Part shown: positions 1 through 64,000 of the stretch, one piece after another
Layout of the letters: each line of letters opens with the position of its first letter
Position numbering within the stretch: position 1 is the first letter of the stretch
Assembly (NCBI GenBank): GCA_963666975.2
Contig: CAXVYR010000003.1
Coordinates: forward strand, 704,001-768,000
Origin: Terriglobia bacterium
Lineage (GTDB): Bacteria > Acidobacteriota > Terriglobia > 2-12-FULL-54-10
Direction of reading: 5' to 3'
Length of the DNA stretch: 64,000 bases
Translations under genes and position numbers: made by a program
Notes under the pieces: generated by a model
What the model saw: the letters and a program-made list of their open reading frames with translations, nothing else
The model's database searches: none
What the model was told of the DNA's origin: nothing

Positions 1-1864
1 TCAGTGAGCCGTTCTGTAGCTCCTGATCGCCCAGAACTAGCATGTATGGCACCTTTTGCAACTGTGCCTCCCGAATCTTCAAGTTGACCTTCTCGTTGCG
101 AAGGTCCGCCTCGGCGCGGATGCCTTCTTGCCGCAACCAGGAAACCACTTCCCTTCCCTGTTCCTGGTGCCGTTCGCTGATGGGCAACACACGGACCTGC
201 ACCGGGGCCAGCCAAACGGGAAAGGCGCCCGCGTAGTGCTCAATCAACACCCCGAAAAACCGCTCGATAGACCCCCACAGCGCGCGATGCACCATGACCG
301 GGCGGTGATGTTTGCCGTCCTCTCCCACGTAGGCCAGATCAAACCGCTCCGGCAGGGTGAAATCAAACTGCACGGTGCTCAACTGCCAGAGCCGCCCGAT
401 GGCATCCACGAGTTTTACGTCGATCTTCGGCCCATAAAAGGCGGCCTCACCGGGGATGGTGCGGGCCGGGACCTGGAGCTTTTCCAGCGCCCTGGAGAGC
501 GAGGTCTCGGCCAGCTTCCACTGCTCGGGAGTGCCTGCGTATTTTTCGCTGTTCTGCTCATCCCATGTGGATAGCTCCACCTTGTATTCCTGGAACCCGA
601 AGGTGCGGAGCACGTGCAAGGCAAACTCGACACAGCCGAGGATTTCCTCCTCCACCTGCTGTGGAGTGCAAAAGATATGGGCATCGTCCTGGGTAAACCC
701 CCGGACACGCAGCAGGCCGTGCATCACACCGGAGCGCTCATAGCGGTAAACCGTTCCCAGCTCTCCCATCCGGACGGGCAGGTCCCGGTAGCTGTGCATC
801 TTGTCCTTATAGATCAAAATATGGAAAGGACAGTTCATGGGCTTGAGCTGGTACTCCGCATCTTCCAGCTTCATGGGCGGGAACATGTTCTGGGAAAACC
901 ATTGGGCGTGCCCGCTGGTCTTCCACAGGTCCAGGCGGGCCACGTGCGGCGAATAGACCAGCGAATAGTCACGGCGCAAATATTCATCGCGCAGCCAGTC
1001 CTCCATCACCTTGCGGACCATCGCTCCCTTGGGGTGCCAGAAGATCAACCCGGCCCCGGCTTCCTCCTGCATGCTGAATAATTCCAGTTCCCTGCCCAGT
1101 TTGCGGTGATCCCGTTTTTTGGCCTCTTCCAATTGATTCAGGTATTGATCCAGATCCTTCTGGGAAAAGAAGCTGGTCCCGTAGATGCGCTGCATCGGCT
1201 GATTGTGCTCGTCGCCCTTCCAGTAAGCCCCGGCAACCGACAGCAGCTTGAAAGCCTTGACATACCCCGTGGAGGGAATGTGCGGTCCCCGGCAAAAATC
1301 AATAAACTGGGGTCCGAGCGTATAGCAGGAGAAAACGGATTCGGCTTTTTCCTGAATCAGCTCGCATTTCATCTGCTCGCCCATCTCCGCAAAGCGCTTC
1401 AGGCCTTCGTCGCGGGGAAACAGGACGCGCTCGTAAGGCAGGTTGAGCTTCACCAGCTCCTGCATCTTCTTTTCGATCTTTTCCAGGTCTTCCGGCGTAA
1501 AGGACTCTTCGCGATAAAAATCGTAGAAGAACCCGTTCTCCGTCGGCGGCCCCATGCCCAGACGGGTGCCGGGAAAAAGTTCCAGAACGGCGGCAGCCAG
1601 CAGGTGCGCGCTGGAATGGCGATAGACTTCGAGAGCTTCCTCATTCTTCGAGGTGAGAATCCGTAACGTCGTGTCCTTTTCGAGCGGACGGCTCAACTCC
1701 ACCAGCCCGCTTTCGATTTCACCCACCAAAGCATCCTTGGCCAGCCGGGGGCCAATCGACCGGGCCACCTCCAGGACGGTTGTGCCCTTCGGAAACTCTT
1801 TAGTGTTCCCGTCAGGAAAGGCCACTTTGATTGTCTCGTTTGTTACGGTCACTCCCGTCTCCAT
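1..1864 (-). CDS. thrS: Threonine--tRNA ligase, 3' end runs off the window
   Basis: Not in the ORF track because it has no stop. Manual translation gives N-terminal IKVAFPDG (TGS domain) and C-terminal RNEKVNLKIREAQLQKVPYMLVLGDQE, typical of the ThrRS anticodon-binding domain. Confidence 0.97.
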   Translation of the reverse strand, partial: METGVTVTNETIKVAFPDGNTKEFPKGTTVLEVARSIGPRLAKDALVGEIESGLVELSRPLEKDTTLRILTSKNEEALEVYRHSSAHLLAAAVLELFPGTRLGMGPPTENGFFYDFYREESFTPEDLEKIEKKMQELVKLNLPYERVLFPRDEGLKRFAEMGEQMKCELIQEKAESVFSCYTLGPQFIDFCRGPHIPSTGYVKAFKLLSVAGAYWKGDEHNQPMQRIYGTSFFSQKDLDQYLNQLEEAKKRDHRKLGRELELFSMQEEAGAGLIFWHPKGAMVRKVMEDWLRDEYLRRDYSLVYSPHVARLDLWKTSGHAQWFSQNMFPPMKLEDAEYQLKPMNCPFHILIYKDKMHSYRDLPVRMGELGTVYRYERSGVMHGLLRVRGFTQDDAHIFCTPQQVEEEILGCVEFALHVLRTFGFQEYKVELSTWDEQNSEKYAGTPEQWKLAETSLSRALEKLQVPARTIPGEAAFYGPKIDVKLVDAIGRLWQLSTVQFDFTLPERFDLAYVGEDGKHHRPVMVHRALWGSIERFFGVLIEHYAGAFPVWLAPVQVRVLPISERHQEQGREVVSWLRQEGIRAEADLRNEKVNLKIREAQLQKVPYMLVLGDQELQNGSL

Positions 1865-1866
1865 CC

Positions 1867-2004
1867 TAAGAGGTTGTTGAAAAACCGGTGTATGGGTCCG
1901 CTTGCTAACGCGCGCGGCTCGGCAAGTGCAGCCGCAATCAGCACGCCCATTCCGAGCCGCGACCGCGAGGGAGCGGACAAATGGCGTTTTTCAACAACCG
2001 GCTA
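1867..2004. mobile_element. MITE-like element with 14-bp terminal inverted repeats enclosing a REP-like doublet
   Basis: GGTTGTTGAAAAAC at the left end and GTTTTTCAACAACC at the right end, with TA flanks. Internal arms are CCGCTTGCTAACGCGCGCGGCTC and GAGCCGCGACCGCGAGGGAGCGG. A second copy lies at 63842-63949. Confidence 0.7.
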
Positions 2005-2151
2005 AAATCTTAGCCGCACTCCCCTGCGCAGGGAATTTATTAGTTTAAACTACAAATGCTTTTCTGTCCTCAATAAGCAGGTGATGCGGAAGGCTCCTCC
2101 GCGGCTTGCTTCCATCTTTTTAACCGCATTCAACGGTGGGAATCAAGCCAA

Positions 2152-2601
2152 CTAAAACGACTTGTTGCTGTCAATTAGGATGGTAACCGGACCGTCATTC
2201 ACCAGTTCTAATTCCATCATGACGCGGAAGACGCCGCTCTCCACCGGAAAGCCCCGGCCGCGAAGCGCCTTTAGAAAGTATTCGTAAAGCGGCTCAGCTT
2301 CTTCCGGTGTGGCTGCGCGGATATAACTCGGCCGACGGCCCCGCCGAACGTCTCCGTGCAGGGTGAATTGCGAGACGGACAGCACCGCTCCCTGCACTTC
2401 GCCGACCGAGAGGTTCATCTTGCCTTCCTGGTCCGTGAAGACCCGCAGGGAAGTCACTTTCTCCGCCAGGTAGTCGGCTGCCTCGCGCGTATCCCCTACG
2501 GCGATTCCCAGGAGCACGACCAGTCCCTTTTCAATTTGTCCGACTGTCTCCGCGTTCACCCGCACGGAGGCGCGGGAGACCCGCTGCACTACAGCCCGCA
2601 T
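2152..2601 (-). CDS. dtd: D-aminoacyl-tRNA deacylase
   Basis: MRAVVQRV start, SQFTL and NDGPVT motifs. Confidence 0.97.
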
Positions 2602-2693
2602 CTTTTTTCCACTTCTCTTGTTTGCATTTTCTTGCGCCTTAGCTATCCTAACGGGTGCCCGAAACTAACCATCGCTAAAAAGGAGTTGCCCGC

Positions 2694-3191
2694 ATGCCGA
2701 TCAGCCCGGACCTGTTTCGCAAAGTGTTGGGCCATTTCGCCACGGGCGTGACGGTGGTGACCATGCGCCTGCCCGCCGGGCAACCCTGGGGATTTACGGT
2801 CAACTCCTTTACCTCGGTGAGCCTGACCCCGCCGCTGATCTTGGTGTGCGTGGACCACCGGGCGGAGAGCTTCCAGGCCATGAGTGAATCCGGGCATTTC
2901 GCGGTGAATCTGCTTACCCAGGAGCAGGAAGAAATTTCCAGCCGTTTCGCCTCAAAATTGCCTGACAGATTCAGCGGCGTTGTCTGCTCAGATGGCGTGC
3001 ACGGCTCCCCCCTGATTGCCGGGTGCCTGGGCTTTATCGAATGCAAAAAAGTAGCCTCGCATACCCATGGCGATCACGACATTATTATTGGAGAGGTGCT
3101 CGAAGCAGAAGCAGGCGGGGGCAATCCCTTGCTTTTTTACCGTGGCTCCTATGCCAAGATCAAGGCGTCCTTAAAAACCGCCAAGACTTAG
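2694..3191 (+). CDS. Flavin reductase family protein
   Basis: FATGVTVVT, NSFTSVSLTPPL and GDH motifs. Confidence 0.93.
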   Translation: MPISPDLFRKVLGHFATGVTVVTMRLPAGQPWGFTVNSFTSVSLTPPLILVCVDHRAESFQAMSESGHFAVNLLTQEQEEISSRFASKLPDRFSGVVCSDGVHGSPLIAGCLGFIECKKVASHTHGDHDIIIGEVLEAEAGGGNPLLFYRGSYAKIKASLKTAKT

Positions 3192-3232
3192 CATTTTGCC
3201 GCAACCCCCACCCGTTCTTTTATTTCACACTA

Positions 3233-3937
3233 TTATTTCACACTATCGGTTTCGCGCTGCAACCCATAATCGACGCCAAAGTGCTCCAGCACGAAATGCG
3301 CCAGAACATCGGCGTAGAACTGCTGGCTTTGCTGTCGCACGACGTGTTCCGGCTCTTCCGGCAAGACCAAGTGATGCAGCTCATGGAGAAACACGGACAG
3401 CAAGGCAAGTTGCAGGCGAAAGGAGGCCACCTCTTCCGTATCGGCCGCCGAGGGAAGCGCCAGGTGTGAGAGAGGAAGGGGCTGCCACTCGCGTATCGAC
3501 TCGAAGGCAAGGTCCATCTCCCCGGTCCGGACACCGCTTAGGTCGCGCAGCTTGCGAGTCAGCCTGCTCTCCGTACCCGGAGGGTGATGGTGACCCAGGC
3601 ATGTGCAGATATTTCTGCGACGCAGCTCCACGACAACCAGCGGCGGGATGTCGTCCAGGATCGCCTGATACCGCTGGCGGAAGCTATTCGGAAATGTGAG
3701 CCAGGTTTCTTCCAAAGACTCCCGCAGCCGTTCCATTCCCTCGCTCTCCCCTTTCCCGCAGGAAATCAGCACCAGCGGCAAATCCGCTGCGGGGCGGACT
3801 AAAATTTGTTCCGTGCCACGCAGCCACTGGTAGAAGCACATCAGCAATCCGGGTGCGTGAGCGCCGATTCGAGCCGTCTGGCGTCCTGAAGTAAGCATTC
3901 TTTTCTTTCCCGCCTCTTCTTGGCCGGGGTTCCCCAT
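3233..3937 (-). CDS. Hypothetical protein with HExxH (zincin-like) motif; start uncertain
   Basis: 234-aa ORF containing LHELHH and CTCLGHHH; same strand and downstream of the radical SAM gene. Confidence 0.6.
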   Translation of the reverse strand: MGNPGQEEAGKKRMLTSGRQTARIGAHAPGLLMCFYQWLRGTEQILVRPAADLPLVLISCGKGESEGMERLRESLEETWLTFPNSFRQRYQAILDDIPPLVVVELRRRNICTCLGHHHPPGTESRLTRKLRDLSGVRTGEMDLAFESIREWQPLPLSHLALPSAADTEEVASFRLQLALLSVFLHELHHLVLPEEPEHVVRQQSQQFYADVLAHFVLEHFGVDYGLQRETDSVK

Positions 3938-4000
3938 CCACTGTTTCTTCGGGAATATTAGACACCCATTTTTCTCCTGGACGCTGCAAATATTTTTGAG

Positions 4001-5047
4001 TTAACCGCAGTTGCCGGCGGTCGTTAGCCGGCTCGCTGGCCGGTTCCCTGCAAACAACTGCATTTGGGAAGCGGGAGCGAAGGCCTCGGCTGGATAATGG
4101 CGCGGCGGTCCGCTCAAGCGGTATTTCTTGCGGAGTTGGCTCACCATCTCTTGTATCTGTTCGCTGTAAACACCCCGGATATATGCACCCCGTGCATAGA
4201 GGCGGCGATATTTCTTCGTCAGATGGGGAAAATTCTGCTCCAGGAAGGGAAAAAAAGCTTTTTGAGCAGAGGGCATCAGGAATAATACGTTGGCGGCAAA
4301 ATAGCAGGCGCCCGCCAGCGAGGCCGCGCGCGCTACAGCCTCCAAATCCTGCGGCTCGTCGGTGATGGCGGGCAGGACAGGCATTGCGAACACGGTCACC
4401 TGCAGATCGGCGCGCGCTAATTCCGCTGCCGCCGACAGGCGCAGCGCCGGACAGGGAGCGCGCACCTCCAGACAGCGGGCCAGTTCGGCCCGAAGCGTTG
4501 TAACCGTCATGTTGATCCGCAAATGGTTGCTCACGGCGATTCGCCGCAGAAGGTCCACATCACGCCGAATCAAGTCCGACTTGGTTGTGATGGAGACCTG
4601 CAAGCCGCGGAACCCGGAGATTGTCTCCAGGATACGGCGGGTTGTTTGGAAGTGACGCTCGGCCGGCTGATAAGGATCGGTCGCTGTCCCGATCGCGATG
4701 GCGCCACCCGGGTCTTTGCCGAGTTCCTCCTGGAGAATCTGTCCGGCGCGCTCTTTGCTGTATATCTTTTCCTCAAACTGCTGCCAGTCGTTCATTCCCA
4801 TATATTCATGGGTGTAGCGTGCATAGCAGTACTTGCAGCCAAACTCGCATCCGCGATACGGGTTGATGGTCCAGGTAAAAGGCTGTTGAGGATTAGCGCA
4901 GCGGTTCAAGATGGATTTGGAAATCAGGCTGAAATATTCAACCTTGCGTTTGCGAGCCAAGGTTCGGCTCCTGGAGGCGATCTTGCCCAATCCAACAAGC
5001 GGTGGCGGAGCATTTTTTGCGGGCTTTGAATGGGTGAATAGTGGCAT
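4001..5047 (-). CDS. Radical SAM protein, spore photoproduct lyase (SPL)/Rv2578c-like family
   Basis: INPYRGCEFGCKYCYAR (CxxxCxxC), GTATDPYQPAE and ITTKS motifs. Confidence 0.92.
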   Translation of the reverse strand: MPLFTHSKPAKNAPPPLVGLGKIASRSRTLARKRKVEYFSLISKSILNRCANPQQPFTWTINPYRGCEFGCKYCYARYTHEYMGMNDWQQFEEKIYSKERAGQILQEELGKDPGGAIAIGTATDPYQPAERHFQTTRRILETISGFRGLQVSITTKSDLIRRDVDLLRRIAVSNHLRINMTVTTLRAELARCLEVRAPCPALRLSAAAELARADLQVTVFAMPVLPAITDEPQDLEAVARAASLAGACYFAANVLFLMPSAQKAFFPFLEQNFPHLTKKYRRLYARGAYIRGVYSEQIQEMVSQLRKKYRLSGPPRHYPAEAFAPASQMQLFAGNRPASRLTTAGNCG

Positions 5048-5052
5048 GACGC

Positions 5053-5081
5053 ATTTTCGCTTTTTGTTCTCCTACTGTCAA
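5053..5081 (-). promoter_or_regulatory. Sigma70 promoter overlapped by a putative LexA box
   Basis: Minus-strand TTGACA (5081-5076), 17-bp spacer, GAAAAT. TTTC-N7-GTTC at 5055-5069 resembles the GTTC-N7-GTTC LexA box. Confidence 0.6.
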
Positions 5082-5103
5082 GCACAATTTCCGCGATCGC
5101 GGA

Positions 5104-5205
5104 GCGCGGCAAATGGTACAGGTCTGTTGGAGGGACAAATGGAATCCGAGCCGCGACAGTAATGGAGCGGTCAATTCGGCGCGGGAAATGGTACAGGCCG
5201 GTTGG
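5104..5205 (+). repeat. 27-bp imperfect direct repeat, 2 copies 75 bp apart
   Basis: GCGCGGCAAATGGTACAGGTCTGTTGG (5104-5130) and GCGCGGGAAATGGTACAGGCCGGTTGG (5179-5205). Confidence 0.75.
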
Positions 5206-5391
5206 CGGGTGGAGTTTTCCGCCTCTCCGGGAGTTCCAGGGGGGGCTGGAACGGTCTATAGCAATTGTGAAACTGGTGGTTTAGCGAAGGCGAGACGAGT
5301 CCCCGAAATTGGCACAAACAGGAAAGTTTGTTCTCTTCTCTTCTCTTCTCCTGCGCGAATTGAGTTTTCAATAAGTTAGGATGACTTCCCA

Positions 5392-5408
5392 TTGGTAGGG
5401 AAATTGCT
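5392..5408 (+). promoter_or_regulatory. Putative sigma54 promoter of the PEP-CTERM gene
   Basis: TTGGTAGGGAAATTGCT = GG-N10-GC; IHF-like TTTCAATAAGTTA at about 5366-5378. Confidence 0.5.
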
Positions 5409-5466
5409 AATGCAATGCTCAGAAGCGGAAGTGGTTGTGTATCTTTTCAAATGGAGGACAGGCCCA

Positions 5467-6134
5467 TGATCCGGCGAACGGTTCGTTCTCTCTTCTTCCT
5501 GGTTTTCCTGGCGATTCCCGCTGTGGCGGTGGCCGATCCGATTACTTTTCTCTTTACGGGGAATGTAAACTTTGTGGACCCGCTCTTGGCTGGAACGTTT
5601 AACACGAGCCAAACCTTGGCGGGTTCCTATACGTTCGAGTCCACCCTTGCAGATACAGCACCGGCGGATCCTACAGTTGGATTTTACGGGCCGCTGACCG
5701 CACTCGACATTACAATTGGCGGCTACACGGCGGGGGTTGCTGACTTCAACAACATCGTGGTAAACAATGATGTTTTGGGATCGGACGGCTACAAGGTAAG
5801 TGGGCTTTGGGGTCCGTTCATCGGGATGGGGACAGGGCCCAGTGTGGCTGGGATCCCCCTAAACTTTTTTCAACTCAGTCTTGGGGATTTCACACAGACT
5901 GCATTTGACAGTGATGGTTTGCCTGTTATTCCTCCGGATCTATCGCGCTTTGGGACCAATGAGTGGCGGCTTACATTCCAAGCTGATTCTGCTGGTCCCG
6001 TGGCTCAGCTACGGGGGCAAATCACGTCCCTTGTACCCGTCCCGGAACCGGCCACGTTGTTTCTTTTGGGCTCCGGCTTGGCAGGCCTGGCGGGCTACGG
6101 AAGAAAGAAGCTTCGCCGAAAATCCTCTTCGTAG
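5467..6134 (+). CDS. PEP-CTERM sorting domain surface protein
   Basis: N-terminal signal peptide (...AVAVA/DPITF) and C-terminal VPEPATLFLLGSGLAGLAGYGRKKLRRK. Confidence 0.92.
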
Positions 6135-6191
6135 AACGCCGCCAGGGTTTTCCTAGACTGTTTTCAGATTTGGTGTAGAGCGATATGATCT

Positions 6192-6370
6192 CGTCAGAGC
6201 ACGGCTTCAGCCGTGCCGACGAAGCAGAAAGGAAAGACGGCTTTAGCCGCTGAGGTGAGTGGTTTTGGTTTTCCGTCTACGGTCGATTTCAATTGGACAA
6301 ACCACCTCAGGGGCTAAAGCCCTGGATATCGGAGACGCGATATCGGCATGGATGAAGCCATGCCCTTACG
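6192..6370. repeat. REP/REPIN-like nested palindromic element
   Basis: Outer arms GTCAGAGCACGGCTTCAGCCGTGCCG and CGGCATGGATGAAGCCATGCCCTTAC; inner arms GGCTTTAGCCGCTGAGGT and ACCTCAGGGGCTAAAGCC; lies between convergent genes. Confidence 0.75.
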
Positions 6371-6427
6371 GAGCATAGCAGCCCCCGATTGAAGGCCGCA
6401 TGTGTTACAAATAGCCGAACCTACTCC

Positions 6428-7456
6428 TCACTGATTCACCGCCCGCTCGCTCCGGTGGGGCTGCCGATCGTCGTACTTGCCGAAGATCATCTTCCCGGCG
6501 GTGGTCTGCAAGACGCTGGTGACGGCAATGTCGATGGTCTTGGAGATCATCTTTTTGGCATTATCGACCACCACCATGGTGCCGTCGTCCAAGTAGGCCA
6601 CACCCTGGTTGTACTCCTTCCCTTCCTTCAGGATGAAGACCCGCATGGCCTCTCCGGGCAGCACGATGGGTTTCAGAGCATTAGCCAGCTCGTTGATGTT
6701 GAGCACATCAACACCCTGCAACTGGGCAATTTTGTTCAGGTTGAAGTCATTGGTGACGATCTTCGCTTCGTAGACCTTGGCCAGCTCGATCAGCTTCATG
6801 TCTACTTCGCGGACGTGAGGGAAGTCCTGGTCCACGATTTGGACACTCAGAGAGGCCATCTTTTGGATTTTCTGCAGGATGTCCAAGCCCCGGCGTCCCC
6901 GGTTGCGCTTGAGCGAGTCGGCCGAATCGGCCACCTGTTGCAGTTCCCGGAGGACGAACTGCGGGATCACCAGTATCCCGTCCAGGAAGCCCGTGGCACA
7001 GATGTCGGAGATGCGGCCGTCAATGATGACGCTGGTATCCAGAATTCGATACGCCCGCTTGCTCGACTTTTCGCTCCCGAAAATTCCTCCGAGCGCCGCC
7101 AAGTTCAGCATATCTCCCTTGGAAGCGCCCACCACCAAGCCGATATAAGTCATCCACAGCAGTAATAGAACCTGCAGAAATGAAAGAGTATTTTGATTTT
7201 GGGGAGTGGTTAATTGACCCAGCACCAGGGTCATTAAATAAGCGCCGATGATACCCAAAATCGAACCTACGGCAGCGCCGATCAGCCGCTTCAGGCTGAC
7301 GCGGTTCAGCCGCATTTCGAACAGCAGGATCGCAGCGCCGATGCCCAGCCCAGCCAGGCCGGCTATCTGCTGCTCCATGCCGAAGGGCCGTAAGTAGTAC
7401 GATACAAAAAACAGGATTACTAAAAACAGGAGTCGCACTATGACCCAATCCAACAC
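6428..7456 (-). CDS. PIN/TRAM domain membrane protein (YacL family)
   Basis: N-terminal transmembrane helices, LDTSVIIDGRI, VTNDFNLNK and QGVAYLDDGTMVVV. Confidence 0.95.
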   Translation of the reverse strand: MLDWVIVRLLFLVILFFVSYYLRPFGMEQQIAGLAGLGIGAAILLFEMRLNRVSLKRLIGAAVGSILGIIGAYLMTLVLGQLTTPQNQNTLSFLQVLLLLWMTYIGLVVGASKGDMLNLAALGGIFGSEKSSKRAYRILDTSVIIDGRISDICATGFLDGILVIPQFVLRELQQVADSADSLKRNRGRRGLDILQKIQKMASLSVQIVDQDFPHVREVDMKLIELAKVYEAKIVTNDFNLNKIAQLQGVDVLNINELANALKPIVLPGEAMRVFILKEGKEYNQGVAYLDDGTMVVVDNAKKMISKTIDIAVTSVLQTTAGKMIFGKYDDRQPHRSERAVNQ

Positions 7457-7793
7457 CGGACGTCACCTCCTTTCGGATAAAGGAACCCACGCTCCCGGAG
7501 ACCGGACTGAGCAAATGTGAATGAATGAATTGCCTCATCGGGTGCGTTTCCTTGGGTGCGTTTCATTGTCAGGCAAGGAAATATAAATCTGCTGCCGGTG
7601 CCCGCCATAAATCATGCCCTGCTCACAGTCCCGGCGACAGAAAGGGAACCTCACCATAGAACCGCCGGCACGAGTGTAGCACAGTCACGAAATCGTGAAA
7701 ACGGCAAACCCGGATAGCCTTCCATAGGAACAAACAGTCCCAGGAGCGGACGTTCAAAAGGCATGTTTCAGGAAGTCAAAGTCAGGGAAGATA

Positions 7794-8924
7794 TCAGCGG
7801 CGAACGCGCTTGCTGATTCCGCAGAAAATTTCATAGGCGATGGTTCCGGCCATTTCCGCCATATCCAAAGCCGTCAGCGAACACGAGCCCTTGCTCCCAA
7901 TCAGAATGACCTCTTCGCCTACCGCGACCTGCGGAATTTCGGTGACATCCAGCAGGGTCAGGTCCATGCTGATATTCCCGACGATGGGAGCGTATTTCCC
8001 GCAAAGGATTGCCTTCCCCTTGCCGGAAAGGCGCCGGTCCAATCCGTCGGCATAACCGGCCGGGATGGCGGCAATGCGGGAAAGGCGGGGTGTTACGTAA
8101 CGCCCCCCGTATCCCAGCGGAATGCCAGCCGGCACCTGCTTTACGGCGATTACGCGCGTCTTGAAAGTGAGAATTCCCTGGACGGGCAGAGAGCGGCAGC
8201 CAGGCTCCGGAGAGCCTTCCTTCGCGCGCACCGGAGGATGATAACCATAGAGCAACCCGCCGGGACGCACCATGTCATCCCAAGTTTCCGGACGGCTCAC
8301 AATGGCGGCGCTGTTGGCCTGGTGACAATACCGGGGACGAACCCCCGCGCGTGCCAGCGATTGCTTCACGGATTGAAACCGTTCGATCTGTTCTTCGGTC
8401 TGACGCGTCGTAAAGTCCTCCGCCGCCGCGAATTGCGTGAACAACCCTTCCAGTTCCACATGCTTCATCCGGCGGTGCACCCCTAAAAACGGTTCCACCT
8501 CCTGCCAGTGAATCCCCAGCCTGCCCATGCCGGTGTTGACCTTGAGGTGAAAAGGAATTGGTTTTCCGGTGTGCTGGCCCCAGGCTTCCAGCGCCCCCAA
8601 CTGGTCCTCCGAGTAAATGGCAGGAACCAAGTTATGATCGGTCAGCGCACGCTGCTCTCCCTCCCAGAAACCCGTCAGCAGGAGAATCGGCTGGGAAATT
8701 CCCAGGTCTCTCAATTCCACCCCTTCGTCGACCGAGGTGACGCCAAACCGGTCCACTCCCAGTCCGGCCAGGGGGACGGCGACTTCCTTCAATCCGTGGC
8801 CATAAGCGTCGGCCTTGACGACCGCCATGATCTCGCGTTGCGGCCCCACGTGCTGGCGGATGATCCGGTAATTTTCAGCAAGTTGTGAACGGGAAATTTC
8901 AACCCAGGTAGGTCGGGTGGACAT
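7794..8924 (-). CDS. alr: Alanine racemase
   Basis: AVVKADAYGHG PLP-lysine motif, GYADG and SMDL. Confidence 0.97.
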   Translation of the reverse strand: MSTRPTWVEISRSQLAENYRIIRQHVGPQREIMAVVKADAYGHGLKEVAVPLAGLGVDRFGVTSVDEGVELRDLGISQPILLLTGFWEGEQRALTDHNLVPAIYSEDQLGALEAWGQHTGKPIPFHLKVNTGMGRLGIHWQEVEPFLGVHRRMKHVELEGLFTQFAAAEDFTTRQTEEQIERFQSVKQSLARAGVRPRYCHQANSAAIVSRPETWDDMVRPGGLLYGYHPPVRAKEGSPEPGCRSLPVQGILTFKTRVIAVKQVPAGIPLGYGGRYVTPRLSRIAAIPAGYADGLDRRLSGKGKAILCGKYAPIVGNISMDLTLLDVTEIPQVAVGEEVILIGSKGSCSLTALDMAEMAGTIAYEIFCGISKRVRR

Positions 8925-8993
8925 CTATGGTTTCCTGTGACCAGCCACAAACAGCGCAGCCCACGCCTGCGCGCAGAGCCTTGAAGCCATTTT

Positions 8994-10352
8994 CTATTCC
9001 CATGAATCGGATTCGAAATCGTCCGCCGGGTTCCTGAACGAGGCAAATGCCGGGATGAAGACGATCCTCACATCCCCCGTGGGACCGTTGCGCTGTTTCG
9101 CAATGATGATTTTGGTCTGCCCCTCATTGTCTTCAGTCGGTTTCACCATGTCTTCACGGTACAGGAAAGCAACCACATCGGCGTCCTGTTCGATCTGTCC
9201 GCTCTCGCGCAGATCGGAAAGCCGGTACTCCCCCCCGCGCGTCTCCGGAGCCCGGCTCAGCTGGGAAACGGCCATCAGAGGGACGTTCAACTCCTTGGCC
9301 AGGCCTTTCAAGCCGCGCGAGATCGAAGAGATCTCTTGCATGCGGCTTTCAAACTTCCCCCGCCCGCTCATCAACTGGAGATAATCCACCATGATGAGGC
9401 CCAATCCGTGCTCGGCCTTCAAACGCCGCGCCTTGGCCCGCATTTCGGTGATCGAGAGCCCGGGCGTATCGTCAATAAAAATCGGGGCCTCCGCCAGCCG
9501 CCCCAGCCCCGCAGCCAGCTTGTTCCAGTCCTCTTTTTTATTCAGGTAACCGGCCCGCAGCTTGTGCGAATCCACATCCGATTCGGCGCAGAGCAACCGC
9601 AGCACCAAGGCTTCGCGCGACATCTCCAGGCTGAACAGAGCCGTGACTTGTTTCTGGTGGATAGCCGCGTACCGCGCAACGTCCAGCGCAAAGCTGGTCT
9701 TGCCCATCGAAGGGCGTCCGGCGATGATAATCAGGTCGGAGGATTGCAGGCCGCTGGTCATGTCATCGAACTTGCGGAAGCCGGTTTCGAGCCCCGTCAC
9801 CCGCTTGCCCCGCTCAAACAGCGCGTCAATGCTTTGGAAGCTGCCGCGAACGATCTCCGGAATGCTCAGAAATCCCGACCGAATCCTTTGTTCGCCGACC
9901 GAAAGCACCATGCTCTCGGAGGCGTCCAAAATCTCCTCGGCTTCCTCGGAACCCTCCAGGCAGCGCGCCGTAATGCTGCTGGAGACATGGATCAGACGGC
10001 GCAGCAGCGACTTGTCTTTCACAATCTTGGCGTAATGCTCGATGTTGCTCAGGCGGGGAAGGCCGTCGGTGAGTGAAGAAACGTAGCCGGCGCCCCCAAC
10101 GGCTTCCAGCTCATTGTGGCGCATCAACTCTTCGCTCAGCGTGACCAGATCAATGGGACGAGAATGTTCCGAAAGGTCCGTAATGCGAAGGAAGAGACGG
10201 CGGTGGCTGTCCAGGGAGAAGTCCTCGGAGGTAAGAACGGCCGCGGCCTGGTTGTAGGCGGAGTTGTCGAGCAGGATGGCGCCGAGCACCGAGCGTTCCG
10301 CATCCACATTGCTCGGCAGGCTTTTTACGAGGGTAGAGTCGTTCACTTCCAT
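8994..10352 (-). CDS. dnaB: Replicative DNA helicase
   Basis: GRPSMGKT, DYLQL, SQLSR and SDLRESGQIEQDAD motifs. Confidence 0.98.
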   Translation of the reverse strand: MEVNDSTLVKSLPSNVDAERSVLGAILLDNSAYNQAAAVLTSEDFSLDSHRRLFLRITDLSEHSRPIDLVTLSEELMRHNELEAVGGAGYVSSLTDGLPRLSNIEHYAKIVKDKSLLRRLIHVSSSITARCLEGSEEAEEILDASESMVLSVGEQRIRSGFLSIPEIVRGSFQSIDALFERGKRVTGLETGFRKFDDMTSGLQSSDLIIIAGRPSMGKTSFALDVARYAAIHQKQVTALFSLEMSREALVLRLLCAESDVDSHKLRAGYLNKKEDWNKLAAGLGRLAEAPIFIDDTPGLSITEMRAKARRLKAEHGLGLIMVDYLQLMSGRGKFESRMQEISSISRGLKGLAKELNVPLMAVSQLSRAPETRGGEYRLSDLRESGQIEQDADVVAFLYREDMVKPTEDNEGQTKIIIAKQRNGPTGDVRIVFIPAFASFRNPADDFESDSWE

Positions 10353-10372
10353 GGAGGAAAGTTGCGGATGGC

Positions 10373-10816
10373 CTATTCCTGCACTACATGCACATGGAGC
10401 GAGGCAGTCACCTCGCGGTGCAGACGCACAGGAACCGGGAACTCACCCAGTTGCTTGAGAGGCTCTTCTAAAATAATCTTGCGCCGATCGATTTGAAACC
10501 CTTGTTTCCCCAGAGCATCCTCGATGTCCAGCGAAGTAACCGAACCGAACAGAACGCCGTTTTCTCCTGCTTTACGGGCGATTTGAAGGGCCGCTTTTTC
10601 GAGCATTGCGGCAAGTTGCTCCGCTTCCCCCTTCTCGTGCGTTTCTCGCCGGAGGGCGGCTGCCTTCTCTTGCTCGACAACTTTCTTGTTGCCTTCCGTC
10701 ACCGGCATAGCCAGTTTTTGGGGAAGCAGAAAATTCCGGCCGTATCCGCCGCTGACCTTCACCACATCTCCCCGGCGCCCCAGGTTTGCAACATCTTCTC
10801 GAAGTATCAGTTCCAT
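10373..10816 (-). CDS. rplI: 50S ribosomal protein L9
   Basis: MELILREDVANLGRRGDVVKV...GYGRNFLLP; LFGSVT. Confidence 0.97.
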   Translation of the reverse strand: MELILREDVANLGRRGDVVKVSGGYGRNFLLPQKLAMPVTEGNKKVVEQEKAAALRRETHEKGEAEQLAAMLEKAALQIARKAGENGVLFGSVTSLDIEDALGKQGFQIDRRKIILEEPLKQLGEFPVPVRLHREVTASLHVHVVQE

Positions 10817-10864
10817 CTGTTTCGCAACCACCCTTGATAATGAATTTCCCGGCAGCCCTCGCTG

Positions 10865-11137
10865 TTAGAAGTCGGCTGCAAAGGGCAAAAAGGCAATATT
10901 TCTGGCCTTCTTGATGGCTCGCGCCAAATGCTTTTGATGCGGCGCGCAGACTCCGGTGATACGGAGCGGCATAATCTTGCCCCGCTCCTGGATGAACTGT
11001 CCCAGCATCCTTACGTCTTTGTAGTCGATGTGGTCAATTTTCTCGACGCAAAACTTGCACACTTTTTTGCGCCGAAAATACTGCTTTCTGGGCCCTCCCT
11101 GCTGCGGACGAGAACCAGGCCTCCGTTGAAACGCCAT
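10865..11137 (-). CDS. rpsR: 30S ribosomal protein S18
   Basis: [14 protein letters not shown] and AIKKAR motifs. Confidence 0.97.
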
Positions 11138-11228
11138 AAATTTCCTTTCCTGGGACGGTTATTTCGCCGTCCAGCAACCCGGAAGCGCCAGCCGGCGCTT
11201 CCTGCCGCAACCGCTTCCCCGTTACGGA

Positions 11229-11615
11229 TTAAGTGCTGGCCGCTGCTGCGGGTTCTCTTCCGGGCTTGGGCTTCTTGCGAGCCAGTTTTTTGGCCCGGAA
11301 CTGCTGGATTTTTTTCAGTCTCTTTGTTTGCTCATCCATCCGAACCGTCAAATACTTGATCACCGGGTCCGCCACCCGCAACCGGCGCTCCAACTCCCGC
11401 ACCGCCGCCACTTCGCATTCCAGCGCGAAAAGGACGTAATACCCTTCCCGGTATTTGCCGATCATATAGGCCAGCCGGCGACGGCCCATTCTTTCCGCCT
11501 GGTGTACGCTCCCCCCAGTGGAAGTCACAACCGTCTCCATTTGGGAAATGAACTGTTCCATCTCCTCTTCCGGAAGATCCGGTTTCAAAATAAAAATCGT
11601 CTCGTAAGTCCTCAT
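11229..11615 (-). CDS. rpsF: 30S ribosomal protein S6
   Basis: MRTYETIFILKPDL and GRRRLAY motifs. Confidence 0.96.
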   Translation of the reverse strand: MRTYETIFILKPDLPEEEMEQFISQMETVVTSTGGSVHQAERMGRRRLAYMIGKYREGYYVLFALECEVAAVRELERRLRVADPVIKYLTVRMDEQTKRLKKIQQFRAKKLARKKPKPGREPAAAAST

Positions 11616-12244
11616 AGGTCGATTGTTTCCTGAGTTCCTGTTTCGCTCGATGCCTGCCGGCGCTCTTCACCGGACACCGGCCTTCGGCGGTTGAACAAAT
11701 TCATGGCCTTCGCTGTCCCGTCGCGCAAAATCGCTTCCACGGCGTCCGCAGCGCGCTCGACCATTTCTCCAGCCTCGCTCATTTGCGCCTTCTTAAAAGG
11801 AGCCAGCACGTACCGTACGGTATCCCTGATTTGACGCTCGGGACATATACCCATCCGCAAACGAGTGAACTGCTGCGAGCCAACTGCCTCTATAACCGAT
11901 TCCAGGCCGTGATGTCCTCCGGCTCCCCCTTTTTGGCGAATCCGGATACAGCCTAAGGGCAAATCCAGGTCGTCGGCTATGATCATCATATCTTGGGGCA
12001 GGCAGCCTTGTTTTGCAATCCATCCCTGGACGGCCATCCCGCTCAGGTTCATAAACGTTTGCGGCTTGATCAGCCAGACTTCCCTGCCGGCATATACAAA
12101 TCGTCCGCTGAGCGACTTGGCTTCTTTCCGCGTGACACGAACCGAGTGCCGCCGCGCCAAGCAATCCACCACCTGGCAACCCAGGTTGTGCGGGGAATTC
12201 AAATATTCCTCCCCCGGGTTTCCGAGGCCGAAAACAAATTTCAC
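11612..12244 (-). CDS. pth: Peptidyl-tRNA hydrolase (GTG start)
   Basis: GLGNPG, KPQTFMNLSG and GGHHGL motifs. Confidence 0.95.
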   Translation of the reverse strand: MKFVFGLGNPGEEYLNSPHNLGCQVVDCLARRHSVRVTRKEAKSLSGRFVYAGREVWLIKPQTFMNLSGMAVQGWIAKQGCLPQDMMIIADDLDLPLGCIRIRQKGGAGGHHGLESVIEAVGSQQFTRLRMGICPERQIRDTVRYVLAPFKKAQMSEAGEMVERAADAVEAILRDGTAKAMNLFNRRRPVSGEERRQASSETGTQETIDL

Positions 12245-12313
12245 GCACCCCGCTCTCCGAGGGACCGCTCGAAGCAAAGCCGCTACGGACATCTTACTTC
12301 CGATCTGCGCCTG

Positions 12314-12991
12314 CTAAGTCTCAGCCTCCTCTTTTCCTTCCTCGGCTGTCTTACCCTTCTTGATCAACTCCGGTTCCTCGGACGCCGCTTCGGCTTCCTC
12401 TCCCTCCGGCTTCACTACCTCCTCCACCTTGGGAGTCACCACGTGGCATATCACGCCGTCAGGATCGCTGAGGATATGAACTTTTTCTCCCGCTACCATT
12501 TGCAGCTCTGCAACCCGAAGATATTGACCCAGATCCAGCGATTCGATGCCAATTGTTAAGTGCTCGGGAATATCCGCCGGCAAACACTCGACCTCCACTT
12601 CCCGCCGGACCACTTCCAGAACGCCTCCCTGCAACTTAACCCCCGGAGCCTCCCCCGTGAGGACGACGTGTACAGAGACCTTGAGCTTTTTGTCCATCGC
12701 AATGCGCTTGAGGTCTGCGTGCAGCAGATGCCCGCGCACCGGCTCAAACTGCGTATCCACGATCATGGCCTGAGTGTGCTCGCCGCCTGAAATCTTAAGC
12801 TCAAAAATGGTGTTTTGTCCCGCCTGGGAACGCAGCACAACGCCCAATTGTTTGGGGCTCAGCGTAAGGGAGAGCGTCTCCTGCTTGTCTCCATACAGGT
12901 TGCCGGGCACGCGGCCAGCCTGGCGAATGCGTCGTGCGACATTCTTTCCGGTTTCCGTTCTTTTTTCGGCTTCAACGATTATTTGTTCCAT
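12314..12991 (-). CDS. rplY: 50S ribosomal protein L25/Ctc
   Basis: ARRIRQAGRVPGNLYG, HADL and GVKLQGG; prs-rplY-pth synteny. Confidence 0.95.
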   Translation of the reverse strand: MEQIIVEAEKRTETGKNVARRIRQAGRVPGNLYGDKQETLSLTLSPKQLGVVLRSQAGQNTIFELKISGGEHTQAMIVDTQFEPVRGHLLHADLKRIAMDKKLKVSVHVVLTGEAPGVKLQGGVLEVVRREVEVECLPADIPEHLTIGIESLDLGQYLRVAELQMVAGEKVHILSDPDGVICHVVTPKVEEVVKPEGEEAEAASEEPELIKKGKTAEEGKEEAET

Positions 12992-13021
12992 AGTGCGCCG
13001 GTCTACAGTCAGCTATTTCCG

Positions 13022-13972
13022 TCAAATAAACAGGGTGCTGACGGATGTCTCTTCGTGAATGGATTGAATCGCGCGCGCCAGAAGCTCGGCGACGCTCAAG
13101 ACCACGATGCGCTCGCAGCCTTTCGCTTTCTCTGACAAAGGAATCGAGTCCGTGACCACCACGCGGGTGATCCGCGACTTGCAAATCCGGTCGACCGCCT
13201 CGCCGGAGAACACCGGATGCGTGCAGCATGCGTACACGGCGGTCGCCCCTTGATCCAAGAGCGCATCGGAGGTTTTCACCAGCGTCCCGGCCGTATCGAT
13301 CATGTCGTCCACGATCACAGCGGTGCGGCCCTTGACCTTGCCGATGACGTGCATTACCTCGCTCACACCCAGCTCATCCCGCCTTTTGTCCACAATCGCC
13401 AGAGCCGTGTCCATCTTCTTCGCAAAAAACCGCGCCCTCTCCACCCCGCCTGCGTCCGGGGCGACAATGGTCAGATTCTGCAGGGCCAACTGGCGAAAAT
13501 ACTCCACTAAGACGGGAGCGGCGAACAGGTGGTCAACAGGGATCGCAAAAAACCCTTGAATTTGTGGGGCGTGCAGGTCCATTGTGAGCGCCCGGTTGGC
13601 TCCGGCGGTGGTGAGCAAGTCCGCAACCAATTTTGCCGAGACCGGCACGCGCGGCTTATCCTTACGGTCCTGCCGGGAATAGCCGTAATAGGAAATCACC
13701 GGGGTAATGCGGCGCGCCGAGGCACGCTTCAACGCGTCCATCATGAGCAGCAGTTCCATCAGGTTGGTGTCTACGGGGTTGCAGGTGGGCTGCACAACAA
13801 AAACATCCGCACCCCTCACGTTTTCGAGGATCTGCAAGCGAACCTCGCCGTCACTAAAGCGGGACACCAAGCCATCCGCCAGAGGAACTTCCAGAAAGCG
13901 GCAAATATCGCGCGCCAAGCTGGGATTGGCCGTTCCACAGAAAACTTTAAGACGATTTCGATCCATGCTCAA
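13022..13972 (-). CDS. prs: Ribose-phosphate pyrophosphokinase
   Basis: FSDGEV, YSRQDRK and VDDMIDTAGT motifs. Confidence 0.98.
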   Translation of the reverse strand: MSMDRNRLKVFCGTANPSLARDICRFLEVPLADGLVSRFSDGEVRLQILENVRGADVFVVQPTCNPVDTNLMELLLMMDALKRASARRITPVISYYGYSRQDRKDKPRVPVSAKLVADLLTTAGANRALTMDLHAPQIQGFFAIPVDHLFAAPVLVEYFRQLALQNLTIVAPDAGGVERARFFAKKMDTALAIVDKRRDELGVSEVMHVIGKVKGRTAVIVDDMIDTAGTLVKTSDALLDQGATAVYACCTHPVFSGEAVDRICKSRITRVVVTDSIPLSEKAKGCERIVVLSVAELLARAIQSIHEETSVSTLFI

Positions 13973-14466
13973 ACAAGAACGTCAAATCCCGGAAGACGTT
14001 GCCCATTTCCTAACATTGATTCACCAGATTTGGATGGGGCGCTGAGGACACAAATCTGAATGTTATGCGCCCAGGTCCCAGTCGCACAGCATCCGGAACC
14101 GCATGAAAACCCCAGGGATGCTCATTTTATTTGATCTTCCGCAGAAATGCAAGCGCCTGCAAACAAGCAAGCAAGAAAGCTTTACGCAATTTGCTGCCCT
14201 GCCCGAAGGCCGGACCGGGCAGGCCGGCGCTGCCGCGCAATCCTTTTTTTCTCCTAGCAAGAAAGGTACACTAATGCCCGGTTTTCTGGATGGCTGTGAG
14301 TTGCATTCCATATTCGACATTCAATATTCAACTTTCAACATGCAGCCTTCAGCCTTTTCGGTGCAGTCTTTTCAGCACAACCTTCTCAGTACAACCATGC
14401 CGGCACCAGAAACAAAAAGCGGGAAAGAGAGAAAGACGGGAAAGAGAGAAAGAAAGGAGTCATGCC

Positions 14467-15858
14467 ATGTTCAAAGTCTTCTTCCACACGGTGATTGCGC
14501 TGGCGGTTCTGTCAATTGCCGCCCTGCCAATTTCGGCAAGTGAGGCAGCCGAAGCAGAGGTACTGAAGCTGCTCCGCGAGGATCGTCCGTTCCATTCCAT
14601 CCCGCCAGACCTCTTCGAGCAACTGGGATGGGACCTGCCCGACGGCGGCGCCCAGGTAAAGTCGCTGGCAGATGCTGCGCCCGGAAGCGCATTCGACCCG
14701 CGCAGACTGGAAGCATTGCCCGTCGACAAGCTGGGCTACCGTGCCAAGTGGCACGAGGTGAGGTATGAAGTCTACGGGCTGGATTGGGACATCCCCGGAC
14801 TGCTCCTTACCCCCAACCACCCTGTACCGGGACTCCCCACCGTGGCAATCATTAACGGCGGCTCAGCAAATTGGTATGAGTTTTTTCTGGACCCGCTGAA
14901 CGGACCCGGTCTGGGGCAATATCTGGCCCAGAAGGTCCCCGTCCTGCTGATCACCATCCCAGGCAACTACAAGCACGGCGGGTGGCAGGGGCAGGAGGCA
15001 TTGCAGGACAGGGTTCCGGGCTACGTGCTGGACCGAGACATATCTCCCGATGAAGCCAAAATCCGCAACGCCATTTTCACCTTCCGAGTGATTACCGAAG
15101 GAGTTCGGCGTCTGATCGAGACAGCCACTTCCGGACCCGTCCTGGTTGTGGGCCATTCCACCGGCGGAGAAATCCGTTTTCTACTCGAGGAGTCCGGCCT
15201 CAAGAGCCGAATGGCGGGACTTTCCCTGGGATGGGGAAGCGGCGGACCTGCCGCTCTGGACAAAGTCGTCCAGGATGCCCAGGAGGCTCGGGAGGAAAAC
15301 GTGGAGCGGTTCGCGAGTTACCCTCCCCTGTGGGAACTGCGTGCACGCAGCCCGGAAGGGTATGTGCAAAGCAAGTACATTGGGCCGCTCAATCCATCCG
15401 GCGGGAATACTGACCTTGAAGTCGCTCGCCGCTGGCACGAGCTGGTGGGACGCCGCCGCCCGCAGTTCAAACAGGTGCTGCAAGACTTGGAGCACCAGGG
15501 AGCCGAGGCACTCCGCGAACGCGCCGTGAAAGAAATCCGCCAGGCGCTCGACGGAAACCAGCTCGGCGTGAATCCTGACGAGGTGATTCCAGACCTGTTC
15601 TCAACCGTCCGCGCGCCCGTTACCGGCTACCGGAAGATGATCTGGGCGGTCGCCCAGAAAGACAACGGTCACTGGAACGCCGATCCGGAAAAGGCGCTGG
15701 AGTTCCGCCTTGCGAAGGCATTTCGGCGGCAGAATCCGGATATCCCTATCCGGGTGATGGTCTTCGATGTGCCCATGACCCATTATGGACACATCGAGAA
15801 AGCTCGCCAGGTGGCGGGTGGACTGGTGGCAGCAATGCGCTGGCTCGTGGAACCCTAA
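14467..15858 (+). CDS. Exported alpha/beta-hydrolase-like hypothetical protein
   Basis: Signal peptide after ATG 14467; GHSTG nucleophile-elbow motif; C-terminal THYGH. Confidence 0.7.
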   Translation: MFKVFFHTVIALAVLSIAALPISASEAAEAEVLKLLREDRPFHSIPPDLFEQLGWDLPDGGAQVKSLADAAPGSAFDPRRLEALPVDKLGYRAKWHEVRYEVYGLDWDIPGLLLTPNHPVPGLPTVAIINGGSANWYEFFLDPLNGPGLGQYLAQKVPVLLITIPGNYKHGGWQGQEALQDRVPGYVLDRDISPDEAKIRNAIFTFRVITEGVRRLIETATSGPVLVVGHSTGGEIRFLLEESGLKSRMAGLSLGWGSGGPAALDKVVQDAQEAREENVERFASYPPLWELRARSPEGYVQSKYIGPLNPSGGNTDLEVARRWHELVGRRRPQFKQVLQDLEHQGAEALRERAVKEIRQALDGNQLGVNPDEVIPDLFSTVRAPVTGYRKMIWAVAQKDNGHWNADPEKALEFRLAKAFRRQNPDIPIRVMVFDVPMTHYGHIEKARQVAGGLVAAMRWLVEP

Positions 15859-15860
15859 CG

Positions 15861-16778
15861 GTGGACCTGGTAAAAGTGGACAAAGTAAAAACCGCCGCCG
15901 AGGTGGTCCGCACCATCCCGGACGGCTCCCACATCGCTCTGGGCGGCTTTGCTATAGCCCGCAATGTAATCACCGTCGTCCACGAACTGATCCGCCAGCA
16001 GAAAAAAGCTCTAACCCTCTCCCAATGTGTCATGGGGATGGATACGGACCTGCTGGTCGGGGCCGGCTTGGTGAGCCGTCTGATGGTCGGCGGAGGGTCG
16101 CTCGACCGCTTTGGCCTGGTATACTGCGTGAACCGGGCGCGGGAGACGGGACAGGTCATCTCGCTGGACTACAGCAGCCTTTCCCTCTGCTTCGGCTATC
16201 TGGCCGGGGCGCTGGGCATTTCTTTTATTCCGATCAAATCGCTGCTGGCCTCCGAGGTGCTCGACCGGCTGGAGGCAGGACCCGGCGCCGAACATGTCCG
16301 GCGCATGCAGTGCCCCTTTACCGGAGAAGATTATCTGCTCTTGAAAGCCATCACTCCCGATGTTTCTCTGGTTCACGTGCAGGTGGCGGATCGCGAAGGA
16401 AACTGCCGGATTGACGGGCCACGCTGGGAAAATGAGGAGCAAGCAAAAGCAGCGCATCGAGTGATCGTCATCACGGAAGAACTGGTGCCGACCGAGCAGA
16501 TCCAGCGTTCTCCCGAGCGAACGGTGATCCCGGCACACCGGGTTGAGGCCGTCATTCACCAGCCCTTCGGCGCGCATCCCACGGCCGTTTTCGGCTGCTA
16601 TGACTACGATGCGGATCACTTAAAACTTTATGTGGAGCACGCCAGACATCCCGCGCGGATGAGGGAATATCTGGAAACTTACGTTATGAACACACGGAAT
16701 CATGAGGAATACCTGGGAAAAACCGGCGGCCTGAAGCATGTGAACAAGCTGAAAGCGAAGCCAGTCTTTGGCTATTGA
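15861..16778 (+). CDS. CoA-transferase family I, subunit A (GctA-like)
   Basis: IALGGF, CPFTGE, HVQVADREGN and PFGAHP motifs. Confidence 0.92.
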   Translation: MDLVKVDKVKTAAEVVRTIPDGSHIALGGFAIARNVITVVHELIRQQKKALTLSQCVMGMDTDLLVGAGLVSRLMVGGGSLDRFGLVYCVNRARETGQVISLDYSSLSLCFGYLAGALGISFIPIKSLLASEVLDRLEAGPGAEHVRRMQCPFTGEDYLLLKAITPDVSLVHVQVADREGNCRIDGPRWENEEQAKAAHRVIVITEELVPTEQIQRSPERTVIPAHRVEAVIHQPFGAHPTAVFGCYDYDADHLKLYVEHARHPARMREYLETYVMNTRNHEEYLGKTGGLKHVNKLKAKPVFGY

Positions 16779-16825
16779 CCGGCGGGCAGCTCCTATTCAT
16801 CCCATACCAAACCGAAGGAAAGCGA

Positions 16826-17587
16826 ATGAAAGAAGTTCGCGCTACGGAAATCATGGCGGCTGCCGGAGCGAAGCAACTCCGGGACGGTGAAGTGATCGTG
16901 GTCGGGCTGGGTTTGCCGCAAGTCGCCGCTGTGCTGGCCAAGCGCACGCACGCGCCCGGACTGACCTCGCTGCTTGAAATCGGCGTAGTCAACATGAATC
17001 CGGTGGACACGCCTGTGGGACTGGCTGATTCTCGCATCTTTTACGGAGGGACTAGCTGGAGCGGTTTTCTGGATATCCTCGGCATGAACCTCCATCGCGG
17101 TATTGTGGATGTCGGATTCCTGGGAGCCCTGGAGGTCGACCGCTACGGCAACATCAACACGACCCTGCTGAAAGACGACGCCGGAAAGGTCCGCTATTTC
17201 AACGGGAGCGCGGGCGGAAATGACGTTGCCTCGCTGGCCAAACGAGTCATCATCATCATGCGCCACGAGAAACGCAAGCTGCCCATGACGGTGGCTCACC
17301 TGACAAGCCCCGGTTTCGCCGGGGGAAAGAGCCGCCGGGAGCTGGGCCTGCGCGGAGGCGGCCCCCACCGAGTCATCACTGATAAAGCCCTCTTAGGATT
17401 TGATCCCGATACACATGCCGCTTCCCTGCTCTCCCTGCATCCGGGCGTTCGCTTGGAAGAGGTGGTGGAGAATACGGGATTTCCTTTGCAAATCCCCAAA
17501 GATCTCCAAGCCACGCCGCTTCCCTCTCCCGACGAGTTGCGCCTGCTCCGGGAGGAGATCGACCCGAAAGGTGTGTATTTAGGATGA
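16826..17587 (+). CDS. CoA-transferase family I, subunit B (GctB-like)
   Basis: Putative catalytic Glu in LLEIG; GFLGALEVDRYGNINTT and GSAGGND. Confidence 0.92.
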   Translation: MKEVRATEIMAAAGAKQLRDGEVIVVGLGLPQVAAVLAKRTHAPGLTSLLEIGVVNMNPVDTPVGLADSRIFYGGTSWSGFLDILGMNLHRGIVDVGFLGALEVDRYGNINTTLLKDDAGKVRYFNGSAGGNDVASLAKRVIIIMRHEKRKLPMTVAHLTSPGFAGGKSRRELGLRGGGPHRVITDKALLGFDPDTHAASLLSLHPGVRLEEVVENTGFPLQIPKDLQATPLPSPDELRLLREEIDPKGVYLG

Positions 17588-17638
17588 GCCATCATATTAA
17601 AACCATGTGAACTCATAACCTGAAAGCGAGGAGAACCC

Positions 17639-18643
17639 GTGATCTTTGACATTGAACTCAACTCAGCGGCCCATTATCCGGTCGCCGGAATCGTGGATTT
17701 ATCTCCACGGATCGAAGCAGCCGGCTTCGATGCGTTTTGGAAGGGTGAGTCGAACAGCACCGATCCGCTGATCCTGCTTTCCGGCATCGCCGCCCGCACG
17801 AAGACCCTGAAGCTGGGAACCGCCATTTACCACATCTACGGTCGCAGCGCGGTCAGCCTGGGAATTCAGTCGGCCACTTTGCAGGACATGTCCGGCGGAA
17901 GGCTGCTGCTCGGCCTTGGCGTCGCCAACAAGACTATCGCCGCATGGCACGGTGGCGCCTTCGACCGCCCGCTGCGCCGCATCCGAGAGTACACCGACAT
18001 TGTCCGCAAGACTGCCGCCGGAGAGCGGGTGGAGTATGCGGGAGAAATCTATACCACGGGCAAGCGCTTCCAGCTTTCTTGGAAGCCTGCTCATCCAACC
18101 TTCCCTATCTACCTGGCGGGGCTTGGCCCGCAGATGACGCGGCTGGTGGGACGCATTTCCGACGGGGTCTTCATCAATATGGCCACGCCGGAGACCATCC
18201 GAAAGATTGCCGAGCGAGTCCGCGCCGGAGCCGTGGAAGCGGGCCGCGACCCCAACAAGATCGATATCATTACCAAGGTCCGCGTGTCTCTGAATCCGGA
18301 CCGGGCCATAGCTCGCTCGCGCCTGCGGCAGGTGCTGACTTTTTACAACATCGCCGATCATTACAAAAACATGCTCATCGCCTCCGGGTTCGAGCCGGAG
18401 GTGAAGGCCGTGCAGGAAGCCTTTCGCGCGGGCGGATTCAAGGCGGCGGGAAAACACATCACCGACGCGTATATGGACAAGCTGCCGGTGATCCCGGGAA
18501 CCTCTATCCAGGAGATCAAGGACCGGCTGGCTCCTTTTATCGAGGCCGGCGTCACCCGGCTGGTGGTCCCCTACGTCCCGGTGACCGAGCCGGTCATCGA
18601 GGACGCCCGCCAGTTCATCGAAGCCTGGGGAAAGCATTCTTAA
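17639..18643 (+). CDS. LLM-class (luciferase-like) flavin/F420-dependent oxidoreductase
   Basis: LKLGTAI, SGGRLLLGLG and IYLAGLGPQM...SDG motifs. Confidence 0.9.
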   Translation: MIFDIELNSAAHYPVAGIVDLSPRIEAAGFDAFWKGESNSTDPLILLSGIAARTKTLKLGTAIYHIYGRSAVSLGIQSATLQDMSGGRLLLGLGVANKTIAAWHGGAFDRPLRRIREYTDIVRKTAAGERVEYAGEIYTTGKRFQLSWKPAHPTFPIYLAGLGPQMTRLVGRISDGVFINMATPETIRKIAERVRAGAVEAGRDPNKIDIITKVRVSLNPDRAIARSRLRQVLTFYNIADHYKNMLIASGFEPEVKAVQEAFRAGGFKAAGKHITDAYMDKLPVIPGTSIQEIKDRLAPFIEAGVTRLVVPYVPVTEPVIEDARQFIEAWGKHS

Positions 18644-18658
18644 AGGAGGATTGCCATC

Positions 18659-19669
18659 ATGTGTGATTTTGCCGCCAACGAAGCCGCTGAACAACTCTTA
18701 GTGGGCCGCGTGCTGACCGTGAAGCGTGTTCGCGAGCTGAACGCCAAAGACTATTTCTACCAGATGCTCAAGGACAACCCGGAGATGCTCAAGATTTATC
18801 CGGGGATCGAGAACGAGCTTCTGGAGGGAGCCATCGACTGCCACATCCACGCCTACCCGGATTTTGTCCATCGCTCGCAGGACATGATCCAGATCGCCAT
18901 CGACGCCTCGAAAGCGGGCATGCGCGCGCTGGCCTTTAAGGACCACTGGAACATCAGCGCCAACGCCGCCTATCTGGCCCAGCGCCACATTGATTATCTG
19001 CTGGAAAAGGGAGAGCTGACGCACCGTGTGGAAATCTACGGCGGAACGGGCACATGCCTCGGCATGAACCCGGATGCCGTCCGCGTAGCGCTGCAATACC
19101 CCAACTGCAAGATGATATGGTTTCCCACCTTCACCTCCTACGGTTTCTGGCGCGGCGCCGGACATCCGGAACGCGGCGGCGTCCGTCTGGTAAACGACGC
19201 AGGCGAGGTGCTGCCGGAAGTGGTGGAGATTTTGGAGATGGCCGCAGCAAAGAAAGTAGGCGTCGGCTTCGGGCACACCGACTTTACGGAGTTGCTGCCG
19301 CTGGCCAAGAAGGCCAAGGAATTCGGCGTCCGAGCCACACTGGACCATCCTCTGCTCGAACTCAACAAACTGCTGCTGGAGGAGATGAAGGAGCTGGCCG
19401 ATCTGGGAGTCTACGTCGGAACCTACTGTCAGCCTATGATCCCGAGCCTCTACCAGCCTGTCGCCGATCCTATGGAGACGATCCGCACCATCCGGGAGAT
19501 CGGACCCAAACGGTGCATCATCGGAAGCGACTTCGGCCAGGTCCTGCACATGGATTCGATTGATGGCATGCGGGTCTTCATTCGCGCTCTGCTCGCCTTC
19601 GGGATCAAACCCCGCGAGATTCGCACGATGCTGCAGGACAACCCGGCAAAACTGATGTGGCTGGATTGA
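18659..19669 (+). CDS. Amidohydrolase-superfamily metalloprotein (DUF6282-like)
   Basis: IDCHIHAYPD, FKDH, GH, DHP and GSDFGQ metal-ligand pattern. Confidence 0.8.
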   Translation: MCDFAANEAAEQLLVGRVLTVKRVRELNAKDYFYQMLKDNPEMLKIYPGIENELLEGAIDCHIHAYPDFVHRSQDMIQIAIDASKAGMRALAFKDHWNISANAAYLAQRHIDYLLEKGELTHRVEIYGGTGTCLGMNPDAVRVALQYPNCKMIWFPTFTSYGFWRGAGHPERGGVRLVNDAGEVLPEVVEILEMAAAKKVGVGFGHTDFTELLPLAKKAKEFGVRATLDHPLLELNKLLLEEMKELADLGVYVGTYCQPMIPSLYQPVADPMETIRTIREIGPKRCIIGSDFGQVLHMDSIDGMRVFIRALLAFGIKPREIRTMLQDNPAKLMWLD

Positions 19670-19691
19670 TCCAATTGGGAGCGCCCTGCAG

Positions 19692-20498
19692 TCACTTCAA
19701 GCACGGCCCGAAACTAGGAATGAGGCCGTCAACAATATTCGCCATCTGCTTGAGCGTTTCGAGCAGCGGCTCACCCTCAATAATCTGCGGCTCGCCGAAC
19801 GCTACATTAAAGCGGAACTGCATTTGTTGGTCTATTTCCGCGTCAGGGGCACCAACAAAGAGTTCGTCGCCTACCTTCAACGGGCAGAGTTTGTCGGCGG
19901 GCTTCAAAAACAAGTCTAATTTAGGAACAACACTTCTACCGCCCAAGAGTTCCTGCATGTTGCGATGCAACATGGGACCAACATTAACGCTCCGATAGGC
20001 CGATCCCACGGCTACCAACAAGCGGTGTTTGTCGATGTTGTTAAGTTTGTGGAGCACCCAAAGTTGGTGCCCTTTCCCACCCTTGTATGGTTCGATACAG
20101 TTGATAGCATCTATCGCATCTTGCCTCATACCCTTTACTTTTCCAGGCAAGCTGGATTTGTATTCAGGGGGGCTGTCCGCGATGGGGAAGTAGATGTGCC
20201 GCCCAGGTCCACTGGCACCATTCGTGCCGACAAGAAACAATTGATAGGCTAAATGGTCAAGGGCACTCCTGAGATTCTGAAGAATGTCGCCGCTGATCGT
20301 GGTAATAAGTGCGGGTGTGTGTTTGATGTTCCCTACATAGTAAATAGGCTTTCTGGTTTGAGAGTCCCGCTTGGCAACGACTTTATATGGGTCGGACTCG
20401 AGAAAGATGCCGAGGATTTTTTCTAGCTGGACGATGTGCTCTTTCGCCCGTTCGACTTTCGCCCGTGGGCCAAGTAGCGCGGAATTAGTTAATACCAT
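19692..20498 (-). CDS. Hypothetical protein, visibly lower GC, possible HEPN-like fold
   Basis: 268-aa ORF with NLRSALDHLAY and LNNIDKHR; AT-richer codons than its neighbours. Confidence 0.75.
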   Translation of the reverse strand: MVLTNSALLGPRAKVERAKEHIVQLEKILGIFLESDPYKVVAKRDSQTRKPIYYVGNIKHTPALITTISGDILQNLRSALDHLAYQLFLVGTNGASGPGRHIYFPIADSPPEYKSSLPGKVKGMRQDAIDAINCIEPYKGGKGHQLWVLHKLNNIDKHRLLVAVGSAYRSVNVGPMLHRNMQELLGGRSVVPKLDLFLKPADKLCPLKVGDELFVGAPDAEIDQQMQFRFNVAFGEPQIIEGEPLLETLKQMANIVDGLIPSFGPCLK

Positions 20499-20559
20499 TC
20501 TTTCATTAGCTTACCATCCCCTATGCATCAAGTGAATAATCACGTGGATTGAGGCGGAG

Positions 20560-21537
20560 CTACACCTTAAGCGACTCCGCTAGAGCGAGCGTCCTTCTGG
20601 CACGCTCCACAATCGGCAGATCGATCAACTGGCCGCCGAAGGCAATGGAGCCCTCGCCGCGAGCCGTCGCCTCGTCAAACGCCTGAACCACTTGGCGGCA
20701 GTAGTCCACCTCAGCGGCGGTAGGAGTGAAGGTGGCGTTGATAGGAGGAAGGTCGTTGATGGGGTCGATCTGGGAAGGATGAATTAGCGACATCCCGGTA
20801 AATCCCAAGCGGCGAGCCTGGAGAGCGAACGTGTTCAATCCTTCCATGTCTTTGAGGTCTGGCCACACTCCGTCCACTGCCTGGACGTGCGCAGCGGCGG
20901 CAGCGGTCACCAGCGCAGAGCGGGCGTAAAGCAGGTCCCGTGCCTCGCCTTCCCGCAGCAACGGCAGGCCCAGTTCTTTTCCATAATCCTCCGCCCCAAA
21001 TATCAGTCCCATTACGCGAGGCGAGGAAGTAGCAATTGCATGGGCGTTGAGAAGTCCTTGGGGACTTTCAATGGCAATGAGCAAGCTCACTCCCCCGGCG
21101 GGAATTCCCGCCTCCGGCTCTCGGCGATCCAGTATCTCGGCGACCGTCCTCACCTGTTCCGGAGCGTTGATCTTTGGCAGCACCAAACCTTCCAGGCCCG
21201 CCCGGATCACGGCGGACAGATCGGCCTGCATGCGTTCTCGCGCAGGCGTTCGATAAGGAGCAGCTGACCCGGTGAGGCGCTGCCCGGCCTGCCAACTTGA
21301 TGCGCAATATCGCGCAGGCGTTCGATAAGGAGCAGCTGACCCGGTGAGGCGCTGCTGCACTTGATCGAAAGCCGCCGCAATCTGCTGCCGGGCCGTCTCC
21401 TTTTCCGCAACGGCCACCCCGTCTTCGATGTCCATCATAATGGCATCCACGTTCAGCCCCAGGGCTTTTTCAATCATGCGCGCGCGGTGTCCGGGAACGA
21501 ACATCCAGGAGCGGAATAGTTTAGTGGTTCGGTCCAT
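20560..21537 (-). CDS. CitE/HpcH-family acyl-CoA (citryl/malyl/citramalyl-CoA) lyase with an internal 46-bp duplication
   Basis: RSWMFVPG, DIEDGV, LPK, IESPQG, FGAEDY and IHPSQI; the YVRIN motif is garbled at the duplication. Confidence 0.88.
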   Translation of the reverse strand: MDRTTKLFRSWMFVPGHRARMIEKALGLNVDAIMMDIEDGVAVAEKETARQQIAAAFDQVQQRLTGSAAPYRTPARYCASSWQAGQRLTGSAAPYRTPARERMQADLSAVIRAGLEGLVLPKINAPEQVRTVAEILDRREPEAGIPAGGVSLLIAIESPQGLLNAHAIATSSPRVMGLIFGAEDYGKELGLPLLREGEARDLLYARSALVTAAAAAHVQAVDGVWPDLKDMEGLNTFALQARRLGFTGMSLIHPSQIDPINDLPPINATFTPTAAEVDYCRQVVQAFDEATARGEGSIAFGGQLIDLPIVERARRTLALAESLKV

Positions 21538-21563
21538 AGGCCACTTCAGCAGTCAGATCGGAT

Positions 21564-22739
21564 TTAATACGACCTGGGCATTCCGAGCACATTCTGGCCC
21601 AGGAAAGCCAGCACCAGGTTATTGCTGACTGGCGCAACAGAAAACAGCCGGGTTTCACGAAACTTACGCTCCACGTCGTAATCACGCGCAAAGCCGTAGC
21701 CGCCATAGGTAGTGAGGCAAGCGTTGGCCGCCTCCCAGGCGGCCTCCGATGCCAGCAGCTTGGCCATGTTGGCCTCGGCGCCGCACTTTTCCCGGCGCTC
21801 GAACTTTGCGGCTGCGTCAAAACGCATCAGGTCCGCGGCTTCAATATGGGCGTAGGCCTGCGCGATGGGAAATTGGACGCCTTGGTTCGCGCCAATGGGC
21901 CGCCCGAAGACCACGCGCTCCCGTGCGTAACGCGCCGCACGCTCGACAAACCAACGCCCGTCCCCGATGGCCTCGGCGGCGATCAGAATGCGCTCCGCGT
22001 TCCAGCCGTCGATGATGTAGCGGAAGCCCCTGCCTTCTTCGCCGATCAGGCTGTCGGCAGGAATCTCCACATCGTCAAAAAAAAGGGTGTTCGTATGGTG
22101 GTTGATCATCAGGTCCAGAGGCTGGACTTCCAGTTTTCCCTTGACGTTCCGCATGTCCACCAGAAAAACGGAAAGCCCGCGGGTCTTGTCTTTGAGATCA
22201 TCGTAAGGCGTGGTGCGCGCCAGCAGCATCATCAGGTCCGATTGCTTTACGCGGGAGATGAAAATCTTTTGTCCGTTGACCACGTAGCTGTCCCCCTTAC
22301 GAACGGCGCGGGTTTCGATGCGCGTGGTCTCCGACCCGGCGTTCGGCTCGGTGACCGCGAAGGCCTGCAGCCGCAACTCTCCTTGGGCGATCTTCGGAAG
22401 ATAGCGCCGTTTTTGTTCCTCGCTGCCGTGGCGGAGCAAGGTTCCCATGGTGTACATCTGGGCGTGGCAGGCGCCGGAGTTTCCTCCGGAGCGGTTGATC
22501 TCCTCCAGAATAATGCTGGCCTCGGTTATCTCCAGGCCCGCGCCCCCGTACTCCTCCGGTATCAATGCCGCCAGATACCCGCTGACGGTGAGCTGATCGA
22601 CGAATTCCTGCGGATATTTCTCCTGCTTGTCTACATCGCGCCAGTAGGCGTCCGGGAAATCCCTGCACAGCTTGCCGACAGCCTCCCGTATGGCCTGCCT
22701 GTCTTCGTTTGTGTGTGACTGCGTGGTTTGTGGTTCCAT
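21564..22739 (-). CDS. Acyl-CoA dehydrogenase
   Basis: IPEEYGG, AFAVTEPNAGSE, NGQKIFIS, NAERI and GGYGFARDY motifs. Confidence 0.96.
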   Translation of the reverse strand: MEPQTTQSHTNEDRQAIREAVGKLCRDFPDAYWRDVDKQEKYPQEFVDQLTVSGYLAALIPEEYGGAGLEITEASIILEEINRSGGNSGACHAQMYTMGTLLRHGSEEQKRRYLPKIAQGELRLQAFAVTEPNAGSETTRIETRAVRKGDSYVVNGQKIFISRVKQSDLMMLLARTTPYDDLKDKTRGLSVFLVDMRNVKGKLEVQPLDLMINHHTNTLFFDDVEIPADSLIGEEGRGFRYIIDGWNAERILIAAEAIGDGRWFVERAARYARERVVFGRPIGANQGVQFPIAQAYAHIEAADLMRFDAAAKFERREKCGAEANMAKLLASEAAWEAANACLTTYGGYGFARDYDVERKFRETRLFSVAPVSNNLVLAFLGQNVLGMPRSY

Positions 22740-22898
22740 AACCTTGCCCCCTGATGCGAAGCGTAGTATATAAAAGGATTTCCTGGGTAACAAATCGAAA
22801 TGTTCACTTCCCTCTTGCGAGTTTCGGTTTTCCCGCTCTTCTCCTTCTGCTGGTTTGGGAACATCCACTCGCGAGTTTCCCGATAAGGAGGAAAGCAA

Positions 22899-23411
22899 AT
22901 GCCTGTCAAAACCGGCTGGGAGGGCCGCTACTTTGAAGATTTCACCGTGGGCGACATCTACCGCTGCCGCCTGGGAAGAACCGTCACGGAAACCGACAAT
23001 ATTTGGTTTACGCTGCTGACCAACAACACCAACCAAATCCATTTCAACAATGAGTACGGCAAGCGCACCGAGTTTGGCCGCTGCCTGATCAACAGCGCCC
23101 TGACGCTGGCCATCGTCGCCGGACTGGGCGTGGCCGATGTCAGCGAGAACGGCTTTGCTCTGGGCTGGGATGAGATCAAGCTGCCGAACCCGCTGTTCGC
23201 CGGGGACACGCTTTACTCGGAGTCCGAGGTCCTGGAAAAGCGCGCGTCCAAGTCCAAGCCGCAATGGGGCATCATCAAGGTTCGGACCCGAGGCGTGCAG
23301 CAAGAAGGCAAAGTCGTCATCGACTACGCGCGCAGCGTCATGGTATGGAAGCGCGCGCATGCTCCGAAGCAGGACCTCTTTCCTGAGATTCGTTCCAATG
23401 CCGCGCCATAA
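22899..23411 (+). CDS. MaoC-family dehydratase
   Basis: GRYFEDFTVGD, RTVTETDN...LTNNTNQIH and FAGDTLYSESEV. Confidence 0.93.
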   Translation: MPVKTGWEGRYFEDFTVGDIYRCRLGRTVTETDNIWFTLLTNNTNQIHFNNEYGKRTEFGRCLINSALTLAIVAGLGVADVSENGFALGWDEIKLPNPLFAGDTLYSESEVLEKRASKSKPQWGIIKVRTRGVQQEGKVVIDYARSVMVWKRAHAPKQDLFPEIRSNAAP

Positions 23412-24621
23412 CCCGGAAAAAGTTTCGCAGGCGCTCTCCGGTGTCCGGGTCCTGGCGCTGGAGACCGCCGTTTCAGGACCCTTCTGCAGCCGGATTCTCG
23501 CCGACATGGGGGCGGAAGTCATCAAGGTGGAGAGGCCGGGAACCGGCGATGTGGTTCGTCAATGGGACTCGGCCGTGCGGGGACTTTCTTCCGGGTTTGT
23601 CTGGGCCAACCGGAACAAACGCAGCTTTGCCGTAGACGCGAAGAAGAAGGCCGGCCAGGAGATTCTTCTCCGGTTGGCAGGCCAAGTGGACGTCTTTCTG
23701 GAAAACTTTGCGCCGGGCGTTGCGGGGCGGCTCGGCTTCGGAGCGGACGAGTTGCGCCGCCGCAATCCCCGGCTCATCTACTGCTCCCTCTCCGGCTACG
23801 GGCAAGACGGCCCCTACCGGGACGTGAAGGCCTACGACCTGCTGATCCAGGGCGAAGCAGGAATTCTTGCCACTACGGGCTATCCGGAAAAACCGGCCAA
23901 GGTGGGAATCCCCATCGCGGACATTGCCGCCTCCATGTACGCCGCGCTGGGCACGCTTCTCGCTCTCTACCAAAGAGAGCGCACCGGCCAGGGCCAGATA
24001 ATCGACATCTCCATGTTCGAGTCGGTTCTATCCTGGCTGGCCTATTTCCCTCATCATTACTGGCACCAAGGAGAGGAACCCGCCCGTGTAGGAATGCGGC
24101 ACCACTATGTGACTCCTTACGGTCCTTATCTCGCGGGCGACGGTGTGTACGTGAATTTTGCGGTCGCATCGGCTCAAGATTGGGAAGTTTTCTGCCGAGA
24201 AGTGATTCAGCGTCCCGACCTTCTGGAAGACCGGCGATTTCAAACGGTGGAAGCGCGTCTTGGAAATCGCGGAGTTCTGGAAGAGACGGTCGAGAAAATT
24301 TTTCTGGAGCAGCCGCACGAGGAATGGCTGCGACGGCTCAAAGAAAGCCGCTTGCCGCACGGAGAAGTCCGGGGGATCGCGCAGGTTCTGGCTCACCCCC
24401 AGGTCATCGCCCGCCGCATGGTCCGGGAAATGGAATCGCCTGTGGGTCCGATTCCCGTCATCGGCAGCCCGTTGCAGCTTTCTGGCAGTCCGGCACGTTT
24501 TGACGTGATTCCAAAACTGGGAGAGGACACGGAAGCCATCCTGAAAGAACTTGGTTACGACGAACAGGAAATTGAAAAACTTCGGCAAGACCAGGTCATC
24601 TACGGGCCATCTAGTGGATAA
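23398..24621 (+). CDS. CoA-transferase family III (CaiB/BaiF)
   Basis: LADMGAEVIKVERPG, NRNKRS, ENFAPG and SGYGQDGPY...YD motifs. Confidence 0.95.
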   Translation: MPRHNPEKVSQALSGVRVLALETAVSGPFCSRILADMGAEVIKVERPGTGDVVRQWDSAVRGLSSGFVWANRNKRSFAVDAKKKAGQEILLRLAGQVDVFLENFAPGVAGRLGFGADELRRRNPRLIYCSLSGYGQDGPYRDVKAYDLLIQGEAGILATTGYPEKPAKVGIPIADIAASMYAALGTLLALYQRERTGQGQIIDISMFESVLSWLAYFPHHYWHQGEEPARVGMRHHYVTPYGPYLAGDGVYVNFAVASAQDWEVFCREVIQRPDLLEDRRFQTVEARLGNRGVLEETVEKIFLEQPHEEWLRRLKESRLPHGEVRGIAQVLAHPQVIARRMVREMESPVGPIPVIGSPLQLSGSPARFDVIPKLGEDTEAILKELGYDEQEIEKLRQDQVIYGPSSG

Positions 24622-24671
24622 GCCTTTTCGCTTTCGGCCCTATACAGGGTAGTTTAGAATTAAAAGCTCCG

Positions 24672-25418
24672 ATGCGATACTTGATTCTCAGCGACCTGCA
24701 TGCCAACCTCGAAGCGCTCCAAGCCGTCCTGGCAATCACCCAGGGAGAATACGAGCAAGTGGTCTGTTGCGGGGACTTGGTTGGGTACGGTCCCGATCCG
24801 GACCCGATCGTCGATTGGGTGCGGGAGCACGTGACCGACGTGATCCGCGGCAACCATGACAAAGCTTGCTGCGGCGTCAGCGACGCCGAGGATTTTAACG
24901 ACGTAGCCCGGCTGGCTGCCTTCTGGACTCGTGCTCGCCTCAAACCGGAAAATCTGCAATATCTACGGAATCTGCCACAGGGCCCCGCAGCGGTGGCGAA
25001 CCAGTTTGCGATCCTCCACGGTAGTCCCCAAGATGAGGATGAATACATCACCACTTGTGCCGGGGCATCGGAATCGATCCGTTTGCTTCGCCATCAGGTG
25101 TCTTTTTTCGGCCATACTCACCTCCAAGGTGGATTTCTGCAGAACCCCGGCAAGGCCGTAGAAGTGCTCCCACCGACGTTTTCCCCGGACTCGGACAGGA
25201 AATCCTTGGAGGTCCAGCCGTACGAAACCTACTTCCTCAATCCCGGCTCCGTCGGCCAGCCCCGGGACGGAGACAACCGTGCTGCCTTTGTCATCTATGA
25301 CACAGAAGGGATCGTCGAATATAGACGAGCCCCTTATGACTTCACAGCCACCATGGCCAAAATGCGGCAGGCAGGCCTCCCTGAGTTTTTGGCCTACCGG
25401 CTGAGCATCGGCAGATAA
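24672..25418 (+). CDS. Metallophosphoesterase (calcineurin-like)
   Basis: SDLHAN, GDLVGYG, RGNHD, GHTH and NPGSVGQPRDG motifs. Confidence 0.95.
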   Translation: MRYLILSDLHANLEALQAVLAITQGEYEQVVCCGDLVGYGPDPDPIVDWVREHVTDVIRGNHDKACCGVSDAEDFNDVARLAAFWTRARLKPENLQYLRNLPQGPAAVANQFAILHGSPQDEDEYITTCAGASESIRLLRHQVSFFGHTHLQGGFLQNPGKAVEVLPPTFSPDSDRKSLEVQPYETYFLNPGSVGQPRDGDNRAAFVIYDTEGIVEYRRAPYDFTATMAKMRQAGLPEFLAYRLSIGR

Positions 25419-25543
25419 CTAAAGCCTCTTTCTCTGTGGAACCTGCCCCGTCCCTGCCCTGCGTCGCTGACTGTAACAATCGAATCCTTAATTCCTCGCC
25501 CTTCCTATCGAATTGGATTCCGCGAATAATTTTCCTCTACCTG

Positions 25544-25618
25544 TTGACATTTTTTCCCGCAAACCTTATATTAGCAACTTTGTTAACCTGCATTAACATT
25601 TATATTCAGGCTAACTAA
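25544..25618 (+). promoter_or_regulatory. Sigma70 promoter plus downstream palindromic operator-like site
   Basis: TTGACA (25544), 17-bp spacer, TATATT (25567); TGTTAA-N6-TTAACA at 25581-25598 in an AT-rich block. Confidence 0.65.
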
Positions 25619-25758
25619 GCAATCTGTGCTCATTATGGTTTGGGAGATCAACTCCACAGGGCTAGGGAAGCATTCAGCAGTCCAGGTGCTGCAAAGTAAT
25701 TTTTTGCCGACGCGCGGAATCCGCAGGAGAAATTAACCTTGCAGTTCTCCAATATTTT

Positions 25759-27255
25759 TTGATGCAGGCGGTACCCATGCTCCAGAGAAGAAACATTTAC
25801 AACAGGGTCACATCGCTTCCCAGGTCCACTGGGACTCGCGGGGCAAGTTGCCTCATCCATTCCGGCCTCTGGCTGCTATTTACATTTATGGGCGGCATTG
25901 GGCTGCACGCACAAAGCGCCACTGCCGGACTTCCCGAGCGCGTCCAGAAGTTGGAGCGGCAAGTGACCGATTTCAACCGCCGGTTGGGAATCACACCGGC
26001 GGAGAGCCAGCAAGCGGGTGGCGTCGCCCTCGAAACACGGGTCGCCTTGCTCGAAGCACAACTGGCACAACTGCTCGCGGAGTTTCCCGGCAATGCGGAA
26101 GGCGCTGCGGAATCGGACCTTCCCTCGAACAACGTCTCGAACAACACGTTGCCGTCTCAAAAGCCCGCTGTGCCTTTGCTCCGCAAGCTCACGACCGCCG
26201 AGCGGGAAGGTTCCGAAACGCGGTTGCCGATTGCCGGCTACATGGAGATGAACTTCACCAAACCGGAGGCCCAGACGGGCACGCTGGACTTCCGGCGGTT
26301 TGTATTGCTCTTTGGCCACAGCTTCTCGGACCGGCTGAAATTCTGGTCGGAGCTGGAGATCGAGCACGCCTTCGTCGAAGGGCTGGAAGAAAAGGGCGAG
26401 TTGGAGTTGGAGCAAGCCTACTTGGACTTCCTGGTGCATCCGGCGCTGAACTTCCGCGGTGGAATGCTGCTGACCCCGATGGGCATCCTCAACGAGCGGC
26501 ATGAGCCGCCATCGTTCTACGGCGTGCTTCGCCCGCAAGTGGACACCGTCATCATCCCTTCCACTTGGTTTGACACGGGAATCGGCATCTTCGGGGATTT
26601 AGGGAATGGTCTTTCCTACAAGTTCTATGGCATGGCGCCGCTGGACGCCGCCGGATTCAGCGCTGCGGAGGGTCTGCGGGGCGGCCGCCAAAAGGGTTCG
26701 CGATCTTTGCTGCAAAACTGGGCGCAGGCCCTGCGCCTGGAATATCGAGGCGTCCGGCGGCTGGTGCTGGGATCGAGTTTCTGGAACGGAAAGACCGGCT
26801 TTGACCTGCCCAACGTCAACCCGGTTGTCCGGCTATACGAGTTCGACGGACGCTACCGGTGGAACCCTTTCGAATTTCGCGGGCAATTCGCTTCGTCGTT
26901 TACTACCCAGGCGGGCGAGTTGAACCGCGCCCTGCAACGCCGCACGGGTATCAGCCCGAACGTGGCCAAACAGGCTCGCGGGTTTTATATAGAAGGGGCG
27001 GCGCACCTGCTGCCGCAGCACAGCGAACATGACTTGGTGGGTTTTGTGCGCTACGAAAATTTCGACACTCAGCATCGTATGCCGCGCGGCTTTTTGCCCC
27101 TGAAGCAATTTGACCGCTCGCTCTGGACCTTGGGAGCAACCTATTATCCTCATCCCGACATCGCCTTGAAGGCCGACTATCAAATCCACCGCAATGAAAG
27201 CCAAGTGGTAAAAGCCGCCAACCAGTTCAACCTGGGGCTCGGATGGTGGTTCTGA
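25759..27255 (+). CDS. Outer-membrane porin-like beta-barrel (OprO/OprP-like); true start probably further downstream
   Basis: Signal-like segment, coiled coil, ELEIEH...ELEQAYLDF, terminal aromatic GWWF. Confidence 0.8.
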   Translation: MMQAVPMLQRRNIYNRVTSLPRSTGTRGASCLIHSGLWLLFTFMGGIGLHAQSATAGLPERVQKLERQVTDFNRRLGITPAESQQAGGVALETRVALLEAQLAQLLAEFPGNAEGAAESDLPSNNVSNNTLPSQKPAVPLLRKLTTAEREGSETRLPIAGYMEMNFTKPEAQTGTLDFRRFVLLFGHSFSDRLKFWSELEIEHAFVEGLEEKGELELEQAYLDFLVHPALNFRGGMLLTPMGILNERHEPPSFYGVLRPQVDTVIIPSTWFDTGIGIFGDLGNGLSYKFYGMAPLDAAGFSAAEGLRGGRQKGSRSLLQNWAQALRLEYRGVRRLVLGSSFWNGKTGFDLPNVNPVVRLYEFDGRYRWNPFEFRGQFASSFTTQAGELNRALQRRTGISPNVAKQARGFYIEGAAHLLPQHSEHDLVGFVRYENFDTQHRMPRGFLPLKQFDRSLWTLGATYYPHPDIALKADYQIHRNESQVVKAANQFNLGLGWWF

Positions 27256-27263
27256 GGAAAAAC

Positions 27264-27635
27264 ATGAAGCATGCATCCTTACAGATCGTTTTAGCAATCC
27301 TCGCGGCGGCTTTGCTGGCAGCGCCGGTCCAAGAAGCGCAGGCGCCTGCACCCGTCCAGCAAATCTACATCACAGCGGAGCGCTTCAGCTATGCCCCTGC
27401 TCAGATCCGAATCAAAAAGGGCAGCATCGTCGAAATTATCGCCGAAAGTGAAGACACCTCGCATGGCTTCCGCATTCCGGAGGCCGGTATCGAGGGCATT
27501 ATCCCCGCGCGCGGAAAGGGAGAGATGCGGCTGCGCTTTGAGGCAGTTGAGTCCGGCACTTTCATCATCGAGTGCTCCCGCCCTTGCGGCGCGGGCCACA
27601 ACACCATGCGCGGCGTGCTGATCGTGGAAGACTAG
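27264..27635 (+). CDS. Exported cupredoxin with CuA-type motif
   Basis: Signal peptide, DTSHGF and CSRPCGAGHNTM. Confidence 0.88.
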   Translation: MKHASLQIVLAILAAALLAAPVQEAQAPAPVQQIYITAERFSYAPAQIRIKKGSIVEIIAESEDTSHGFRIPEAGIEGIIPARGKGEMRLRFEAVESGTFIIECSRPCGAGHNTMRGVLIVED

Positions 27636-27658
27636 GAGGCATCGTGGGCGGATATATT

Positions 27659-28831
27659 ATGCGGATTCTGGCGGCCTGCTGCGGACTGCTGGCGCTGGCT
27701 CTGTTTTCCACGCCATCGGCAGGGCAGCAACCGCTGTTCTTCGGCGACCCGCTGCCTGGTATCTCGGCACAGGAATTTGAACGTTTCCGGCTGGGACTGG
27801 AAGACTTCCTGGAGGTGGAGAACCCCGGCGAGGGTCTGGGGCCGGTATTCAATGGCCGCTCGTGCGCCGAGTGTCACAGCATCCCGGCCATCGGAGGAGG
27901 AGGCTCCATCACGGAAAGGCGGGCCGGACGCCGCAATCCGGACGGCAGCTTTGACCCTCTGCCAGGAGGCTCCCTCTTCCAGCTCTTTTCCATCCCCCCG
28001 CATAACTGCCAGGAGGTGGTTCCTCCCGAAGCCAACGTGGTGGCGGCCCGCAAAGCAATTCCGCTGTTCGGGGGCGGCTTGGTGGAGACCATCTCCGATG
28101 AGACGCTTTCAGGATTAGCCGACCCGGACGACCGTGATGGGGATGGCGTTTCCGGCCGTGTCCACTGGGTGTTTGACGTGGGCACACAAACCACTCGTGC
28201 CGGCCGTTTTGGATGGAAAGCGCAGCAGGCCACACTGCTCACGTTCGGCGCGGAGGCCTATCTGGAGGAGATGGGAATCACCAACGAGCTGTTTCCCCTG
28301 GAGAACGCCCCCAACGGCGATGCAGAGCGCCTGCGCTTCTGCGACCCGACTCGGGCCCTAGAGGACGTTCCGGAGCTGTCCACGGGCCTGCGCGGAATCG
28401 ACAATTTTGAAGCCTTTCTTCAATTCCTCGGCCCCCCGCCCCGAGGCGAGATCACCGACGTGGCGCGCCGGGGCGAGCAGGTCTTTGCGCGAACCGGCTG
28501 CGACGCCTGTCATGTGCCGGTGCTGTTCACCGGGGCCAGCGTGAACCCGGCCTTCGACCGGCGGCCCGTGCCGCTTTATTCCGATCTTTTGCTGCACGAC
28601 ATCGAAACCGGCGACGGCATCCCGCAAGGCGATGCCCTGGGCGAGGAGATTCGCATGCCCGCCTTATGGGGATTGCGTGTCCGCCGGGGGCTGCTGCACG
28701 ACGGCAGCGCCGCCACAATCACCGACGCCGTCCTTCGGCACGGAAACGAAGCGGCTTTGTCCCGCGAACAGTTCCTGGCGCTTTCAAAGGAGGAAGCAGA
28801 GGCGTTGCTGGCCTTTCTGCGGTCTTTATAG
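27659..28831 (+). CDS. Di-heme oxidoreductase (DHOR/DUF1111-like)
   Basis: GLGPVFNGRSCAECH, DPDDRDGDGVSGR, GRFGWKA, CDACH, YSDLLLHD and LLHDG motifs. Confidence 0.88.
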   Translation: MRILAACCGLLALALFSTPSAGQQPLFFGDPLPGISAQEFERFRLGLEDFLEVENPGEGLGPVFNGRSCAECHSIPAIGGGGSITERRAGRRNPDGSFDPLPGGSLFQLFSIPPHNCQEVVPPEANVVAARKAIPLFGGGLVETISDETLSGLADPDDRDGDGVSGRVHWVFDVGTQTTRAGRFGWKAQQATLLTFGAEAYLEEMGITNELFPLENAPNGDAERLRFCDPTRALEDVPELSTGLRGIDNFEAFLQFLGPPPRGEITDVARRGEQVFARTGCDACHVPVLFTGASVNPAFDRRPVPLYSDLLLHDIETGDGIPQGDALGEEIRMPALWGLRVRRGLLHDGSAATITDAVLRHGNEAALSREQFLALSKEEAEALLAFLRSL

Positions 28832-28885
28832 GAAAAAGCTTTTCCCCCGCCTTTCCGAATCCAAAGCCAACCCGGCGGGCGCGGC

Positions 28886-28913
28886 TTGCACTTTTTGATG
28901 CAAACCGTATAAT
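28886..28913 (+). promoter_or_regulatory. Sigma70 promoter
   Basis: TTGCAC, 16-bp spacer, TATAAT upstream of the nucleotidyltransferase. Confidence 0.55.
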
Positions 28914-28974
28914 CAGTGACGCTGATTGCGGCAACTTCACGGGGTCTCAAAAACGGATGAAGACAAAAGGTTCC

Positions 28975-29742
28975 ATGAAAGGTGTTGTGCTGGCCGGAGG
29001 CCTTGGGTCCAGACTCCATCCGCTCACCAAGATTACAAACAAACACCTGCTGCCGATCTACAACGAGCCGATGATTTACTATCCGATCCGGACCTTGGTC
29101 GAGGCGGGCATCCGCGACATCCAGTTGGTCACCGGAGGACAACACGCGGGAGATTTCCTGCGCCTGCTCGGCAACGGGGAGGCCTTCGGGCTGCGCCAAC
29201 TCAATTATGCTTATCAGGATGGAGAGGGCGGCATTGCCGACGCGCTCCGCCTGGCCGAGCCATTTGCGGATGGTTCCCCCCTCTGTGTGATCCTGGGCGA
29301 TAACATCATCGAAAAAGGCATTTCCGGGATCGTTGCGGCCTTCCGCCAGCAAGAAGGAGGCGCTCATATTGTCTTAAAGGAAGTGCCGGACCCGAACCGA
29401 TTTGGGGTGCCCGCCTTCGAGAATGGCCGGATCGTGCGCGTGGTGGAGAAACCATCCGCCCCGGCCTCCAACTTCGCAGTCATCGGCATTTACTTCTACG
29501 ACAGCACTGTTTTTCAGCGCGTCTCCCGGCTGGTCCCTTCGGGGCGGAATGAACTGGAGATCACCGACCTCAACAACAGTTATCTGGCGGAAGGAAAACT
29601 CTCCCACAGCATACTGGACGGCTGGTGGACTGATGCCGGAACCTTCGAGTCCTTGCGCCTGGCATCCAATCTGGTTGCAGAGACAGCCGGCAAAGCAACC
29701 GCAATTAAAGAAAATCCTGTAGGGTCGAAGCAATCGGCGTAA
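28975..29742 (+). CDS. Glucose-1-phosphate thymidylyltransferase (SpsI/RmlA-like)
   Basis: MKGVVLAGGLGSRLHPLT...KHLLP, GDN, ELEITD and WTDAGT motifs. Confidence 0.93.
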   Translation: MKGVVLAGGLGSRLHPLTKITNKHLLPIYNEPMIYYPIRTLVEAGIRDIQLVTGGQHAGDFLRLLGNGEAFGLRQLNYAYQDGEGGIADALRLAEPFADGSPLCVILGDNIIEKGISGIVAAFRQQEGGAHIVLKEVPDPNRFGVPAFENGRIVRVVEKPSAPASNFAVIGIYFYDSTVFQRVSRLVPSGRNELEITDLNNSYLAEGKLSHSILDGWWTDAGTFESLRLASNLVAETAGKATAIKENPVGSKQSA

Positions 29743-30032
29743 AACCATCGTGCCTGAAGGACTCACCGAAAGAACTCAGTTGATGCTCGCTTGATTGCTG
29801 CCCGGGCACCAACTGCTTTCCGAAAAATCCCTGCTGCAGCCACTGCGAACGATGTTGCCGCGCGTGCCCGCCGCCGGATCGCGCGCATCACGATCGCCTG
29901 GAGGAGCGTCACCATCCTGACTGGCGTTCACCTGACTGCCTTTTAAGGGCGGCGAACCCGTTTTACTGAGTAATCCATTCGGCGGGGAATAGCGGAATTG
30001 ACATCGATGGCAGGGAATGCTAATTAGCGTCC

Positions 30033-30536
30033 ATGCAGAAAGCTCCGGCAAAGCAAGCACCCCAAAAGAAAAAAACGAAGGGGCAGATCGTACTGGCGGT
30101 AGGGTTGCCGGGATCGGGCAAATCCACTTACTTTGCTCGCCGGGGAATCTGTCCGCTTTCGAGCGACACGCTGCGGTTGTGGCTGCTGGACGACGCCAAC
30201 AACCAGCTCCACCAGCATTGGATTTTTTTGACGCTCCGTTACCTGTTGCGGCTCCGTCTCCTGCTGGGCCGCATGCGGAATTACGTCGATGCCACCAACC
30301 TAACCCGTAAAGAGAGGCGTTTCTACATCCGCATGGGCGAGCGTTACGGCTACGAACTCCGTGCTCTATATTTCGACGTCCCGCTTGCTGTCTGCATGGA
30401 ACGCAACCGGCGGAGGAGCCGACAAGTCCCGAAAGAGGCGATGGTGCGGCTGGCTCAGCGGCTGTGTCCGCCTGCGCTGGATGAGGGATTTGCCAAGGTT
30501 ACAGTTGTGAGATCGGGAAAGGTGCGAAAGTCCTGA
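30033..30536 (+). CDS. P-loop kinase (AAA_33, polynucleotide-kinase-like)
   Basis: GLPGSGKST, LSSD, VDATNL and RNRRR motifs. Confidence 0.85.
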   Translation: MQKAPAKQAPQKKKTKGQIVLAVGLPGSGKSTYFARRGICPLSSDTLRLWLLDDANNQLHQHWIFLTLRYLLRLRLLLGRMRNYVDATNLTRKERRFYIRMGERYGYELRALYFDVPLAVCMERNRRRSRQVPKEAMVRLAQRLCPPALDEGFAKVTVVRSGKVRKS

Positions 30537-30561
30537 CCTCCTCGAAAAGTCGGGGAGAGTT

Positions 30562-31005
30562 TCAATCAAACGGTTTGTGCCGCTTTGGCCCCTCGCGGCC
30601 TTCCATCCGGTCGTAAACATAACGGGCCGAGACGGTACCCAATGCCTGGTTGTACAGAGTCGTCAGTCCGATTGCCGCATTCAGTTCCTCGTCGAAATCA
30701 TGGAGCGCCTTCAACTGCCCGGCCAGGGCCGGGATACTGCGCCCTTCATCCTGCCAGAACTTTTGAAAGCCTCGGTCCAGCAGATGAGCAATCCGGTCTC
30801 CCCGCAGCAGTCCAGGCCGCGCTATAAACCGGAGCTCGCCCGAAGGGCTCCTTTCGAGCATTGCACCGCAGCCATTTTTGCCGATCAACACGCGGTTCTC
30901 GCCGCACTCGGTTACGACGAAGCCGGCATTTTTTAACCGCTCCATCGAGGTATTATAGTCTGGCTTGTTTGCGGCTTCTTTTTTCCGATCCATTTTCCGA
31001 ACCAT
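30562..31005 (-). CDS. Hypothetical protein
   Basis: 147-aa ORF with LLDRGFQKF and LYNQALGTVS...YDR; recalled as resembling a conserved acidobacterial protein (unverified). Confidence 0.75.
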   Translation of the reverse strand: MVRKMDRKKEAANKPDYNTSMERLKNAGFVVTECGENRVLIGKNGCGAMLERSPSGELRFIARPGLLRGDRIAHLLDRGFQKFWQDEGRSIPALAGQLKALHDFDEELNAAIGLTTLYNQALGTVSARYVYDRMEGREGPKRHKPFD

Positions 31006-31176
31006 GGCAGCGATAAACGGAAGAATTGCTCTTTAACTCAGCGAGAGGACAATCATCTCCTTAGCCTGGAATCATATCACGGGGAGCATGCGACCTGCCG
31101 AACCGCTGACCGTTTCAGTAACGGTTGGAATGAAAGGTGAAGATGCCTCAAGTTGGCTCCACTCAACTCCTGTTCC

Positions 31177-31205
31177 TTGACAGATGGCAGCAGGCGTGTT
31201 ACTTT
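31177..31205 (+). promoter_or_regulatory. Sigma70 promoter of the atp operon
   Basis: TTGACA, 17-bp spacer, TACTTT with TG extension. Confidence 0.6.
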
Positions 31206-31254
31206 CGCGGATTCGCAATTTGCTCTTAATGCGCTGATTAAGCTAGCCTTATGG

Positions 31255-31743
31255 ATGTATTACGGCAGCAGTCTCAAAGATATTTTACTCAACGCGATCC
31301 CCACATTCATTCTGGTTTGGGTTCTTTATTTTTATACGTCGCGAATCTTTTTTCGCCCGCTGCAGAAAACCATGAGTGAGCGGCACGCCTCTACTGCCGG
31401 GCTGCGGCAAGCGGCGGAAGCGAATATAGCCCTGGCAGAACAAAAAACTTCCCAATACCAGGAGGCCTTGCAATCGGCGCGGACGGAGCTTTACCGCCGG
31501 CAAGAACAGGAGCGGCAACAGGCGCTCGACCGGCGTGCGGAAATTCTTCGCCAGTCCCGCCAGCAGGCCGAGGAGATGGTAAAGCGCGCGCAGCAAGAGA
31601 TTCGGGCTGAGGCGGAGCAGGCTAAAAAGCGCCTGGAGACCGAAAGCGACCAGATCGCCTTTTCCATTGCGCAAGCGATCTTGAAATCCGGCCCGGCTGT
31701 TTCTCCCGCAAGCCACGGTAGTGGATCGGAGGTTCCCCGATAA
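31255..31743 (+). CDS. atpF: ATP synthase F0 subunit b' (start uncertain)
   Basis: Single N-terminal transmembrane helix, FFRPL, long helical stalk; first gene of the atp cluster. Confidence 0.88.
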   Translation: MYYGSSLKDILLNAIPTFILVWVLYFYTSRIFFRPLQKTMSERHASTAGLRQAAEANIALAEQKTSQYQEALQSARTELYRRQEQERQQALDRRAEILRQSRQQAEEMVKRAQQEIRAEAEQAKKRLETESDQIAFSIAQAILKSGPAVSPASHGSGSEVPR

Positions 31744-32484
31744 ATGAGCCCTGCGGGTAAACATCTTCGCTGGAATGCTCTCGCTTCCATCATCACGATT
31801 GTTGTGCTGATTGGTTTCGGCCTGAGCGGAGGAGCATTTTTCCAGTCTGCACAAAACGAGGCGGCTCCACCGGCAGCAACTTCAGAAGCTGCGACTTCAG
31901 AAGCTGAACCTGCCGAACATGCCGCTGAAGCAGAGCATGGCGACGCGGGCCAGGAAGCGGGAAGCCACTTCTGGGAGGAGCTTTTTCATTGGACCAACTT
32001 TATTCTGATCGTGGTGGCTGTCGGATACATGGGGAAAAAATTTATTGCACCGTTCCTGGCCGAGCGAGCGCAGGCGATTCGCAAAGACATGGAGGACTCG
32101 GCCCGTGCCCGCCAGACGGCCGCTGCGCGGCTGGCCGGCGTAGAGAATAAACTAAAGCAGTTGGACGAGGAGATCGCCAGCTTGCGGAACAACGCCCTGC
32201 AGGAAGCTGCCGCGGACCAGGCACGCATCGTGGAACAGGCCAAGACGGACTCCGGGAAGATCGCGGCGAACGCGCAGCAGGAAATTGCTGCCGCGACCAA
32301 AACAGCGATCCAGGAACTCAAAGCCCATACCGCCGAGCTGGCCGTCGGACTGGCGGAAAAGAAAATTCGAGATTCCATCTCGCCGCAGGCGGAGAAAAAT
32401 ATTTTCCGTTCCTTCCTGGAAGGCCTCGACTACGGGACAACCCCCGGAAGCGATTCTTCCGCCAAGACTCAGGAGAAAGGCTAA
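31744..32484 (+). CDS. atpF: ATP synthase F0 subunit b
   Basis: WTNFILIV transmembrane helix followed by a helical stalk; synteny. Confidence 0.9.
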   Translation: MSPAGKHLRWNALASIITIVVLIGFGLSGGAFFQSAQNEAAPPAATSEAATSEAEPAEHAAEAEHGDAGQEAGSHFWEELFHWTNFILIVVAVGYMGKKFIAPFLAERAQAIRKDMEDSARARQTAAARLAGVENKLKQLDEEIASLRNNALQEAAADQARIVEQAKTDSGKIAANAQQEIAAATKTAIQELKAHTAELAVGLAEKKIRDSISPQAEKNIFRSFLEGLDYGTTPGSDSSAKTQEKG

Positions 32485-32487
32485 CGG

Positions 32488-33045
32488 ATGCCGTCTGCTG
32501 TTTCATCCCGCTACGCACGCGCTCTAGTGGATATCGTCACAGGTCCCGCCGCCACGGAAGCGGGGAAAGACCCGCAGGCGGTCGCAGTTCAGTTGGCGGA
32601 GTTCCACACGCTTCTTACGGAGAACCCCGAGGTGCGGATTCTGTTTTCCACGCCGGCTGTGGCGGCTGCCAAGAAGAAAGCAATCCTGGCCGAGTTGGCG
32701 CCCCGGCTGGAACTGGATGCGCTGACGAAAAACTTTTTGAACGTGCTCATTGACAACGACCGCATGATCTTTTTGCGCGAGATTGCGGAGGCATTCGATT
32801 CCCTGCTGCACGAGCGGTTGGGGGTGGTAGTCGCTGAGATTCTCACGGCCCGGCCACTCGAAGAAGCGGAACAGAAGCAACTGGCAAGGGCTCTCCACGC
32901 CAAGACCGGCAAACAAATCCGGATGAATCTTTCTCTCGACTCCAACCTGATCGGCGGAATCGTTGCCCGTATCGGCAGCACCATCTACGACGGTTCGGTC
33001 CGCGGGCAACTGGAGCGCATTCGCGGCGAACTAACCGCCAAGTAA
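32488..33045 (+). CDS. atpH: ATP synthase F1 subunit delta
   Basis: RYARAL and LIGGIVARIGSTIYDGSV motifs. Confidence 0.96.
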   Translation: MPSAVSSRYARALVDIVTGPAATEAGKDPQAVAVQLAEFHTLLTENPEVRILFSTPAVAAAKKKAILAELAPRLELDALTKNFLNVLIDNDRMIFLREIAEAFDSLLHERLGVVVAEILTARPLEEAEQKQLARALHAKTGKQIRMNLSLDSNLIGGIVARIGSTIYDGSVRGQLERIRGELTAK

Positions 33046-33074
33046 AGATTCATTGAGCCACTGAAGGAGCGTAC

Positions 33075-34628
33075 ATGGCACAGATCAAAGCGGACGAAAT
33101 CAGCAAGATGATCCGCCAGCAGATTGAGAACTATGAAACGACAGTAAACGTCGCCGAGGTAGGTTCCGTCATCTCCGTAGGAGACGGCATTGCCCGCATT
33201 TACGGACTGGAAAAGGTGATGGCGGGCGAGATGGTGGACCTGCCCCACGGCGTTACCGGCATTGCCCTGAACCTGGAGGAGGACCAAGTCGGGACGGTGC
33301 TGCTGGGCGACTACACTACGATCAAGGAAGGAGACGAGGTCCGGCGGACGGGCAAGATCATGCAGTTCCCGGTGGGCGATGCCCTGGTCGGACGTGTGGT
33401 CGATGCTCTGGGCAAGCCGCTCGACGGCAAGGGCCCTCTGGCAACCGACCGCTTCAACCCGATTGAGTGCATCGCTCCGGGAGTGGTGGCCCGCCAACCC
33501 GTGAGGGAACCGCTGCAGACCGGCCTGAAAGCGATTGATGGCATGATCCCGATCGGTCGCGGCCAGCGCGAGTTGATCATCGGGGACCGCCAGACGGGCA
33601 AGACGGCGGTTGCGATTGACGCCATCATCAATCAGAAGGGCGGCGACGTGATCGCCGTCTATGTGGCGATCGGCCAGAAGCGCTCGACGATTGCCCAGGT
33701 CGTCAAGACTCTGGAAGAGCACGGAGCCATGGACTACACCGTGGTGGTGGCGGCCTCGGCCAGCGACCCGGCTCCGATGCAATTTCTGGCCCCGTACTCC
33801 GGCTGCGCGATTGGGGAGTTCTTCCGCGACTCGGGCAGGCATGCCCTGTGCATCTATGACGACCTCTCCAAGCACGCCGCCTCCTACCGCGAAATTTCGC
33901 TTCTGCTGCGGCGTCCGCCGGGACGCGAGGCCTTTCCGGGCGACGTCTTTTACCTGCACTCCCGGCTGCTGGAGCGCGCCGCCAAGCTGAACGACGAGAA
34001 TGGCGGCGGCTCGCTGACGGCGCTGCCAATCATTGAAACCCAGGCCGGCGACGTTTCCGCCTATATTCCGACCAACGTGATCTCCATCACCGACGGGCAG
34101 ATTTATCTGGAGACGGACCTGTTCAACTCCGGCATCCGGCCGGCCATCAACGTGGGGCTTTCCGTCTCCCGCGTGGGAGGCAACGCCCAGATCGCCGCCA
34201 TGAAACAGCTCGCCGGAACATTGCGGCTGGACCTGGCGCAGTACCGCGAACTGGCGGCCTTCGCCCAGTTTGGCTCTGATCTGGACAAAGCCACGCAGGC
34301 ATTGTTGTCTCGCGGGCAACGGCTGACGGAACTGCTCAAACAGGACCAATACGTCCCCCTGCCCGTGGAGAAGCAGATTCTCTCCATATTCGCCGGGACT
34401 CAGGGGTATCTGGACGACATCCCCGTGGAGACGATCCGCTCGTTCGAGGCGGAGTTGTCACGGTTCGTCGACAACAACCACCCTTCCCTGCTCCAGAAAC
34501 TGCTGGGGAAAAAGAAACTCGACGACGCGTTGCGCCAGGAACTCGGCAACGTGATCACCCAATTCAAAGAACGCTTTCTGGCGGAACGGAAGGCGCAGAA
34601 CCCCGCGAAGACAGGAGGCGCTGCTTGA
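33075..34628 (+). CDS. atpA: ATP synthase F1 subunit alpha
   Basis: GDRQTGKT and [22 protein letters not shown]. Confidence 0.99.
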
Positions 34629-34700
34629 ACGCTACTCGCCGTAGGGAACCTGCTGAACCGGCTGCACCCACCGGACTAACTGTACTGGGAGCTTTCCTCC

Positions 34701-35567
34701 ATGCCTAGCTTGATTGACATGCGCCGGCGGATCCGCTCGGTGCGCAACACACAGCAGATCACCAAGGCCATGAAAATGGTTGCGGCGGCCAAGCTGCGGC
34801 GCGCACAGGAAAGCGCTTTCAATGCCCGCCCGTATGCAGGTCTCATCAAGGAAGTCCTGGGAAGCTTGGCGGTCCGTTCCGCGGTGCAGCAGCATCCCCT
34901 GCTGGCCCGCCGTCCCCAGCAGCGTCTGCTGGTTTTGGTGCTCTCCGGTGACAGGGGTCTTTGCGGAGCATTCAACACCAACATCATGCGCGCCACGGAA
35001 CGCTTCCTGCAGGAACACAGACCGCAAGAGGTGGAACTGGTCCTGATCGGCCGAAAAAGCCGGGATTACTTCCGCCGGCGGCCTGTGAAAGTTGCTCGCG
35101 AGCACGTCAACATTTTCGCCCGGCTGAGCTACCTCCACGCCCGTGAAATTGCTGCCGAAGTAATCTCTTCGTATTCGCAGGAAGAGATCGACGGGGTATT
35201 CCTGATTTACAACTCATTCAAAAGCGTTCTCTCGCAGCGGGTGCTAGTCGAGCAACTGCTGCCGCTGGCGGATTTTCAGCCAGCCGAGGGCTCGGCAGAT
35301 AATTTTTCCGGAGTGGATTACATCTACGAACAGCCGCCGCAGGAGATCTACGCCAGCCTGTTGCCGAAGTACGTTGAGGTGCAGATTTTTGGCGCTTTGC
35401 TGGAGTCGGCTGCTTCGGAACATGCCGCCCGAATGACGGCGATGGAGGCCGCCACCAACAACGCCGGTGATATGATCGACGGCCTCACGCTGAAACTGAA
35501 CCGGATTCGCCAGGCCGCCATCACCAAAGAGTTGATTGAGGTGGTCAGCGGCGCGGCCAGCTTGTAG
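34701..35567 (+). CDS. atpG: ATP synthase F1 subunit gamma
   Basis: ITKAMKMVAAAK, DRGLCG and RQAAITKEL motifs. Confidence 0.98.
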   Translation: MPSLIDMRRRIRSVRNTQQITKAMKMVAAAKLRRAQESAFNARPYAGLIKEVLGSLAVRSAVQQHPLLARRPQQRLLVLVLSGDRGLCGAFNTNIMRATERFLQEHRPQEVELVLIGRKSRDYFRRRPVKVAREHVNIFARLSYLHAREIAAEVISSYSQEEIDGVFLIYNSFKSVLSQRVLVEQLLPLADFQPAEGSADNFSGVDYIYEQPPQEIYASLLPKYVEVQIFGALLESAASEHAARMTAMEAATNNAGDMIDGLTLKLNRIRQAAITKELIEVVSGAASL

Positions 35568-35632
35568 CGGAGAAGACCGCGTCACCGCAAGGGCTGCCGG
35601 GGAAATGCAGTCTTTCCTTCTGTACGCCTTTT

Positions 35633-36265
35633 CTACTCTCCGAGGAACTCCCGGAGTTCTTCTTCCAAAACAGCCCCCTCGCGAATCAGCCCCCACTTTG
35701 GAGTGGTCACGTCAACCGTGGTTGCAATCTGGTGGTCCCCGATGGGGCTATCCAGGATCAGAGCAAGGTTCCGGCCCAGTGTAGCGAGCACCTCGCTCGC
35801 CTGAGAGCAGGTAGGATGCCCGGAGATATTGGCGCTGGTGGCAATCAAAGGCATTCCAAAGCGGGCCAGCAACCGGCGAGCGATAGGAGAGGCAGGCTGC
35901 CGCACGGCTATCCCCCCGGTGTTTCCGGTGACTTTCAAAGGCACGCAACTGGCGGCTTTCACAATGACGCTGACCGGACCGGGTCAGTATCTGTGGGCCA
36001 GCAGATAAAAGAGAGAGGGCACATGACGGCCCAGTTCCATTGCTTGGTCCACCGATTCCACCATCAGCGGCAGAGAACGATCCCAGGCGCGGCTTTTCGT
36101 CTCGAATACTTTTTCGACCGCTGCCAGATTGAACGGATCGGCCACCAAGCTGTACAACGTATCGGTGGAAATTGCCACGATCTCGCCGCGGCGTATGGCA
36201 TTTACGGCGTAGGCGATTTTCTCTTCTTCCGGATCATCGGGCCGAATGGATACGACTTCCGGCAT
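35633..36265 (-). CDS. tsaC: L-threonylcarbamoyladenylate synthase (TsaC/Sua5) with an in-frame TGA at 35984-35986
   Basis: STDTLY, K.R, Y*PGPV (normally WPGP), ATSANISG and IREGA; the two ORF pieces are in the same frame. Confidence 0.9.
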
Positions 36266-36447
36266 ACTGCGCCTCTCTTTGCGCCCGTGATGGGCACCCG
36301 TGAGGGGAGCCGAACATGGGCTGCCGAAGCGGGTCAATCAACTGTCCTGCAACGGCCCTGCATGCGGCTGCAAGACAGTTGCCCGCCCTGCACGGTATGT
36401 CCAAAGACCGTTGAATCCGCTTCGGCGCGCAGAAGTAACGGCACGGA

Positions 36448-36864
36448 CTACAAGGCCTGCAAAGCCGCCTCGGCACACTCCATATCTTCCTTCCAGTGGC
36501 CGCCGCTGACTCCGATCCCTCCGACGACTTGGTTATCGATGGTCACGGGATATCCTCCCCCGAAGACGACCAGGCGAGGCGTGTGCACGATTCCGGCCAG
36601 CAACGGAGGGTCGCCTTTGATGAAGTCAAACCACGTGTGGGTAGGGATTCCAAAACTGACGGCAGTGTAGGCCTTGTCCTGAGCAATCTGGACGCTCAGC
36701 AGCGGGGCGCTGTCCATTCGGGAAAACGCTTTTAGATTGCCGCTTTCATCGCAAACCGCAATAACCATGGGCTTTTTGAGTTCCTGCGCTTTCTTTTCTG
36801 CGGCGGCGATCAACTTTGCGGCCGCCTCCTCGGTGATCGTTTGACGCGCAATTGTATTAGCCAT
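36448..36864 (-). CDS. GlcG/HbpS family heme-binding protein
   Basis: IAVCDESG, RMD, KAYTA and GGIGVSGG motifs. Confidence 0.92.
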   Translation of the reverse strand: MANTIARQTITEEAAAKLIAAAEKKAQELKKPMVIAVCDESGNLKAFSRMDSAPLLSVQIAQDKAYTAVSFGIPTHTWFDFIKGDPPLLAGIVHTPRLVVFGGGYPVTIDNQVVGGIGVSGGHWKEDMECAEAALQAL

Positions 36865-37071
36865 AATTCCTCCTGAATAGGGATGCCCCCGCTCACTCCT
36901 GAACGCCGGGGCAGCCAGAGACTATCACTCCTAAAGCAAGGCATTCAAGCGATTTGGAGAAGTGTTTTCGGCAGCGTCTTTGCCAAGCTTTCCCTTAACT
37001 CCTGCCTGCTCCAGCCTCTGGCCGCCCTCTCCCGCGCGGGTCCCAAAATGCTGCTGCCTACTCCAGTTTCC

Positions 37072-37100
37072 TTGACGGAACTGAGGCGTAAGTCTAAAAT
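37072..37100 (+). promoter_or_regulatory. Sigma70 promoter of ffh
   Basis: TTGACG, 17-bp spacer, TAAAAT. Confidence 0.6.
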
Positions 37101-37157
37101 AGACAATCGGGTGCATAGGTTTAGTCGTAGCCCGCGATGGCCCCCCAACAGGTGTTC

Positions 37158-38513
37158 ATGTTTGAGGACTTAACAGGAAAATTTCAGCGCGTCTTCAAAA
37201 CCCTCCGGGGCGAGGGCAAGCTGACGGAAGAGAATATCGGCGACGCCCTGCGCCAGATCCGCGTTGCTTTGCTCGAAGCTGACGTAAACTTCAAAGTCGT
37301 CAAACAACTGATTGAGAACATCCGGGCCAAGGCCGTGGGACAGGAAGTCTTGAGCAGCTTTTCCCCCACCGAGCAGGTCATCAAGATCGTACGCGATGAA
37401 CTGCTGGAGGTCTTGGGCGGTGCCACGGCACGGATGAAGTTTGCCTCCCAGCCACCCTCCGTTTTCTTTCTCACCGGCTTGCAAGGCTCGGGGAAAACCA
37501 CCACGACGGGAAAGATCGCCCGGTGGTTGCAACGGGGCGGGCATCACCCCTTGCTGGTATCGGTGGATGTCTACCGGCCTGCCGCCAAGCAGCAGTTGGC
37601 CGTGGTAGCCAAAGAGGTGGGTGTCCCGGTATTTGAAGGTTCAGCCGATGCCAAGCCCTCAGAGTTGGCTTTGGGCGCACGGCAGGCAGCCCGCGACCGG
37701 GGATGCGACGTATTAGTGGTGGACACCGCCGGACGCCTTCACGTAGATGACGAACTGATGACCGAGCTCCAGCAACTCCGGGACTTGCTCCAGCCGACGG
37801 AGCTTCTTTTTGTGGCCGATGCGATGACCGGCCAGGACGCCGTGCGCAGCGCCGAAGAGTTCCACCGCCGCTTAAGCCTGACGGGAGTGGTCCTGACCAA
37901 GCTCGACGGTGATGCACGCGGCGGAGCGGCTCTCTCGATCCGATTCGTCACCGGCCAGCCGATCCAGTTCGTCGGCACCGGGGAAAAATTTGACGCCCTG
38001 GAACAGTTTCATCCGGACCGCATGGTCTCGCGCATCCTGGGCATGGGCGATGTCCTTTCGCTGATCGAAAAGGCGGAAGAAGCCATCGACAGCAAGCAGG
38101 CTGAGCAGCTCGAGCGCAAGCTGCGGACCGACCGCTTTACTTTGGAAGACTTCCGGGAGCAGCTTCGGGCGGCGCGCCAGATGGGACCGCTGGATCAGAT
38201 TCTCTCCATGCTGCCCCAGGTGGGCCCTTTCCAGCAGTTGCAAAAGCAATCCCAGCAACAAACCGTGGACGAGGGGCAGCTGAATCGCACCGAGGCGATT
38301 ATCAACTCCATGACCGACCGGGAGCGGAGAGTGCCGCAGATATTAAACGGCAGCCGCCGCCTCCGCATCGCGCGAGGCAGCGGCACTTCGGTGCAGGAAG
38401 TAAACCAGCTTGTGAAGCAATACGACCAAGCTCGCAAGATGATGCGCAGCATGACCGGCCGCTTGCTGAAAAAACAGCGGGGCAAGGGCAAAGTTCCGGC
38501 CCTGTTCGGATAA
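37158..38513 (+). CDS. ffh: Signal recognition particle protein
   Basis: GLQGSGKTT, DTAGR, TKLDGDARGG and RIARGSG motifs. Confidence 0.98.
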   Translation: MFEDLTGKFQRVFKTLRGEGKLTEENIGDALRQIRVALLEADVNFKVVKQLIENIRAKAVGQEVLSSFSPTEQVIKIVRDELLEVLGGATARMKFASQPPSVFFLTGLQGSGKTTTTGKIARWLQRGGHHPLLVSVDVYRPAAKQQLAVVAKEVGVPVFEGSADAKPSELALGARQAARDRGCDVLVVDTAGRLHVDDELMTELQQLRDLLQPTELLFVADAMTGQDAVRSAEEFHRRLSLTGVVLTKLDGDARGGAALSIRFVTGQPIQFVGTGEKFDALEQFHPDRMVSRILGMGDVLSLIEKAEEAIDSKQAEQLERKLRTDRFTLEDFREQLRAARQMGPLDQILSMLPQVGPFQQLQKQSQQQTVDEGQLNRTEAIINSMTDRERRVPQILNGSRRLRIARGSGTSVQEVNQLVKQYDQARKMMRSMTGRLLKKQRGKGKVPALFG

Positions 38514-38594
38514 CCGGACGCTCCCATGAGGAGCGGCGCATCTGCTTGCTTGCTCTTTTAGTAAGGAAGAATAGAATCATTTGGAGGTGTTTCA

Positions 38595-38864
38595 TTGTTG
38601 ATGATCCGCCTGGCCAGAACAGGCGTTAAGAAAAAGCCCCGTTATCGCGTTGTGATCATCGAGAAAGCGCGGGCCCGGGACGGCCGTTTCGTGGAAATTG
38701 TGGGCAACTACAATCCCCAGTCCGACCCGGCCCAGATCGAGCTTAAATCGGAGCGAATTGAGTACTGGTTAGGAAAAGGCGCTCAGCCGTCAGCGACCGT
38801 ACGCAGCTTCCTGCGCCGGAAAAAAACTGCGGTAAAAACGGAAGTTGCCGAGCAAGCGGAGTAA
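38595..38864 (+). CDS. rpsP: 30S ribosomal protein S16
   Basis: MIRLARTG, RDGRFVE and GAQPS motifs. Confidence 0.97.
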   Translation: MLMIRLARTGVKKKPRYRVVIIEKARARDGRFVEIVGNYNPQSDPAQIELKSERIEYWLGKGAQPSATVRSFLRRKKTAVKTEVAEQAE

Positions 38865-39022
38865 AAGCAAGTCTGTTTTTCCAAGTCTGTTTTTCAAAGA
38901 TGGATGGTTGTTTTCCCATCTGGATTCGCACAGAGACCCAGCGATTCATACACCTATTGTTGATGATCGTGATGTTGATTAGATTCGGTTCCGACCTCTT
39001 TCCTGTCCTTTAGGAGGCGCTT

Positions 39023-39253
39023 ATGAAGGAGCTGATCGAAATGATTGCGAAAGCCCTGGTGGATAATCCAGATCAAGTTGTAGTAAAACCCATAGAAGGC
39101 GAGCAAAGCACCGTATTGGAACTCCGGGTGGCGCCCGACGATCTGGGCAAGGTGATCGGCAAGCAAGGACGCACTGCCCGCTCCATCCGCACCATCCTGG
39201 GAGCAGCCGGGATGAAGCTGAAGAGGCGGTTCACCCTGGAGATATTGGAATAA
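39023..39253 (+). CDS. khpA: KH-domain RNA-binding protein
   Basis: LVDNPDQV and [11 protein letters not shown] motifs. Confidence 0.95.
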
Positions 39254-39268
39254 AGCGATCTGCCGCCA

Positions 39269-39799
39269 GTGAAACAGCCTCGAGAATCCGAATACGTCAC
39301 CGTCGCCCGCGTGCGGAAAACCCAAGGCAGGCGGGGTGAAGTGGCGGCAGAAATCCTGACTGATTTCCTGGAGCGGTTCGAGCCCGGACAGGAATTGCTG
39401 CTTTGGGATGAAACCGCCCGCCAGCAGGTTGTTCTGGAAGAAAGCTGGCTGCACAAAGGGCTGGTCATTTTGAAATTCCGGGATGTGGAAACCATCTCGG
39501 CGGCGGAAACTCTGATTGGCTGGCAAATCCAAATTCCACGGTCCAGCCGCAGGCCGCTTCCGCCGGGAGCAGTTTACCTCTCCGACCTGGTTGGATGCTC
39601 CGTCCACGAGGGCGGCAGGCTGCTGGGCAAAGTGGAGGCCGTGGAAGAAACGGGCGCCGTACCGTTGTTGAAGGTGCCTGCCGCCGAAGGCGAACTGCTG
39701 ATCCCCTTTGCGGAATCCATTTGCAGCAGTGTGGACATCGAAAGGCAGGAAATTCAGGTGCGGTTGCCGGAAGGCCTGAAGGAGTTGAACCGGAAATGA
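39269..39799 (+). CDS. rimM: Ribosome maturation factor RimM
   Basis: QGRRGEV, YLSDLVG, LLIPF and PEGL; synteny. Confidence 0.94.
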   Translation: MKQPRESEYVTVARVRKTQGRRGEVAAEILTDFLERFEPGQELLLWDETARQQVVLEESWLHKGLVILKFRDVETISAAETLIGWQIQIPRSSRRPLPPGAVYLSDLVGCSVHEGGRLLGKVEAVEETGAVPLLKVPAAEGELLIPFAESICSSVDIERQEIQVRLPEGLKELNRK

Positions 39800-39835
39800 A
39801 ATTCGGCCGGCAGGAAAAATGGACGGCGGGGGCCC

Positions 39836-40597
39836 ATGAAGATCGACATACTCACAATTTTTCCGGAATTTTTTGCCGGGCCCTTTCAGCATGGAATCCT
39901 CCGCCGGGCGCAAGAAACCGGCCTGGTAAGCATTGAGACACACGATCTGCGGCGATTCACAAATGACCGTCACCGCACAGTGGACGACCGCCCCTTCGGA
40001 GGGGAAGAGGGGATGCTCCTGCTTCCCGAACCTTTCTTTCGGGCGGCTGAGCACATCTGGGAGCGCGGCAGGCCGCGCGGCAGAGTGATCCTGCTTTCGG
40101 CGCAAGGCAAACTGTTTCGGCAGCCCATGGCGAGCGAGCTGGCCAAAGAAGAGTCTTTGATGCTACTCTGCGGGCGCTATGAGGGAGTGGATGAGAGAGT
40201 CGCGTCGCACTTGGCGGAGGAAGAACTCTCCATCGGCGACTTTGTGCTGAGCGGAGGAGAATTGGCCGCTGCGGTGGTGGTGGACGCGGTAACGCGGCTG
40301 CTGCCCGGAGCGCTGGGCAACGCGGCCTCGTCGGTGCGGGAATCCTTCGCGGTGACTCCCGGCACGAGAAGCGCGGGGCTGCTCGACTGTCCCCAATATA
40401 CCCGTCCGGCAAAGTTCCGGGAGATGGCCGTTCCCGACGTACTGCTCTGCGGAGATCACAAGCGCGTGGAGCAGTGGAGACGCAAAAAGGCTTTGGAGAA
40501 AACCTGGGCGAACCGGCCGGATTTGTTGTCCGGGGCTGCCCTGAATGCAGAACAGCAACAGTGGCTGGCAGAGATCGAAAAGGAAACAGAGATATGA
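39836..40597 (+). CDS. trmD: tRNA (guanosine(37)-N1)-methyltransferase
   Basis: [18 protein letters not shown] and [11 protein letters not shown] motifs. Confidence 0.98.
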
Positions 40598-40938
40598 ATC
40601 GATTGGACAAGTTGCACAGTCTGGAGCCCCGCCGGGAGGTCGCCGAGTTTGCGCCCGGCGACACGGTGCGGGTCCAGGTAAAAATCAAAGAAGGCGAGAA
40701 GGAACGGTTGCAGGCGTTTGAAGGCACCGTCATCGCGCGCAAACACGGCGGCCCCAGCGAGACATTCACCGTCCGCAAGATCAGCTTCGGCCAGGGCGTG
40801 GAGCGGATCTTTCCGGTGCAATCGCCCGTGATCCACCGCGTGGAAGTGCTCCGCCGGGGTCGCGTGCGCCGCGCCAAGCTGTATTACCTGCGCAAACTGC
40901 GAGGCAAGGCCGCCCGCATTCGCGAGAAGCGATCCTGA
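40594..40938 (+). CDS. rplS: 50S ribosomal protein L19
   Basis: [14 protein letters not shown] and [10 protein letters not shown] motifs. Confidence 0.98.
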
Positions 40939-41074
40939 ACCTTCCCTTCCCCCGCTGCTTGCCGGCAGAAAGCGCAAACGGCGGTCTCTGTCAGCGCAAA
41001 GCCCGGTTTGGAGATGCTCCGCAGAAAGGAGCGCAAAGCATATTCGCTGCGGCACGAAATTTGAGCGCCAGGGA

Positions 41075-41686
41075 TTGCAGGCAGGCTACCGCTCGATTGC
41101 CGGGGTAGATGAGGTGGGCCGCGGGGCTTTGTTTGGTCCGGTCCTGGCGGCGGCGGTCATTCTGAACCCTTCCCACCGCATTCCAGGCATTCAGGACAGC
41201 AAGAAGTTGTCACCGGGCAGGCGGGAAAAACTGGCCTGCGAGATCCGCCGTTATGCCGTCGCATGGTCGGTGGCGTCGGCGGATGCCGCCAAGATTGATG
41301 AGATCAACATCTATCAGGCATCCCGCCTAGCCATGCGGGAAGCCGTCCACCGATTAAATCTAGTTCCTGACTTGTTGCTGGTGGATGCGCTCCACTTGGA
41401 CTTGGACATCCCGCAAAACTCCATCGTCAAAGGAGACGCGCTCAGCGTCTCCATTGCTGCGGCGTCCATTCTGGCAAAGGTGGAGCGGGACGGCCTGATG
41501 CGGGAGTGGGACCGTGTTTTCCCCCAATACCAACTGGCCTCCAATAAGGGCTACCCCACCCCGGTCCACAAAGCAATGCTGCGCAAGCACGGCCCCACGC
41601 CGCTGCATCGCCGTTCGTACGCACCTGTAGCTGCCGTTGCGCACACCACCGCCCTTTCCGGCCCCTCCTCCGGCAACCAGCAATAG
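41075..41686 (+). CDS. rnhB: Ribonuclease HII (start may lie slightly upstream)
   Basis: AGVDEVGRG, DSKKL, SIAAASILAKV and NKGY motifs. Confidence 0.97.
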   Translation: MQAGYRSIAGVDEVGRGALFGPVLAAAVILNPSHRIPGIQDSKKLSPGRREKLACEIRRYAVAWSVASADAAKIDEINIYQASRLAMREAVHRLNLVPDLLLVDALHLDLDIPQNSIVKGDALSVSIAAASILAKVERDGLMREWDRVFPQYQLASNKGYPTPVHKAMLRKHGPTPLHRRSYAPVAAVAHTTALSGPSSGNQQ

Positions 41687-41743
41687 AAAAAGCCGCGTGA
41701 GGCGCATGCCGTATCTGTTGATCGAAGGACTTTTCCGGCTTAC

Positions 41744-42004
41744 TTATTTTTGATAGTGGCTGGCGTTTTTCTCGGTGAAATCGTTCCACTTTTCCGGCAG
41801 CTCGTCCAGGACAAAAATTGCAGTGACCGGACAAACAGGAACGCAGGCTCCGCAGTCAATGCACTCCACCGGATCGATGTAGAGCTGCTCGGCAGCCTCA
41901 AACTCGGGCTCGTCCTTTTTGGGATGAATGCAGTCTACTGGGCATGCATCGACGCAAGTTGTGTCTTTCGTGCCGATGCATGGCTCGGCAATTACATAAG
42001 CCAT
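41744..42004 (-). CDS. Dicluster (7Fe/8Fe-type) ferredoxin
   Basis: CIGTKDTTCVDACPVDCIH and CIDCGACVPVCP. Confidence 0.95.
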   Translation of the reverse strand: MAYVIAEPCIGTKDTTCVDACPVDCIHPKKDEPEFEAAEQLYIDPVECIDCGACVPVCPVTAIFVLDELPEKWNDFTEKNASHYQK

Positions 42005-42266
42005 CTTGTTACTCTCCCCCGAAAACTGGAAATGGAATTTATTTCCGCTTGAGTTAATGCCGCAAACGATCGGCTATGCTACAACACGGGCGGGAAAGCT
42101 TGTAAAGAAGAAAATCGCCCGCCGGGGAGAAAAAAGCTGCGGACAAAACCCGCACGCTTCGCGGGGAGGAGCGGAAATTGTTGCGGCTAGTATGGTAATG
42201 GTAGATGAGAACTTTCCGGGAAATGCCCAGCCAGCTTGTTTGTGCGCTGGCGGCTTCTGCGGCGTG

Positions 42267-43133
42267 CTATGCCGACGTGTTCTTTGCGAAAAAGATCAGA
42301 TGCGCGCTCCCGATCTGAACTCCGTCTCCGCTGTTACAGACAACACCCTCTCTCGATGTTTCCTTTCCGTTTACCAGGACCGGAGCGTCTTCCACGGGGT
42401 ACAGAACAAACTCGGCTGATTCCTCTCGCTGCTCATAGACCACCCTGGCATGCATCGGTTCCACGGTCTTTTCATCGTCGAGAAAGATGCGCGCCCCCGC
42501 ATGTCTCCCGATTAGGGTGCAACAAGCTTGCAGCCGGAGGTAGCGAGGGATTCCCCGCATTTCTCTTACGGGAGCATGAATTTCGGTCAACAGAAAATGG
42601 GCGAACAACCCTTTCGGCAAGGGCACTTTTCTCAGCAGATCAAAGCGAAGTTCGGCTTCTTCCCTCTCGGGAATGCGGTCAGGAATGACGTCGGGAACAA
42701 CCGCACTGCCCGTCTCTTCTTCCGCTACTGCCGCTGCCGCCGAATCCTGGAGACTCTGCAAGCTGACGCCCTCGGGCTCAGGATGCCCGGCGGGCATGGA
42801 ATGTTCGGCGGGCTCTGGAACCACTGCGGGTGCGGGCTGCTGCATAGACTCCGCCGGCCAAACATCCAGATCACCGGATGCCTCCCCCAACGCAACCCCA
42901 GATTCCTGCACCCTGGATTCCTGTACAATGGATTCCTGCATAATGGATTCCCGCATAATGTCCGCCACCAGGTCCCCGGCCTGTTCCTTGACATGCTCGG
43001 CAGCTTGTTCCTCGGCACTTTCCTCTGGCTCGATAGAAGAAAGCTCGGCAAGGACCTTCTCGATCCATTCCTCCGGGTTGTCCATGGGGTCTTTTAGGGG
43101 AACATTCTCAGCGCCCATATATCTCTCCTTCAC
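42267..43133 (-). CDS. FHA-domain protein with acidic low-complexity N-terminus
   Basis: C-terminal IGR...VEPMHARV...VLVNG...GDGVQIG. Confidence 0.8.
   Translation of the reverse strand: MKERYMGAENVPLKDPMDNPEEWIEKVLAELSSIEPEESAEEQAAEHVKEQAGDLVADIMRESIMQESIVQESRVQESGVALGEASGDLDVWPAESMQQPAPAVVPEPAEHSMPAGHPEPEGVSLQSLQDSAAAAVAEEETGSAVVPDVIPDRIPEREEAELRFDLLRKVPLPKGLFAHFLLTEIHAPVREMRGIPRYLRLQACCTLIGRHAGARIFLDDEKTVEPMHARVVYEQREESAEFVLYPVEDAPVLVNGKETSREGVVCNSGDGVQIGSAHLIFFAKNTSA
42901..42960. repeat. 4 x 15-bp tandem repeat inside the CDS (IMRES/IMQES/IVQES/RVQES)
   Basis: GATTCCTGCACCCTG, GATTCCTGTACAATG, GATTCCTGCATAATG, GATTCCCGCATAATG. Confidence 0.85.
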
Positions 43134-44758
43134 AGCGAGCTTCCCATGTTCGCTCTTTTGTCATAGTAGGCTAATGGAACTCCGCCCAAGGTAATCGTGT
43201 CCCCGTCTTCCAGCGGCACCACAGTATTGCAAATTGCGTCGTTCAGCTTGGTTCCCAGGTGGCTGCCCAAATCTTCCACCTGATACCTTCCTGTGGTTTT
43301 GTCCAAAAAGATTCGCGCGTGTCCGCTGGTTTTTTGGTCTGGACGATGGACTGTCGGATGCGACAGCAGGAGGTAAGTATTTCCCTTGCTGTAGGTTCTC
43401 TCGGAGTCATAGCGTGTAATGACCACGTCGGAATATTCTTTATTGTTCTTCGAATCCTTCAAAGCAAAGTAGAACGCCTCCGGCGTGAGGCCAATTTTCA
43501 AGCCTATCTCGCCCGGCGCCGGCTGCAACATGACGGTCATGGCGCTGTTGCCGTTCTTCCAGGGGCTGCCAATCGGATGAATCTCACCCTGAAACATGAC
43601 GCTGACGTGAGGTTCGTTCCCGGCAGAGGATGGAGAAGAAGAAGCTGCGGTTCGTGCCGGGCGGCGCACCGCGGCCACAATGCCGAGGATAATCGTAAAC
43701 CCCACAAGCATCAGCGTTGCAGGATGCACTGGGAACTCCTGCCACCAGGGCGGAGACTCATAGTTGGCGTGCAGAAAAGCCTTTTGCGCTTTTACCGTCA
43801 TTCCCTGGTAGCTGAGGCTCACCTCACTCTTATATTCCCCGGAGGATTGCGGGAAGTGAAATGCAACCGAATATTGATTTTGAAGCTGCTCCAGAACCGC
43901 ATTGTAGAGTTGCGGAAGATCCTCCGGTCGCGGGGTAAACAGAAAGCTGCCTCCGCTGATGTTAGCAATTCTTTTCAGGTAGTCCACCGGGGCATTGTCG
44001 CGGAAACCCAGCGTATACAGGGGCACCTGCCCTCCCCCGATCCTCCAAATCACGTCTTGCTCGGTTGTGGGACTCCCTTCGTCCTTGCCGTCGGTGAGAA
44101 GAACAACCGCGACTCGGGAGGTGGGCGCGCGGGAAGCTTTTTCCAGCGAATCACGAGTCGCTTGATAGAGCCAGGTATGCTGTTCATTGGCGGCCAGCTT
44201 TTCAATTTCCTCTCGTACGTCGGATTTGCTCCGGGTAAAGTCAGTCAGAAACCTCACCGAACTCCCAAAAGCCATCAAAGCCGTGAAATCTTCTTTTTCA
44301 AGCTGGTCCAAAAACCGGGCGGCAGCCCGTTTGGCTTCCTGGATCGGAATCCCCTTCATGCTGCCGCTGACATCGATGCCCACAATGACGGAGAGAGGCG
44401 TTTTAGCGCTCGACACAGGCCCGATCGAAAAGTCTTCTACCGCTTCCCCTTCCACCGATAGTCCGAAATTTGCCTTGCCCAGCCCCTTCACCGGAGCACC
44501 CCACTCATCGACAACAGAGAGCACCATCTGCACGTTGCCCCCCGCAGCGGACCTTGCATCCAGAATGTTCAACTCGACCGGGTTCTGCGCTTTTGCCGCA
44601 CCCTCCATCCAAAAGCAACCCAATGCCAGCAGCAGGAATGACAGAGTACAGCGGAGGATTTCTCCCCGCAACCGGCCGCACCTGTAAGATATCGCCTCGT
44701 CAACCCCACACGATTCGGTGGACAAATTCGCCTTCGGCAACCAAAGTTCCGTGTTCAT
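43130..44758 (-). CDS. Membrane-anchored VWA-domain protein with C-terminal FHA domain
   Basis: Signal/transmembrane segment, DVSGSM MIDAS, LLTDG, second transmembrane helix, HARI...EDLGSHLGTKLN...DGDTITLG. Confidence 0.88.
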   Translation of the reverse strand: MNTELWLPKANLSTESCGVDEAISYRCGRLRGEILRCTLSFLLLALGCFWMEGAAKAQNPVELNILDARSAAGGNVQMVLSVVDEWGAPVKGLGKANFGLSVEGEAVEDFSIGPVSSAKTPLSVIVGIDVSGSMKGIPIQEAKRAAARFLDQLEKEDFTALMAFGSSVRFLTDFTRSKSDVREEIEKLAANEQHTWLYQATRDSLEKASRAPTSRVAVVLLTDGKDEGSPTTEQDVIWRIGGGQVPLYTLGFRDNAPVDYLKRIANISGGSFLFTPRPEDLPQLYNAVLEQLQNQYSVAFHFPQSSGEYKSEVSLSYQGMTVKAQKAFLHANYESPPWWQEFPVHPATLMLVGFTIILGIVAAVRRPARTAASSSPSSAGNEPHVSVMFQGEIHPIGSPWKNGNSAMTVMLQPAPGEIGLKIGLTPEAFYFALKDSKNNKEYSDVVITRYDSERTYSKGNTYLLLSHPTVHRPDQKTSGHARIFLDKTTGRYQVEDLGSHLGTKLNDAICNTVVPLEDGDTITLGGVPLAYYDKRANMGSSL

Positions 44759-45658
44759 ATTAAGTACCCGTCACTTTCCTGCTCTGCTTTTTCACCGGAG
44801 CCGCCCAGACCGCATGCTTGGTGATGAAGCAAAATATCCTGAAGCTGTTCTGTTTCAGAGCAAATAATCGTAAATCTCTTCCCGACGCGCCCTCTGCGCC
44901 CCCCCAGCTTTCTTTACCCGTCCCAAGTTACTAGCCTTCGCCCTCTTGCGAAAATAGAACTTTGGCCTCAAATTTCGCATAGGACGATAGTACTGTCAGG
45001 AGGTTATTGGAGGTACTATCGCTCCAGCACATCTTCTCCCTGGATAGGGCGATCCAGGGAAAATATCCGTTAAAGCTCACCAGACAGGCAGAAGGAATCA
45101 TGCACAGTTCCTCTGTCACAAGAGAAAAACTCTTTGCTGCCGGAGTCGGCGGAAAAGTAAGCCGATATATTAGCTATAAGAAGTTAAATAGCTAAAGAAA
45201 AAGAAGTTAAATTGACAGGAAATATGGCGCTGGGCCGGTTTAGAGGTATCCATCTGCTATCTGCCACGCGATGCACGACAACCGGTTTTATGATCCTCTG
45301 GAGTCTTTAGAAAACAGCTTCCCGGTCAGAGATTTGGCTTTTCCGGCCAATGGCACAATCGAAAGCGATTGCTCCATCGTCGCCTTGGAATTCTTCACCA
45401 GCATTAGCGCACAAAACAACATGATGTAGGAGACCTGCTCATCCGTGCCCATGATTACCTCCGCCTCAATGTGTCGATGTCCCCAAGCAATTCCTTGCGA
45501 ACGGGTTATACTGAAACAGGTAGTTAAGCAATCGAGTAACCGAAACTGCACATCTCGCAAGCTATTAAAAATGAAGCGGGTTACGTAAAGACTTGTTGTG
45601 CTGGAATCGAAAGAAGGTAAAGTTTTCCCCATTTTGCCTCAATTTTAGAAATCTTTAG

Positions 45659-45700
45659 TAGGTAAATTCTTACTCCGTATAGGTAAATTCTTACCCCGCA
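45659..45700. promoter_or_regulatory. Tandem 21-bp repeat with internal GTAA-N4-TTAC palindrome (probable regulator sites)
   Basis: TAGGTAAATTCTTACTCCGTA then TAGGTAAATTCTTACCCCGCA; a weaker copy AGGTAAAGTTTTCCCC near 45615. Confidence 0.55.
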
Positions 45701-45979
45701 GCGGCGAAGTGGGTTTGGATTGAGGTTGGGAAGGAGCATTGAGCGAGCTCATCTAGCTTCCTTTCCGCCACAAAATCTTAACAGCTCTCCCACCAACCAC
45801 TTGGCCTTGCCGACAAGGAGTACACGCTTTACTGGCCGTTCCCGAATAGCCATGGAATTTTCCACCAACCTCAGAGCACAAAGCAAAAGGTATCTTTAGT
45901 AAGACTGCTCCGCGACAGCGCAACCGCTTGCAAAGGCACCGTTTCAACTCTATAATTAGGACCGTTTCCGGCCACGCCA

Positions 45980-47908
45980 ATGAAGGAATTCGGCTCCAAC
46001 CTAAAACGGCGCATTTGGCAGCCTTTTCTTTTCATCATCTTGGCAGCCTTGGCTGCCGCTGTATTCTTCACTATTTTCCCCAGACCAAGCCCTGTTGTTT
46101 TGTGGTCGCATACCGCGCTACTCATCCTGCTAGTACTCACCGTGGGATGGCGGTTGGTACGGCGCATTGTCAAAGCGGGACAGGAACTGGCCAAAGCGGC
46201 CGAGCAGCTATCCCCGGGCACCTTAGATAAGGCCTCCGAACAATCGGGTGAGATCACGGCCTTGGTTCACACCGTGAATACGATGGCCAGCCAACTGCGG
46301 CAAAAGGAACAAACCTGGATCGGGGACTTGGAACAGCGCACTCAGGCCGTACAGGAGATGTCAAAAACCCTGCAGGAGCAGGCCACCAGTTTCGAGACCG
46401 CTCTCAACTCGGTGGATTTAGCGGTCTGCCTGTTTGATTCCAACGGCAATATCTTGCAGGTGAACCAACGATTCTGCGGTTTTTTGGGAACAGAACAGGC
46501 AAAGCTGAAATCCATGGACTTGTTACAAGTCGCCTCGGAATTGCAGAACTTTGTCTCCGCTCCCGACGAGCTGGCGGAGGTTGCCGAGGCAATCTTCCGG
46601 GAGCCTTCGGCCCCCCGTGACACGAATGTTGCCATGAAGGACCGCTCCGGAAACCTCCGAATTTACTGTGTGCCGATCTTTGGGGAGATGAGCAGCCTCG
46701 TGGGCATCGTGATTTCTCCCGGAGAGGGCGCAGACTCCTCCGCTATGGACCGCTTGAAGACCGAATTCATCTCCACCGTCTCTCACGAATTGCGGACGCC
46801 GCTGACGGCTATCAAGGGCGCTCTGGGGCTGGTGCTGGGAGGGGCAGGAGGCCCGGTATCGGCGCGGATTCGGGAATTGCTGGAGATTGCCAGCAACAAT
46901 ACCGACCGGCTGATCCGGCTGGTAAATGACATTTTGGAAGTTTTCCGCATGGAAACCGGCAAGCTGAAATTGCGGCCGGAAATTGTCGACGTTTCCGAGA
47001 TGGTCAGCCAAGCTTGCGGAAAGGTCAAACAGGAAGCCGCGGCGGCAGGGATTCTTTTGGAAGTTCATGTCGCACCGGACATGATGCCGGCCCTGGTGGA
47101 TGCGGAACAGGTGCAAATGGTCCTGGAGAACCTGCTTTCCAACGCCATCAAGTTTTCCAGCCGGGGAGGTGTCGTGCGGATTGCGGCCGAGCCGATGCAG
47201 GCAAATCCCAAATTTATGACTCTTTCCGTGCAGGATTTCGGGGCAGGAATCCCCATGGAAGCCCAGCGGCGGATATTTAAAAAGTTTGAACAGGCCGAAA
47301 GCGTAATGACGCGGCAGCATCAGGGCCCGGGGCTGGGGCTGGCCATTTGCCGGGGAATCGTGGAAGGACACGGCGGGCGCATTTGGGTAAATAGCGAACC
47401 CGGCAAAGGGAGCACCTTTTTCATCACCCTGCCGCTGGCCCAATCACAGACCATGCGCAAACCCGCCCCCGCCGCAGCACCTGCCTCCCCGCCTCAGCCG
47501 GGGGTGCACCACTTGGTTATGGTTGTCGATGATGACACCGACACCCGCAATGTTATTTCCCGGATGTTGCAATCGCAGGGACATTTCGTGCTGGAGGTGG
47601 GCAACGGCTTGGAGGCGGCCGATTTGGCGGCCCGCCACCGCCCGGAAGTCATCACCCTGGACCTTATTATGCCGGAGATTGATGGGTTGGAGGTTTTGCG
47701 GACACTCAAAGCAAACTCGCAGACGCGTCAAATTCCGGTCATCTGTGTCTCGATTTCCGATGAACTTTCTGCCCAGGCGCTCCAAACGGGGGCGGTCCAG
47801 TTCATTCGGAAACCACTGGAACCCGCTACGCTTTTGAGCGCTATCAACGCAGTCTGTAGCACCGGTTCCGGCTCAACCGGGTCAGGCTCACCAGCCGCTG
47901 CAGGATAA
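45980..47908 (+). CDS. Hybrid sensor histidine kinase (2TM-HAMP-PAS-HisKA-HATPase-REC)
   Basis: VSHELRTPLT, NLLSNAIKF, GLGLAIC; REC domain VVDDD...LDLIMP...KP. Confidence 0.95.
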   Translation: MKEFGSNLKRRIWQPFLFIILAALAAAVFFTIFPRPSPVVLWSHTALLILLVLTVGWRLVRRIVKAGQELAKAAEQLSPGTLDKASEQSGEITALVHTVNTMASQLRQKEQTWIGDLEQRTQAVQEMSKTLQEQATSFETALNSVDLAVCLFDSNGNILQVNQRFCGFLGTEQAKLKSMDLLQVASELQNFVSAPDELAEVAEAIFREPSAPRDTNVAMKDRSGNLRIYCVPIFGEMSSLVGIVISPGEGADSSAMDRLKTEFISTVSHELRTPLTAIKGALGLVLGGAGGPVSARIRELLEIASNNTDRLIRLVNDILEVFRMETGKLKLRPEIVDVSEMVSQACGKVKQEAAAAGILLEVHVAPDMMPALVDAEQVQMVLENLLSNAIKFSSRGGVVRIAAEPMQANPKFMTLSVQDFGAGIPMEAQRRIFKKFEQAESVMTRQHQGPGLGLAICRGIVEGHGGRIWVNSEPGKGSTFFITLPLAQSQTMRKPAPAAAPASPPQPGVHHLVMVVDDDTDTRNVISRMLQSQGHFVLEVGNGLEAADLAARHRPEVITLDLIMPEIDGLEVLRTLKANSQTRQIPVICVSISDELSAQALQTGAVQFIRKPLEPATLLSAINAVCSTGSGSTGSGSPAAAG

Positions 47909-47913
47909 AATTT

Positions 47914-48306
47914 ATGGTAATTCGCAAAGTTTTGCTGGCCGAAGATGATGAGGACATTCAAAAGGTAGCTCAGATCAGCCTCCAGTTTCGGGGAGGCTGG
48001 GAAGTGGAGCTGGCTACGAACGGCGAGGAGTGTATAGCCAAGGCACTCCAGAATCGTCCCGATCTGATCCTGCTCGACTGTATGATGCCCCAAATGGACG
48101 GTTATGAGGCTTGCCGCAGGCTCAAGCAAGACCCCTCGCTGAGGGATATCCCGGTGATCTTTCTGACGGCCAAGTCGCAGGAACGAGAAGTCAAAAAAGG
48201 CCTTTCGCTGGGCGCGATCGGCTACCTGATCAAACCCTTCAACCCCATGACCCTGGCCGAAGAAATCCGGCAGATTCTCGGAGTGGAAGAAGAGACCTCT
48301 TCATGA
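47914..48306 (+). CDS. Single-domain response regulator
   Basis: LAEDD, LLDCMMPQMDG, LTA and KPF motifs. Confidence 0.95.
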   Translation: MVIRKVLLAEDDEDIQKVAQISLQFRGGWEVELATNGEECIAKALQNRPDLILLDCMMPQMDGYEACRRLKQDPSLRDIPVIFLTAKSQEREVKKGLSLGAIGYLIKPFNPMTLAEEIRQILGVEEETSS

Positions 48307-49430
48307 AGAAACCACCCCAAAAAAAACCGCCCCGGAAGATGCCCTCGCGACGCGCCCCGGCCACGGCGCCAAAACTTCCCGTGGACCCGGCCAGCATTCT
48401 CGAAGGTTTGCCGGATGGCGTTCTGGTGACCGACAGCGACTGGCAGATTTGCTATGCGAATCGGGCTTTGCTGCACGCCGTGAAATGTTCTGAAAAGGAC
48501 CTATTAGGGACACCCCTCCGCCTGCTTCCAGGCAAAACCGGCCTTGGAGATTCTTCGAGCGACCTGTTCCACTATCTAGCCCATTTGACGTCCTCCCCTC
48601 CGGAGCAAACGGAAGTAAAGACGGTCAGCGTACAAACACCCGCGCGGAAATATTTCCGCATCACCACCCAACCCTACCGCCCAACGCATTCCAAAACGGA
48701 CGGCTATATCCTCACGTTTGCCGACGCCACCCGCGAAGGAGAGATCGATGAGATGAAGAGCGAATTCATCGCCGTGGCCTCTCACGAACTGCGCACCCCC
48801 ATGACCTCCATCAAGGGTTCCCTGGAGCTTCTGCTGGGAGGGTACGCGGGCGCGATGCCTGAGGATGCGAACGAATTACTGGGGATATCCCTCACAGCCG
48901 TGGACCGGCTGATCCGGCTGGTCAACGATATGCTGGACATCGCCAAGATTGAATCCGGAAAGATGGAATTTCACCTGGCGCATCTGAATGTGACCGAGTG
49001 CATAGAGAAGTCCATGCGCAGCATCCGCTCTCTGGCAGAAGCGCACCATGTCTCCTTTCAGATTGAGCAGCCGGAGAATATCCCGGCCGTGTTTGCCGAC
49101 CGCGACCGTCTGGAGCAGATCATCACGAATCTGCTTTCCAACGCTCTAAAGTATTCCCCCGCCAACAGCGTCGTACACATTCGCACTAGCAGCCGGAATG
49201 ACACCGTCCGTGTTTCTGTAACTGACCAAGGTCCCGGAGTTCCCCCCAGCAAAATTCACAAGGTGTTTGACCGGTTTCAACAGTTGGAGGGAGCCAAAAA
49301 AGGCACCGGCCTGGGGCTCGCCATCTGCCGGGCACTCGTGGAACAGCAGCGAGGCAAGATCTGGGTGGAAAGCGTACCCGGCCAAGGAGCTGAATTCCAC
49401 TTTGAACTCCCCGCCGCTCCGGCTGACTAG
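48303..49430 (+). CDS. Soluble PAS histidine kinase
   Basis: PAS-like LPDGVLVTD...YAN; SHELRTPMT, NLLSNALKY and GTGLGLAIC. Confidence 0.94.
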   Translation: MKKPPQKKPPRKMPSRRAPATAPKLPVDPASILEGLPDGVLVTDSDWQICYANRALLHAVKCSEKDLLGTPLRLLPGKTGLGDSSSDLFHYLAHLTSSPPEQTEVKTVSVQTPARKYFRITTQPYRPTHSKTDGYILTFADATREGEIDEMKSEFIAVASHELRTPMTSIKGSLELLLGGYAGAMPEDANELLGISLTAVDRLIRLVNDMLDIAKIESGKMEFHLAHLNVTECIEKSMRSIRSLAEAHHVSFQIEQPENIPAVFADRDRLEQIITNLLSNALKYSPANSVVHIRTSSRNDTVRVSVTDQGPGVPPSKIHKVFDRFQQLEGAKKGTGLGLAICRALVEQQRGKIWVESVPGQGAEFHFELPAAPAD

Positions 49431-49588
49431 AGCATTTCACCAATTGGTGTAGTCTGGATGATCTTCGGTAGCCACGGCGAATTGTTTTTTCGCCGTGGGC
49501 TTTTCATTGGCCCTCAACGACCCACGACGAGAAAGCGCTCGTCGTGGCTACCACTGCCCGATATACACGAACGAGAGAAATGCTCTAG
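49427..49588. mobile_element. MITE-like element with 12-bp terminal inverted repeats enclosing a GTAG-type REP doublet
   Basis: CTAGAGCATTTC...GAAATGCTCTAG ends; internal hairpins GTAGCCACGGCGA..TCGCCGTGG and CCACGACGAG..CTCGTCGTGGCTAC. Confidence 0.75.
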
Positions 49589-49681
49589 CGTTCCTGATCC
49601 TGCCTGAATCCCAAACTAGGGTGTCCCATTGATAACCGGCCAGAGGGCTGGCGGGGAAAAAGTGAAGATACCGCCGGCAGG

Positions 49682-50494
49682 CTAACCGGCTGCCAGAACG
49701 CGGAGGATAGTGCCCAGCTTGGGGTCGTTGCTCCGTTTTCCGCACAGAACCGAGCGTCGATGTTTCAAGTCAAGCACCACAATGTTGACGTGGCTGCTTC
49801 GGGAGGAATTTTCCTTCCGGTTACAATAGGCGCGGCACATTTTCAGCGCGTTCTCTCCATCGATGAGCGAATGGAACGCCAGAACAAAAACGAACGAGCT
49901 GCCTTTCCAGCCCGAACGGTGCTTGCTGATCAGGGCTTGCAACTGCACCAGAGCTTCTCGCGCCTTGCCGGGGCTGAGTGTCGGGCAAAGACGCAAACTG
50001 ACCCAGTAGTTCCTGCCCCACGTTTTCCCCAGGTAACTCCATAGCCAGTCTTTTTCCCGCTCCTCCCGCAGATTCAAGGCCTCCCCTTGCTGGCCAACTG
50101 CGACCTTCAATTTTTGCAGAAAATCCTGGGCCACCGTTTTATCTAAGTCGGGGTTGGAAGCAGCTGCGCGAACATTCGTCACCGGGGCAGAGGTCATCGT
50201 TTCCCAAGCCGCCGGGGTCATCGGACTCTGATCCTGCGAAGGTTTTTTTTCTGCTGCTGTCCTCTGGCGGTCGTGATCGGCTCTTCGCTTGCTGTCGGAG
50301 AGGACAGCAACAGCCTCGTTGATCTCGACCATCCGCTGGTAGGCTAAATCGGCATCATCTTCCGGCTGAAGGCGGTCCGGATGGTAGCGTTGGACCAGGG
50401 AGCGGTAGGCTTTCTTAATTACGTCCTGGGTGGCGTCGGGAGACACACCCAGCATGGCATAGTAGTCTTTGACTGCCGGATTACGAGACCCCAT
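49682..50494 (-). CDS. J-domain protein with unknown C-terminal domain
   Basis: DYYAMLGV, YHPD and INEAVAVLSD; overlaps the 3' end of the ATPase gene. Confidence 0.9.
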   Translation of the reverse strand: MGSRNPAVKDYYAMLGVSPDATQDVIKKAYRSLVQRYHPDRLQPEDDADLAYQRMVEINEAVAVLSDSKRRADHDRQRTAAEKKPSQDQSPMTPAAWETMTSAPVTNVRAAASNPDLDKTVAQDFLQKLKVAVGQQGEALNLREEREKDWLWSYLGKTWGRNYWVSLRLCPTLSPGKAREALVQLQALISKHRSGWKGSSFVFVLAFHSLIDGENALKMCRAYCNRKENSSRSSHVNIVVLDLKHRRSVLCGKRSNDPKLGTILRVLAAG

Positions 50495-52940
50495 AGGTGC
50501 GGCGCAACAACCGTGTTAACCGAGCGTTGAGTTCGGCGACGTTGAAGGGTTTGGAGACGTAATCATCCGTTCCCACCATGTAGCCCCGGATTCTCCCCTC
50601 TTCACTTGGGCTGGCCGTCAGCATCATGATGGGAATAAACGCCGTCGCTACCTGAGACCGCAGCTTCTCGCAGACTTCAAATCCATCCATCCCGGGCATC
50701 ATGATGTCCAGAATAATCAAGTCGGGTTGCATCGTCCCGGCCCGTTCCACGCCTTCGGCTCCATTGGCGGCAAGCTCTGTTTCAATTGCAAAAGGTAATT
50801 GTTCGAGGGATTTTTCCAGGATGGTCCGAATGGACGGGTCGTCGTCGACGATCAGAATTTTGGGCTTCTTCGAGGGGGCCTCTTCCTCGCCTGATTTGCC
50901 CGCTGCAGCCTGGCCAGCCCCACCCGGGACCGATGCCCTGCGGTCGGGAGTTTTTCTCGGCGCCGCCCGCCGGTCGAGGGTATTCCGCTGATTGGGGAGA
51001 GAGGTGACGCCCACTTCCTTTGCGGCTGTCTCAGCCTGCTCGGGCAGCATCCGCATGGGTTCTACCGTTTCCTCCGTGACCGGAGACTTGCAATAAGGAC
51101 AAACCTTCCAGCCTCTCTTCAATTGCTGGTTGCAGGTCTGACACAGCAGCTTCAAAGAAGTCAGGCAATTGGGACAAATAGCAAATTCCGCCTCAATAAA
51201 CGCTTTACAACTGGGACAACGGTTGCGGAAACTCGCCTCCTCTTCCTCAAACTGCAACACACGGAACAATTCGCTGAGAGCGGTCTTCCCGTTCCGGATA
51301 TTTTCCAGGCCTCGGTCCAGAAGGAACCGCATCCCTTGCTGGCGCATCGCCGCTTCGATCTCGAAATCGGAAGCTTTGCGGATAACCATCTCGCGGAGCA
51401 CGTTCGTCATCGGCAGCATCTCGTAAATTGCCCAGCGGCCGGTGAACCCGGTGCCCGAGCACTTAGAACACCCTACCGCTTTGTAGTAAGTCCCCTCGGA
51501 TCGGTCCGCGCCCAGCTTTTTGAGCAATCCCTCCGGAGGATCATAAGCCTCTTTGCAATCGTCGCAGAGTTTTCGGAGCAGACGCTGGGCGATGATCAGC
51601 GAGATTGAGGAAGTCAGCAGAATAGGGTCCACGCCCAGGTCCATCAACCGGCTCAAGGTGGCGGTGGCGCTGTTGGTATGCAGGGTGGAGAGGACCAAGT
51701 GGCCCGTCATGGCGGCATGGAAGCCAATATCGGTCGTCTCCGCATCGCGCATCTCGCCGACCAGAATCACATCCGGGTCCTGGCGGAGGATCGAGCGCAG
51801 TGAGTGAGCAAACGTCAGCCCCGCCTTCAGGTTCACCTGGACTTGGTTGATGCCGGCCATTTGATATTCAATCGGATCCTCTACGGTCACGATGTTCAGG
51901 TCTGGGCTCTTCCGCATGGCCAGGCAGGCATAGAGGGTAGTGCTCTTCCCGCTTCCGGTCGGTCCGGTAACGAGGATCAATCCCTGAGGTTGCATTACGG
52001 AGCGCATCAGAATATGCAGATCGTCATCTTCTAATCCCAATTGCTCCACCGTCGGCAGGTCAGTGCCCGAGGAAAGGACCCTCATAACCACTTTTTCCCC
52101 GAAGTGCGTGGGCAGGGTCGAGACACGAAGGTCGTAGGATTTGCCGACCCGCTGCACCTTCAGGCGCCCGTCCTGCGGCATGCGTCGCTCGCTGATATCC
52201 AGCCGGGCCAGAATTTTCACCCGCGAGCAGATGGGGTTCGCCAGCCATTTCGGCAACTGCATCAACGGCCGCAACACGCCGTCAATGCGAAGGCGCACCT
52301 GCACGTCATTCAACGTCGGCTCGATGTGGATATCGGTGCCGCGCTGCGCGATCCCGTCCTGGATAATCAGATTGACCACCTTGATCACAGGCGCCATCTC
52401 AGCTTGGCTGCGGCTGTCGGAGAGGTCCACATCGGCATCGTCGCCCTCGCCGCCGGTGACGATTTGAAACTCTTTGGCGTCTTCCAGGTTATCCGTGAAG
52501 GCCCGCAAAGCGTCGTCGGGTTCGTAGTATTTCTCGATGGCGTCCAGAACCTCTGTCTTCGTGCACACCACCACCTTCAGCGGTTTGCCGACGCTGAATT
52601 CGATATCCTGCATGGCGCGGTAATCGGTGGGGTTCGCCATCGCCAGCAGCAGGTGGCGGCCTTCCTGGCGGATGGGGATGCAGATGTATTTCCGGGCCGT
52701 CTCTTGCGGGAGCATTTTCACCGCTTCGGGATCGACGTTGGCCGTCGCCAGGTTGACGCGGGGGAAGCGCGCATAGGCAGCCAGAGAATCGGCCAGCCCC
52801 TCTTCGCTGACCCGCTCATCGGCCAGAATGGACTCGATCAGGGATTTATTCTCCGTCGAGCATTTGACAATGGCATTCTTGAGTTCCTCGTGTGTTACCC
52901 CTCCCGCTTGAACCAAGTGCTGCTTCGTCTTTTCGGCCAT
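50481..52940 (-). CDS. PilB/GspE-family ATPase fused to a double zinc ribbon and a C-terminal receiver domain
   Basis: TDIHIEP, PQDGR, GPTGSGKST, VEDPIE, LRQDPDVILVGEMRD; CPSC/CPNC/CQTC/CPYC; VDDD...LDIMMPGMDG...KPF. Confidence 0.94.
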   Translation of the reverse strand: MAEKTKQHLVQAGGVTHEELKNAIVKCSTENKSLIESILADERVSEEGLADSLAAYARFPRVNLATANVDPEAVKMLPQETARKYICIPIRQEGRHLLLAMANPTDYRAMQDIEFSVGKPLKVVVCTKTEVLDAIEKYYEPDDALRAFTDNLEDAKEFQIVTGGEGDDADVDLSDSRSQAEMAPVIKVVNLIIQDGIAQRGTDIHIEPTLNDVQVRLRIDGVLRPLMQLPKWLANPICSRVKILARLDISERRMPQDGRLKVQRVGKSYDLRVSTLPTHFGEKVVMRVLSSGTDLPTVEQLGLEDDDLHILMRSVMQPQGLILVTGPTGSGKSTTLYACLAMRKSPDLNIVTVEDPIEYQMAGINQVQVNLKAGLTFAHSLRSILRQDPDVILVGEMRDAETTDIGFHAAMTGHLVLSTLHTNSATATLSRLMDLGVDPILLTSSISLIIAQRLLRKLCDDCKEAYDPPEGLLKKLGADRSEGTYYKAVGCSKCSGTGFTGRWAIYEMLPMTNVLREMVIRKASDFEIEAAMRQQGMRFLLDRGLENIRNGKTALSELFRVLQFEEEEASFRNRCPSCKAFIEAEFAICPNCLTSLKLLCQTCNQQLKRGWKVCPYCKSPVTEETVEPMRMLPEQAETAAKEVGVTSLPNQRNTLDRRAAPRKTPDRRASVPGGAGQAAAGKSGEEEAPSKKPKILIVDDDPSIRTILEKSLEQLPFAIETELAANGAEGVERAGTMQPDLIILDIMMPGMDGFEVCEKLRSQVATAFIPIMMLTASPSEEGRIRGYMVGTDDYVSKPFNVAELNARLTRLLRRTYGVS

Positions 52941-53137
52941 AAAATATGCGCCCTCAGAGTTCTACAGACATCCCTTCTTGGGCCACGAAGCAGGAGTACG
53001 GATAATTCCGCTCCGCAATGGTCTTCTGGCAAAATTCCAGGATATGGTCCATGAATGCGTCGTCATGGGATGGGTCATGGTGGAAGATGGCCATGCGGCC
53101 GACCTCGGCCTGTGCGGCCCGCTCCAAAGCATCTAAA

Positions 53138-54604
53138 CCCGCATTTCCAGTTTGAAACTGTAGAAGCAACCTTCGACTAGCCTCCAACATCAATATTGAT
53201 GCTGGTTTCAGCATCAACATTGGCGTGCGGAGGTATACACCGAATGGGTGAGAGACAAAATCAGCCATTTCAACTCACTTTTAATGCCTCGTTGAAGGTC
53301 GCTTTCCACGGATCGAGGGTCACCTCCAACGGAGGGTTGATTCTGGTACGGGAGTTGGACGAACGATTGGGATTCGGTGAACTCATCAAGCAGCACCTAG
53401 CCGATCCTCGGGGGAAGAACACACGGTTGCCCCTCGCGGACCTGCTACGGCAGTCGGTGTACAGTCGCTTGGCTGGATACGAGGATGTGAACGATGCCGA
53501 GCAACTCTCACGAGATCCGACCTTCCGGCTGATCGGTTCCGAGAAGAATTGGGATCGAGGGGCAGCACTGCCATCCCGGTTGCAAACCTTCGAGACGGAG
53601 GTGCTGGCTGAGGAGGAGAACTTCGCAGGGCTGGCACGGCTGAACCGGGAACTGATCGGCAGGGCAGAAGCAATCGATTCGCCGTACCGGGTAGTGCTCG
53701 ACATGGACTCGACTGAGATCCCGGTCTACGGGGAGCAGGAGCAAAGCGCCTACAACGGGCACTTCGAGTCCACCTGTTATCATCCGGTGCTTCTGTTCAA
53801 TGGAGGCGGCGATTGTCTAGCGGCCAAGCTCCGTGCCGGCAACGTCCATAGTGCCGAAGGCTGGGAAGAACTTCTGTTGCCGGAGATCGAACGCCAGCAG
53901 TTGATGGGGAAAGAAGTCGTGTTTCGGGCTGACGCGGCCTTTGCCAAGCCGGAGGTTTACGAAGCGTTGGAGGAGCGGGGTGTGAAGTATGCCATCCGCA
54001 TCCCTTCCAACGAGAACCTCCAGCGGGACATCGAGGAGTTGCTGAAACGTCCGGTAGGAAGGCCGGGCCAGAAGCCGTTGGTGGAGTACAAGGGGTTTCT
54101 GTACCAAGCCGAGAGTTGGAAGACGGCCCGACGGGTGGTAGCCAAGGTAGAACATCATCCGGGGGAGTTGTTCCCGCGAGTGGGGTTCATTGTGACGAAT
54201 CTGACGCTTCCGAGTCGGGCGGTGGTGCGTTTCTATAATAAGCGAGGGACAGCAGAGCAGTGGATTAAGGAAGGCAAGCAGGCGGTGAAGATGACGCGGC
54301 TCAGTTGCCATCGGTCCGCTCCAAAGGTACGGCTGTGGCTGACCATCATTGCCTATAATCTGGGAAATCTTTGGCGGCGGCTGGTGCTGCCACAGAGAAT
54401 CGGGAACTGGTCCCTGACGAGCTTGCAGCAGCGGTTGGTGAAAACCGGAGGACGCCTGATTAAGCATGCCCGCTACTATTGGCTATTGCTGGCAGAGAGC
54501 CATCTGACGAGACGTTTATTTGCTAGCATGCTGGGGCGAATAGATGGGCTGTCGCTTCCGTCGGGATAGCCTAGCCTGCGGCGCACCCAAGAAAATGATT
54601 CCGA
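53138..54604 (+). mobile_element. IS1380-family insertion sequence
   Basis: Transposase ORF flanked by CTAAA direct repeats (53133-53137 and 54605-54609); removing the element restores the host reading frame at the junction. Confidence 0.88.
53244..54569 (+). CDS. IS1380-family transposase
   Basis: TSNGGL, GYEDVND, LDMDST, YHP, RADAAF and YNKRGTAEQWIKEGK motifs. Confidence 0.95.
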   Translation: MGERQNQPFQLTFNASLKVAFHGSRVTSNGGLILVRELDERLGFGELIKQHLADPRGKNTRLPLADLLRQSVYSRLAGYEDVNDAEQLSRDPTFRLIGSEKNWDRGAALPSRLQTFETEVLAEEENFAGLARLNRELIGRAEAIDSPYRVVLDMDSTEIPVYGEQEQSAYNGHFESTCYHPVLLFNGGGDCLAAKLRAGNVHSAEGWEELLLPEIERQQLMGKEVVFRADAAFAKPEVYEALEERGVKYAIRIPSNENLQRDIEELLKRPVGRPGQKPLVEYKGFLYQAESWKTARRVVAKVEHHPGELFPRVGFIVTNLTLPSRAVVRFYNKRGTAEQWIKEGKQAVKMTRLSCHRSAPKVRLWLTIIAYNLGNLWRRLVLPQRIGNWSLTSLQQRLVKTGGRLIKHARYYWLLLAESHLTRRLFASMLGRIDGLSLPSG

Positions 54605-55752
54605 CTAAAAACGTGCTATGCCCCCATCCCTTTTTTTGTATATTCCTCTTCCGTATATTGCGCTTCGCAGATCAACAGATCTGCTTTTTCAGCAAAACGC
54701 GCAATGGCTAAATCCATCTCATTGGGGCTATCTCCATCAGGCGATAGCTTGCCGTAGGGCTCGTGGTCGCTGAGATACACAAGTGATCGTCCATTGGAGC
54801 AGATGCGGAACCCTATTGCAAGACCTGGGTGGTTCAGGAAAGTGTACGAAACCACCGTGTCTCCAAGCTGCACATCCGACTCCAGCTCGTAAAATTGCAG
54901 TTTGGCCTTCATATCGCCCAAATGGACTGGAAAGTAATCGCTGTCCATCTGTCCCCGGAAGACCTTTTCCAGCGGCTTCCCTGCCCCGTGCAAGCTATAG
55001 ACGGTAAATTCGTTGCCTGACATGAACGCCGGCGCAAAGAAAGGGAACCCCTGGATGTGGTCCCAATGCGTGTGCCCTACAAAAATGTGTCCTTTGATGG
55101 GCTTACTCTGGAACTCTTTGAGCAAGGAGAGTCCGAACGGGCGAATGCCGGTCCCGGCATCTAAAATCAGCAATTGATCTCCACAGCGCACCTCGGTGCA
55201 GGAAGTATTGCCGCCATATTTTACCGTAGCAGACCCTGGAGTCGCGATCGAACCCCGCGTACCCCAGAAACGAACCGTAAACCGCGACTGCTTTTGTTCC
55301 GTCAGATCTTTGATAGTCTGCCAGAATTCGTCCAGGCTGTAGGGCTTGCTTAAAAAACGGTCTGCCCCCAACCGCATGGCTGTTTCCACATCCGAGGAAT
55401 AGGTTTTAGCCGAACTGACTATGACCTTGACATGGTTCAGGCTGGGATCCTTACGAATTTCCTGTATTACCGTGTAGCCATGCATCTTCGGCATCATCAC
55501 GTCCAAAACCACCAGGGTCGGGACGGGATTCGCGGATAACGAGCCGGAGCGCTTCGACCTCCATCGCTGCGCTGGTCAAGATTTGAACAGCCTCGACCTC
55601 GAGAGCCCGTTTGACGGCTATCGCCAGAATAGAAGGGTCATCGTTTCTACTAGAAGCACTTTTGTCATAAGAACTAGAAGAACGTTGCGCTATGGCAGGA
55701 ACGTGAACATAGAATGATCGAGAAGAAATCCTTAAAGCAAGTCATGGGTTGA

Positions 55753-55917
55753 ACACATTTGTTGAATAAGCTGGATGCCGGGGATTCGTTCGTGCGGAGC
55801 GTCCAGCGAAAGGTTTTTCACACACAGAACGTCGTTATCGAAATGTCGGCCGAAGTCCGGAAAAAGACTGGCAATGTTTGCCGCTGGCGCGACGGCGAGA
55901 TGAAATTTCCTGTGTAG
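55753..55917 (+). pseudogene. Possible IS256-family transposase C-terminal remnant
   Basis: Manual translation TQNVVIEMSAEVRKKTGNVCRWRDGEMK resembles the IS256 pattern TN.IE....VR..T.NV.RWRDG.M. Confidence 0.4.
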
Positions 55918-56094
55918 GAATGGCACCGGAAACAACCCCAAACATACTGGGATGGCCTCTAAATTACTTGGCTTGTTGAACGCAGGGTAAGTTGGCAGAC
56001 TGGAGTGAGCTTGTCTGCAAGCAATGAATTTGGGGACAGGCAGAAAACTTTATCACCACAAATGAGGTTTTTGAGCAACAGGAGGAGTTGAACA

Positions 56095-58005
56095 ATGGGG
56101 AAATGGAAAATGTCCCACCGCATAGCTACTGTGGGCTGTAGCGTATTCTTGCTGGCGGTCGCCACGGCGGGTGCTCAGACGGTTACGGTGCCCGCAACAC
56201 TGGTGGGATACCCCGATCTGATTGTTCATAACGCAAAGATTGCCACGATGGATGATGCTTCCCTCAATCCCACGATGGGCCGCACGTCCGAGGCCATGGC
56301 GGTCCGGGATAAGAAGGTTTTGGCTCTGGGGAACAACGCGGAGATGCTGGCGCTGGCCGGCCCGCAAACCAGGAAGATCGACCTCCGGGGCCGGACCGTC
56401 GTTCCAGGCATTATTAACACCCACTCCCACATGCATGACCACTCGATTCAACGATGGGTTCAGGCCAACGAGGACAAGATTGAAACCGTGGTACGGCGGT
56501 TTTCCGTGACCGGACAAACCTATGAAGAGTTGGCGCAAGGTATTGAGCTGGTCCTCAAGGAGCAGATGGCGCATGCCGAGCCGGACCAGTGGGCCATCAT
56601 TTCACTCCCCCGCGGGGGCAGCTCGGGAACCGGGATTGGCGTCCAGTACCTGAATGACCCCGGGAGCGGGGCGAACCGGGAAGAGCTGGATAAGCTGTCT
56701 CCCAATTCGCCTGTCATGCTGAACGCGCACCCCAACTGGATGCTGAACAAGAATGCCGAGGACTCGATTTTAGACCTGTATGGCCTGGAGAACACCCCAG
56801 AGAACCGCGAGGTCTTCGTTCCGGTCTTCAACACCACCATTAACCGCTCCTTGGTGGTAGATCGCTACTTCGCCAGCCGGATTCCGGAACTGGCCGCTAT
56901 CATCCAGGACGGCTTGGAACATCAAGCCGCCGTGGGATTCACCACCTTCAGCTCGCACATTGTAGGACTCCGGAATTTTGATGCCTACCGAATGCTGGAA
57001 CGGGAGGGCCGTTTGCCCATCCGGTTCGCATTTGCGCACCGCTACGGCCAACAGGTGGAACCCGATCCTGCCGGATTTTTCATGCGCCTGGGCGACTTGG
57101 CGGGCATGGGCACCGATTATTTCTGGAATGTGGGACCCACGATGGGCGGTCTCGATTCCGGTCCGCCCAGCATCTGCACCACGATGGAAGCTCCTGAAAA
57201 GTTCAAGTCGAAGGAAAAGTGCGTGCTGGAGCCGGGCAGCAACACGGAGAAAGCGATCATCTCAGCGCTGAACTCTTATCAACGCTATGTGGTGAACCAC
57301 GTCTATGGGGACAAGGCCTTTGGTAATTTCATGAACGTTGTGGAGCGGGTCATTGAATCCAACCCCGGCATCACGCTGGAGTATATCCGGTCCCGCAGGC
57401 TGACGGCGGATCACTGCGGTTTTTATCCCAATCCAGAGCAGTTGCCGCGGATCAAAAAGCTGGGGATTGTCCTCAGTTGCGATCCTAATTTCATGAACCG
57501 CAGCTATCCCTGGCTTAGCGTGTACGGGATGGATAAGGCGAACCGCATTGGCCCGATCAAGAGCATACTGAATGCAGGGATCATGCCCACCGCCGAAGCG
57601 GAAATGTCTGTCGAGAGCGGGACCGGCCCCACCTACTTCACCGTTCAAAGCAAATTCCTCACACGGAAAAACAGCAGAGGCGACTTGGTGGCCCCGGAAG
57701 AGGCGATAGACCGTATCACCTTGATGAAAATGATGACGACATGGGCTTCCCACTACGTAATACGGGAGGACGCCATCGGGTCCCTCGAGCCGGGCAAGCT
57801 GGCCGATTTTGTGGTCCTGAACAAAGACTACTTCACGATCTCGGAGGCTGATATCCCGACCGTCTTCCCGCTGATGGTGGTGCTGGGAGGCAAGACCACT
57901 ATTTTGCGCAAGGAACTGGCCGACGAGTGGAACGCCCAGCCGATCGGCCCCCAAATGAATTGGGAATTCAGCATGCCGTGGAGAGAGCAAGAAGTCATCA
58001 TGTAA
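56095..58005 (+). CDS. Exported amidohydrolase_3 (YtcJ-like) protein
   Basis: Sec signal peptide, DLRGRTVVPGIINTHSH, HVYGD, DHC and GSLEPGKLADFVVL. Confidence 0.9.
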   Translation: MGKWKMSHRIATVGCSVFLLAVATAGAQTVTVPATLVGYPDLIVHNAKIATMDDASLNPTMGRTSEAMAVRDKKVLALGNNAEMLALAGPQTRKIDLRGRTVVPGIINTHSHMHDHSIQRWVQANEDKIETVVRRFSVTGQTYEELAQGIELVLKEQMAHAEPDQWAIISLPRGGSSGTGIGVQYLNDPGSGANREELDKLSPNSPVMLNAHPNWMLNKNAEDSILDLYGLENTPENREVFVPVFNTTINRSLVVDRYFASRIPELAAIIQDGLEHQAAVGFTTFSSHIVGLRNFDAYRMLEREGRLPIRFAFAHRYGQQVEPDPAGFFMRLGDLAGMGTDYFWNVGPTMGGLDSGPPSICTTMEAPEKFKSKEKCVLEPGSNTEKAIISALNSYQRYVVNHVYGDKAFGNFMNVVERVIESNPGITLEYIRSRRLTADHCGFYPNPEQLPRIKKLGIVLSCDPNFMNRSYPWLSVYGMDKANRIGPIKSILNAGIMPTAEAEMSVESGTGPTYFTVQSKFLTRKNSRGDLVAPEEAIDRITLMKMMTTWASHYVIREDAIGSLEPGKLADFVVLNKDYFTISEADIPTVFPLMVVLGGKTTILRKELADEWNAQPIGPQMNWEFSMPWREQEVIM

Positions 58006-58174
58006 TCCACCGTTCTCTTCTTTCTCGCAACCATTGCCGGAATTTTGGGGCAGTTCCAGGGGCCTGTAACACGACACCCTGGGGTTGTCCCGCATTGGTT
58101 TCCGGCAATCATTTCTCTAGCATGATTTCCAGCATGGTTACGGCGAGCATTTGAAAACTCAAAGGAATGGCAAC

Positions 58175-58977
58175 ATGAATTCGCACGGAAAATCCTGGAC
58201 GGCACTGCTGCTTCCGGCAATGTTTCTAGGGATGGCGATTCCGTCCGCGGCACAGTCCCAGTTTCCCGATGGGAAGGGGAAAGAGATTGTCGAGATGGTG
58301 TGCAGTCAGTGTCACGGCCTGAATCACGTCTCGGACTCAAGGCGAACCCAGGAAGAATGGGAAAGCGTGGTCAGCGACATGGTTGCACGCGGAGCGCCCT
58401 TGCTGGTCGATGAAATCGATACCGTGTCGGAATATCTGGTCAAGAATTTCGGTCCGCAGAGCCCCCCAGAGCTGCTTCCCAGAAAGCTGCTAGTGCAAGC
58501 GCGGCAACCACGCTGTCGGAAAGCCAGGGAAAAGAGATTGTCGAGACGGTATGCACGCAGTGCCACGGTCTGAATACCATTTCCAGTGCCGGGTACCGTT
58601 CCAAGGAAGAATGGGAAGGTGTGATCAGCGACATGATCTCCAGGGGCGCGCCCTTGCTGGACGATGAAATGGACACTGTAGCCGAATATCTGACCGCAAA
58701 TTTTTCCCCGAAGGCATCCTCCGGCAGTTCCGCGAGCGCTTCCGGCCAAGGTGCGGCCAATACAAACTCGGCAGCCACATTGCCCGAGGGCAAGGGGAAA
58801 GAGATCGTCGAGATGGTCTGCAGCCAGTGCCACGGCCTAAATAACGTGGCCGGTTCGCGACGAACCAAGGAAGAATGGGAAAGCGTAGTCAGTGACATGG
58901 TCGCCAGAGGCGCTCCCTTGCTCATCGATGAAATTGACCTTGTCACGGAATATCTGGCCGAGCATTGGGGGCCTTAA
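58175..58977 (+). CDS. Exported cytochrome c with three tandem mono-heme domains; frameshift at the C6 run 58462-58467
   Basis: Signal peptide; three repeats of G.EIVE.VC.QCHGL...EEWE.V.SDM..RGAPL (CSQCH, CTQCH, CSQCH). Confidence 0.88.
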
Positions 58978-59093
58978 GCAGCAAGCCCCAGCCGCTCTGC
59001 TCAGATTGCCATAGCGGCTCGAGCGAGGATATTCAGAAAATATCTTCTGGGAATCATGGTTCATTCGGTGGATTTGCTTTAAGGAGAGTGCGT

Positions 59094-60989
59094 ATGAGAA
59101 AACTCGTCCAGGACCTTGTAACTTCCAAGCTTTCCCGGCGCGGCTTCCTCGCCAGCATGGTGGCGGCTGGTTACACCCTTTCTGCTGCCCAATCGGCCCT
59201 GCAATCGGTCTCGCCGTTTGTTCCCGGGGCCCACGGAGCCGAGACCGCTGAGTCCTTCACCCGCTCTGTGACCGGCACAGGAGGCGACCTGATGGTCGAG
59301 CAGATCATTGAGGCGGGCGCCCGCTACCTGTTTGTCACCAACGGCTCCGGCCTCGGCCCGCTGTGCGACGCCCTGGTCACACGTCCCCAGATTCAGCTGA
59401 TCCAGGCCGTCCACGAAGGCCAGGCCGTGGCGATGGCTGACGGTTACGCCAAAGCCTCCGGCAAGATCGGCTTTGGGATGTACAGCCGCGTCGGGCTGCC
59501 CAACTCCTCCTCCAACATGTACAACGCCATGAAGGACCGCACCCCGCTGGTGCTGCTCAGCGATCACGCCGATTCGACCAGCGAAGGGACTGACAGTCAC
59601 GAGGACCTTTACGATTTCCTGGAACCGGTGAAGCAATTCACCAAGTGGCGTTGGGTGACACACGAGGCAAGCCGGATCCCGGAATGGATACGCAAAGCTT
59701 GCAAGGTATCCACGGTCCTGCCCGGAGGCCCCACCTATGTTCGTTTTCCGCGCAACCTGCTGTACCGGGAAAACGTAACGGCGCCGGTCTTTGCGGGCGA
59801 AGCTTTCCACATCCCAATGGATCTTCGGCCGGACAAAAAGCAGGTAGAGCGCGCCGCGAAAATGCTTCTGGAAGCCTCTTCGCCGCTCTTCTATGTCGGG
59901 CGGGAGGTTACACAGACCCATGCCCGCGCATCACTGGTGGAGCTGGCCGAGCTGCTGGCCATCCCGGTGGTCCAAGGCAGAAGTTACTGCGCGGATTTTC
60001 CAAACTTCCATCCGCTCCACGTCGGTGAACTGCGCACGACGCGGATTCCCAAGCAGGCCGATTGCCTCGTCAATTTCGGCGCCCGTTTCCGCCCGCGGGA
60101 AAGAAGATTCCTCAATCGGATTCCCACTGTGATCCACGCCACCGTGGAGCCAGAGGTGCTGGGCCGCAACACCGCGCTGCAGGCGGGGTTGGTCGGCAAT
60201 ATCGACATGGTGGCGCGCGACCTGATAGACGCCGTAAAAAGCATGGCAACGCCACAAAAACTGAAGGAACGTACGGCGGAGCGCCGGGCGGAGATCTCTT
60301 CCTACACAAAACGCCTGCGGGAGGCGCGCATTTCCTTGGCGCGCCGCAGCACGGGCAAGCAGATCCCCTGGCAGCGTCTCATGGTCGAACTGAACGATTT
60401 ACTCGACCCCGACGCCGTGATTATTCCCGAAATCGGCTCCGACGAAAAGTTTCTCAATTTTTTCACCTTCGCCGACGATGCGAAATTAAAGGTCGGCCGC
60501 ACCGAGGGAATGGCGCTCGGATGGGGCATGGGAGCTTCGGTGGGCGTCAAGCTCGCGCTTCCCAACCGGCAGGTCGTCACCATCCAGGGAGACGGCGGTT
60601 TCCTGTTCGGGCAGACCGATGCCTTGTGGACGATGTCCCGCTACGACGTGCCGGTGCTGACGGTCATCGCGAACAACCAATGCTACGAGGCTACGCGCCA
60701 CCGGATCATGGGCCGCGGAGGAGCCGCGGGGAAAGCTCAACGTGACTATATCTCCTACCTGGGCGACCCGGAAGTCGACTTCACCCAACTGGCGGCAGCC
60801 TACAAAATCGGCGGCGAGATCGTGCACAACACCGACCAGTTGCGCCCGGCCATCCAGCGGGGCATCCGCGCACTCCGCGACGGACGCCCCTATTTGCTGG
60901 ATGTCCGCGTTCAGACCATAGGAGTCGGCGCCGAGCTTTCCTGGTATCCCGATTTCTCGCTGGCAGAAACCCGGGAACAGAAGGTATAA
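59094..60989 (+). CDS. ThDP-dependent enzyme (decarboxylase superfamily) with twin-arginine leader, paralog 1
   Basis: SRRGFL plus hydrophobic helix; HEGQAVAMADGYA; GDG-X26-NN. Confidence 0.92.
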   Translation: MRKLVQDLVTSKLSRRGFLASMVAAGYTLSAAQSALQSVSPFVPGAHGAETAESFTRSVTGTGGDLMVEQIIEAGARYLFVTNGSGLGPLCDALVTRPQIQLIQAVHEGQAVAMADGYAKASGKIGFGMYSRVGLPNSSSNMYNAMKDRTPLVLLSDHADSTSEGTDSHEDLYDFLEPVKQFTKWRWVTHEASRIPEWIRKACKVSTVLPGGPTYVRFPRNLLYRENVTAPVFAGEAFHIPMDLRPDKKQVERAAKMLLEASSPLFYVGREVTQTHARASLVELAELLAIPVVQGRSYCADFPNFHPLHVGELRTTRIPKQADCLVNFGARFRPRERRFLNRIPTVIHATVEPEVLGRNTALQAGLVGNIDMVARDLIDAVKSMATPQKLKERTAERRAEISSYTKRLREARISLARRSTGKQIPWQRLMVELNDLLDPDAVIIPEIGSDEKFLNFFTFADDAKLKVGRTEGMALGWGMGASVGVKLALPNRQVVTIQGDGGFLFGQTDALWTMSRYDVPVLTVIANNQCYEATRHRIMGRGGAAGKAQRDYISYLGDPEVDFTQLAAAYKIGGEIVHNTDQLRPAIQRGIRALRDGRPYLLDVRVQTIGVGAELSWYPDFSLAETREQKV

Positions 60990-61063
60990 CCGGAACAAAT
61001 TGAATTCGGACCTGTTCGGGCGCGTTGTCAGCAGGTTCACCCCATGCGGCAAGGAGCATCTTT

Positions 61064-62947
61064 ATGAGAAAACTCGTCCAGGACCTTGTAAATTCCAAGC
61101 TTTCCCGGCGTGGCTTCCTCGCCAGCATGGTGGCGGCTGGTTACACCCTTTCCGCAGCCCAATCGGCCCTGCAATCGGTCTCACCGTTCCTTCCCGGAGC
61201 CGAAGCCGCTGAGTCCTTCACCCGCTCTGTGACCGGCACAGGAGGCGACCTGATGGCCGAGCAGATCATTGAGGCGGGCGCCCGCTACCTGTTTGCCACC
61301 AACGGCTCCGGCCTCGGCCCGCTGTGCGACGCACTGGTCACACGTCCCCAGATTCAGCTGATCCAGGCCATCCACGAAGGCCAAGCGGTCTCGATGGCCG
61401 ACGGTTACGCCAAAGCCACCGGCAAGATCGGCTTTGGGATGTACAGCCGCGTCGGGCTGCCCAACTCCTCCGCCAACATGTACAACGCCATGAAGGACCG
61501 CACCCCGCTGGTGCTGCTCAGCGATCACGCCGATTCGAGTAGCGAGGGAACCGACAGCCATGAGGACCTTTACGATTTCCTGGAACCGGTGAAGCAATAC
61601 ACCAAGTGGCGCTGGGTGGCACACGAGTCGAGCCGGATACCGGAATGGATACGCAAGGCCTGCAAGGTCTCCACGGTCCTGCCCGGAGGCCCCACCTATA
61701 TTCGCATTCCGCGCAACCTGCTGTATAAACCAAACGTAACAGCATCGGTCTTTGCGGGCGAAGCTTTTCATATCCCGATGGAGCTGCGGCCGGACAAGAA
61801 ACAGGTGGAGCGCGCCGCGAAACTGCTTCTGGAAGCCTCTTCCCCGCTCCTCTACCTCGGACCGGAGGTGAGCCAGACCAACGCCCGCGCGTCGCTGGTG
61901 GAGCTGGCTGAGTTGCTGGCCATCCCGGCGACGCAAGCGCGGAGCTTTTACGCGGATTTTCCGAACTTCCATCCGCTCCAAGTCGGGGAATACGGCCGCA
62001 CGATGCGGTATCCCAAAAATGTTGATTGCTTTGTCAATTTCGGGGCACGCTTCGGGGGCCGGAGCAGGCTTCCCGAGGGGATCTCCATCATACATGCCAG
62101 CGTGGAGCCGGAGGCGCTAGGACGCAACACCCCGGTGCAGGTGGCGCTGGTGGGCCATCTCGACCATGTGGCGCGCGACCTCGTCGAGGCTGTAAAGAGC
62201 ATGGCGTCGCCGCAGAAACTGAAGGAACGCACGGCTGAGCGCCGGGCGGAGTGCGCCTCCTACACGAAGCGCATGCGGGAGTCGCGCGTCACCCTGGCCC
62301 GCCGGGCCAGCGGCGACCCGGTGCCCTGGCAGCGGCTCATGGTCGAGTTAAACGACCAGCTCGACTCCAACGCCGTCATCGTCGAGGAGTTGGGAACGGA
62401 GGGCAAAGTCCTGAACTTTTTCTCGTTTGCCGATGATGCCAAGTTAAAGATCGGACGCACCGAGGGACGGTCTCTCGGCTGGGGCGTGGGAGCTTCGGCC
62501 GGGGTCAAGCTCGGCCTTCCCAATCGCCAGGTCGTCTCCTTGCAGGGAGACGGCGGTTTCCTGTTCGGCCAGACCGATTCCCTGTGGACCATGTCCCGCT
62601 ACGACATTCCGGTGCTGACCGTCATCACAAACAACCAGGGCTACGAGGAGCCTCGCTGGAACATGATGAACCCGCGACGACGCGCAGGAAAAGCCGGACG
62701 CGACTATATCGGCTACCTGGGAAATCCGGATATCGATTTCACGAAGCTGGCGGCGGCATACAACATCGGCGGCGAAGTCGTGCAAAACACCGATCAGTTG
62801 CGCCCGGCCATCCAGAAAGCCCTCCGCGCGCTCCGCGACGGACGACCCTACTTGCTGGATGTGCGCATCTTGAGGACCGGCACCGGCGCTGAGGTTTCTT
62901 GGTATCCCAAATTTTCGCTGGCCGAGCACCGGGAGCGAAACGTATAG
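61064..62947 (+). CDS. ThDP-dependent enzyme with twin-arginine leader, paralog 2
   Basis: Same motifs; 5' nucleotide sequence nearly identical to paralog 1. Confidence 0.92.
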   Translation: MRKLVQDLVNSKLSRRGFLASMVAAGYTLSAAQSALQSVSPFLPGAEAAESFTRSVTGTGGDLMAEQIIEAGARYLFATNGSGLGPLCDALVTRPQIQLIQAIHEGQAVSMADGYAKATGKIGFGMYSRVGLPNSSANMYNAMKDRTPLVLLSDHADSSSEGTDSHEDLYDFLEPVKQYTKWRWVAHESSRIPEWIRKACKVSTVLPGGPTYIRIPRNLLYKPNVTASVFAGEAFHIPMELRPDKKQVERAAKLLLEASSPLLYLGPEVSQTNARASLVELAELLAIPATQARSFYADFPNFHPLQVGEYGRTMRYPKNVDCFVNFGARFGGRSRLPEGISIIHASVEPEALGRNTPVQVALVGHLDHVARDLVEAVKSMASPQKLKERTAERRAECASYTKRMRESRVTLARRASGDPVPWQRLMVELNDQLDSNAVIVEELGTEGKVLNFFSFADDAKLKIGRTEGRSLGWGVGASAGVKLGLPNRQVVSLQGDGGFLFGQTDSLWTMSRYDIPVLTVITNNQGYEEPRWNMMNPRRRAGKAGRDYIGYLGNPDIDFTKLAAAYNIGGEVVQNTDQLRPAIQKALRALRDGRPYLLDVRILRTGTGAEVSWYPKFSLAEHRERNV

Positions 62948-63102
62948 ATTTGATTTTTCAGCAGGAAGAAAATAGCATGGTATTCTGACTGGCTTTGCTG
63001 TTCATCGCGTCTTGAGAGATGAACGCAAGGTGCCAGCAAACTGCAATCCTGAAACTTTGTCAGGCTCAAACGCAGAAAACGGCTGGGAGGTGCTGCCACA
63101 CG

Positions 63103-63789
63103 ATGAGAATTGACCCGCCCGGGAGTCTGAACAATCCACGAACTTTATTTGCCGGGAGCCTGGGAGCGCTCTGTCTTTTAGCCGCCGCCCTGGCGATAAC
63201 CGCCCCTCTGCTTTCCGAACTGCTGCAGGAGGCAAACGCCAAAAGCGCGCTGCAAACCCCGGCAGAGGAAACCCAAGATTCCTCACAAGCTGTGCCGCGC
63301 GTTTCCGTTGGGGAAATTACCGGAACACCGGGCGCCAGTTTGATGCTGCCTCTTTATTACACAGCGGACCCCAACGTCCCCTTGCGCTCTCTTACCGTCG
63401 AAATCGACTACGTCAGCAATAATTTGAAATTCAACAAAGCGTCCCGTGGCGTCGTGACCGAAAAGGCAGGCGCCGACGTGGCTGCGACCTTGACCGATGG
63501 AACCCCGAATGAAAACGGGCTCACGCGCTCCAAGCTGCAGATTGCCACTTCCTTGACTGAACAGAACCCGCAAGAAGGAATCCCATCCGGGTTGCTGGCT
63601 TTCCTCCTGTTTCGCATCAATCCGAAAGCGAAGCCTTTTGCAATTCGCCTGAACACCAGGGTCGTCTCGGCTGAAGACCTCCAATCTCCGCCACAAAAGG
63701 TGACTCAAGTCGCAGCCACGCCCGGATTAGTGGTGGTGGAGCTTGCCGATGTGCTGCCCGAAGCGACCTGCTTCTTCTTTACCCATTAA
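63103..63789 (+). CDS. Exported or membrane-anchored cohesin-like (Ig/beta-sandwich) protein ending in CFFFTH
   Basis: N-terminal hydrophobic helix; VSVGEITGTPGASLMLPL, IPSGLLAFLLFRI pattern; C-terminal ATCFFFTH. Confidence 0.7.
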   Translation: MRIDPPGSLNNPRTLFAGSLGALCLLAAALAITAPLLSELLQEANAKSALQTPAEETQDSSQAVPRVSVGEITGTPGASLMLPLYYTADPNVPLRSLTVEIDYVSNNLKFNKASRGVVTEKAGADVAATLTDGTPNENGLTRSKLQIATSLTEQNPQEGIPSGLLAFLLFRINPKAKPFAIRLNTRVVSAEDLQSPPQKVTQVAATPGLVVVELADVLPEATCFFFTH

Positions 63790-63841
63790 CGGCGATCGCG
63801 CCGGGGGCGGGCACGCAAGGAAAGCCTGCGGAGGAGGAACC

Positions 63842-63949
63842 GGCGGATTGCTAACGCGCGCGGCTCGGTCAGTGCAGCCCAATCAGCACGCCGATTCTGA
63901 GCCGCGACCGTGAGGGAGCGGGTAAATAGTGTTTTTCAACAACCTGCTA
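63842..63949. repeat. Second copy of the element at 1867-2004, with the right terminal repeat only
   Basis: TTGCTAACGCGCGCGGCTCGG..AGTGCAGCC..AATCAGCACGCC...GAGCCGCGACCGTGAGGGAGCGG...GTTTTTCAACAACCTGCTA. Confidence 0.8.
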
Positions 63950-64000
63950 AGAGAATACCTTCGGCATTCGTGTGTAGTCAGAGCCGCGCGCCTGTCCCGC

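Follow-up and report, generated by a model that had tools for sequence, protein, structure and literature searches.

The conserved core of this locus is, judging from sequence, a ThDP enzyme with a Tat leader together with a Sec-exported c-type cytochrome, and we assign a probability of roughly 55% to the reading that the two form a two-component periplasmic oxidoreductase, in which the ThDP enzyme reduces its own cytochrome c. The genes are co-oriented on the plus strand at 56095-63789 of the window, i.e. the whole analyzed stretch of 64,000 nucleotides, and the block ends at 63789, with the next downstream genes on the minus strand. The entries of the ORF listing and the features assigned within them are:

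56095-58005, plus strand: amidohydrolase ORF, 636 aa, Amidohydro_3, with a Sec-type leader
58151-58573 and 58621-58977, plus strand: the two cytochrome pieces as they appear in the ORF listing
58151, plus strand: TTG, alternative cytochrome start upstream of 58175
58175..58573, plus strand: cytochrome c piece 1, with a Sec-type leader and haem domain 1 (CXXCH), stopping after about 35 residues out of frame
58462..58467, plus strand: C6 run with the frameshift, one base missing compared with the intact alleles
58468..58977, plus strand: cytochrome c piece 2 in the shifted frame, with a linker, haem domain 2, a Ser/Ala-rich linker and haem domain 3
58965-60989, plus strand: ThDP1 ORF, likely start ATG 59094
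59094..60989, plus strand: ThDP1, 631 aa, with SRRGFL at residues 14-19, Glu108 and GDG...NN
61025-62947, plus strand: ThDP2 ORF, likely start ATG 61064
61064..62947, plus strand: ThDP2, 627 aa, tandem paralogue of ThDP1
63019-63789, plus strand: cohesin-fold ORF, likely start ATG 63103
63103..63789, plus strand: cohesin-fold protein, 228 aa, with a hydrophobic segment, a linker, a beta-sandwich and a CFFFTH tail

A comparison of loci from other genomes revealed that a same-strand cytochrome of this type adjoins the ThDP gene in 54/69 loci, mostly at a distance of less than 350 bp and in either gene order. The paired loci belong to Acidobacteriota, Gammaproteobacteria/Woeseiaceae, Rhodospirillaceae, Binatia, Deltaproteobacteria and Verrucomicrobiia, and the pairing is also seen in relatives of the window genome, including paralogues that are 40-46% identical. 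Among the 15 loci lacking the cytochrome, 10 lie at a contig end that cuts the locus off next to the gene, while five have full flanks (L031, L047, L094, L096 and L097); the window genome's own third Tat-ThDP paralogue (L024) has no cytochrome either. The next commonest neighbors of the ThDP gene are an outer-membrane barrel (19/74 loci) and beta-propellers (13/74), and no recurrent second dehydrogenase was found among the loci compared. The sequence-only reading had paired an exported ThDP enzyme with a dedicated c-type cytochrome, and this part of it is supported by the 54/69 loci from several phyla and by a leader that is kept in 117/120 homologues and in 67/68 loci with a full N-terminus. 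An apparent fusion of the two proteins in one locus (L066, an 853-aa ORF) was rejected as an artefact, since the cytochrome C-terminus of L066 proves to be frameshifted when compared with L067.

In the window assembly the cytochrome gene is split. All three CXXCH repeats of the three-repeat cytochrome c described earlier are present, but repeats 2 and 3 are in a different frame from repeat 1, so that the earlier picture of five co-oriented genes with leaders stands for the coordinates and the five export-type leaders, but not for the cytochrome as a single open frame. The intact gene in the sister genome G001 encodes 267 aa, and the window shows a one-base gap against it: the C-run 58462-58467, where the zero frame reads C CCC CCA, is one base short, and ORF 1 consequently runs out of frame to its end at 58573. 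One more C follows 58461 in contigs of runs X7 and X9, while those of X4 and X6 agree with the window, and the gene is intact in contigs from two other studies as well as in the sister genome. With its cytochrome frameshifted in this assembly, this strain may have an impaired system. Pfam gave weak cytochrome c matches on both pieces. In the haem-domain profile A4 the C, C, H, W and M are invariant, and the C, C, H and distal M are invariant across 39 haem domains. Compared with solved proteins, the haem-domain profile is closest to quinohaemoprotein amine dehydrogenase (E 1.4e-11), and it also matches SorB of sulfite:cytochrome c oxidoreductase (E 7e-7), although the NCBIfam SorB model NF052246 yielded 31.3 and 36.8 bits against a cut-off of 93. 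By sequence, the domains thus resemble the electron acceptors that are built into periplasmic dehydrogenases. Maturation of c-type cytochromes occurs outside the cytoplasm, so that the partner enzyme should be located there too.

The leaders were judged by a simple scan for hydrophobicity and small residues. The amidohydrolase has an n-region with 3 positive charges, an h-region with a KD of 2.29 and an AGA|Q site, and the cytochrome an h-region with a KD of 2.32 and an SAA|Q site, while in ThDP1 and ThDP2 SRRGFL precedes an uncharged stretch of about 29 residues, in which the h-region is weaker (KD 1.56). The N-terminal hydrophobic segment of the cohesin-like protein (KD 2.57) may be a signal peptide or an anchor, and ordinary signal peptides are found in homologues of the protein. 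The twin-arginine motif is located at residues 14-19 of the ThDP homologues, and the 3 that lack it have extended or truncated called starts. A search of 1.84 billion representatives with the leader alone returned 44 matches at E <= 0.001, nearly all beginning at query residue 1, but mostly short N-terminal fragments and therefore a poor gauge of family size. The genome encodes TatC, and the ThDP enzymes combine [ST]-R-R-x-F-[LIV] with a mildly hydrophobic uncharged stretch and Tat machinery in the same genome, which is what is expected of Tat substrates; Tat export of both enzymes is accordingly predicted from sequence.

It is very improbable that the RR segment is not an export signal, with cytoplasmic enzymes and an adjacency to the cytochrome that has no functional meaning. 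Such a reading could draw on the leader keeping the sequence of its n-region and h-region from phylum to phylum, as signal peptides rarely do, on AF2 modeling the leader as helices (pLDDT ~77-83), and on the same leader occurring on a 35% identical relative beside a CoA-transferase, with no cytochrome; conserved in this way and present at such a locus, the leader could serve another role. However, the segment looks like a Tat signal in its motif and the placement of that motif, in its positive n-region, in its uncharged stretch and in its small-residue sites, and the pairing with a necessarily periplasmic protein in 54/69 loci would be left unexplained. Somewhat less improbable, yet still improbable, is a flavoprotein like pyruvate oxidase/PoxB, in which electrons pass from ThDP via FAD to the cytochrome. 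The central TPP_enzyme_M domain is present, and flavin-binding AHAS, glyoxylate carboligase and cyclohexanedione hydrolase are strong fold and profile matches too, but the best profile match is the flavin-free benzoylformate decarboxylase (BFDC). In addition, the ThDP family has GPEV in the loop that follows strand 1 of the central domain, which is like GPDV in BFDC and unlike GGG in plant AHAS, and on these indirect grounds the ThDP enzymes are expected to be flavin-free.

The assignment of the ThDP proteins to the pyruvate oxidase/decarboxylase ThDP superfamily follows from the three domains, the catalytic Glu and GDG...NN as the ThDP/Mg motif. Pfam identified TPP_enzyme_N, M and C in both proteins (81.8, 66.5 and 86.8 bits against cut-offs of 26.8, 30.4 and 21.9), and an alignment of 26 sequences of 36-100% identity shows no variation at E108, D500-G501 and N527-N528, while no invariant Cys for an Fe-S cluster was found in the same alignment. 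ThDP1 is preceded by an AAGGAG ribosome-binding site; ThDP2 is 80% identical to it and has the same leader, and the duplication is common to G001 and G002. The nearest solved protein by profile is BFDC (MdlC, PDB 1bfd, 2v3w; E 6e-68), which has the same three-domain fold with a Foldseek TM of ~0.82-0.87 (normalized to target length). In an alignment to 2v3w the equivalents of Ser26 and Glu47 are retained, whereas His70 and His281, which we take to be the catalytic histidines of BFDC, are opposite Tyr/Phe130 and a variable stretch near residues 335-336, respectively. The identity is ~21-22%, and a Tat-type leader of 45-60 residues and a cytochrome c neighbor are found in the window family but not with BFDC. 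Neither ThDP protein reached the curated cut-off of any NCBIfam family tested: ThDP1 and ThDP2 scored 185.1 and 184.6 bits with the BFDC equivalog NF005485 (cut-off 493), and the scores were 202.9 for acetolactate synthase TIGR00118 (cut-off 538), 163 for sulfoacetaldehyde acetyltransferase TIGR03457 (cut-off 676), 139 for glyoxylate carboligase NF008431 (cut-off 791) and 244 for the PRK08327 model NF006203 (cut-off 456).

Non-oxidative decarboxylases, lyases and ligases make up the nearest solved relatives (BFDC, BbmA/HKA synthase, benzaldehyde lyase and glyoxylate carboligase), and it is conceivable, though we regard it as unlikely, that the window enzymes are likewise an exported non-oxidative decarboxylase, lyase or carboligase, with the cytochrome serving another enzyme or being a co-regulated general carrier. 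That no flavin site is apparent and that some full-flank loci lack the cytochrome is consistent with this explanation. Against it, the cytochrome is the sole neighbor kept across phyla, no second dehydrogenase recurs among the loci, and the cytochrome domain resembles those that form part of dehydrogenases. A complex prediction for ThDP1 45-631 with haem domain 3 and haem reached an ipSAE of 0.02 in each of two runs, where the mark is 0.32, and thus neither supports the contact nor speaks against it; the value was obtained with one ThDP chain, while such enzymes act as dimers.

The periplasmic oxidoreductase that we prefer builds on domain content, the conserved leader, the paired genes and the relatedness of the cytochrome domain to cytochromes attached to dehydrogenases, from which we infer export, electron transfer and the substrate class. 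ThDP1 and ThDP2 would fold and take up ThDP and Mg in the cytoplasm, and the conserved SRRGFL leader would direct both enzymes into the Tat pathway. In the periplasm they would attack a carbonyl substrate, possibly a 2-oxoacid, an aldehyde or an alpha-dicarbonyl, and the ThDP-bound carbanion/enamine would be oxidized in two one-electron steps by the Sec-exported, putatively His/Met-ligated cytochrome c, the intact allele of which carries three haem domains. Eventually the cytochrome would hand the electrons to the respiratory chain and the acyl-ThDP would be released as acid; respiratory genes of the genome include 2 for COX1 and 3 for cytochrome c assembly.

Parts of this scheme have counterparts in known systems. 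SorAB (PDB 2blf) and QHNDH (PDB 1jju) also consist of a cofactor-bearing periplasmic catalytic subunit with its own small His/Met cytochrome c, and SorA is Tat-exported while SorB is Sec-exported. They differ in using molybdopterin or a quinone instead of ThDP, the cytochrome here has three tandem haem domains, and the SorB model gives 31-37 bits against its cut-off of 93. Pyruvate oxidase/PoxB and pyruvate:ferredoxin oxidoreductase (PFOR) likewise convert a ThDP enamine into acyl-ThDP with electrons leaving the enzyme, and PFOR demonstrates that one-electron oxidation of a ThDP intermediate is feasible. However, they rely on FAD or Fe-S, neither of which is apparent here, where the acceptor would be haem c, and they are cytoplasmic or located at the inner membrane face, whereas the window enzymes are predicted to be periplasmic. 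To our knowledge, the characterized enzymes of this ThDP superfamily are all cytoplasmic, with flavin or iron-sulfur clusters in the oxidative ones, and we know of no precedent for direct transfer from ThDP to haem c. No description of the ThDP-cytochrome pairing was found in the literature searched, which covers work outside subscription journals, and thiamin, TPP and ThDP are absent from the main text of a 2026 Tat review (PMC13673990).

The pairing across several phyla points to an undescribed kind of oxidizing enzyme outside the cytoplasm. At somewhat below even odds, a flavin-free Tat-exported ThDP enzyme that passes electrons straight to its own cytochrome c would be a periplasmic ThDP-dependent carbonyl:cytochrome c oxidoreductase present in at least four phyla, and as such a respiratory dehydrogenase of a new class, which in this bacterial family would also be fed by exported amidohydrolases with a new partner family, the cohesin-fold proteins ending in CFFF[TS]H. 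If so, ThDP would join the short list of cofactors carried by the Tat pathway, abundant bacteria of soil, sediment and sea would have a new point at which electrons enter their respiratory chains, and enzymology and biocatalysis would gain a new ThDP redox chemistry.

The two outer genes of the block are less tightly linked to this core. The amidohydrolase (56095-58005) matches Pfam Amidohydro_3 with 115.6 bits against a cut-off of 29.7 and has an HSH metal motif near residue 100, but no NCBIfam equivalog was assigned to it. It had been proposed as the upstream step of the pathway, which gains a little support from a reciprocal-best homologue that adjoins a cytochrome-ThDP pair in another genus (g8) and from amidohydrolase-superfamily genes of any kind near the ThDP gene in 13/74 loci. 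However, an amidohydrolase of the window type neighbors ThDP in 4/69 loci, and the genome holds about 86-100 paralogues, so that in this genome taken alone the adjacency is little more than chance would give, with an estimated ~0.26. The amidohydrolase is an accessory neighbor outside the conserved core, and may supply the substrate of the ThDP enzyme in this lineage.

The cohesin-like label given to the last protein is confirmed at the level of the fold: the AF2 model (mean pLDDT 83.8) has a beta-sandwich at residues 62-215, following the N-terminal hydrophobic segment and a low-complexity linker, and Foldseek ranks type I cohesins first among PDB structures (E 6.7e-9, probability 1.00, TM 0.74-0.79 normalized to target length). 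Pfam gave no match for the window protein, while 9/116 homologues have a precomputed Pfam Cohesin match, and NCBIfam gave no family for it. Cellulosomal type I cohesins (PDB 4ums, 5nrk, 1aoh) share the beta-sandwich at 13-19% identity, but the window protein is a single domain and not a scaffoldin, belongs to an Acidobacteriota genome beside amidohydrolases, and has an invariant C-terminal C[FS]FF[TSNM]H, found in 116/116 homologues. A blue-copper site in the C-X4-H tail was considered and rejected, because the invariant Cys and His are in the tail only and there is no second conserved His/Met ligand. The suggestion that the module is organized on this protein is not supported: Dockerin_1 has no match in the genome (98.9% complete), Pfam found no dockerin domain on the four neighboring proteins, and the family has 6 distinct paralogues in the window genome and was found in this bacterial family only (13/13 genomes, against 0/47 from other families of the class). 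In addition, 18/35 members have an Amidohydro_3 gene no more than 3 kb away, indicating that the cohesin-fold proteins track amidohydrolases and not ThDP enzymes; they seem to belong with the many exported amidohydrolases of the genome. G005 has a close cohesin-fold homologue and no ThDP match at E <= 1e-50.

These counts make it quite unlikely that all five genes form one periplasmic pathway of amide hydrolysis, oxidation of the product by the ThDP enzymes and electron transfer to the cytochrome, assembled on the cohesin-fold protein. G001 shares the gene order of the block and G002 part of it, with differing flanks, and cohesin-like genes are found within 10 kb of Tat-ThDP in seven genomes (G000, G001, G002, G003, G009, G012 and G013), which together with the homologue in g8 would suit such a pathway. 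By contrast, the cohesin-like gene is beside ThDP in 2/69 loci, its multi-copy family was found in one bacterial family only while the ThDP-cytochrome pair spans phyla, and the amidohydrolase paralogues and the missing dockerin argue in the same direction. Furthermore, a gene for an NMT1-like binding protein follows the cohesin-like gene in G001 and G012, so that the latter may head another unit.

As for the regulation of the block, no Rfam family, including the TPP riboswitch, matched at 52000-64000 with E <= 1. A scan of 55400-64000 gave 3 promoter-like sites (2.7 expected) and 15 terminator-like sites (9.0 expected, sd 3.0), both near chance, with no site clearly intergenic within the block. 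A small contig represents a variant in which an insertion sequence takes the place of most of the block.

As the sequence-only reading had claimed, the ORF listing contains five co-oriented genes between 56095 and 63789:

56095-58005, + strand, amidohydrolase
58175-58977, + strand, cytochrome c, in pieces
59094-60989, + strand, first ThDP enzyme (ThDP1)
61064-62947, + strand, second ThDP enzyme (ThDP2)
63103-63789, + strand, cohesin-fold protein

The genes are separated by gaps of 75-170 bases, and the block ends at 63789, since the genes beyond it on the contigs of the window's own genome (G000) are encoded on the minus strand. Pfam assigns the first gene to Amidohydro_3 (115.6 bits, cut-off 29.7) and recognises three-domain ThDP enzymes in the two long ones. 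Weak cytochrome c matches fall on the small ORFs that separate the amidohydrolase from ThDP1, and the last gene of the block has no match. An AAGGAG site lies ahead of the ATG in both ThDP1 and ThDP2. Upstream of the block an insertion sequence occupies 53196-54569, with a DDE_Tnp_1_4 transposase gene on the + strand (Pfam). This transposase gene is flanked by minus-strand ORFs at 54616-55512 (with response-regulator and metallo-beta-lactamase-fold domain matches) and 52954-53268, which look like the halves of one gene that was split by the insertion.

Conservation of the neighbourhood, which had been put forward as a check, holds in part: the cytochrome-ThDP pair is kept across phyla, but the other neighbours are far less constant. 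A ThDP homologue (E <= 1e-50) is present in 12 of the 61 related genomes searched, and at 54/69 ThDP loci from species-representative genomes a cytochrome of this type is encoded on the same strand, upstream or downstream and usually less than 350 bp from the ThDP gene. The 15 loci lacking a cytochrome comprise ten that are ended by a contig edge beside the gene and five with full flanks. Overall, the loci range over Acidobacteriota, Gammaproteobacteria/Woeseiaceae, Rhodospirillaceae, Binatia, Deltaproteobacteria and Verrucomicrobiia. One candidate cytochrome-ThDP fusion (L066:7332-9893, 853 residues) was rejected, as comparison with locus L067 reveals that the cytochrome gene is frameshifted at its end.

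Genes found near the ThDP gene
TonB-dependent-like outer-membrane barrel: 19/74 loci
NHL/SGL propellers: 13/74 loci
Any amidohydrolase-superfamily gene: 13/74 loci
NMT1-like binding protein: 9/74 loci
Metallo-beta-lactamase fold: 9/74 loci
Cohesin-like protein: 6/74 loci

In the domain profile of the cytochrome the residues C, C, H, W and M are invariant. Profile comparison places this domain nearest to those that bind haem in quinohaemoprotein amine dehydrogenase (QHNDH) and to SorB, both of which are cytochromes of periplasmic dehydrogenases. All three CXXCH repeats of the proposed three-repeat cytochrome are present in the window, but they are spread over two frames, one base being absent at the C-run 58462-58467 when aligned with the intact 267-residue gene of the sister genome G001. 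Public contigs over 58200-58800, with a depth of only 3-7 and library types absent from the records, disagree at this run, such that those of runs X4 and X6 (one study, possibly the source of this DNA) are the same as the window, while those of runs X7 and X9 (two other studies) have an extra C behind 58461 that restores the frame. The frameshift would thus be either a real strain difference or a homopolymer error, and the lineage clearly has a functional gene. Read in the zero frame, the site (58462-58468) is C CCC CCA, which has the X XXY YYZ form of slippery heptamers for -1 frameshifting; slipping back by one base here would yield exactly the intact frame, and the site may have no meaning. 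Haem domains 1 and 3 have a similarity of 81% and 89% within a genome, compared with 77% and 81% for their counterparts across genomes (window 58253-58460 and 58768-58974; L013:8320-9123, a locus from another record). Since the similarity within a genome is as high as between genomes, concerted evolution of the two domains, via gene conversion within the gene, is suggested. At some loci of Bryobacteraceae type, a C-terminal helix-hairpin-helix (HHH_3) domain is attached to the partner cytochrome (L070:9932-10432, L020:10912-11466).

The ThDP enzymes carry a twin-arginine (Tat) leader, with [ST]RRxF[LIV] at residues 14-19 in 117/120 homologues, the other three having mis-called starts, and at 67 of the 68 loci whose N-terminus is complete. 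Behind it comes a run of ~29 residues that is free of charges and includes candidate small-residue cleavage sites, and TatC is encoded in G000. However, the entire leader is conserved to an unusual degree among the homologues, and it is also found on a 35% identical ThDP relative (L023:8903-10951) whose neighbours include a family III CoA-transferase and a carboxyltransferase but no cytochrome; both observations would counsel caution in reading the leader as an export signal. A third Tat-leader ThDP paralogue in G000 (contig C4:824721-826634; L024:9016-10938; 39% identity) lacks a cytochrome gene next to it and adjoins 2-oxoacid:ferredoxin oxidoreductase genes, and its homologue in the related genome G009 has a two-haem cytochrome adjoining (L017).

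ThDP1 and ThDP2 share 80% identity, and their duplication is common to two genomes of the same genus. Neither reaches a curated NCBIfam cut-off, the top family being PRK08327 (244 bits against 456). Compared with solved proteins, the family profile ranks benzoylformate decarboxylase (BFDC) first (E 6e-68), followed by BbmA (6e-64) and acetohydroxyacid synthase (AHAS, 2e-58), and a Foldseek search with an AF2 model (pLDDT 83.6) returns a near tie of BbmA/HKA synthase, BFDC, glyoxylate carboligase, benzaldehyde lyase and AHAS, all at ~21% identity. In the alignment with BFDC, Ser26 and Glu47 are kept, whereas His70 is replaced by Tyr/Phe and the position of His281 falls within a variable stretch. 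The loop reads GPEV, in contrast to GPDV in BFDC and GGG in AHAS, and no cysteine is invariant among the aligned homologues. On the basis of these active-site residues, the loop and the cysteine pattern, the enzymes are read as a distinct, probably flavin-free clade.

Most simply, the core of the locus would be a ThDP-dependent dehydrogenase of the periplasm with its own cytochrome c as electron acceptor, such that electrons would pass, in the periplasm, from the ThDP intermediate to this cytochrome. The reading builds on the observed composition, leader, pairing and cytochrome type, while we infer export, electron transfer, flavin absence and the substrate class of the ThDP enzymes. G000 also encodes two haem-copper oxidases, along with genes for the maturation of c-type cytochromes. 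Nearby outer-membrane barrels, binding proteins and hydrolases fit with extracytoplasmic breakdown of some imported compound, without naming it. Neither the full-text literature that could be searched nor the main text of a 2026 Tat review (PMC13673990) yielded an account of an exported ThDP enzyme.

For the amidohydrolase, which had been assigned to the same pathway, the evidence points in two directions. It belongs to a huge paralogous family with 130 Pfam matches in G000, and 86 long tblastn alignments have a median identity of 31% to the window's enzyme; 91 matches occur in G001 and 24-40 in the related genomes G003, G009 and G012. Owing to this gene density, the chance of an amidohydrolase lying beside any 5-kb block of G000 is estimated at roughly 0.26. 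On the other hand, the window's enzyme and that beside the cytochrome-ThDP pair of another genus (g8) are reciprocal best matches (49% and 47.6%, above the 45.5% of the best in-genome paralogue), and unrelated amidohydrolases recur close to the pair in four phyla, which keeps the link alive. The amidohydrolase is rated as an accessory, lineage-specific partner. The expansion in G000 (4.2 Mb) consists of genes of ~620-680 aa, many in tandem arrays (e.g. C3:10552-18144, C2:306722-320742, C4:2240571-2249539).

The cohesin-like label of the last gene is borne out at the level of the fold by an AF2 model and Foldseek. The family, whose members are predicted to be exported, is present in 13/13 genomes of this bacterial family, with 1-10 copies per genome, and in 0/47 genomes of other families in the class. 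G000 has six distinct copies (window 63103-63789; C3:59822-60427, C3:409079-409756, C3:686687-687346, C4:1689683-1690294, C4:2142157-2142828). Among the matches listed, 2/6 copies in G000, 5/9 in G001, 2/4 in G003, 2/6 in G009 and 7/10 in G012 lie <=3 kb from an Amidohydro_3 gene, in total 18/35 against a rough expectation of ~4 from gene density, in a count done by hand on five genomes that are kin and not independent. About 10/53 copies have a Tat-ThDP gene at a distance of 10 kb or less, and the related genome G005 has a close cohesin-fold homologue and no ThDP match. These distributions argue that the protein belongs with the amidohydrolases and not with the ThDP-cytochrome unit. A dockerin was looked for in G000 and none was found, so that the proposed role as organiser of the module is not upheld. 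All 116 homologues (116/116) end in C[FS]FF[TSNM]H; the CFFF[TS]H tail has no counterpart among Pfam and NCBIfam families and may act as a signal for sorting, anchoring or binding.

A further contig of G000 (C1, 8699 bases, 8.7 kb) runs through window 45881-48597, then an insertion sequence, and then window 61577 onward. Missing from it are the amidohydrolase, the cytochrome, ThDP1 and residues 1-170 of ThDP2. The contig looks like a variant within the population, with an insertion sequence in place of ~13 kb that hold most of the block. Together with the cytochrome frameshift, this variant suggests that the gene block is unstable in this population. As a whole, C1 is pieced together from two insertion sequences, both multi-copy, and two segments of the window (45881-48597 and 61577-64000).
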